Positions 1 through 32,000 of a stretch of 32,000 nucleotides of DNA are shown piece by piece. The stretch is from Candidatus Arthromitus sp. SFB-rat-Yit (GTDB lineage: Bacteria > Bacillota > Clostridia > Clostridiales > Clostridiaceae). Under the pieces are notes generated by a model. It did not search any database. It saw nothing but the letters and a program-made list of their open reading frames with translations, and was not told the origin of the DNA. The DNA lies in the NCBI RefSeq assembly GCF_000283555.1, contig NC_016012.1:1320001-1352000 (forward strand), given 5' to 3'. Made by a program: the position numbers and the translations under genes. Each line of letters starts with the position of its first letter. The stretch's first letter is position 1.

Positions 1-1499
1 TATTCCTGAGTTTGCTGCTTTTTCGCAAGCTCCTCTTGTGCCTTTATTGCATCTTGTTGAAGTTTAACCTGCATTTCCATTGATTGTTGTCCTTGAATTA
101 TACCTGCTATAGATGTACCTAGAAACGCAACTGTACTTAAAAGACCAACCGCTGTCATAACTTTATTAAACCTACCTCCGCTTGAACCACTTTGTTGAAT
201 ATTGCCTGTATTACCAATTCTATTTGTATTTACAGATTCATTGCCTTGAGTTTTTAAGGAAGATGATTTAACTCCAGAAGTACTAGGTTTAACACTTCCA
301 TTTTGTGATCCTGATGTAGTACTTCCCTGTCCTTTATTTCCAGTCGTTGTACCATTTGATGGTTTACCACCTGAATTTGTTTGAGTTATAACAGGTTGTT
401 TTTGGGAAGAACCACTTGATCCACTTTGATTTGTGCTTAGACTAGGTTTATTTTGTGAAGTTCCTGTGTTTGGCTTTAATTGAGATGATCCAGATCCAGC
501 ACTTCCTCCTGTTAATGGCTTATTTGATCCACTAGCTGTACTGTTTTCAAATTTACTAGTCAAATTAGATGTATTCCCTGGCTTCACTGGAACATCTGGT
601 TTATTTTGTGAGCTTCCAGTTGTATTACTACTATTTGGCTTTAATTGAGATGATCCACTACTTGCCCCAGCTGATGGCTTATTTACTGCACCAGTTCCAT
701 TATTTTCAAATTTACTAGTTAAATTCGCAGTATTCCCTGGTTTTACAGGAGCATCTACCTTATTTTGTGAATTTCCTCCAGTTGATGGTTTGTTTACTGA
801 ACCAGTTCCACCATTTTCATACTTGTTAACCAAATTAGATGTATTCCCTGATGGTATACCTGTGCCATTTGTACCTGAAGTACTTGTATTCGGCTTACTT
901 GGTGCTGTTACAGTATTTCCTGCATTTGGCTTACTTGGTGCTGTTACACTGCTTCCTGTATTTGGCTTAGTTGGTGCTGTTATACTGCTTCCTGCATTTG
1001 GTTTAGTTGGAGCTTTTATACCTCCTCCACTAGATGTTCCAGATGTTAATCCTTCAAATTTATTGATCAAACCACCTGTATTTCCTGGTTTTATACCTGT
1101 ACCAGTTGTACTTGAAGTTCCTGAAGTTGGTTTATTTGTTGAAGTTGTACCTCCTGGCTTAACTGTAGAACTTATACCTGTACCTCCAGGCTTAACTGAA
1201 CTTACACCTGTACTCGGCTTATATGAAGTATTCCCTAAACTTGTTGTTGGTTTAAATATACTTGTCCCTCCATTTACAGGGCGTTTAAATCCATTACTAC
1301 CTGTAAACGTATTAACTTTAACTGGATTAAACTTAACCGGAGCTTTCATCATAGCAGATGCCTTTTTTACAGTTCCTATATGCTGAGCTGCTATTCCCGT
1401 AACACCAACTAACGCTGTAGCCATAGCTACTCTATTTAAAAATTTCTTTCTTGATAAATCAGAATCATTATTATTCCGTTTATTATCATTTGAATTCAT
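1..1499 (-). CDS. Low-complexity Ser/Thr/Asn/Gly/Lys/Pro-rich envelope protein, paralog A. The N-terminus is complete and the C-terminus runs off the window start.
   Basis: Not in the supplied ORF track because there is no stop in the window. My hand translation of the minus strand from ATG 1499..1497 stays open to base 1 (499 codons plus a partial one). It reads MNSNDNKRNNNDSDLSRKKFLNRVAMATALVGVTGIAAQHIGTVKKASAMMKAPVKF..., then about 400 aa of S/T/N/G/K/P repeats, then ...GRFNKVMTAVGLLSTVAFLGTSIAGIIQGQQSMEMQVKLQQDAIKAQEELAKKQQTQE. An AAGGAGGG Shine-Dalgarno lies at 1511..1518 (rc). The architecture parallels the downstream gene 1550..3481. Confidence 0.7.
   Translation of the reverse strand, partial: MNSNDNKRNNNDSDLSRKKFLNRVAMATALVGVTGIAAQHIGTVKKASAMMKAPVKFNPVKVNTFTGSNGFKRPVNGGTSIFKPTTSLGNTSYKPSTGVSSVKPGGTGISSTVKPGGTTSTNKPTSGTSSTTGTGIKPGNTGGLINKFEGLTSGTSSGGGIKAPTKPNAGSSITAPTKPNTGSSVTAPSKPNAGNTVTAPSKPNTSTSGTNGTGIPSGNTSNLVNKYENGGTGSVNKPSTGGNSQNKVDAPVKPGNTANLTSKFENNGTGAVNKPSAGASSGSSQLKPNSSNTTGSSQNKPDVPVKPGNTSNLTSKFENSTASGSNKPLTGGSAGSGSSQLKPNTGTSQNKPSLSTNQSGSSGSSQKQPVITQTNSGGKPSNGTTTGNKGQGSTTSGSQNGSVKPSTSGVKSSSLKTQGNESVNTNRIGNTGNIQQSGSSGGRFNKVMTAVGLLSTVAFLGTSIAGIIQGQQSMEMQVKLQQDAIKAQEELAKKQQTQE
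541..750 (-). repeat. In-frame 159-bp (53-codon) duplicated module inside paralog A
   Basis: The string 'ttttcaaatttactagt[c/t]aaatt...gtattccctgg' recurs at 544 and 703, a period of 159. It encodes VKPGNT(S/A)NLTSKFEN... twice. Degenerate further copies encode IPSGNTSNLVNKYEN (about 805-850) and IKPGNTGGLINKFEG (about 1040-1085). Confidence 0.6.
891..1013 (-). repeat. In-frame 36-bp tandem repeat, about 3.4 copies, inside paralog A
   Basis: Units at 891..926, 927..962, 963..998 and a partial 999..1013 ('[c/t]ggctta[c/g]ttggtgctgtta...cctg[c/t]att'). They encode APTKPNAGSSIT / APTKPNTGSSVT / APSKPNAGNTVT / APSKPN... Confidence 0.8.
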
Positions 1500-1549
1500 A
1501 ATCCCTCTAACCCTCCTTGGACCTATAAAATAAGTATTATCTTATTTTG

Positions 1550-3481
1550 TTAAAAACTTCCATTAGTTTGAAAATACTGAAGCAGTTCAAGTGCAGCATT
1601 TGACTGCTCTAAACTTAAAAGATCATTTTCATACATGTACTCAATCATGAAGAAATTCATCCTACCACCTTCTATATTTTCCTTAATAGATTGAAGTTCT
1701 CTATGTGTAAAAATTCCCTCTTGAATAAATTTTTCGAACATGTCCTTATTTTTAAGAACCCTCGCTTCAGATATTCCTGTTTCAAATTTTGTTATATCAT
1801 TATTATCGTAATCTACATCTTCATAATACATAGAGTAAGTACTTCTTCTTGTATTATCTTCATTTTTCTCTATTACAACTGCATCCTCAAACCTTTCATC
1901 AACAAACTCATCTTCTTTAGAATCCCCTCCTCCATCTTCAGAAGGAGTAAAGTTTCCGTCCTTATCATAAACTCCTGAACCATCTGATGGATAAAAGTTT
2001 CCGTCCTTATCATAATGTCCAGAACCATCTGATAAGAAATAATTCCCATCTTTATCTATATATCCAGTACCATCTGAGTAATGGAAATTCATATCTTTAT
2101 CATAATATCCAGAACCATCTGCTAAATGGAAATTCCCATCTTTATCTATATATCCAGATCCATCCTTAAGCTGATAATTTCCATCCTCATCATAGTATCC
2201 ATCTGAATCTGATTCATCAACTTCCCCAGATTCTACCTCTGATGCACTCTCCATTGCCATCTGAGCTTTCAGCATCTCTCTCTCATGCTCCATTTGCTTC
2301 TCTTGCATTTTCATCTGAGCTTCTATCGATTCATTCTGAAGTTTTTCTTGAAGTTTCATTTGCTCTGCTGCCTGCACAGAACCCATTATACTAGATACTG
2401 CAAATCCGGCACTCATAAGGTTACCAGCAACACTCGAACCAATTTGAATTTTATCTGCAAGACTTGGCTTATTAGTTTGATCTAACTGAGGCTTATTTGC
2501 AGAACCTCCTGCATTATTATTATTGTTATTATTTGCGTTAGCATTATTATTAGATGCGCTTCCAGAGCTTGGCTTATTACTATTTGCATTAGCATTACTA
2601 TTAGATGTGTTTCCAGAGCTTGGCTTATTACTATTTGCATTAGCATTACTATTAGATGTGCTTCCAGAGCTTGGCTTATTATTATTTGCGTTAGCATTAC
2701 TATTAGATGTGCTTCCAGAGCTTGGCTTATTATTTGAATTGTTAGTGGATGTAGAATTATTATTTGGTTTATTAGTACCTGAACTATTAGTAGAAGTATT
2801 TGGTTTACTAGGAGCTGCGCTATCTCCTTTACTACTTCCAAATCCTCCATCTACACTTGAAGATTGGTTTGAATTAGATGATGTGTTCCCTGGTTTCTTT
2901 GTTGTATTCGAGTTACTGTTACTAGGTTTATTAACAGTATTTCCACTAGGCTTATTATTTCCTGTACTAGTTGTTACAGGAGGTTTTTTACCAACTATGG
3001 TGTTACTTGAACTAGATGATGACGAACCTGAACTACCTGTTATTACATTACCAGAACTAGGCTTGTTTGACGTACTTCCTGATGAAGATGATGTCCCTCC
3101 TGGCTTACTTGAACTAGTTGATCCTCCCAAAGGTTTTTTATTTGTTGAAGATGATGATGTTCCTCCTGGCTTATTTGAAGTACTTGCTCCTCCCACTGGC
3201 TTATTGCTTGTAGTACCACTCGGCTTGCTTGAACTACTGCTACTTGAACTACTACTTGATCCAGATGGTTTAGGTTTAAGTGTAGAAGTAGTTGGTTTTT
3301 TGATAGGTGGCTTTTTAAATGAAGGAAGTTTAAACTTTAATGCTTGAGCCTCTTTAGGGGGAAGTTCCGAAACTCCAATACTAGTAATTGTTGCAAGAGT
3401 TGTTGCGATTCCAAATGACTTAATAAGTTTCTTTCTAAAGCTTTTATCATTTTTAATTTTATCTGTATCCCTACTCACCAA
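1550..3481 (-). CDS. Low-complexity envelope protein, paralog B (643 aa). Order of parts: signal-like N-terminus, Ser/Asn-rich disordered region, TM-like segment, Gln/Met/Glu coiled coil, 6x15-aa Asp/Gly/Tyr repeats, unassigned C-terminal domain of about 125 aa.
   Basis: ORF track entry. AAGGAGGG SD at 3487..3494 (rc), 5 nt before TTG 3481 (GTG at 3478 is also possible). The N-terminus is ...KSFRKKLIKSFGIATTLATITSIGVSELPPKEAQA. The TM-like segment IGSSVAGNLMSAGFAVSSIMGSV is coded at about 2376..2446 and is followed by QAAEQMKLQEKLQNESIEAQMKMQEKQMEHEREMLKAQMAME. Only 50 nt with no terminator separate it from paralog A, so the two are probably co-transcribed. Confidence 0.8.
   Translation of the reverse strand: MVSRDTDKIKNDKSFRKKLIKSFGIATTLATITSIGVSELPPKEAQALKFKLPSFKKPPIKKPTTSTLKPKPSGSSSSSSSSSSSKPSGTTSNKPVGGASTSNKPGGTSSSSTNKKPLGGSTSSSKPGGTSSSSGSTSNKPSSGNVITGSSGSSSSSSSNTIVGKKPPVTTSTGNNKPSGNTVNKPSNSNSNTTKKPGNTSSNSNQSSSVDGGFGSSKGDSAAPSKPNTSTNSSGTNKPNNNSTSTNNSNNKPSSGSTSNSNANANNNKPSSGSTSNSNANANSNKPSSGNTSNSNANANSNKPSSGSASNNNANANNNNNNNAGGSANKPQLDQTNKPSLADKIQIGSSVAGNLMSAGFAVSSIMGSVQAAEQMKLQEKLQNESIEAQMKMQEKQMEHEREMLKAQMAMESASEVESGEVDESDSDGYYDEDGNYQLKDGSGYIDKDGNFHLADGSGYYDKDMNFHYSDGTGYIDKDGNYFLSDGSGHYDKDGNFYPSDGSGVYDKDGNFTPSEDGGGDSKEDEFVDERFEDAVVIEKNEDNTRRSTYSMYYEDVDYDNNDITKFETGISEARVLKNKDMFEKFIQEGIFTHRELQSIKENIEGGRMNFFMIEYMYENDLLSLEQSNAALELLQYFQTNGSF
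1940..2209 (-). repeat. Six tandem 45-bp (15-aa) in-frame repeats, consensus DGSGYYDKDGNFxxS
   Basis: Repeat boundaries at 1940/1985/2030/2075/2120/2165. The units encode DSDGYYDEDGNYQLK, DGSGYIDKDGNFHLA, DGSGYYDKDMNFHYS, DGTGYIDKDGNYFLS, DGSGHYDKDGNFYPS and DGSGVYDKDGNFTPS. Confidence 0.9.
2531..2734 (-). repeat. Four tandem 51-bp (17-aa) in-frame repeats
   Basis: The 'atttgc' unit starts at 2531, 2582, 2633 and 2684, an exact 51-nt period. The units encode KPSSG(S/N)(T/A)SN(S/N)NANAN(N/S)N four times, near-identical at the DNA level. Confidence 0.9.
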
Positions 3482-3571
3482 TTTCTCCCTCCTTGAAAAT
3501 TAATGATGATAAAAAATAAATTAATCAAATCTTTCTCTAACTACTTTTATTATCGTAATACAAAAAATTTT

Positions 3572-3612
3572 TTAAACAAAAAAAATGAAAACTTTAATCA
3601 AAAAGTTTTCAT
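3572..3612 (-). terminator. Rho-independent terminator after the M28-like gene
   Basis: Stem 'atgaaaacttt' (3585..3595) pairs with 'aaagttttcat' (3602..3612). On the minus strand it is followed by 'tttttttgttt'. Confidence 0.75.
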
Positions 3613-5088
3613 TTAATTCTCTTTATTAGGTTTTAATAAAATTATCCTAAGAATCACATAAAATACAATTAACGCAACTAAAAGTATTGATAGATTCTTT
3701 ATTAACATATCATTTTTACTACTATCCTCTTCCTCATAATTCCCAATTGAAGAAGAATAATCGAATATAAATTTTTTAGATTTTATCTCAAAATTGCTAT
3801 TTTTAATGTCATCTCTCACCAAGTTATAATTGTCAGTAAATTCTTTCCTATACGTGTATGTCACAATTTCATCATTTACAAAAACAAATTCACCATTAAC
3901 ATTATCCTTAAAATTAAACTCAAATTCATCTATATTTTTCAGAAAATCAATTCCATTAGGAGAAATAACTTTAACAGTATAATTACCCTCATCTAAATTT
4001 TTAAATTCAGTAACTAAAGTTTCATTTAAAGTAATCTCTTTTATCTTTTTATTACCTTTATAAAGAACGTACTTTACTTGAGATATCTTATCTAAATTCT
4101 CCTCTGATAACTGAGTTATTATCTTTATACTTCTATTTTCTCTAACCAAATAATTAAATAATACTTCTACGCAACTGGATAAATTCTTCGTAACAGTATC
4201 AACAAAATTTCCCATCACATAGTTATAATTATCATCACTACTTCCTTCTATTATTCCAATACCCTCTCCAGTAGGATCATCTGGTAAACCATAATTTTTA
4301 TCTACACTTTCAAAAGAAGTAGCTTCAATTTTCCCAAATGGAACATTACTATATTTAAATGGAACATGATCTCCTATATCTGCACAAACCCCTTCTGGAA
4401 TACTTTGTTCCAAATTTTCTTCAGTAGTCAGAATTTTAATTTTCAACTCTTTAGATAATGATAATAATTCATCTCTAACAAATCCCTTATTTCCACTATT
4501 ACCATAAACGTATAAATTTTTTCCGCTACCAAGAGACGTTAAATTCAAAAAATACATTATCTTATCAAGTTCATCTTGAGATCTAGTTGATACATAATGT
4601 GTTGATCCTATTTCTCCATTTTTTCCACTACCAAATAATACAAATTTTAAAGTAAATGGAAAACTCATATCCTTAACCCTATCTGCAACCTCAAGTAAAA
4701 CAGAAACACCTGTAGCTCCTTCAAATCCTGTTGATCCATCAACATTTTCTGAATCATAAGAAGCTCCAATTATAACTTCTAAATCGCTCGCTCCTTTTTT
4801 AGTTGCAATAATATTGTGAGATAAATAATATCCAGGAGTAAAATTCAAAACCGTGTCTTCAGGAAAAGAAATCTCTTCAAATGAAGTATCATAACCAAAA
4901 TCTCTAAGTAATCTTCCTAAATAATCCGCTGTATAAACCTCACCTTCACTAAAAGAAACTCTAGGTATTCTAGATATCTGTTCTAAATAATCAAGTGCAT
5001 ACTTCCCAAACTCCTCAGCTTGTACACTCGGTTTAAAACAACATACAAACAAAACAATAAAAACAAATATCTTATATATCCTCTTCAA
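3613..5088 (-). CDS. Exported, C-terminally membrane-anchored M28-family peptidase homolog, probably non-catalytic
   Basis: Signal peptide MKRIYKIFVFIVLFVCCFKPSVQA|EE. The M28-like block order is GASYDS ... GFEGATGVSVLLE ... FVLFGSGKNGEIGSTHY ... FLNLTSLG ... GDHVPF. A C-terminal beta-sandwich-like region is present (EGNYTVKVISPNG), as is a final TM helix LSILLVALIVFYVILRIILL. TTG start with GGGTGA upstream. Confidence 0.6.
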   Translation of the reverse strand: MKRIYKIFVFIVLFVCCFKPSVQAEEFGKYALDYLEQISRIPRVSFSEGEVYTADYLGRLLRDFGYDTSFEEISFPEDTVLNFTPGYYLSHNIIATKKGASDLEVIIGASYDSENVDGSTGFEGATGVSVLLEVADRVKDMSFPFTLKFVLFGSGKNGEIGSTHYVSTRSQDELDKIMYFLNLTSLGSGKNLYVYGNSGNKGFVRDELLSLSKELKIKILTTEENLEQSIPEGVCADIGDHVPFKYSNVPFGKIEATSFESVDKNYGLPDDPTGEGIGIIEGSSDDNYNYVMGNFVDTVTKNLSSCVEVLFNYLVRENRSIKIITQLSEENLDKISQVKYVLYKGNKKIKEITLNETLVTEFKNLDEGNYTVKVISPNGIDFLKNIDEFEFNFKDNVNGEFVFVNDEIVTYTYRKEFTDNYNLVRDDIKNSNFEIKSKKFIFDYSSSIGNYEEEDSSKNDMLIKNLSILLVALIVFYVILRIILLKPNKEN

Positions 5089-5199
5089 CTACTTTCACCC
5101 TCTCCAACACTAAAACTTGATTTCCAAACATATAATCTATTAATTATTTTAAAACTTTTCGTTAAATATTATACCCTATATTTAAATTTTTCGTAAATA

Positions 5200-5240
5200 T
5201 ATTAAAAAATAAAAAGACGATTAAATAATTAATCGTCTTA
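5200..5240 (-). terminator. Rho-independent terminator after pepF
   Basis: Stem 'aagacgatta' (5214..5223) pairs with 'taatcgtctt' (5230..5239). The minus-strand downstream sequence is 'tttatttttt'. Confidence 0.75.
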
Positions 5241-5253
5241 ATTTCTATACATT

Positions 5254-7047
5254 TTAGATATTCTTCTCTAAAATATCTAAAAGTTCAGAAAATCTACTCA
5301 CTACATTTTCCATAGGTGTTTTAGTTGTCATATCTACTCCAGCAGATTTTAATATCTCTATTGGATAATTACATCCACCCATCTTTAAAAAATTATTAAT
5401 ATAATTCTCAACTGCACTCTTCCCATTCTTTATTATATCTTGAGAAAACGCAAAGCTAGCTGCATAACCAGTTGCATATTGATAAACATAGAAACAAGAA
5501 TAAAAATGTGGTATTCTACTCCATTCATAAATTATATAATCGTCTAATACTAAACTATCTCCATAATACTTCTTATTCAAATCTCTCCATATTTCACAAA
5601 AATCATCACTAGTTAATGATCCACCTTTTTCAACTTCTCCATGTACAATAAGTTCAAATTCTGCAAATAACATTTGTCTAAATACAGTAGTTCTAATATT
5701 TTCAACCTCTTTATTTATAAAATATAAATACTCCTCCCCAGTTGAATTATCTTGCATATATTTATTTAACAAATGCTCATTACAAGTCGATGCAATCTCT
5801 GCCAAAAATATTGGATAGTTATAATTGAAAAACGTTTGATTTTTTCTCGAATAATAAGAATGAATTGAATGTCCCATTTCATGAACTAAGGTAGATAAAT
5901 CATTAAATGAATTTGAATAATTCAAAAGTATATAAGGATCAGTATCATAACTTCCTGATGAATATGCTCCACTTCTCTTACCTTTGTTTGTATAAACATC
6001 TATCCATCTATTTTCTATTGCTTCATTAAATATTTCTAAATACTCTGTACCAAGAGGCTCGAGTGCCTTTAAAGATATATCAAGAGCTTTTTCATATGAA
6101 ATATCCTTAACCGAATTTTTAACTAATGGTACGTATAAATCATAACTCTTAAGCTCATCGACCCCAAGCATACTCTTTTTCAAATCTATATATCTGTGTA
6201 TTTTATTAAAATTTTTATGCATAACATCAATCGCATTTAAATAAACAGATTTATCTACATTGTTTCCAAACAAATTACCTTCAAGAGCCGAGTCAAATTT
6301 CTTTACTTTGGAGTACAAAACATCATTTGTAATTGATGTAGATAGACACGTAGCTAATGTATTTCTATAATCCCTATATGTAGAAAATAATTTTTCGTAC
6401 GCATCCTTCCTAACTTTCCTATCGTATGATGTTAAAAACACACCATAGTTTCCCTCATTTAATTGAACTTCTTTCCCACTCTCATTTGTTATAAATGGAA
6501 ATTTTAAATCTACATTTTTAAATGTTGATACTATATTATCCGGAGCATCAATTGATGATCCAAACATGCTCAATACTTTTTCTGCTTCTTCAGACAAAAT
6601 ATGTTTCTTACCTCTTATTAAATTTTGTATCCTAAATCTAATGTCCCTAAGCTCCTCATCTTCTACAAGAGATTTTAAAAATTCATCACTTTTAGAAATA
6701 AGCTCTGTATCTATAAAACTACTCATAGATGAAAATTCATAATAAAACTGTTCAACTCTTGTGTATATACCTTGATATAAAGTCACAGATCCATCTTGAT
6801 CTTTTTTCATATGAGCATAATTCATTAGTTTCATTATTGTTCTTAATATTATCTCAAAATCGTTAAATAAGTTTAATACTTCTTGTTTCGTATTAAGCTT
6901 ACCTTCATAGCTCCCAATTTTTTTTGAAGATTCCTTAATATTCTTAAATTCCTCCTCAAATTCCTGTGTGTTTTTATATATCTTCTCTAAATTCCACGTA
7001 TATTTTTCTTCTATACTCTCTCTATTTTCAAAATACTTTACATCCAT
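5254..7047 (-). CDS. pepF: Oligoendopeptidase F (M3B metallopeptidase)
   Basis: 597 aa. It has the HEMGHSIH zinc motif with a downstream FLAEIASTCNE Glu, and the typical PepF length and N-terminus (KYTWNLEKIY). Its ATG (7047..7045) directly abuts the upstream gene's TAA (7050..7048). Confidence 0.85.
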   Translation of the reverse strand: MDVKYFENRESIEEKYTWNLEKIYKNTQEFEEEFKNIKESSKKIGSYEGKLNTKQEVLNLFNDFEIILRTIMKLMNYAHMKKDQDGSVTLYQGIYTRVEQFYYEFSSMSSFIDTELISKSDEFLKSLVEDEELRDIRFRIQNLIRGKKHILSEEAEKVLSMFGSSIDAPDNIVSTFKNVDLKFPFITNESGKEVQLNEGNYGVFLTSYDRKVRKDAYEKLFSTYRDYRNTLATCLSTSITNDVLYSKVKKFDSALEGNLFGNNVDKSVYLNAIDVMHKNFNKIHRYIDLKKSMLGVDELKSYDLYVPLVKNSVKDISYEKALDISLKALEPLGTEYLEIFNEAIENRWIDVYTNKGKRSGAYSSGSYDTDPYILLNYSNSFNDLSTLVHEMGHSIHSYYSRKNQTFFNYNYPIFLAEIASTCNEHLLNKYMQDNSTGEEYLYFINKEVENIRTTVFRQMLFAEFELIVHGEVEKGGSLTSDDFCEIWRDLNKKYYGDSLVLDDYIIYEWSRIPHFYSCFYVYQYATGYAASFAFSQDIIKNGKSAVENYINNFLKMGGCNYPIEILKSAGVDMTTKTPMENVVSRFSELLDILEKNI

Positions 7048-7995
7048 TTAATCATCTCCTAATTGTAAATTTGATAAAAATGTTAAAACATCATTAAAAG
7101 CATCATATTTAATATCTTCAACAAATATCTCATGCCTAGCACCATCATAAATTATATGCTCAACATAAATTCCTTGATCTGTGAGCGTCTTACTCAATTT
7201 ATTAGATCCTTTATTAAATGAACAAACAGGATCCAAACTTCCAGTTAATAATAAAATATTTAACTTTTTAGGTATATTTTTTAAAGATTTAAAACTTAAA
7301 GTACTTTTAATTCCACTAAATAAATCATGGTAAAATTTCAAAGTATAGTTCTTTATCCTTAAACTATCTTTATTGTAGTTAGAAATAACCTCTTTATTTG
7401 ATGTTGTAAATGCAAAATCATCAATTTCTTTATCTTTTTCTTTAAAGGTTCTATTTAATGTATTATAAAAAGTATTAATAACAAATTTGTTTGGTTTACT
7501 TGCATCTATAAATCCACACATAAATTTAGATATTAAATAACTTCCATATACATTCAACTTACTTCCAATACCAATTCCTGATATCACAAGTCCATCGATA
7601 GATTCTCCATAAACCTCAGCATACTTAAGCGATAAATACGCTCCCATACTATGTCCTATTAAAAACACTTTTTTGTTTATAAATTTTTCCTTAATAAATA
7701 AATTGATTCGCTTTAAGTCTTTAACCATTACAACAAAGCTATTTTCATCAGAATTTGAAACAAAATATTCTTTACCTTCATTGTACTTACCATGCCCTCT
7801 ATGATCATGTATCACAACAACATAAGAATTATCAACTAAAAATTTTATAATTTCCTTATAAGATCCGCTATGTTCTCCTTTTCCGTGAGAAATTTGTACA
7901 ATTCCCCTAGTTAAAGCTGTGCATTCTCCATAAATATAAACGTCTAAATAAAAATCATCAAAACACCTAACTTTTACAGTTTCCTTTTTTATAAT
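7048..7995 (-). CDS. Alpha/beta hydrolase (lysophospholipase / monoacylglycerol-lipase-like), with a probable non-canonical ATT (or ATA) start
   Basis: GHSMG nucleophile elbow, GSLDPV Asp and GARHEIF His are present. The track ORF starts at GTG 7815. The frame stays open upstream to an in-frame TGA at 8001..7999 and encodes IIKKETVKVRCFDDFYLDVYIYGECTALTRGIVQISHGKGEHSGSYKEIIKFLVDNSYVVV, which contains the family's HG-x-GEHS oxyanion-hole region. There is no ATG, GTG or TTG in that extension. GGAGTG at 8005..8000 (rc) lies 6 nt before ATT 7995..7993. Confidence 0.65.
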   Translation of the reverse strand: MIKKETVKVRCFDDFYLDVYIYGECTALTRGIVQISHGKGEHSGSYKEIIKFLVDNSYVVVIHDHRGHGKYNEGKEYFVSNSDENSFVVMVKDLKRINLFIKEKFINKKVFLIGHSMGAYLSLKYAEVYGESIDGLVISGIGIGSKLNVYGSYLISKFMCGFIDASKPNKFVINTFYNTLNRTFKEKDKEIDDFAFTTSNKEVISNYNKDSLRIKNYTLKFYHDLFSGIKSTLSFKSLKNIPKKLNILLLTGSLDPVCSFNKGSNKLSKTLTDQGIYVEHIIYDGARHEIFVEDIKYDAFNDVLTFLSNLQLGDD

Positions 7996-8004
7996 AGATC
8001 ACTC

Positions 8005-9777
8005 CTAACAAACTAAATCTTTATACTTATAGTACTTATTTTTAAGTATTTCTATAGACTTTCTAAAAAAATCCTCCTCGCTTATATCAATATTAAATAT
8101 TTTTCCTAATTCCTCTAAATTATTCTTTCCAGACTTACTAAGCAATTTTTCATACTTTTCATGAAAAGTTTCCTTATTATTTAAATAACAATCATAAATA
8201 CCGATTGAAAAAAGTAATCCAAAAGCATATGGATAATTATAAAAATTATACTTAAAATCATAATAATGAGATTTATAAATCCACGCTTCTTTAAAATACT
8301 CATCATTCATAGAATCACCATAAGCTTCTTTTTGAGCATTTAACATAATCTGATTTAAATTATCTGGAGTTAAAAACTCATTTTCACATCTTTGAAATAC
8401 TTCCTTCTCAAATAAAAATCTACTATATATATCAACAATTACTTGAGTTGCACTATTTAACTCATACTCTAAAATAATGATTTTCTCTTCTTCATCTACA
8501 AAATTAAACGCTTTATCACAAATTAAAGTTTCAAAAAAAATAGAAGCAGTTTCTGCAATTGTCATAGGATAATTCGTATTTAATATTCTCTCATTTTTAA
8601 TCAACTCTCCATGATAAGCATGACCAAGTTCATGTGCAAGTGTAAATATAGAGTCATATGAATTATTGAAATTCATTAAAATCCTGCTTTCTTTTATTGG
8701 AATTATGTTATAACAAAATGCTCCTCCAACTTTCCCCTCATATATATTAGAATCTATCCAATTATTATCAAAAGCATTCTTTACAAAATCCCCAACCTTA
8801 GTTGAAAAATCATAAAAATTTCCAATCAAAAAATCTTTTGCATATAAAAAATCTACCTTATTTTTAGATTCGCGTGTTTGAGCAAACAAATCACTATAAT
8901 AAATCTTATTTTGTTTATCTCCCATAATCTTTCCCTTAAGTTTCAAAAATTCTCTAAATAAAGGTAAACTTTCTTTCATAACGCTCATTAAAGATTCAAA
9001 AGTTTTTTCAGAAATTCTGTTATCTTTTAGAGTTTTACTTAATGGAGAGTCATATTTCCTTTTTTTGTTATCATAAATAACACTCTTTTTAATGTTATTT
9101 AGTGCAAAAGAGATTGGATCTTCCATATACTTGTACAATTTTTTCTCCGCTTCTAACGCTTTGAATCTCAAATCCCTATTTGAACTTTCAAGCATACTTC
9201 TACATTCTGTAAGTGGAATCTCTTTAACCCCATTACCAATATCCAACTCAACTTTATACTTTGATATCAAAGTATCTTGAAGTGCAGAGTAAGACATTGC
9301 TCCATAATTTAAAAGAGATGCCATACTCTCCTCAACTTCATCTGATAATAAATGCTTTGAATTATAAATAAGTTCTTCTATTAAAAACGAGTATTCATTC
9401 AAAATATAACTTTTATGTAATATAGATAAAATATCTTCACAACTTGATACTATTTTGATTATTATCAGTTCTATTGACACAACTTCAACATAAATATCTT
9501 TCAATATGCAATCATTGTCCATAGCATCTTTATCATTAGAATCACAAGCCATATTCAAAAATATAAAGGATGATAATCTCATAAATAGCGAATAAATATT
9601 CTCGTATTCTAGAAATACATTCTCTAAAATTTTTAAAATTTCATCCTCTTTTGTATATTTAAGCGTAATACCTTTAAATCTATTAAAACTTTTAATACTA
9701 TCTTTAAGTAATAACAAATCACTCTTAAATTTTTCCGAAGAAAAACCTTCATATATGTTATCTAAATTCCACTTCAT
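8005..9777 (-). CDS. M3B-family oligoendopeptidase (second PepF-like paralog)
   Basis: 590 aa. HELGHAYH motif with downstream TIAETASIFFE. GGAGAA SD before ATG 9777. Confidence 0.8.
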   Translation of the reverse strand: MKWNLDNIYEGFSSEKFKSDLLLLKDSIKSFNRFKGITLKYTKEDEILKILENVFLEYENIYSLFMRLSSFIFLNMACDSNDKDAMDNDCILKDIYVEVVSIELIIIKIVSSCEDILSILHKSYILNEYSFLIEELIYNSKHLLSDEVEESMASLLNYGAMSYSALQDTLISKYKVELDIGNGVKEIPLTECRSMLESSNRDLRFKALEAEKKLYKYMEDPISFALNNIKKSVIYDNKKRKYDSPLSKTLKDNRISEKTFESLMSVMKESLPLFREFLKLKGKIMGDKQNKIYYSDLFAQTRESKNKVDFLYAKDFLIGNFYDFSTKVGDFVKNAFDNNWIDSNIYEGKVGGAFCYNIIPIKESRILMNFNNSYDSIFTLAHELGHAYHGELIKNERILNTNYPMTIAETASIFFETLICDKAFNFVDEEEKIIILEYELNSATQVIVDIYSRFLFEKEVFQRCENEFLTPDNLNQIMLNAQKEAYGDSMNDEYFKEAWIYKSHYYDFKYNFYNYPYAFGLLFSIGIYDCYLNNKETFHEKYEKLLSKSGKNNLEELGKIFNIDISEEDFFRKSIEILKNKYYKYKDLVC

Positions 9778-9788
9778 AAAATTTTCTC

Positions 9789-10808
9789 CTACTTTTCATT
9801 ATAATTAATTACATACTTAATAATCATATTAATACTCCCATCACCATTTTTATTTACCTCAAATCTATTTATATCATAAAAAGAATCCTTATTAATATAA
9901 AGATCTATATCTCTATCTATCTTCAATCGTATTCTATCATATTTTTTCGATACATAATCTTTATCAATTTGAACTTCACCATATATTCCATTATCCTCTG
10001 TAAAACTAACAAAATTTTCAATATTATCCTTATCATTATCAAAAATCTCTCTAGCCAAAGAATTTATATTTAAATTATCTTCATTTAATATTTTCTCTCT
10101 AATTAATTCTCTTATTTCAAACGCCTTATTTGCATCATCTTTTATATTTTTACGCGTCCACTTCTCTGCAACAGAAATTAACTCTTTAGTCTTTGAGAGA
10201 GTTGAATGCATTTTCTCACAATTTAAAAATTTCTCCTCAAAATACGTTTGGCTTTTTGTGTTTACAAACTTCTTATCTAAAAACAATAAATTAAAATCCC
10301 CTTCATAATTTTTCAAAAATATACACGCCCTATTTACTCTTTGAGATGTGCTTGGAAGAGTAATATATTGAGGGACTATGTCTATCTTCATTTTATCATT
10401 ATTATAATCAATCTTGTGTATATAATTTTTAACATAATCAAATTTTATCATACACAAAGCATCACCAAACTCAGTTCTAAGTTTTAAAAATAAAAGGTCG
10501 CAAGAAACCTCTTCATCCTCTTTTATTAAAATATCAAAAAATATTTTTGAAATATTCCCTGATACTTCAATAAGGCTCATATCCCCTTTTAAGAACTTAT
10601 AAACGTTTTGTATAAATTCAGGTTCTTTATAAAATTTACCTAAATTAAGTTCATCATCTTTCAAAATCTTTTCTACATGTTTAGTTAAAAATAATTTTAT
10701 CTCTTCATTTGATAAATTTAAATAATCTTCATTTAAAATAGGATAATCACAATTCATATCAAGAACATGTATTATACCTTCTTCTATATTAAATTCTTTA
10801 ATTTTCAA
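9789..10808 (-). CDS. Nucleoid-associated protein-like (NA37/NdpA family-like)
   Basis: The pattern matches my recollection of clostridial NA37-family proteins: GIIHVLD near the N-terminus, SCDLLFLKL, IKFDYVKNYIH, LPSTSQRVNRACIF, FLNCE. The track start is TTG 10823, but GGAGGA (10816..10821, rc) sits 7 nt before an in-frame TTG at 10808, so I prefer 10808. Confidence 0.5.
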   Translation of the reverse strand: MKIKEFNIEEGIIHVLDMNCDYPILNEDYLNLSNEEIKLFLTKHVEKILKDDELNLGKFYKEPEFIQNVYKFLKGDMSLIEVSGNISKIFFDILIKEDEEVSCDLLFLKLRTEFGDALCMIKFDYVKNYIHKIDYNNDKMKIDIVPQYITLPSTSQRVNRACIFLKNYEGDFNLLFLDKKFVNTKSQTYFEEKFLNCEKMHSTLSKTKELISVAEKWTRKNIKDDANKAFEIRELIREKILNEDNLNINSLAREIFDNDKDNIENFVSFTEDNGIYGEVQIDKDYVSKKYDRIRLKIDRDIDLYINKDSFYDINRFEVNKNGDGSINMIIKYVINYNEK

Positions 10809-10895
10809 ATTCTTATCCTCCAAGATTAAAACGCTAAATCAATTTCAAATCATTTTATAACAAAACTTTTTCAAATTAAAGAACGCCTAAAAAAT

Positions 10896-10935
10896 AATAC
10901 AAAAAACAAAAAAAGAGCCGATAAACATACGACTC
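10896..10935 (-). terminator. Weak terminator after the LacI-family gene
   Basis: Minus-strand 'GAGTCG-tatgtttat-CGGCTC' (6 bp including one G.U), followed by a long 'tttttttgtttttt' tract. Confidence 0.4.
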
Positions 10936-10937
10936 AT

Positions 10938-11921
10938 TTAAATTTTTGTTGATTCTCTTTTTAATACATCGCACTTTATTTGCATTTTACTTATGTTATT
11001 CCCATTTATTATATTTTTAAGTGAAAAATAAGCCTTAACCCCAAGCTCAAACTTATCATAATTAACGGTCGATAACGACGGATTCAAATAATTAAAGATA
11101 AAATTATTATCAAATCCTATTATAGAAATATCTTCAGGCACTCTATAACCTTTATTAATTAAAATATTCAAAATTCTATATGCTGTAAAGTCATTATCCG
11201 CACATATTGCATTAGTATGAACACTATCAACAAATTTTAATATTTGTAAATCAAAATCTTCACTAGAAACATTTAAAACATTATCGGGATTATAATTTAT
11301 TCCAAAAGATGTTAAAGCTGCTATATAACCTACAAGTTTATCTTGATAAACGTAATCATTTCCCTTAATGCTAACAAAACTAATTTTTTCATGTCCCATA
11401 TCAACAAAACATTTAACAACTTTACTCATAGCATCTATCATATCAATACCAACATATCCTATGTTTTGTTTATCAATATTTACATAACTATTTACTATGA
11501 CGATTGGATAGGATAATTTAAGTATGGATCTTCTCATGGAGTCAGAAATATTATTTAATAATAAAAGTGCACCCGATAAATTATTAGATCTTATTATAGA
11601 ATCTATACATATCTTTTTAACTTCACTTTTCAAATATATTATCGATGTACTGTTACCATCTTTAATACATTCACTATTAAATCCCTGTATTATATCGTAA
11701 TTTAAAATCTTTTTATATTCATCACAATTTTGATCAACGATAATACCCAATTTTAAATTAAGTTTATTGGAAATATTTTTCTTTATATATCCAAGCTCAT
11801 TTGCAACTTCGATAACCTTTTCTCTAGTTTTTTGACTTATATCCGTCCCACCATTTAAGGCTTTAGAAACAGAACTTATAGATATTCCCAAACTATCCGA
11901 TATATCCTTAATCGTTACCAT
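10938..11921 (-). CDS. LacI-family transcriptional regulator
   Basis: N-terminal HTH MVTIKDISDSLGISISSVSKALNG...TREKVIEVANELGY, followed by a periplasmic-binding-fold-like C-terminal region. 327 aa. Confidence 0.8.
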   Translation of the reverse strand: MVTIKDISDSLGISISSVSKALNGGTDISQKTREKVIEVANELGYIKKNISNKLNLKLGIIVDQNCDEYKKILNYDIIQGFNSECIKDGNSTSIIYLKSEVKKICIDSIIRSNNLSGALLLLNNISDSMRRSILKLSYPIVIVNSYVNIDKQNIGYVGIDMIDAMSKVVKCFVDMGHEKISFVSIKGNDYVYQDKLVGYIAALTSFGINYNPDNVLNVSSEDFDLQILKFVDSVHTNAICADNDFTAYRILNILINKGYRVPEDISIIGFDNNFIFNYLNPSLSTVNYDKFELGVKAYFSLKNIINGNNISKMQIKCDVLKRESTKI

Positions 11922-12039
11922 ATTCTCACTCCTTAAAATAAATTTTCAACATATCTTAAAGATTTTTTCGTAAACCATCCTAAATTCTTTATAAATTTTA
12001 CAAAAAATAACTGATTTCTATTAACGAACTTATTCAATA

Positions 12040-12069
12040 TTGACAACATAAAAAATTTTTTTATATACT
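12040..12069 (+). promoter_or_regulatory. Candidate sigma-A promoter for leuS
   Basis: TTGACA at 12040..12045. After 17-18 nt comes ATATAC/TATACT at 12063..12069, about 60 nt before the leuS ATG. Confidence 0.5.
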
Positions 12070-12128
12070 TAGCTTAATTTAAAAGTTAACTACGTTATAG
12101 AAAATTTTAATTTAAAGGATGATATAAA

Positions 12129-14591
12129 ATGAATACAGGCTACTCCGTCAAAATAGATAAGGATTCCCAAAAATTTTGGGAGGATCAAGAAATTTCTAAA
12201 TTCGATTTGAACAATGAAAAAGAAAAGCTATATGTTCTTGAAATGTTTTCATACCCATCAGGAAGTAATCTACACGCTGGACATTGGTTTAATTTTGGAC
12301 TTGTAGACTCATACGCACGATATAAAAAAATGAGTGGATTTAATGTATTTCAACCAATGGGATTCGATGCTTTTGGACTTCCTGCAGAAAACTATGCAAT
12401 AAAAACAGGAATACACCCTAAAGATTCCACAATGAAAAACATCGATACTATGAGATTACAGCTCAAAAAAATGGGAGCTTTATTTAATTTTGAAAATGAA
12501 GTAGTTACATGTACACCTGATTACTACAAATGGACTCAATGGATATTTTTGAAATTATATGAAAACAATTTAGCTTATAGAGAAAACGCTCCTGTTAATT
12601 TCTGCCCTTCTTGCAATACGGTTCTTGCAAATGAACAGGTTATAGATAATTGTTGCGAGCGATGCTCAACTGAAATTGAAAAGAAAAACTTAACTCAATG
12701 GTTCTTTAAAATAACAAATTATGCTGATGAACTAGTTAATAAATTGGATTCATTAGACTGGCCTGATAAAACAAAATCTATGCAAAAAAATTGGATTGGA
12801 AGATCGTTTGGAACTATAGTTAATTTCTCTATCGATAATTCTAACAAAAATTTTAATGTATTCACAACGAGAGTAGATACTCTCATGGGTGTTTCTTACG
12901 TTGTTCTAGCTCCTGAACATAATCTAGTTTTGGAAATAACTACAAAAGACAATCTTAATAAAGTTAAAAATTACATAGAAGAATCATCTAAACAATCAGA
13001 AATAGATAGATTATCTTCATCCAGAGAAAAGACAGGAGTTTTCACTGGATCTTATGCGATTCATCCGATAACAAATAAAAAAATCCCTATTTGGATTTCA
13101 AATTACGTTATATCAACTTATGGAACTGGAGCTGTAATGGCAGTTCCTGCACATGATGAAAGAGATTTTGAATTTGCAACCAAATTTAATCTTCCTATAA
13201 ATAAAGTTATAACAAATAACAAGGAAGATGAGCTTCCTATGACGAAAAAAGGTGTATTAATAAATTCTCTTCAATTCAATTCATTGTCATCAGATGAAGC
13301 TAAAGATAAAATCACTAAATATTTAGAAAGTATAGGAAAAGGAAGTTTTAAAACTACATTTAGACTTCGTGATTGGCTAATATCTAGACAGAGATATTGG
13401 GGAGCTCCTATACCTATAGTACACTGTGATGACTGCGGAATTGTACCAGTTCCATACACATCACTTCCTGTAGAACTTCCTTACAATATTAAATTTAATG
13501 CAAATGGTAAATCTCCACTTGAAGAGTGTTCTGAATTCAAGGAAACAACTTGTCCAAAATGCAATAAAAAAGCTAAGAGAGAAACAGACACACTAGATAC
13601 ATTTGTATGTTCATCATGGTATTATTTAAGATACGTAGATCCTAAAAATAATGATGCCCCATTTGATAGTAATAAAGTAAACAAAATGCTTCCTGTCGAT
13701 AAATATGTCGGTGGACCTGAACACGCTTGCATGCATCTTTTATACGCAAGATTTATAACAAAAGCTCTACGTGATATGGGATATTTAAATTTTGATGAAC
13801 CTTTCACATCTCTAACTCATCAAGGGTTAATACTTGGACCTGATGGATTTAAAATGAGTAAATCTAGGGGAAATACAATTTCTCCAGATAAATACATAGA
13901 AGAATATGGATCAGATGTATTTAGAGTGTATTTAATGTTTGCATTTACATACACAGAAGGAGGAGCTTGGAGTGACGACGGTATAAAATCTATTTGTAAA
14001 TTTATAAATCGAAGTGAGAGGCTCATAAATAAATCATTAGATATATTAAGAAATAAAAATTTCATTTTTGATTATGATAAAGAGGCTCATGAAGAACTCC
14101 TATTTGCTCTAAATACTTCAATTAAAATGATAACATCCGATATAGAACAACTTCAATTCAATACTTGTATTGCTCATTTTATGAAGTTAACAAACCAATT
14201 TTCAAAATATTTAAACACAAACAAGATAACTTACGATGTTTTAAAAGATTTATTATTAAATTATTTAAAAATATTTGCACCATTTGCTCCTCATTTCTCT
14301 GAATATTATTTTGGAATAGTTAAAGAATTAGATAATGAAGCTAAAACTTCTGTTTTCCTTGAAGAATATCCTAAAGCAGATGAAAAGTATTTAACTCGAG
14401 ATCAAGTAGAAATTGCTATTCAAATTAATGGAAAAATTAAAACAAAAATATATGTGGATACAAACTCTAGTGAGGAAGAAATCAAAAATATTTCTTTATC
14501 AAACAACGATATAATAAATAACATAACTGGAAAAACTATAGTTAAAGTTATCGTTATTCAAAATAGACTTGTAAATATCGTTGTAAAATGA
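12129..14591 (+). CDS. leuS: Leucine--tRNA ligase
   Basis: 820 aa. It has a class I HIGH-type motif ([14 protein letters not shown]), the KMSKS motif (FKMSKSRGN), and the CP1 / zinc-knuckle region CPSCNT...CERC. Confidence 0.95.
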
Positions 14592-14640
14592 TAAAAAATA
14601 TTATAAAATTTTTATGTATAAGATACCAAGGAGGTAAAAT

Positions 14641-14967
14641 ATGAATTTTGTAACTATAAGTAATGAAACTTTAACTGAGTTTAAAAAATTACTTTCAGAC
14701 AATGATATAAATTCAAAAATTATAAGAATAAATCTAGCAGGTATGGGATGTGGAGGTCCAACATTCAATATCGTTATAGATGAACAAAAAGAAAGTGATA
14801 TATCCTGTACAATTGATGATATAACATTTATTGTATCTGATGATCTACATGAAAAATTTGGAGATTTTATAATAGAAGGAACTGCTGAAAATAATAAAGG
14901 ATTAATTTTAAGACCTGTTAATAAACCTAGCGGTGGAGGGTGTGGAAGCTGCGGAGGCGGATGCTAA
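14641..14967 (+). CDS. HesB/IscA-family Fe-S cluster assembly accessory protein with a Gly/Cys tail
   Basis: 108 aa. The IRINLAGMGCGGPTFNIVID block is typical of HesB/IscA, and the C-terminal tail is SGGGCGSCGGGC. Strong AAGGAGGT SD. It lies 49 nt after leuS with no terminator between them. Confidence 0.6.
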   Translation: MNFVTISNETLTEFKKLLSDNDINSKIIRINLAGMGCGGPTFNIVIDEQKESDISCTIDDITFIVSDDLHEKFGDFIIEGTAENNKGLILRPVNKPSGGGCGSCGGGC

Positions 14968-14980
14968 AATAAATAATAAA

Positions 14981-15022
14981 AAATGCTTAGATTTATAAAT
15001 ATTAATCTAAGCATTTTTATAT
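14981..15022 (+). terminator. Rho-independent terminator
   Basis: 12-bp stem 'aaatgcttagat' (14981..14992) pairs with 'atctaagcattt' (15005..15016), followed by 'ttat'. Confidence 0.8.
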
Positions 15023-15160
15023 ATAACCCTATTTCCTTACTTATATTCAAAATTCTAATCCCATTATATATCTTGTAAAATAAATAAAAATAATATAAAA
15101 TATACAGATAGACTAATTTTTTAAATATTCATAAAATTTTTCTACGAAAGTAGGCATTTA

Positions 15161-18100
15161 ATGAAAAAGATCGATATAGGAAAAATAACTGAGTTTTCCA
15201 ATTTTAATAATGGAAATGACGGTATTACTCTTTATAAAAAAAATAAATTGAATATGCAATATTACGAATTTACTAAAGATGGTGTACATGTTGGTTTTGA
15301 TGTCCCATCTATGCGAAACATAACATATACAACCAGAATATATATAGTCAATAATACTGTACTAAATGAATTTTATTGTTCCTGTACATATAGAAATACA
15401 AAAAATGATGTTTGTAAACACATTGTAGCTAGTTATATATTTTTCCTAAATGAATTAAAGGATAATATTAAACCTACTTTGATATATGATTTTTCACAAT
15501 TAGATAAACTAACTACTTTAAATGAAAAAGATATCTTAAATAATGCAGATACAGATTACTTTAAAGTAGATTATTTTTTATATCTAAATGATATAGATAA
15601 TATTTTACTTGAAATTAAGCTTATATCAAATAAAACATATTCTATATCGAATATATCCGAATTTTTAAATTCTATATTATCATCATCACCATACCCAATA
15701 AACAAAAATACATCACTAAACATATCAATTAATAGTTTCAATGAAAAAGATAGAGCTTTTCTATCTAAATTATTAACTATATACTCTCTTATAAAAATTA
15801 ATGCTATAATTGTGGACAATATATTTTTCAATCAATATATAAAATTAAACTATTATTTATTTGAAAATTTAGTTGATTCTTTGGATGAAAATAATTTACA
15901 TATAAAATTTAAACATACATTATTCGACTGTTGCAAGATAATCAAAGATGATTTAGATATATCTCCCATTATTTCAACAGATAATAATAACAATATCACG
16001 TTATCTTTAAAAACATTAAATATTATTGAATTATTTAGTGGAAAACATTATTTCTATCATGATGGATCAATATTTAACACTTCTTCATCGTTTATAAAAA
16101 CCTATAATTGCATAAAGAAGTTAGTGCTTGATAACAACACATCTTATTTTACAATAAATGATGACAATAAAAATGTTTTCCTTAATCAAATCATACCTAA
16201 GCTATCTTTAAATTTTAATTTAAAAATTTCCGAAAGTTTAAGCAACATAATAAGTATTGAAGAATGTAAATGTAAATTCTACATAGATAAAGTTTCAAAC
16301 GATATAGTCATAATAAAAGTTGTGTTTAGATATGGAAATTTAGATATAAATCCACTAGATATAAATTCTTTAAATATATCTATCTTAAGAGATTATGGTG
16401 TTGAAAATAAAGTATTAACTTCACTAAACAAATTAACTGAATACAAAAACTCAATTTATTACGTAATAAAATCTCCCGATAAAATAATTGATTTTAAAGA
16501 AAATGGAATCTCAATACTTAAAAATTTAGGGGAAGTTTATTACACGAAAAAATTCAAACAATACAAACTAATTCATTCATCTTCTTATAAAACTTCATTT
16601 AGTATAGGATTAAATAATTTATTAAATATATCATTTTCATTTGATGGAATAACAAATGAAGAATTATATTCAGCTATTAAAAACATAAGAAAAGGTTCGA
16701 AATATCTTAAACTAAAAGATAAAGGTATTTTAAATTTGGATAATGATTATTTAAAAGAAATAAATTCAATTCTTAAAGATTTGAATATCGATGAGAAGGA
16801 ACTCAAAAATGATTCACTTAATATTGATAAATATTATGCATTCTATATAAACGATGCATATTCTAATAATTTTAAATCAATAGGTGAATTGAATAAAAGT
16901 GAAAATTTTTTAAAAATAACAGACGATCTTTCTAACATTTCTAACATTGATTTATCTCCCCCAAAAAATTTAAACGCTTCTCTTAGAAATTATCAGTTAG
17001 AAGGATTTAAATGGATAAAGACATTAAAAGAATATAATTTATCAGGAATTTTAGCAGATGAAATGGGACTTGGTAAAACTCTTCAAACTATCGCATTTCT
17101 TCAAAAAGAATATGAAAATAATTCACTTGGTAATGCAATAATAATTTGTCCAAAATCACTTATATATAACTGGTTTGATGAAATCAAAAAATTTGCACCA
17201 GAACTTAAAGTTCTTATATTTAATGGAAATAAAAATATTCGATCAAAGCTTTTAGATGAGTTTCAAAATTACGATATAATATTAACTTCTTACGGTATAA
17301 TTCAAAAAGATATAGATGTACTAAAATTAAAGAATTTTAACATTTGCATAATTGATGAAGCCCAAAATATAAAGAATAAATCCTCTAAAAATACAATTTC
17401 TTTAAAAGAACTTAATGTAAATTATAAATTTGCATTAACAGGTACTCCTATAGAAAATTCAATTGAAGAATTGTGGTCAATATTTAACTTTTTGATGCCT
17501 GGATATTTATATTCTTATTCAAAATTTAGATCAATCTATGGAGATCAAGAAAACTATAGTTCATCTAATTTAAACAAAAAAATATCCCCTTTCATATTAA
17601 GAAGACTTAAAAAGAATGTATTAACTGAACTCCCTCCTAAGATTGAAACTAAAATAATGATTGATTTAAATAATGAGCAGAAAAAATTATATTACTCATA
17701 TATAAACAAATTCAAAGAAGAATTTGGATTTGAGAATGAGAATTTAAATGATAAGAATATCAAATTTAAAATGCTAAGTGCATTAACTCGTTTAAGGCAA
17801 ATTTGTTGTGATCCTAAAGTAATATTTGAGGATTACTCTCATGGAAGCTCTAAAATAGACACATTAATGGACATAATAGACGAATATATCAAAAACAATA
17901 AAAAAATTATAATATTTTCAAATTTTACAACTGTACTTAAAATTATTAGAGATAAATTTATCAAAAATAATATAAAGTATACGTACTTGGATGGAAGTGT
18001 TCCATCTAAAGATAGAATTGATATTGTAAATGATTTTAATCAAAATGATTATAATATATTTCTAATTTCCCTTAAAGCTGGAGGATTCGGTTTAAATATA

Positions 18101-18376
18101 ACATCTGCTGAAATTGTAATTCATTTCGATCCTTGGTGGAATAATGCTGTTGAAGATCAAGCTACAGATAGAGCTCATAGAATTGGTCAAAAGAACACAA
18201 TTCATGTTATAAAATTAATAACTAAGGGAACTATTGAAGAGAAAATATTTGAAATACAGGAGAGGAAAAATATACTTATCAACTCTATAATAAAAGACAG
18301 TGAACTTGAATACAGTTCAATCTCCAAAATGTCAGTTGAAGATCTTAAAAATTTATTTACGATCGATACATTATAA
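15161..18376 (+). CDS. SWIM zinc-finger + SNF2-family helicase (YwqA/RapA-like)
   Basis: 1071 aa. SWIM motif CSCTYRNTKNDVCKHIVA. SNF2 motifs LADEMGLGKT, DEAQNIKN, LTGTPIEN and helicase-C DPWWNNAVEDQATDRAHRIGQ. Confidence 0.85.
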   Translation: MKKIDIGKITEFSNFNNGNDGITLYKKNKLNMQYYEFTKDGVHVGFDVPSMRNITYTTRIYIVNNTVLNEFYCSCTYRNTKNDVCKHIVASYIFFLNELKDNIKPTLIYDFSQLDKLTTLNEKDILNNADTDYFKVDYFLYLNDIDNILLEIKLISNKTYSISNISEFLNSILSSSPYPINKNTSLNISINSFNEKDRAFLSKLLTIYSLIKINAIIVDNIFFNQYIKLNYYLFENLVDSLDENNLHIKFKHTLFDCCKIIKDDLDISPIISTDNNNNITLSLKTLNIIELFSGKHYFYHDGSIFNTSSSFIKTYNCIKKLVLDNNTSYFTINDDNKNVFLNQIIPKLSLNFNLKISESLSNIISIEECKCKFYIDKVSNDIVIIKVVFRYGNLDINPLDINSLNISILRDYGVENKVLTSLNKLTEYKNSIYYVIKSPDKIIDFKENGISILKNLGEVYYTKKFKQYKLIHSSSYKTSFSIGLNNLLNISFSFDGITNEELYSAIKNIRKGSKYLKLKDKGILNLDNDYLKEINSILKDLNIDEKELKNDSLNIDKYYAFYINDAYSNNFKSIGELNKSENFLKITDDLSNISNIDLSPPKNLNASLRNYQLEGFKWIKTLKEYNLSGILADEMGLGKTLQTIAFLQKEYENNSLGNAIIICPKSLIYNWFDEIKKFAPELKVLIFNGNKNIRSKLLDEFQNYDIILTSYGIIQKDIDVLKLKNFNICIIDEAQNIKNKSSKNTISLKELNVNYKFALTGTPIENSIEELWSIFNFLMPGYLYSYSKFRSIYGDQENYSSSNLNKKISPFILRRLKKNVLTELPPKIETKIMIDLNNEQKKLYYSYINKFKEEFGFENENLNDKNIKFKMLSALTRLRQICCDPKVIFEDYSHGSSKIDTLMDIIDEYIKNNKKIIIFSNFTTVLKIIRDKFIKNNIKYTYLDGSVPSKDRIDIVNDFNQNDYNIFLISLKAGGFGLNITSAEIVIHFDPWWNNAVEDQATDRAHRIGQKNTIHVIKLITKGTIEEKIFEIQERKNILINSIIKDSELEYSSISKMSVEDLKNLFTIDTL

Positions 18377-18415
18377 AAACCTGTAGCAAAAATTAATGCT
18401 ACAGGTTTTTATTTT
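18375..18415. terminator. Bidirectional rho-independent terminator
   Basis: Stem 'aaacctgtagca' (18377..18388) pairs with 'tgctacaggttt' (18397..18408). It is flanked by an A-run upstream and 'ttatttt' downstream, and sits between convergent genes. Confidence 0.85.
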
Positions 18416-18569
18416 AATATACCCTATTTTTCTTTGAAAATTTGGTAAGAGTCAATAATAATCCAGATATTAAAAATATGTTTAATGAAAGTTTACTAAA
18501 AAATAATACAAATAAAGATATAGCAATAATCACACTAAATTTCATCAGGCTATGTAAAATTCGGTTCAT
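18414..18569 (-). CDS. Hypothetical small membrane protein (51 aa)
   Basis: Hand-found: GAGGTG SD, 7 nt, then ATG 18569. The product is MNRILHSLMKFSVIIAISLFVLFFSKLSLNIFLISGLLLTLTKFSKKNRVY, with two hydrophobic stretches. It lies downstream of trpS with no intervening terminator. Confidence 0.35.
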   Translation of the reverse strand: MNRILHSLMKFSVIIAISLFVLFFSKLSLNIFLISGLLLTLTKFSKKNRVY

Positions 18570-18648
18570 TTATATTCACCTCATGAAACTAGTCTAAACA
18601 TTAATGATATTATTAAACCTTGTAAATATTGTGAATATATCCTATTTC

Positions 18649-19641
18649 TTAAATAAATCCAATTTTTTTCTTAACCTTCCTAAGCATTCTATAAGATGCT
18701 TCTATCGCCTTCTCTGCACCATCTTTATATATTTTCTCTAAATAATCTTTATTATCCATAAGCTCTTTAACTCTCTTTTGTATCGTAGAAAGTTCATCTA
18801 TCAGTAAATTTGAAACTTCATTTTTCAAATCTCCATAACCTTTATTTTTAAATCGAGCTACAATATCATAAGTATCCTCTCCTGTTATAGATGAGAATAT
18901 ATTAATTAAATTTTTAATTCCTAATTGATCATCACTATAATTAATGCTCCCTATAGAATCTGTAACACTCCTACTTATTTTTTTCCTTATAATATTTTCA
19001 TCATCAAGGATTTTTATGTATGAATTTTCATTTTCATCGGACTTAGACATCTTCTTATCAGGAGATTGGAGGTTCATTATTCTAGATGATGTTGAACTTA
19101 TATAGGGATCCGGTATTTTAAACGTATCTGAATAAATATTGTTGAATCTTTCTGCAAGATCACGAGCTAACTCTAAATGCTGTTTTTGATCTGATCCAAC
19201 AGGAACAAGATCTGTATTATAAAGGAGTATATCCGCTGCCATTAAAATTGGATATGTAAATAATCCAACAGATATAGATTCACCAGATTTTAATGACTTT
19301 TCTTTATACTGAGTCATCCTAGATGTCTCTCCCATATATGTAAAACAATTTAATATCCAAGAAAGTTCAGAATGAAATGGGACATGAGATTGAATAAACA
19401 ACGTGTTTTTATTTGGATCTATTCCCGATGCAATATAAATTGCTAATGTTTCTAATATCTTTTCCCTAAGTCTTTTGGGTTCTTGTCTTACTGTTATAGC
19501 ATGTAAATCCACAATACAAAAAAAACAATTATACTCAGATTGTAATTTTATCCAATTTTTTATCGCACCAAAATAATTACCAATAGTTAAATCTCCTGAT
19601 GGTTGTATACCACTAAATATATTTTTCATACTATCATTCAA
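18649..19641 (-). CDS. trpS: Tryptophan--tRNA ligase
   Basis: 330 aa. IFSGIQPSGDLTIGNYFGA (HIGH-region equivalent), KMSKS (KKMSKSD) and GSDQKQHLELARD. GGGAGGG SD 7 nt before TTG 19641; ATG 19629 is an alternative start. Confidence 0.95.
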   Translation of the reverse strand: MNDSMKNIFSGIQPSGDLTIGNYFGAIKNWIKLQSEYNCFFCIVDLHAITVRQEPKRLREKILETLAIYIASGIDPNKNTLFIQSHVPFHSELSWILNCFTYMGETSRMTQYKEKSLKSGESISVGLFTYPILMAADILLYNTDLVPVGSDQKQHLELARDLAERFNNIYSDTFKIPDPYISSTSSRIMNLQSPDKKMSKSDENENSYIKILDDENIIRKKISRSVTDSIGSINYSDDQLGIKNLINIFSSITGEDTYDIVARFKNKGYGDLKNEVSNLLIDELSTIQKRVKELMDNKDYLEKIYKDGAEKAIEASYRMLRKVKKKIGFI

Positions 19642-19651
19642 TTTAATTCCC

Positions 19652-19692
19652 TCCCTAAATTAAAAAGAGACCTTATTAAAATAAGATCTCTT
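19652..19692 (-). terminator. Intrinsic terminator / attenuator hairpin between the zinc-ribbon ORF and trpS
   Basis: Minus-strand RNA AGAGAUCUUA-uuuuaa-UAAGGUCUCU (10 bp, one G.U), followed by UUUUUAAUUU. It occupies most of the 58-nt gap, and no promoter-like boxes fit between it and trpS. Confidence 0.55.
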
Positions 19693-19699
19693 CTTAAAA

Positions 19700-19861
19700 C
19701 TATCTTCTTACTTCTCTTCTCTGATTCTTTCTTGCACGTCTGCAATCTGGACATCTTACTGGATCATTTTCAAATCCTTTTTCTTTAAAAAAGTCTTGCT
19801 CTCCTACTGTAAACACAAACTCTTTTCCACAATCTTTACAAGTAATATTTTTATCACTCAC
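19700..19861 (-). CDS. Small zinc-ribbon protein (53 aa, CxxC...CxxC)
   Basis: Hand-found: GAGGAG SD, 8 nt, then GTG 19861. The product is MSDKNITCKDCGKEFVFTVGEQDFFKEKGFENDPVRCPDCRRARKNQRREVRR, stop TAG at 19702..19700. It matches the widespread 'CxDCG..F.FT.GEQ.F...KGF.N.P.RC..CR' zinc-ribbon family as I remember it. The track's + strand ORFs here are antisense shadows. Confidence 0.75.
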   Translation of the reverse strand: MSDKNITCKDCGKEFVFTVGEQDFFKEKGFENDPVRCPDCRRARKNQRREVRR

Positions 19862-19981
19862 GATAAACACTCCTCACGTTCACAGGAATTATTTGAATGG
19901 GACCCTTATCCTCTCATATCAAGAATCTATGAACGAAAGAATGTGTGCCTTAAACCAAATCTATTCCTTTTATTTATTACA
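19862..19981 (-). promoter_or_regulatory. Structured 5' leader of about 120 nt for the zinc-ribbon/trpS unit (class unassigned)
   Basis: Hand folding of the minus-strand RNA gives three elements. An outer helix pairs GGAAU..AUUUG with CAAAU.AUUCC. An inner hairpin is UUCGUUCAUA[GAUUCUUGA]UAUGAGAGGA. The 3' arm AUUCCU can alternatively pair with the SD AGGAGU. Confidence 0.3.
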
Positions 19982-19987
19982 TCTGTA

Positions 19988-20016
19988 ATTATATACTTAA
20001 TTTATAAACAATTCAA
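19988..20016 (-). promoter_or_regulatory. Near-consensus sigma-A promoter for the zinc-ribbon/trpS unit
   Basis: On the minus strand: TTGAAT (20016..20011), a 17-nt spacer, then TATAAT (19993..19988). Confidence 0.6.
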
Positions 20017-20162
20017 TATAAAAATTTATTATTTTTTTATATAAATATAATCATATATTTTATATTTTAAAATTAATTTCTACATATTTTTTATTAATTA
20101 ATAAACACTATATACTTAGTTTATAATAAATATGAAACTTTTATATAAAGAAGGTGTTTAAA

Positions 20163-21233
20163 ATGACATCAACAAAAGAAAAAGACAACAATACATCAGG
20201 TATAGATCTTAATATCTATGAAAAACTTATAAAAGAAGAATCTGATAGATTAAAACAACAAAATGATTCTCTTCAATATAAGCTTTCAATAACGAGTAAT
20301 CTACTTGATATAAGTAAATATCTCAATACTCGTATTGCAAGCGATAATATTTTCAATGTAATAAATGATGTTGCAATAGCTATATTCGGTGTTAAGTATT
20401 CAACAATTATAGTTAAAGAATCTGAAAATACCTATTTAAATATTTCAAATGTAAATAGTAAAAACTATAAAAATTTTAACTTTATGCATAAATTTTTCGG
20501 AGAAGAAACATTTCTAATTTCATGTAAACAAGAATTAAATATAGACTCAATAAAAGAACCTGATTCAAAATCATTACTTGGTTATCCAATATTTTGCAAA
20601 AAAGAATTTGTTGGATATATGATTCTTGAACATCCATATGAGAATTTTTTTGATACTCATAAAGTTCATTTTTTAGGATCTCTTGCAGATCTCTTAGCAA
20701 TGACATATGAAAACTATATGTTATATAAACAATTGGACGAAAAATCTAAAAATGATCCTATACTAAACATTTTAACAAGAGCAGAATTTTTAGATAGAAT
20801 AAATAAAATCATACTTAAAAAACCTCAAAAAGATTTTGCGTTAATTATGATAGATGTAGATAATTTCAAACATATAAATGACTCTCATGGACATATATTT
20901 GGAGATTCTGCTTTAATACAAACAACAAATGTTATAAAAGAACTTTTAGATGAAAATGACATATTTGCAAGATATGGAGGGGATGAGTTTATACTATACA
21001 CTAATTCCTTTGACTCAACAAAAGAACTCATAACAAAAATTGAGAAACTAAGAATGAGTATTGAGAAAAATACCATTGAACTCAATGGATCTAAATCAAG
21101 CATTACTATGAGTTTTGGAATATCTATATATCCATACGATGGTAAAACACTCGATTCTTTATTAAATTTTGCAGATAACATGCTATATATGGCCAAAGAA
21201 AATGGAAAAAATAAAGTAGAAATAAATTTATAA
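20163..21233 (+). CDS. Diguanylate cyclase (coiled coil + GAF-like + GGDEF)
   Basis: RYGGDEF active-site motif, DVDNFKHINDSHGH, and a GAF-like middle region. The preferred start is ATG 20163, 6 nt after AAGAAGGTG. The track's GTG 20154 lies inside that SD. Confidence 0.85.
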   Translation: MTSTKEKDNNTSGIDLNIYEKLIKEESDRLKQQNDSLQYKLSITSNLLDISKYLNTRIASDNIFNVINDVAIAIFGVKYSTIIVKESENTYLNISNVNSKNYKNFNFMHKFFGEETFLISCKQELNIDSIKEPDSKSLLGYPIFCKKEFVGYMILEHPYENFFDTHKVHFLGSLADLLAMTYENYMLYKQLDEKSKNDPILNILTRAEFLDRINKIILKKPQKDFALIMIDVDNFKHINDSHGHIFGDSALIQTTNVIKELLDENDIFARYGGDEFILYTNSFDSTKELITKIEKLRMSIEKNTIELNGSKSSITMSFGISIYPYDGKTLDSLLNFADNMLYMAKENGKNKVEINL

Positions 21234-21237
21234 TTTA

Positions 21238-21266
21238 TTGATGGGCTTATGTGTTGCATGTATAAT
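21238..21266 (+). promoter_or_regulatory. Candidate extended -10 sigma-A promoter for the phosphoesterase-relQ pair
   Basis: TTGATG (21238..21243), a 17-nt spacer ending in TG, then TATAAT (21261..21266). Confidence 0.55.
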
Positions 21267-21299
21267 ATAACTTGCATAGATTTTTAGGGAGTGATTAAT

Positions 21300-21995
21300 T
21301 TGAACTTATTTGCAATATCGGATTTACATTTATCATTTAATTCTGAAAAACCAATGGATATTTTCGGAAAAAAGTGGATTAATCACTTTAATACAATTAT
21401 GGAAAATTGGTTAAAATTAATTTCTGATAATGATGTAGTTTTAATTTGCGGAGATACTTCATGGGCAATGAATATGAAAGAAGTGATTTCAGATCTTAAT
21501 TGGATAGATAATCTTCCTGGTAAAAAAATTATCATAAGAGGTAACCACGATTTTTGGTGGTCTAGTATAAGTAAATTGAACTCTATTTATGAAAATATAA
21601 AATTTATTCAAAATAACTATATTCCATTTAAAAATTACGCAATCTGTGGAAGTCGAGGTTTTAATATAGATATCCTAGACTCTCAAGATAAAGAAAGTCA
21701 TTTAAAAATATTAGAGAGGGAAAAAATAAGAATGAACCTCTCCTTGAGTTCTGCTAAAAAAGATGGATATGAGAAAATAATTTATATGAGTCATTATCCT
21801 CCATTTTCAATAAACAACAGTTCTCTAAATAAAAATATTTTTATGGATGTTTTAAATGAGTATGATGTTGAAATAGTTGTATATGGACATATCCACAGCA
21901 ATTTTGAAAAATTTTATGATAGAGAAATAAATTATACAAAATACTACTTAACATCTTGTGATTATTTAAATTTTATTCCCCTAAGAATCTTATAA
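21300..21995 (+). CDS. Calcineurin-like metallophosphoesterase (COG1768-type predicted phosphohydrolase)
   Basis: Motifs SDLHLS (DxH), CGDTSW (GD), RGNHDFWW (GNHD), SHYPP and YGHIH (GHxH). AGGGAG SD at 21285..21290. TTG 21300 has better spacing than the track's GTG 21291. Confidence 0.75.
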   Translation: MNLFAISDLHLSFNSEKPMDIFGKKWINHFNTIMENWLKLISDNDVVLICGDTSWAMNMKEVISDLNWIDNLPGKKIIIRGNHDFWWSSISKLNSIYENIKFIQNNYIPFKNYAICGSRGFNIDILDSQDKESHLKILEREKIRMNLSLSSAKKDGYEKIIYMSHYPPFSINNSSLNKNIFMDVLNEYDVEIVVYGHIHSNFEKFYDREINYTKYYLTSCDYLNFIPLRIL

Positions 21996-22029
21996 AATTA
22001 TTTATTTTCTAGCTAATAGGTGATATATT

Positions 22030-22824
22030 ATGGCTATAAAACAATGGAGAACCTTTCTTATGCCATACCAACAAGCTGTTGAGGAACTAAAAATTAAATT
22101 TAAAAGTATTCGTAGAGAATTCAAATTTAAAAATGAATATTCCCCTATTGAGTTTGTTACAGGTAGAGTTAAAGAAGTGGCTAGTATACTTGAAAAAGTT
22201 AAGAAATTTAATATTTCTATGGATAGAATAGAATTTGAACTCGAAGATATTGCTGGAATTCGTATAATGTGCCAATTTGTAGACGATATAATGAAAGTAG
22301 TAAACATAATAAGAAAACGTAAAGATTTAACTATTTTATATGAAAAAGACTACATAACAAATGTAAAAGAAAGTGGATATAGAAGTTACCATATTATAAT
22401 CAAATATCCTGTTAATTTATCCATAGGATGCAAAGAAATTATATCAGAAATACAAATTAGAACTCTTGGAATGAACTTTTGGGCAACAGCAGAGCATTCA
22501 CTAAATTATAAATATAAGCAACACATACCTGGTAATTTAAAGACTAAACTTAAACAAGCTGCAGATACAGTGTATAAACTAGACGAATTAATGACACAAA
22601 TAAAAGATGAAATAAGGGATGCTCAAAGATTGTTTGATGTTAAATCACACATAGTTTCAAATATAACTGATGCTTTAACTAGTTTAATATCCTTAGGCGG
22701 AATAAAAGAGTTTACAAATTATCAAATACAACTTACAACACTTATAGAAATTGGAGATATAAATCAATTAAACTCTCTACTACTTAAAATACAGAGAGAT
22801 ATTGATAAATATAAAAAATTTTAA
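22030..22824 (+). CDS. relQ: Small alarmone synthetase ((p)ppGpp synthetase, RelQ/YjbM type)
   Basis: KQWRTFLMPYQQAVEELKIKFK, SPIEFVTGRVK, DIAGIRIMCQFVDDI, GYRSYHIII and EIQIRTLGMNFWATAEHSLNYKY are RelA/SpoT synthetase-domain motifs. They are collinear with B. subtilis YjbM as I recall it. Confidence 0.85.
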   Translation: MAIKQWRTFLMPYQQAVEELKIKFKSIRREFKFKNEYSPIEFVTGRVKEVASILEKVKKFNISMDRIEFELEDIAGIRIMCQFVDDIMKVVNIIRKRKDLTILYEKDYITNVKESGYRSYHIIIKYPVNLSIGCKEIISEIQIRTLGMNFWATAEHSLNYKYKQHIPGNLKTKLKQAADTVYKLDELMTQIKDEIRDAQRLFDVKSHIVSNITDALTSLISLGGIKEFTNYQIQLTTLIEIGDINQLNSLLLKIQRDIDKYKKF

Positions 22825-22860
22825 AGACTCCTAAAAACTATTTAGGAGTCTTAATTTATA
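22824..22860 (+). terminator. Hairpin terminator after relQ (weak U-tract)
   Basis: Stem 'aagactcctaaa' (22824..22835) pairs with 'tttaggagtctt' (22841..22852), followed by 'aatttata'. Confidence 0.55.
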
Positions 22861-22876
22861 ATAACGAGGTTTAATA

Positions 22877-24472
22877 ATGAGTGATTTTATAGATGAAATT
22901 AAGAAGAGAAGAACATTTGGTATAATATCCCACCCAGATGCTGGTAAAACTACACTTACAGAAAAATTATTATTATACGGTGGAGCAATACGACTTGCTG
23001 GATCTGTTAAGGCTCGTAAATCTTCAAAACATGCGGCATCTGATTGGATGGATATAGAAAAACAAAGAGGAATATCTGTTACAAGTTCAGTTCTTCAATT
23101 CAATTACGATGGATTTTGTATAAATATATTAGATACTCCAGGGCACGAAGATTTCTCGGAAGATACATATAGAACACTCGTTGCATGCGACTCTGCTGTA
23201 ATGGTAATAGATGGCTCAAAAGGAATTGAGCTTCAAACTAAAAAATTATTCCACGTATGCTCTATTTTAAACATACCTATTTTTACATTTATAAATAAAG
23301 TCGACCGTGAAATTAAAGATCCATTTGATTTAATGGAAGAAATTGAAAAAGAATTAGGGATAAAATGTTATCCTATGAACTGGCCCATCGGGTGCGGTGA
23401 TAATTTCAAGGGAATATATGAAAGAAATGAAGAAAAAATATATATCTTCTCAAATAAAAATCATGGACAAGATATTATAGATTCCTATGAAGGCAAATAT
23501 ACAGACGAAGTATTTAAAGATATTTTAGGTGATCATCTACACAAAACTTTAATCGAAGATATAGATTTATTAAATATACTAGATACTCAATTTGATCATA
23601 ATAAAGTATTAGATGGTAAACTTACTCCTGTATTTTTTGGATCTGCTATAACAAATTTTGGAGTTGAAATATTTTTAAAAAACTTTCTCAAATATTCTTC
23701 AATGCCACTTAAACGTGAATCTACAATTGGGGATATCTCTCCTACTGAAGACTATTTCTCAGCATTTATATTTAAAATACAGGCAAATATGAATCCAAAA
23801 CACAGAGATAGAATAGCATTTATGCGAATATGCTCAGGAAAATTTGAAAAAGGAATGGAAGTATCACATATACAAAACAATAACAAAATTAAACTTGCTC
23901 AACCCCAACAATTCTTTGCTCAAGAAAAAGAATTCATAGATGAAGCATACGCAGGAGATATAATAGGTGTATTTGATCCAGGTATATTTTCAATCGGTGA
24001 TACTCTAACAACATCAAAAACTCCATTTAAATTTAATGGTATGCCTGCCTTCTCACCAGAATTATTTGCAACTGTTAAACCTGTAAACTCAATGAAGAGA
24101 AAACAATTTTTAAAAGGTATTACTCAAATTTCACAAGAGGGAGCTATACAAGTATTTAAAGAATTTAACTTTGGTATGGAAGAAGTTATAATTGGAGTTA
24201 TTGGAAATTTGCAGTTTGAAGTTCTTGAATATAGATTGAAACATGAATATAATACAGACATTAAAATAAATAAAATTCCATACTCCTTCATACGATGGAT
24301 TGAAAAATTAGATATTCCAATTGATGATTTAAATCTAACTAGCGACACAAAAAAGGCGATAGATTTAAAAGGTAGAAACATATTAATATTTCAAAATAAT
24401 TGGGGAATACAATGGGCTCTTGATAAGAATCCATCAATTGTTTTATCTGATATAGGAAAATTTCAAGATTAA
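22877..24472 (+). CDS. prfC: Peptide chain release factor 3
   Basis: 531 aa. RRTFGIISHPDAGKTTLTEKLLLYGGAI, DTPGHEDF and NKVDRE GTPase motifs in the RF3 arrangement and length. Confidence 0.9.
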   Translation: MSDFIDEIKKRRTFGIISHPDAGKTTLTEKLLLYGGAIRLAGSVKARKSSKHAASDWMDIEKQRGISVTSSVLQFNYDGFCINILDTPGHEDFSEDTYRTLVACDSAVMVIDGSKGIELQTKKLFHVCSILNIPIFTFINKVDREIKDPFDLMEEIEKELGIKCYPMNWPIGCGDNFKGIYERNEEKIYIFSNKNHGQDIIDSYEGKYTDEVFKDILGDHLHKTLIEDIDLLNILDTQFDHNKVLDGKLTPVFFGSAITNFGVEIFLKNFLKYSSMPLKRESTIGDISPTEDYFSAFIFKIQANMNPKHRDRIAFMRICSGKFEKGMEVSHIQNNNKIKLAQPQQFFAQEKEFIDEAYAGDIIGVFDPGIFSIGDTLTTSKTPFKFNGMPAFSPELFATVKPVNSMKRKQFLKGITQISQEGAIQVFKEFNFGMEEVIIGVIGNLQFEVLEYRLKHEYNTDIKINKIPYSFIRWIEKLDIPIDDLNLTSDTKKAIDLKGRNILIFQNNWGIQWALDKNPSIVLSDIGKFQD

Positions 24473-24539
24473 TATATTAATATTTTCTTAATAACTTGTT
24501 AATACTAACCTTATTAAATTTTAAGAGGAGTTGTTTTTT

Positions 24540-24704
24540 ATGGATAAAAAATACGGTCCTAAAATACGTATATCTGATAAAACAGACAAAGCAATTAAAA
24601 ATTATAATAAGGTTAATCACACTAACATTCCTAATCCTAAAACAGATCCAATAGTTGTTAATAATATAGCTTCAATGGAATTTGATTACACCGAAGAAGA
24701 ATAA
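24540..24704 (+). CDS. Hypothetical small protein (54 aa)
   Basis: Hand-found: AAGAGGAG SD, then ATG 24540. The product is MDKKYGPKIRISDKTDKAIKNYNKVNHTNIPNPKTDPIVVNNIASMEFDYTEEE. A strong terminator follows immediately. I recognise no family. Confidence 0.4.
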   Translation: MDKKYGPKIRISDKTDKAIKNYNKVNHTNIPNPKTDPIVVNNIASMEFDYTEEE

Positions 24705-24742
24705 ATGTGCTTTTCATATAAAGCACATTTTTATTTTTTTAT
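24703..24742 (+). terminator. Rho-independent terminator
   Basis: 11-bp stem 'aaatgtgcttt' (24703..24713) pairs with 'aaagcacattt' (24720..24730), followed by 'ttattttttt'. Confidence 0.85.
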
Positions 24743-24776
24743 ATTAAAAATTTTTTAAATAATAATCTATCCTATC

Positions 24777-24804
24777 ACTCTAAAAATACACAAAACATAC
24801 ATTA
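24777..24804 (+). promoter_or_regulatory. Candidate sigma-K-type (late mother-cell) promoter for dpaA
   Basis: AC (24777..24778), a 17-nt spacer, then CATACATTA (24796..24804). This fits the Bacillus sigma-K consensus AC-16/17-CATAnnnTA and lies 40 nt before the dpaA ATG. In AT-rich DNA such a match may arise by chance. Confidence 0.3.
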
Positions 24805-24844
24805 TATACAAAATAAAATATATTTTAAAAGGAGAATATAATTA

Positions 24845-25666
24845 ATGAACTTATTAATTATTGGTGGAGATGAAAGATCCATTGCATTGAAGGATATCCT
24901 AAAAAAAAATAATTTTAATGTTCATTCATCATTTCTAAATGAAAATGAAAAAGATGTTGAAAATTTAAATGATTTCGATATAATTATCCTCCCAATACCA
25001 TTTGAACGTGAATCAAAATTAAATGCCCCATTTTATGATAAAGAAATTAAATCTTCATATACACTAGAGAAATTAAAACATTTTAAAGGAACAATAATTG
25101 GAGGATTTAACAAAAAAAACGAAGAATTCTTCGTAAATGAAAATTTAAATTTTAAAAACATATTAGAAGATGAAAATTTCACATTAATTAACGCTATAAT
25201 AACAGCTGAAGGATCAATAGAAAAATTAATACACGAGAGTTATAAGAGCTTATTTGAATCAAATGTATGCATATTAGGATATGGTCGCATAGGAAAAGCT
25301 CTATCTAGAAGAATGTATTCTTTATGCAACAAATTAACAGTATACAATAATCCATCTATTAATTTAACCTACACAAAAATAGACAATATAAATTCTCATG
25401 AACTTAAATATTTTAAAGATCACGCCCCACAATATAACATAATAATAAATACCATACCTCATTTAATTATAAACAAAGAAATTTTAGATATCATAAATAA
25501 AGATACACTAATATTAGACCTTTCGTCTAACCCTGGAGGTGTTGATTTTTCATACGCTCAAAAACTTGAAATAAAAGTTATACATTACCTAGGTGTACCA
25601 GCTAAAGTTTCAAAATACAGTTCCGCAAATGCAATTTTCAGCTTTCTTTTAAAAACTTTAAAATAA
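24845..25666 (+). CDS. dpaA: Dipicolinate synthase subunit A
   Basis: 273 aa, collinear with SpoVFA as I recall it: LLIIGGDERS, ILPIP, NAIITAEGSIE, ILGYGRIGKALSRRM (Rossmann GxGxxG), INTIPHLI, LILDLSSNPGGVDF and LGVPAKVS. Confidence 0.8.
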   Translation: MNLLIIGGDERSIALKDILKKNNFNVHSSFLNENEKDVENLNDFDIIILPIPFERESKLNAPFYDKEIKSSYTLEKLKHFKGTIIGGFNKKNEEFFVNENLNFKNILEDENFTLINAIITAEGSIEKLIHESYKSLFESNVCILGYGRIGKALSRRMYSLCNKLTVYNNPSINLTYTKIDNINSHELKYFKDHAPQYNIIINTIPHLIINKEILDIINKDTLILDLSSNPGGVDFSYAQKLEIKVIHYLGVPAKVSKYSSANAIFSFLLKTLK

Positions 25667-25721
25667 GTTGAATAATTTAATTGCTTTCTTCTAAGACTAA
25701 ATAGGAAGGAAGTGATTATAA

Positions 25722-25874
25722 ATGGATCCTAGAGATCTTTGGGATGTAGAAGATATGTTTGATTTAGTTGAAAATAACCACAATAAATTTGAAAATAATA
25801 TAGAATATAGTGAGTTTGAAAATAATAAAGAAAATGATTTTTACGATTTCTCAGATGATGATTTACCATATTAA
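25722..25874 (+). CDS. Hypothetical small acidic protein (50 aa)
   Basis: Hand-found: AGGAAGGAAG SD, then ATG 25722. The product is MDPRDLWDVEDMFDLVENNHNKFENNIEYSEFENNKENDFYDFSDDDLPY, followed directly by a terminator. No family recognised. Confidence 0.35.
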   Translation: MDPRDLWDVEDMFDLVENNHNKFENNIEYSEFENNKENDFYDFSDDDLPY

Positions 25875-25905
25875 AAAGGCTAGTATAAAACTAGCCTTTT
25901 TAATT
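25873..25905. terminator. Bidirectional terminator shared by the dpaA unit and tyrS
   Basis: Stem 'aaaaggctag' (25874..25883) pairs with 'ctagcctttt' (25891..25900). It is flanked by A/T runs and overlaps the tyrS stop codon (25900..25902). Confidence 0.75.
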
Positions 25906-27120
25906 TATCAAATTTAATATGTAGAAATTTTTCTTACCTCTCTTCAAAATAACTTTTCCATCTTTAAAATGTTTTTTCTCTAATAATAAATTTGGATCAG
26001 TTATTTTCTCATCATATATAGAAACCCCACCTTGAGATATAAGTCTTCTTCCTTCAGATTTTGATGGCAATATTTTAAGACCAACTAAAATATCCAAAAA
26101 CAAATCTCCATTTTCCTGAATTTTAACATCATAATTTGGAGCACCTTCTAAATTTCCATTTCCTGAAAATAAAGCTTTTGATGCCTCTTTACACTTAATT
26201 GCCTCTTCTTCACCATGTATTATTTTAGTAACCTCAAATGCCAATACTTCCTTAGCCTTATTTATCTCAGCGTCCTCAACTTTACACAAATCTTCTATCT
26301 CATCTAATGGCAAAAATGTCAACATTTTTAATGTCTTTTCCACATCATCATCTCCAATATTTCTCCAATATTGATAGAAATCATACACAGATGTTTTTTC
26401 CTTATCAAGCCATATAGCCCCATTTTCAGTTTTACCCATTTTCTTACCATTACTTGTAAGAAGCAAATTACACGTTAAAGCATATACCTGTACTCCTCTA
26501 GTTTTCTTGATTAAATCCATACCAGCTATCATATTTGACCACTGGTCATCCCCACCAAGTTGCATTATGCAATTATATTCTTGATTTAAATATAGAAAAT
26601 CATATGCCTGCATAATCATATAATTAAACTCTATAAAGCTTAATCCTTTCTCAAGCCTTTGCTTAAAACATTCAGCTCTAAGCATATTATTTACAGAGAA
26701 CTTAGTTCCAATTTCCCTAAGGAAATTAATATAATTAAGCTTTAAAATCCAATCAGCATTATTAAGCATAATAGCATTATCATTCGAAAAATCTACAAAC
26801 TTCTTCATTTGATCTTTTATTTTACTTAAGTTATCATTTATAGTTTCATTAGATAACATTTTTCTCATATCCGTTTTACCTGTAGGATCTCCAACCACAA
26901 CAGTCCCACCACCTACAAGTACGATAGGTTTATGACCATGCTTCTGCATATGGGACATAAACATAAGTGTTACAAAATGACCTACAGTTAAACTATCCGC
27001 TGTCGGATCATATCCTATATAAAAAATTATTTTTTCATTATTTATAAGATTTCTTATCTCCTCTAAGTGCGTAGCCTGCTTAATAAAACCTCGCTTCTCT
27101 AATTCATTAAATAGATTCAT
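25900..27120 (-). CDS. tyrS: Tyrosine--tRNA ligase
   Basis: 406 aa. [16 protein letters not shown] (HIGH region), KMGKT (KMSKS-type), GGDDQWSN and a C-terminal S4-like domain ([16 protein letters not shown]). Confidence 0.95.
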
Positions 27121-27154
27121 ATTAACTTCCTCTTACTTCCAAAGTATTATATTG

Positions 27155-27163
27155 ATTATATCA
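27155..27163 (-). promoter_or_regulatory. Candidate extended -10 element for tyrS
   Basis: Minus-strand TGATATAAT (TGnTATAAT). A second TATAAT lies at 27151..27146. No good -35 is present. The implied leader is under 40 nt. Confidence 0.35.
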
Positions 27164-27169
27164 TAGTTT

Positions 27170-27224
27170 ATATAAATAAAAAAGACTTTTACACATCTAT
27201 AAATATAAATGTACAAAAGTCTTT
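27170..27224 (-). terminator. Rho-independent terminator after the GH94-like gene
   Basis: Minus-strand AAAGACUUUU-GU-ACAU[loop]AUGU-GU-AAAAGUCUUU (about 16 bp with two G.U pairs), followed by UUUUUAUUUAU. Confidence 0.7.
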
Positions 27225-27234
27225 ATAAAATATG

Positions 27235-30200
27235 TTATATTGTTAAATCTATTGTTTTCATATTTTTAATTATTATAAAATCATCTTCATAATTTTCTCC
27301 ATCTATTTTCAAACATTTGTTATGACCTTTTTTCACAATAATTTCAAAATTTTCATTAAATAAATTACATTCTACCCTATAATCATCCCAAGAAGAAGGA
27401 ATATGAGGTTTTATATAAAATCCATTCTCCCTTAAATTTATACCCAAGATATCTTCAATAACTACTCTATAAAATATCGAAGAAATATAGTTAAAATCCT
27501 CATTAATTACCTTAAATAAATTATTACCCCTAAATAATAATTTATATGGAATAAAATATGGTTCAGATTTATATGAATTCACATCATTTCTACTTATTGT
27601 TCTTAATATAGGATTTAAAAAACTCATATACTTATACGCCCTATCATTCAAGTTAAGCTTAAATAATTCTCTTATAAATAACAATAATGTTTTATTATTT
27701 TGAATGCTATCGAACTCTCTTACAATATTTGTTGTTTTATCAAAATACTCTCTTATAAATCCTAACTCATCATTAACTAAATATTTTTCAATTGAACCTA
27801 TTACCTTATTAACAGTTTCATGAACAATTCCTAAAGACAATACCTGAGGCAACAAATGTATATCATTACATATTTTTTTATTTTCATTAACATTTAATTT
27901 GTTTATATAAAACTCTCCATTAAAACATTTGTTGCTAAGGAATTCTAATAAATCTTCTTTGCTTCTAATAATTACACTCTTAACATTTTCATCATGCATA
28001 CACATAGCAACATCAAAAAAAGCATCTAACGTTTTATAAAGCATAAATAATACACTAGTTTCAGTAATATCTTTTCCTATTAAAGTCCTAAATTCAGTAT
28101 ACCTATTTATAACTTTCAAACATTTATCATATATGGTTGAAGATTTAATTTCTAAATTTTTATTTTCAATACTATTTACAAATTTTATATCCATCTTCAA
28201 TAATTCAATATCTCTAGTTACTTTTATGTAATCACTAACTAAATAAACCAAACTTAATAAATCATATGGATTTGAATTTATTTCATACTCTTTACTTAAA
28301 TAACTCCATTTATCCCTAAATCTACCATCTTCATACATATTTGAAAAAACCTTAATTATATTCTTTTTACTTTTTTGGGGATCTAAATAATTATAAATTA
28401 AACATTTTTCCATCAAATCAACACATGAATTTAATTCCCCTTTATTTGAACTATTTAATAAAAACTTTTCATTATCATTTTGATGTAGAACCCATCCATT
28501 AATAAGAATATCTATAAATGCATCTTGAGTATTAATTTTAAATATTTTACATTGATTTTTAAATAATTTTTCATTTTCATCATTCATATCATCAAATAAA
28601 GTAGGATTTTTTATAAACTCATTAATCTCATAATTTATATTTTCAATATTATCATCATAACCTAAAATTGCATATACATTTTTTTCCTCATTAGCTTTTA
28701 GTTTTAAATCTCCTGAAATACATAAACATGACTCTAAAAATATTCCCGATAAATTACTCAGTTTATCTTTATACATTCCCACAGGATTAAAGTATCCTTT
28801 ATTAATACCTAAAAACTCTCTTTTACTTCCAGTAAAAGATACATTATCACAACCAAATAATTTTAAATAACTCTTTATATTACTAAAATATCTAGATAAA
28901 CTATTCTGACCATAAATATACTTCAAATCAAAATCTATATATGTATATAGATTTTTAGAATAATCATTATTAGAAGATAATAACAATGGTGCAAAATAAC
29001 ACACACTTAACGACTTATCACGTGAAGATAAATTTTTAAAATTAATTCGTATTATCTTATACTTCTTATTATCAGGTATAAAATACTTAACTTCTGTTTG
29101 TAAATCATTATATTTATTTCGTATTTTTGTATAATTGAACGAATTATAAATTATATAATCTTCACCATTACTAATAGGATTTAATGTTGGAGACCATACT
29201 ACATTACCATCTTTTATGTAAATACACTCACCTTTATAATTATAATTATCCTTACCTAATTCCTCTGTAATTAAAAATTCCTTACACTCAAAAGCCCAAG
29301 TATTAACAAATCCTTTAGATGATATAATGGTAAAAATATGCTTATTACTTAAAATATTCCTATAATAATTTGGAGTTATATTTGTATCATTTAATTTAAG
29401 TATATATTCGAAATTATTTAAATCAAATCCTCCATATGAATTATAGAATTTAAGATCATTCTTAGCTATATCATACTTTATAATATTATCATAATTAGTA
29501 ATCTCATCTGATATTTCAAATAAATACTTATTATACGGTATTGGTATATAACTATATGATGCGTCACTTCGATCATTATCTATTTCAATTAATCTATTGC
29601 TCTTATCTTCTTTTAAATTTTCTCGAAAATCTTTAATCTTAAATCCTATCTGATCATATACACTATCTCCACCGGGAACTATATGTAAATTAGAAATACT
29701 CTTTACGATATCACATGCATTTTTGTATAAACTCGATAAAATGATATATATGCCATTATCTACATTCATTTTATTTTTTAAATCATATCTCAATATAATC
29801 TTATCTATTTCATTGTCTATATTTTTATCATAGCTTATATAACTATTTAAAATTATCAAATTAACATCTAACCTATTTATTGAAAAATATGAAAAAGCTT
29901 TAATTAAAATTTCTAAATTATTTAAATCCTTGAATGAATTAATCTCTATAGATAAAATCGGTATATTAGGATTTACATTATGCGAAATTAAATCATTAAT
30001 ATTAAATCGATTATTAATAATTCTATCATCATTATTAACTCCATATATCATAGATGATGTCATATAATTAAATAAAGATAACTCTATTAATGTTATATTC
30101 AAATTAGATATCATCGATTTTAAATTATATCCATTACTCTTTAATAATCCATTTATAATACCCATGTTCTTATATTTCTCAATAGTATTATATAACTCTT

Positions 30201-32000
30201 CCTTACTCTCATTAATCGAATTTAAAAAATATACACTCAAATGATCATATGGCTCCAATTCTATTTTAGCTCTTAGGCTCATAATAGAATCACTACCATT
30301 TGAAATATAGTTCCCATAAGATGACCCTACATTCATAGAAATGGGATATTGAATTGTTCCATTTCTACCTATAAAACTTTCTTTTCTACCTTCAAACTCT
30401 ATTCTATCTAAAATATCGCCACCCGCATATATACTATGACCCATAAATAAATTGCCTTTTTCATTACCACATATACATATATTTTTATTATTAATATAAT
30501 CTATACTAGAGTTTATAATATCGCTTTCAAAATAACTGGTTATTTCTATATTTTTTCTCTGAGATGTTAAATTTTTTAATATTATTTTTCTTACTTCTAT
30601 ATTTTCATCCTTAGATACACTAATTTCGCTCGTAACATTTATTGATTTATTCTTACATGTGAATTTAATTTTATTAAAATCAAATTCACATATATAATCT
30701 AAATTATCATTTTTACAAGGTAAATATGTATTGCTAAACAACTCATTATTATCTAAATCTTTTATATAAATACTTCCCCATGAATTCTCATTAGTAAAGT
30801 CTTTACTTAACTTTGAAATATATTTATCTTTATACTTTAAATAACCTCCACCACTGCTACTCATGCATATAGAATAATCTCTATTTGAATAAATTTGCAT
30901 ATCATATAAGTTATTCTTTCTATATTTAACTACTCTTGGAATAAAATCATTTTCCAATGAATCTATACTATTTATAAAATTAAATTCTTCTTTATATTTT
31001 TTAACACATATATTTAAACTACTCTCAGTTAACAATTCTTCTACACTCTTAACATCCATAATCTCTTCAAATCTATCTTGAAATACATCATTTATTAAAA
31101 TATTTGAGAGTGCCATTAAACTCATTCCTTGATGATGTGCCATATAATTTTTTACAATAGCATATCTATCACCATTTTTCATTCTCGATTTAGTGAAATC
31201 TATAGCTTCATAGAATCCATATCTACCAAGTGCTCCTAATTTACACAAATAATTTAAATTTTTACTCGATCCTATATAATCAACCATTAGACTCATTATA
31301 CTCGAATATGGGCTAACAACTAAATTATCAAAATCTTTTTTAATCGATAAATCTGGAACACCAAATGCTCTATATTGATAATTCAATTCACTATCTAATT
31401 CATAAAAACATGACTCTGATATACCAAAAGGTATTTTATTTAAATTAGCATATTTAATCTGGGATAACACACATCCTCTATATGTATCAAAAAACATTGT
31501 TCCAGGATATTGCTTCATATATAGCATTGGCATTAAATATTCAAACATAGTCCCAGTCCAAGATAATAAGGTCTTAATTCCATTTTGTTCAATTCCATTC
31601 CTACCTAATTTAAACCAATGCTCAATTGGAAGATCCCCTTTAGCAATTCCTAAAAAACTTGCAATTCTAACTTCTGATGCCAATAAATCATAACAATTTT
31701 CATCTAACTTATCATTCTCACAATCATATCCTATAGATAATAAATTCTTACCTTCCTTATATAAAAATTTAAAATCCATTAAATTAATTTTATCAGACAA
31801 TCTGTGTATCAGAGAATATACATTATCTATCAATTTCCTTATATTATATAATATACCTGAAATCTTTATATCTACTAATTCATTTCTAACAGAAGAATTA
31901 TTATAATTTGTCTTATATTCTAGAATCCTTTTTTCCAATTCATTTAAATTAACATCTATAAATAATTGACCAAATTTATTTGCCTTAAAATTATCTATTT
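27235..32000 (-). CDS. Giant glycoside phosphorylase / cyclic beta-1,2-glucan synthase-like protein (GH94 C-terminal region). The N-terminus lies beyond the window end.
   Basis: The track ORF starts at TTG 31938, but the frame is open to base 32000 (...IDNFKANKFGQLFIDVNLNE|LEKRILEY), so it is 5'-truncated by the window. Motifs SWTGTMFEYLMPMLYM and YMAHHQGMSLMAL match the NdvB/Cgs-type and cellobiose-phosphorylase-type superfamily as I remember it. Confidence 0.6.
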   Translation of the reverse strand, partial: IDNFKANKFGQLFIDVNLNELEKRILEYKTNYNNSSVRNELVDIKISGILYNIRKLIDNVYSLIHRLSDKINLMDFKFLYKEGKNLLSIGYDCENDKLDENCYDLLASEVRIASFLGIAKGDLPIEHWFKLGRNGIEQNGIKTLLSWTGTMFEYLMPMLYMKQYPGTMFFDTYRGCVLSQIKYANLNKIPFGISESCFYELDSELNYQYRAFGVPDLSIKKDFDNLVVSPYSSIMSLMVDYIGSSKNLNYLCKLGALGRYGFYEAIDFTKSRMKNGDRYAIVKNYMAHHQGMSLMALSNILINDVFQDRFEEIMDVKSVEELLTESSLNICVKKYKEEFNFINSIDSLENDFIPRVVKYRKNNLYDMQIYSNRDYSICMSSSGGGYLKYKDKYISKLSKDFTNENSWGSIYIKDLDNNELFSNTYLPCKNDNLDYICEFDFNKIKFTCKNKSINVTSEISVSKDENIEVRKIILKNLTSQRKNIEITSYFESDIINSSIDYINNKNICICGNEKGNLFMGHSIYAGGDILDRIEFEGRKESFIGRNGTIQYPISMNVGSSYGNYISNGSDSIMSLRAKIELEPYDHLSVYFLNSINESKEELYNTIEKYKNMGIINGLLKSNGYNLKSMISNLNITLIELSLFNYMTSSMIYGVNNDDRIINNRFNINDLISHNVNPNIPILSIEINSFKDLNNLEILIKAFSYFSINRLDVNLIILNSYISYDKNIDNEIDKIILRYDLKNKMNVDNGIYIILSSLYKNACDIVKSISNLHIVPGGDSVYDQIGFKIKDFRENLKEDKSNRLIEIDNDRSDASYSYIPIPYNKYLFEISDEITNYDNIIKYDIAKNDLKFYNSYGGFDLNNFEYILKLNDTNITPNYYRNILSNKHIFTIISSKGFVNTWAFECKEFLITEELGKDNYNYKGECIYIKDGNVVWSPTLNPISNGEDYIIYNSFNYTKIRNKYNDLQTEVKYFIPDNKKYKIIRINFKNLSSRDKSLSVCYFAPLLLSSNNDYSKNLYTYIDFDLKYIYGQNSLSRYFSNIKSYLKLFGCDNVSFTGSKREFLGINKGYFNPVGMYKDKLSNLSGIFLESCLCISGDLKLKANEEKNVYAILGYDDNIENINYEINEFIKNPTLFDDMNDENEKLFKNQCKIFKINTQDAFIDILINGWVLHQNDNEKFLLNSSNKGELNSCVDLMEKCLIYNYLDPQKSKKNIIKVFSNMYEDGRFRDKWSYLSKEYEINSNPYDLLSLVYLVSDYIKVTRDIELLKMDIKFVNSIENKNLEIKSSTIYDKCLKVINRYTEFRTLIGKDITETSVLFMLYKTLDAFFDVAMCMHDENVKSVIIRSKEDLLEFLSNKCFNGEFYINKLNVNENKKICNDIHLLPQVLSLGIVHETVNKVIGSIEKYLVNDELGFIREYFDKTTNIVREFDSIQNNKTLLLFIRELFKLNLNDRAYKYMSFLNPILRTISRNDVNSYKSEPYFIPYKLLFRGNNLFKVINEDFNYISSIFYRVVIEDILGINLRENGFYIKPHIPSSWDDYRVECNLFNENFEIIVKKGHNKCLKIDGENYEDDFIIIKNMKTIDLTI

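Follow-up and report, generated by a model that had tools for sequence, protein, structure and literature searches.

Segmented filamentous bacteria (SFB) are attached to the epithelium. Their genomes are without sortase (PMC7474095), and cryo-electron tomography of SFB has shown hair-like surface layers (PMC12780176). Among described surface proteins, the classical serine-rich-repeat (SRR) adhesins are glycosylated in the cytoplasm, exported by accessory Sec and bind host glycans. Here we describe two adjacent genes, named B and A, at one end of the window, i.e. the whole 32-kb stretch of DNA that was analysed, which comes from Candidatus Arthromitus sp. SFB-rat-Yit, an SFB of the rat gut. An earlier note had reported them as a tandem pair of paralogous mucin-like membrane proteins with the low-complexity part outside the cell. 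Its observations were borne out on the minus strand at the coordinates it gave, and its interpretation is partly supported. The protein family is an unproven candidate for the surface 'hairs' of the immune-stimulating SFB.

Gene B (1550-3478, minus strand) is complete and encodes 642 aa followed by a stop codon, as defined by the open reading frame and the starts of its orthologs. The reading frame extends from 1550 to 3481 and the ORF lister picked TTG at 3481 as the start; since the orthologs all begin M(S/G)RDT, the mouse-like one reading VSRDTD from GTG, the start was assigned to GTG 3478. Gene A (1-1499, minus strand) begins with ATG at 1499 and stays open as far as base 3, where the window edge cuts it, leaving 499 aa visible. 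Because it runs off the edge it is absent from the ORF list, as had been remarked before. Its orthologs are 584-755 aa long, and the full-length mouse ortholog (P0108) has 639 aa. The two co-oriented genes are separated by 50 nt (1500-1549, minus strand), and an identical Shine-Dalgarno sequence, AAGGAGGG, lies upstream of both, at 3487-3494 (minus strand), 8 nt before GTG 3478, and within the spacer at 1511-1518 (minus strand), 11 nt before ATG 1499. The absence of a terminator between B and A was confirmed by a consensus scan of the spacer, which found no terminator-like site.

Upstream of gene B lies a gene for an M28 peptidase (3613-5088, minus strand; PF04389, E = 3.6e-14), a membrane-anchored protein that carries a signal peptide and, at its C-terminus, a transmembrane helix. 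After this gene we found a terminator-like hairpin at 3585-3612 with a U8 run at 3577-3584 (together 3577-3612, minus strand), which has a dG of -11.7 kcal/mol and a z of -4.36; none of 200 shuffled sequences folds as well. It was missed by the consensus scan because its stem is AT-rich. The M28 gene is a separate transcription unit, and the hairpin forms the upstream limit of the B-A(-C) unit. A candidate sigma-70-type promoter of gene B (TTTAAA, 16 nt, GATAAT; 9 of 12 positions) lies at 3549-3576 (minus strand); the evidence for it is weak, since such sites are as numerous in the region as expected from shuffled sequence.

Two adjacent paralogs are indeed present, as had been claimed, but the pair is actually part of a trio, the third paralog, C, being located beyond the left window edge. 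The order B-A-C, with gaps of 30-75 nt, is kept in five loci (L002, L003, L004, L005 and L011); B and A open a conserved operon of three genes. In the SFB-lineage genomes, B-A-C always follows the M28 gene (synteny seen in L002, L004, L005 and L011), which is usually preceded by PepF. The M28 and PepF proteins neighbouring B-A here are identical to BAK81715.1 and BAK81716.1 of SFB-rat-Yit. No functional clue came from these conserved neighbours.

At least seven other SFB-lineage assemblies have orthologs with the same protein plan. Among 5.8 billion proteins searched there were 5 clusters of the B type, 4 of the A type and 25 of the C type, all without a name or a Pfam domain, and C is the family member most widely recovered. 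With a profile of the C-terminal domain, 23 matches at E <= 1e-10 were obtained among 1.84 billion representatives; those inspected have A-, B- or C-type architecture, except two unrelated repeat proteins. When 185,579 species genomes were scanned, B was detected only in a Clostridiales MAG, an uncultured Candidatus Arthromitus and Candidatus Dwaynia gallinarum. The B-A-C family was thus found only in the SFB lineage. Pfam and NCBIfam gave nothing at E <= 0.1, a sequence search of the PDB gave no match for the family, and Foldseek against the PDB returned nothing with E <= 0.001.

A and B are paralogous: they align in their N-termini, in the transmembrane/helix segments and in the C-terminal domains. 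Each has a basic N-terminus, after which a hydrophobic segment ends in an AxA site (KEAQA in B, KKASA in A), just as described from the sequence before. The signal peptide of B (residues 1-46; 3341-3478, minus strand) is of the Sec type, with a basic n-region containing RKK, the h-region FGIATTLATITSIGV and a c-region ending A-Q-A; that of A is predicted at 1353-1499 (minus strand). The N-termini of A, B and C align with a near-invariant R and with A at position -1, and an (A/S/T/V)-x-A site is common to all three paralog groups. A second hydrophobic segment is also present, with Kyte-Doolittle values of 1.32 in B and 1.96 in A. In B it is a small-residue-rich stretch, IGSSVAGNLMSAGFAVSSIMGSV, predicted as the membrane anchor (residues 347-371; 2366-2440, minus strand), and in A the predicted transmembrane helix lies at 90-161 (minus strand). 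Rough insertion estimates for the second segments are -0.4 (C), +0.9 (A) and +5.4 (B) kcal/mol, so that those of C and A score like membrane helices; the h-regions, at about +4 to +5 kcal/mol, have the scores of signal peptides and not those of membrane spans. The second segment of B is only marginally hydrophobic, yet its aligned counterparts in A and C are clearly hydrophobic.

Between the two hydrophobic segments lie the S/T/N/G/K/P-rich regions, 300 aa in B (residues 47-346; 2441-3340, minus strand; net charge +27) and 396 aa in A (162-1352, minus strand; net charge +32), both predicted ectodomains. They contain 32-38% S+T, 8-9% P, 12-19% N and 10-16% G, and 'mucin-like' is a statement about this composition only. 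The recurring KP units proved real: 22 (B) and 21 (A) KP dipeptides were counted, about one every 12 residues, against about 3 expected from composition. In the DNA of B, a 51-bp unit is repeated 4.1 times in tandem at 2526-2734. The regions are not quite free of aromatic residues as the earlier note had it, for that of A has 10. Most of these fall within a conserved KPGNTxNLxxKFEN motif, in the general form (KP)GNTxNLxx(K/R)(F/Y)E(N/G), which is present in four copies in A (1050-1085, 813-848, 702-737 and 543-578, minus strand), in two copies in mouse A and in one copy each in A of L004, L005 and L006. Compared with mouse-like SFB, the region of B has 49 gap columns and a dN/dS of 0.39, and the region of A has 149 gap columns; the low-complexity regions of both proteins evolve by insertions and deletions.

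Following the membrane segment of B is an amphipathic Q/E/K/M helix (residues 372-418; 2225-2365, minus strand), possibly a coiled coil, and the visible start of the corresponding long helix of A lies at 3-89 (minus strand). AlphaFold2 predicts a helix in B spanning 19-73 of the model, with a pLDDT of only 50-64. The helix previously proposed was seen in the model, but the heptad pattern said to accompany it is irregular. Next come the six Asp/Gly/Tyr repeats, DGSGYYDKDGNF, each 13-15 aa long (residues 426-513; 1940-2203, minus strand), which appear in the DNA as a 45-bp tandem array. They were modelled as 12 short strands with a pLDDT of about 80 and are predicted to form beta-hairpins. Of the C-terminal domain, earlier put at about 125 aa, only about 65 aa are ordered, forming a compact four-helix unit (residues 578-642; 1553-1747, minus strand; pLDDT above 90 over 58 residues, pTM 0.71); the preceding 60 aa or so belong to an acidic linker modelled with low confidence (residues 514-577; 1748-1939, minus strand). 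The ordered part is made of two helix-turn-helix units of the LVxxGxhTxxExxxI type, and by alignment the C-terminal domains of A, B and C are homologous. A transmembrane helix rich in small residues and an acidic tail are likewise common to the three proteins, and in A, as in B, this tail includes 15-aa beta-hairpin repeats. Outside the low-complexity region dN/dS is 0.10-0.24, with values of 0.10-0.13 for the C-terminal/tail modules, 0.11 for the repeats and 0.12 for the acidic linker, which is thus conserved despite its low-confidence model; purifying selection acts on the tail (dN/dS about 0.1).

The tail of B comprises 270 aa after the transmembrane helix and has a net charge of about -40, and the flank immediately preceding the helix is slightly more positive than the one behind it. 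This charge distribution is contrary to the simple positive-inside expectation and counts against a topology with the brush outside. Paralog C has a signal peptide, a transmembrane helix, a long helix and the C-terminal domain, without a mucin-like segment; only 8 residues separate its two hydrophobic segments, and the mature chain would begin directly at the transmembrane helix. A mini-paralog of 153 aa in L002 carries a short Lys-rich tail after the transmembrane helix, which fits the expectation for a C-terminus inside the cell.

As judged from sequence features, the topology with the brush outside and the tail inside is the more likely one. We propose, with a probability of roughly 0.4, that A, B and C form a membrane-rooted envelope complex with wall-spanning polycationic bristles. 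Upon cleavage of the signal peptide, each of the three would be a type I membrane protein whose tail is cytoplasmic and whose low-complexity segment, if it has one, is external. The transmembrane helices, amphipathic helices and C-terminal domains, which are homologous among the three, could bring them together into a hetero-oligomeric anchor. Such assembly is purely conjectural; a hint comes from the transmembrane helix of B, because it is marginally hydrophobic and rich in small-xxx-small spacing. The cationic, fast-evolving ectodomains of A and B may thread the anionic Gram-positive wall, and possibly reach beyond it, as flexible bristles or tethers. A bacterium lacking sortase would thereby be given a membrane-rooted envelope or surface layer, which the acidic repeat/C-terminal tail might couple to a cytoplasmic partner. 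A role at the host interface would be conjecture.

It is rather unlikely that the trio serves instead as a morphogenetic membrane scaffold for SFB-specific development, with its working end in the cytoplasm. The helices, repeats and C-terminal domains would then organise a cytoplasmic assembly for segment septation, cell-cell cohesion in the filament, tip shaping or intracellular offspring formation, and the ectodomains would be only spacers or peptidoglycan anchors, comparable to the S/T/P-rich linkers found in MapZ, RodZ or SepJ. This would fit a tail that is the conserved, strongly selected part beside an ectodomain free to vary in sequence, the wide recovery of a paralog without any ectodomain, the confinement of the family to a lineage whose multicellular life cycle is unique, and the unexplained membrane-parallel 'tracks' and plate-like structures in SFB cells (PMC12780176). 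However, no similarity to a known division, sporulation or cytoskeletal protein was seen, the C-terminal part likewise matching no characterised flagellar family, and a pure spacer role leaves the conserved cationic character, the KP periodicity and the conservation of the KFEN motif in A unexplained; moreover, a scaffold partly overlaps with bristles rather than excluding them. Somewhat less probable again is an inverted arrangement, in which the N-terminal segment stays uncleaved, the Lys-rich segment is cytoplasmic, and the second helix is an N-in/C-out anchor, the acidic helix, the repeats and the C-terminal domain being exposed on the outside to form a surface module that binds Ca2+ or the wall. 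The charges of +27 and +32 against about -40, with a slightly positive flank before the helix, agree with it, as do the extracellular DGSGYYD-type repeats of a Patescibacteria lipoprotein, the signal peptides of DUF2680-type repeat proteins and similar YD-like motifs in a secreted neighbour gene; in our reading the DKDGN motifs resemble Ca2+-binding loops, whose placement outside the cell would make more sense. Yet no hallmark of a Sec signal peptide is missing from the N-terminus, the cleavage site is conserved in all three paralog groups, and hypervariable S/T/P/K-rich segments are typical of extracytoplasmic linkers. The 8-residue gap of C also speaks against inversion, since with an N-in/C-out second helix either the +5 N-terminus would have to lie outside or one hydrophobic segment would stay unburied, and so does the Lys-rich tail of the mini-paralog.

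That the reading frames are low-complexity artefacts or decaying, functionless genes is hardly credible. Long frames do occur on both strands of the low-complexity DNA (790-1386 and 2523-3347 on the plus strand), and public gene calls for the orthologs are often truncated, the latter because of contig breaks and antisense mis-calls. But wherever a locus offers enough sequence the full-length sense frames are unbroken, strong Shine-Dalgarno sequences precede both genes, the model of the C-terminal domain is a high-confidence one, and dN/dS stays low outside the low-complexity region. In related strains the genes are intact and purifying selection acts on them, and the artefact reading was refuted by these conservation and selection results.

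Compared with known systems, the C-terminal domain units bear a weak, distant resemblance to SHOCT/DUF2680 repeats (93.5% probability by hhalign against DUF2680-type units); no named family covers the proteins, as had been noted, but their orphan status is qualified to this extent. An identity with SRR adhesins, suggested by a Ser/Thr-rich low-complexity region in an epithelium-attached Gram-positive bacterium, is very improbable and failed on the defining features. LPXTG, KxYKxGKxW, SLH and cell-wall-binding motifs are all absent, in agreement with the earlier note and with the lack of sortase; no folded ligand-binding region lies within the low-complexity segment, and no secA2, secY2 or glycosyltransferase gene is present in the window or in the 20-kb loci. 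Where SRR adhesins consist of SxSx dipeptide repeats, A and B are rich in K, N, P and G, and proteins of the A/B type carry instead a tail of 270 aa behind a transmembrane helix.

One complete ORF was reported by the ORF caller for the tandem pair studied here, at 1550-3481 (-), with a TTG start and 643 aa. Since the orthologs of this gene, named B, all open with M(S/G)RDT and the mouse-like ortholog starts from GTG, the start codon of B was assigned to GTG 3478, which gives a gene at 1550-3478 (-) encoding 642 aa. By translating the reverse strand of positions 1-1560, a second gene, named A, was found to run from ATG 1499 to the window edge and to remain open there, with 499 aa visible; it is missing from the ORF listing because its stop codon lies outside the window, and the earlier note was right that ORF callers do not see it. 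The Shine-Dalgarno sequence of B, AAGGAGGG, is located at 3487-3494 (-), 8 nt 5' of the GTG, and the same octamer occurs again at 1511-1518 (-), 11 nt 5' of the ATG of A. Exactly 50 nt lie between the two co-oriented genes, a stretch in which no terminator-like site was found; in these respects, as in the identical octamer, coordinates and scans agree with what had been read from the sequence. An AT-rich hairpin with a U8 run lies 3' of the neighbouring M28 peptidase gene (dG -11.7 kcal/mol, z -4.4), and none of 200 shuffled sequences folded equally well. Because this terminator-like hairpin follows the M28 gene, we concluded that B and A form their own transcription unit. A sigma-28-like (flagellar) promoter read by eye upstream of B was rejected, as its spacer length is wrong.

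The M28 peptidase gene, 3613-5088 (-), encodes a protein in which a signal peptide and a prealbumin-like middle domain precede a C-terminal membrane anchor. In all loci seen, this gene is the direct upstream neighbour of B, but it belongs to a separate transcription unit. The presence of a membrane-anchored aminopeptidase beside proteins with a predicted free extracellular N-terminus is suggestive of a possible relation between them.

The residues of B fall into a series of modules. A basic N-terminus with a hydrophobic segment (residues 1-46) ends in KEAQA and is followed by a low-complexity (LC) segment (47-346) with a net charge of +27, consisting of 38% S+T, 19% N, 10% G and 9% P, with 31 K+R against 4 D+E. 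Next come a hydrophobic segment rich in small residues (347-371), a Q/E/K/M helix (372-418), six DGSGYYDKDGNF repeats (426-513), an acidic linker (514-577) and a terminal domain (578-642), the net charge of the tail being about -40. The visible part of A has the same plan, with KKASA closing a signal-like segment, then an LC segment of 396 aa (net charge +32), a helix that is clearly hydrophobic and the beginning of a Q/E/K helix. KP dipeptides number 22 in B and 21 in A, where about 3 would be expected from the composition, and their median spacing is 12-13 residues. The DNA that encodes the LC and repeat regions includes tandem arrays (51 bp x 4.1, 45 bp x 4.5 and 36 bp x 3.6).

The earlier note had described a common plan and LC composition for the two proteins, which holds, and an LC free of aromatic residues, which does not hold for A. 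The LC of A carries four copies of the motif KPGNTxNLxx(K/R)(F/Y)E(N/G), KPGNTSNLTSKFEN, at 543-578, 702-737, 813-848 and 1050-1085 (-). This KFEN-type motif is kept in every A ortholog, with 4 copies in the rat SFB (segmented filamentous bacteria), 2 in the mouse SFB and 1 in each of three other species, and is the sole conserved aromatic-bearing element of the A LC. NxS/T sequons are present in it. As judged from the sequence, the motif could be a binding or modification site.

A third paralog, named C, was found beyond the left window edge. Among loci from other assemblies, all of those with enough sequence (L002, L003, L004, L005 and L011) have the order (PepF-)M28 peptidase, B, A, C; the operon is conserved in relatives that include the mouse SFB and a chicken-gut MAG. 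C is 338-407 aa long. Its N-terminal segment is as in A and B, and the sequence QKPKESEA leads from there into a strongly hydrophobic helix, followed by a helix rich in K/R/E, a highly acidic stretch and the terminal domain that A and B also have. An HMM built on this domain detected exactly three copies per locus and none elsewhere in the DNA examined, and the terminal domains of the three paralogs can be aligned over about 60 columns. In one species, a 153-aa mini-paralog is encoded between M28 and B (L002 7979-8440); it shares the N-terminal segment, continues with 70 aa rich in S/N/R and a membrane helix, and ends in a short Lys-rich tail, containing neither the repeats nor the terminal domain.

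The M28 peptidase and the oligoendopeptidase F encoded next to B in the window have the same sequences as BAK81715.1 and BAK81716.1 of SFB-rat-Yit; in the mouse SFB, B corresponds to the hypothetical protein SFBNYU_002440. An exact database look-up of B with either start codon gave no match, the Logan contig matching the window breaks within B, and a literature search found no papers on the locus tags. Searching 5.8 billion proteins with the tail of B returned five clusters; four were obtained with the tail of the L005 A ortholog and 25 with C, all unnamed and without a Pfam domain. Among 185,579 species, represented by one genome each, B-type genes were detected only in a Clostridiales MAG, uncultured Candidatus Arthromitus and Candidatus Dwaynia gallinarum; the same scan found two Patescibacteria proteins that have only the repeats in common with B. 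The terminal-domain profile gave 58 matches at E <= 1e-3 among 1.84 billion representatives, 23 of them at E <= 1e-10, and the strong matches inspected have A, B or C architecture, save two unrelated repeat proteins. The silk-like P0035 (4551 aa) and the repeat protein P0044 were rejected as family members, as their profile matches are repeat-driven. Paralogy, operon structure, lineage restriction, modular anatomy and selection pattern are observed features, and the family is, on the sequence evidence, real, conserved, specific to the SFB lineage, unnamed and unusual in layout.

Selection was estimated by comparing B of the window with its counterpart on the mouse-like SFB contig L011. The dN/dS values were 0.24 for the signal peptide and 0.39 for the LC segment, which has 49 gap columns, and 0.13 for the TM segment plus helix, 0.11 for the repeats, 0.12 for the acidic linker and 0.10 for the terminal domain. 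In the rat-mouse comparison of A, identity is 78% over the signal peptide and 87% over the TM/helix part, and the LC has 149 gap columns. Taken together, these values indicate that the tail is conserved and the LC is remodelled by insertions and deletions. On L011 (2384-4488), a metagenome contig of 4x coverage, the mouse-like A is split by a frameshift just ahead of the membrane helix, which is probably an assembly error because an intact 639-aa A exists (P0108). The genes were judged to be functional, and an artefact reading of A and B is refuted.

Many public ortholog calls (P0001-4, P0007-9) keep only the last 260-300 aa, the truncated entries having as their first residue a Met within the membrane helix. 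The sense ORF of L002 is open, yet an antisense ORF of 315 aa was called over it (8800-9747 (-)), and antisense artefact ORFs also cover the LC regions of the window (790-1386 (+) and 2523-3347 (+)). With an antisense ORF sometimes called for the true gene, the entries in databases are mostly truncated, and a family reduced to its C-terminal 260-300 aa is largely invisible to comparative analyses.

Neither A nor B matched Pfam or NCBIfam at E <= 0.1, and Pfam searches with the repeats alone and with the tail of A gave only noise. PDB searches were not significant with the terminal-domain profile (best E 0.63) or with the repeats alone (E = 0.69 and above). AlphaFold2 modelled residues 344-642 of B, from an 8-sequence alignment, with a mean pLDDT of 60, the repeats as 12 short strands (pLDDT about 80) and the terminal domain as four helices (70-83); the terminal domain alone, from 16 sequences, reached a mean pLDDT of 85 and a pTM of 0.71, with 58 residues above 90. 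Foldseek found nothing at E <= 0.001 for either model in the PDB or among viral models (BFVD), where the best match, a 'Short C-terminal domain' phage protein, was not significant (E = 1.2; target-normalised TM-score 0.72). A resemblance of the terminal domain to (HhH)2/topoisomerase V was rejected, the matches being weak and not significant. The view that the proteins belong to no named family is therefore borne out by Pfam, NCBIfam, PDB and Foldseek, and no division, sporulation or flagellar protein, which the earlier note had envisaged as counter-evidence, was matched by the TM, helix, repeat or terminal part.

The weaker matches of the terminal-domain profile (E 1e-9 to 1e-4) are small signal-peptide-bearing proteins with tandem LVxxGxITxxQxDAI units, assigned in Pfam to DUF2680 with sub-threshold SHOCT matches. 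An hhalign comparison of the profile with 32 such units gave 93.5% probability and E = 2.3e-7, with an alignment of only 26 columns in which the unit is matched by the first half of the terminal domain. From these matches we concluded that the terminal domain consists of two helix-turn-helix units of a widespread type. At the same time, B, A and the 16 terminal-domain sequences had no match to DUF2680 (PF10925, 25 bits) or SHOCT (PF09851, 27 bits) even at E <= 10, and DUF2680 proteins (YckD-like), unlike A and B, are small, secreted, tandem-repeat proteins without a TM helix or LC; the comparison suggests a short motif common to the terminal domain and DUF2680, and falls short of establishing family membership. 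We know of no function for either DUF2680 or SHOCT. What the earlier note observed is thus confirmed with small corrections, and its reading as a pair of unnamed mucin-like bitopic paralogs is upheld in part: the paralogs are unnamed, but they are a trio and their terminal domain is not wholly an orphan.

The DGSGYYDKDGNF repeats resemble those of choline-binding CW_binding_1 and YD/Rhs proteins in being short, Gly/Asp/aromatic and predicted to form successive beta-hairpins, but their period is 15 residues rather than about 20, no such Pfam family was matched at E <= 10, and the match to LytA in the PDB was not significant (E = 7.7). A 617-aa Patescibacteria lipoprotein with a lipobox signal carries about ten GYYDxYGNYILxDGSG repeats (L007 2630-4483; L008 8981-10834). 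These are the only clear non-SFB relatives found of the repeats of B, and they too belong to no Pfam family.

The N-termini of A, B, C and the mini-paralog (23 sequences) align; they have a near-invariant Arg within RKK, a near-invariant Ala closing an (A/S/T/V)-x-A motif, and the n-h-c organisation of Sec signal peptides. In A and B they are 46-49 aa long. The n-regions read S-R-K-K-F-L-N in A (1440-1455 (-)) and F-R-K-K-L-I-K in B (3421-3436 (-)). The motif of Tat signal peptides is S/T-R-R-x-F-L-K, which the n-regions of A and B resemble, but with RK for RR, and a mildly hydrophobic h-region comes next.

Membrane insertion was estimated roughly, using the scale values of Hessa et al. 2005 and ignoring position weighting. 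By this estimate the first hydrophobic segments (+4 to +5 kcal/mol) are signal-peptide-like, the second segments of C (-0.4 kcal/mol) and A (+0.9 kcal/mol) are membrane-span-like, and the second segment of B is marginal (+5.4). In C, the two hydrophobic segments are only eight residues apart and the N-terminus has a charge of +5, for which only an N-in/C-in arrangement is reasonable; the short Lys-rich tail of the L002 mini-paralog was likewise counted in favour of an LC outside and a tail inside, as were the n-h-c organisation and the small-x-small site kept across the paralog groups. The marginal membrane segment of B was counted against it. The inverted topology, a main rival, draws on the atypical charge bias (LC +27 and +32, tail about -40), on the lipobox signal ahead of the same repeat type in the Patescibacteria lipoprotein, on the secretion of DUF2680-type proteins and on the secreted acidic product with YD-like motifs encoded near the operon (L002, L011). 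Weighing these points, we favour the LC outside and the tail inside as the predicted arrangement by roughly three to one.

The secreted, very acidic product just mentioned is encoded by a convergent gene downstream of C (L002 14346-15776 (-); L011 5805-6512 (-)), and its C-terminus has YD-like motifs (FFDKDGNKLLYDADTNSYF) resembling the A/B repeats. A weak sub-threshold match to OCRE (E = 0.0017) belongs to this neighbour in L002 and not to A or B. Elsewhere in the window, a 1567-aa protein with glucoamylase-like and GH94 (supersandwich plus catalytic) domains is encoded at 27235-31938 (-); by its predicted domains it is a large enzyme of the glycan phosphorylase or cyclic-glucan type, which stands out in a genome that is small and reduced. 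At 20154-25666 (+), successive genes for signalling and sporulation encode a GAF-GGDEF diguanylate cyclase, a metallophosphoesterase, a small RelA/SpoT-type alarmone synthetase, release factor RF3 and dipicolinate synthase subunit A.

SFB are the standard example of commensals that induce Th17 cells and IgA in the intestine, an effect that depends on physical attachment and the exposed surface; of the molecules in their envelope, only the flagellins and the major Th17 antigen are known to us. The known Th17 epitopes of SFB are absent from all six frames, and the locus was rejected as their source. Phage display identified SFB3340, 5460, 3310 and 15470 as SFB antigens; the mouse B protein is none of these. 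The SFB-specific Clusters 1 and 3 of Pamp et al. are DUF4214 proteins, unlike A and B.

SFB have no sortase (PMC7474095), so surface polymers need another anchor, and A, B and C would offer a Gram-positive bacterium that lacks sortase a possible means of rooting such polymers in its membrane. The surface structures described in 2025 from cryo-electron tomography are an S-layer on SFB intracellular offspring, an ordered 'hair-like layer' with a spacing of about 5 nm that replaces it on filaments, and disordered tip hairs at the site of adhesion; none of the three has a known composition (PMC12780176). A, B and C may assemble through their homologous TM helices, amphipathic helices and terminal domains, in a bundle that would stabilise the weak, small-xxx-small-rich membrane segment of B, and from this anchor the KP-punctuated polycationic ectodomains of A and B would reach across the anionic wall, and possibly past it. 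It is conceivable, at a probability of about one in eight, that A and B are protein subunits of the SFB hairs, in the hair-like layer of filaments and/or at the adhesive tip. If so, they would represent an undescribed kind of bacterial coat, in which disordered polycationic bristles are TM-rooted in the cytoplasmic membrane and kept in register by a cytoplasmic lattice of A/B/C helices, repeats and terminal domains, being neither a secreted self-assembling S-layer protein nor a sortase-anchored fibril. Besides the inverted topology, the main rival to the proposed envelope assembly of A, B and C is a mainly cytoplasmic scaffold role in SFB morphogenesis. Being SFB-specific, with a tail under purifying selection and a predicted outer segment that evolves fast, the proteins are a concrete, antibody-testable candidate for an SFB surface structure.

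Known single-span morphogenetic proteins with a structured or coiled-coil cytoplasmic part and a wall-crossing, S/T/P-rich LC linker are MapZ/LocZ, RodZ and SepJ, the last from a filamentous multicellular (cyano)bacterium. They have no sequence or fold similarity to A and B, their orientation and domain order differ, and their linker is capped on the outside by a folded domain, whereas the LC of A and B ends free at the N-terminus. The serine-rich-repeat (SRR) adhesins GspB, Fap1 and SraP are similar in having a long Ser/Thr-rich LC of strain-variable length in a host-attached Gram-positive bacterium, but this reading fails on their defining features. The KxYKxGKxW motif and the extended signal peptide of about 90 aa that mark SRR adhesins are absent, the N-termini being of the RKK-h-region-AxA type; LPXTG occurs nowhere in the sequences, and the C-terminus of B is ...LQYFQTNGSF; and no secA2/secY2 or glycosyltransferase genes were found in the 32-kb window or the 20-kb loci L002, L004 and L005. 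SRR adhesins also have a binding region, which A and B lack, and the latter differ from them in their cationic, K/N/P/G-rich composition and in an anchor made of a TM helix and a large structured tail.

The regular KP dipeptides in a membrane-anchored, predicted wall-crossing segment recall the (Lys-Pro)n spacer of TonB-type proteins, but in A and B they recur every 12-13 residues within S/T/N/G rather than forming a contiguous rod, the TonB C-terminal domain is lacking, and SFB are Gram-positive. By analogy only, without homology, the predicted type I layout is that of animal MUC1-type membrane-tethered mucins, which combine a signal peptide, a disordered S/T/P-rich ectodomain with variable tandem repeats, one TM helix and a cytoplasmic tail; the ectodomain of A and B is polycationic where that of MUC1-type mucins is made polyanionic by glycans, and their tail, with its repeats and helical domain, is far larger. 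Among these systems, A and B are, from their sequences and with a function that we infer, best placed with membrane- or wall-associated LC envelope proteins.
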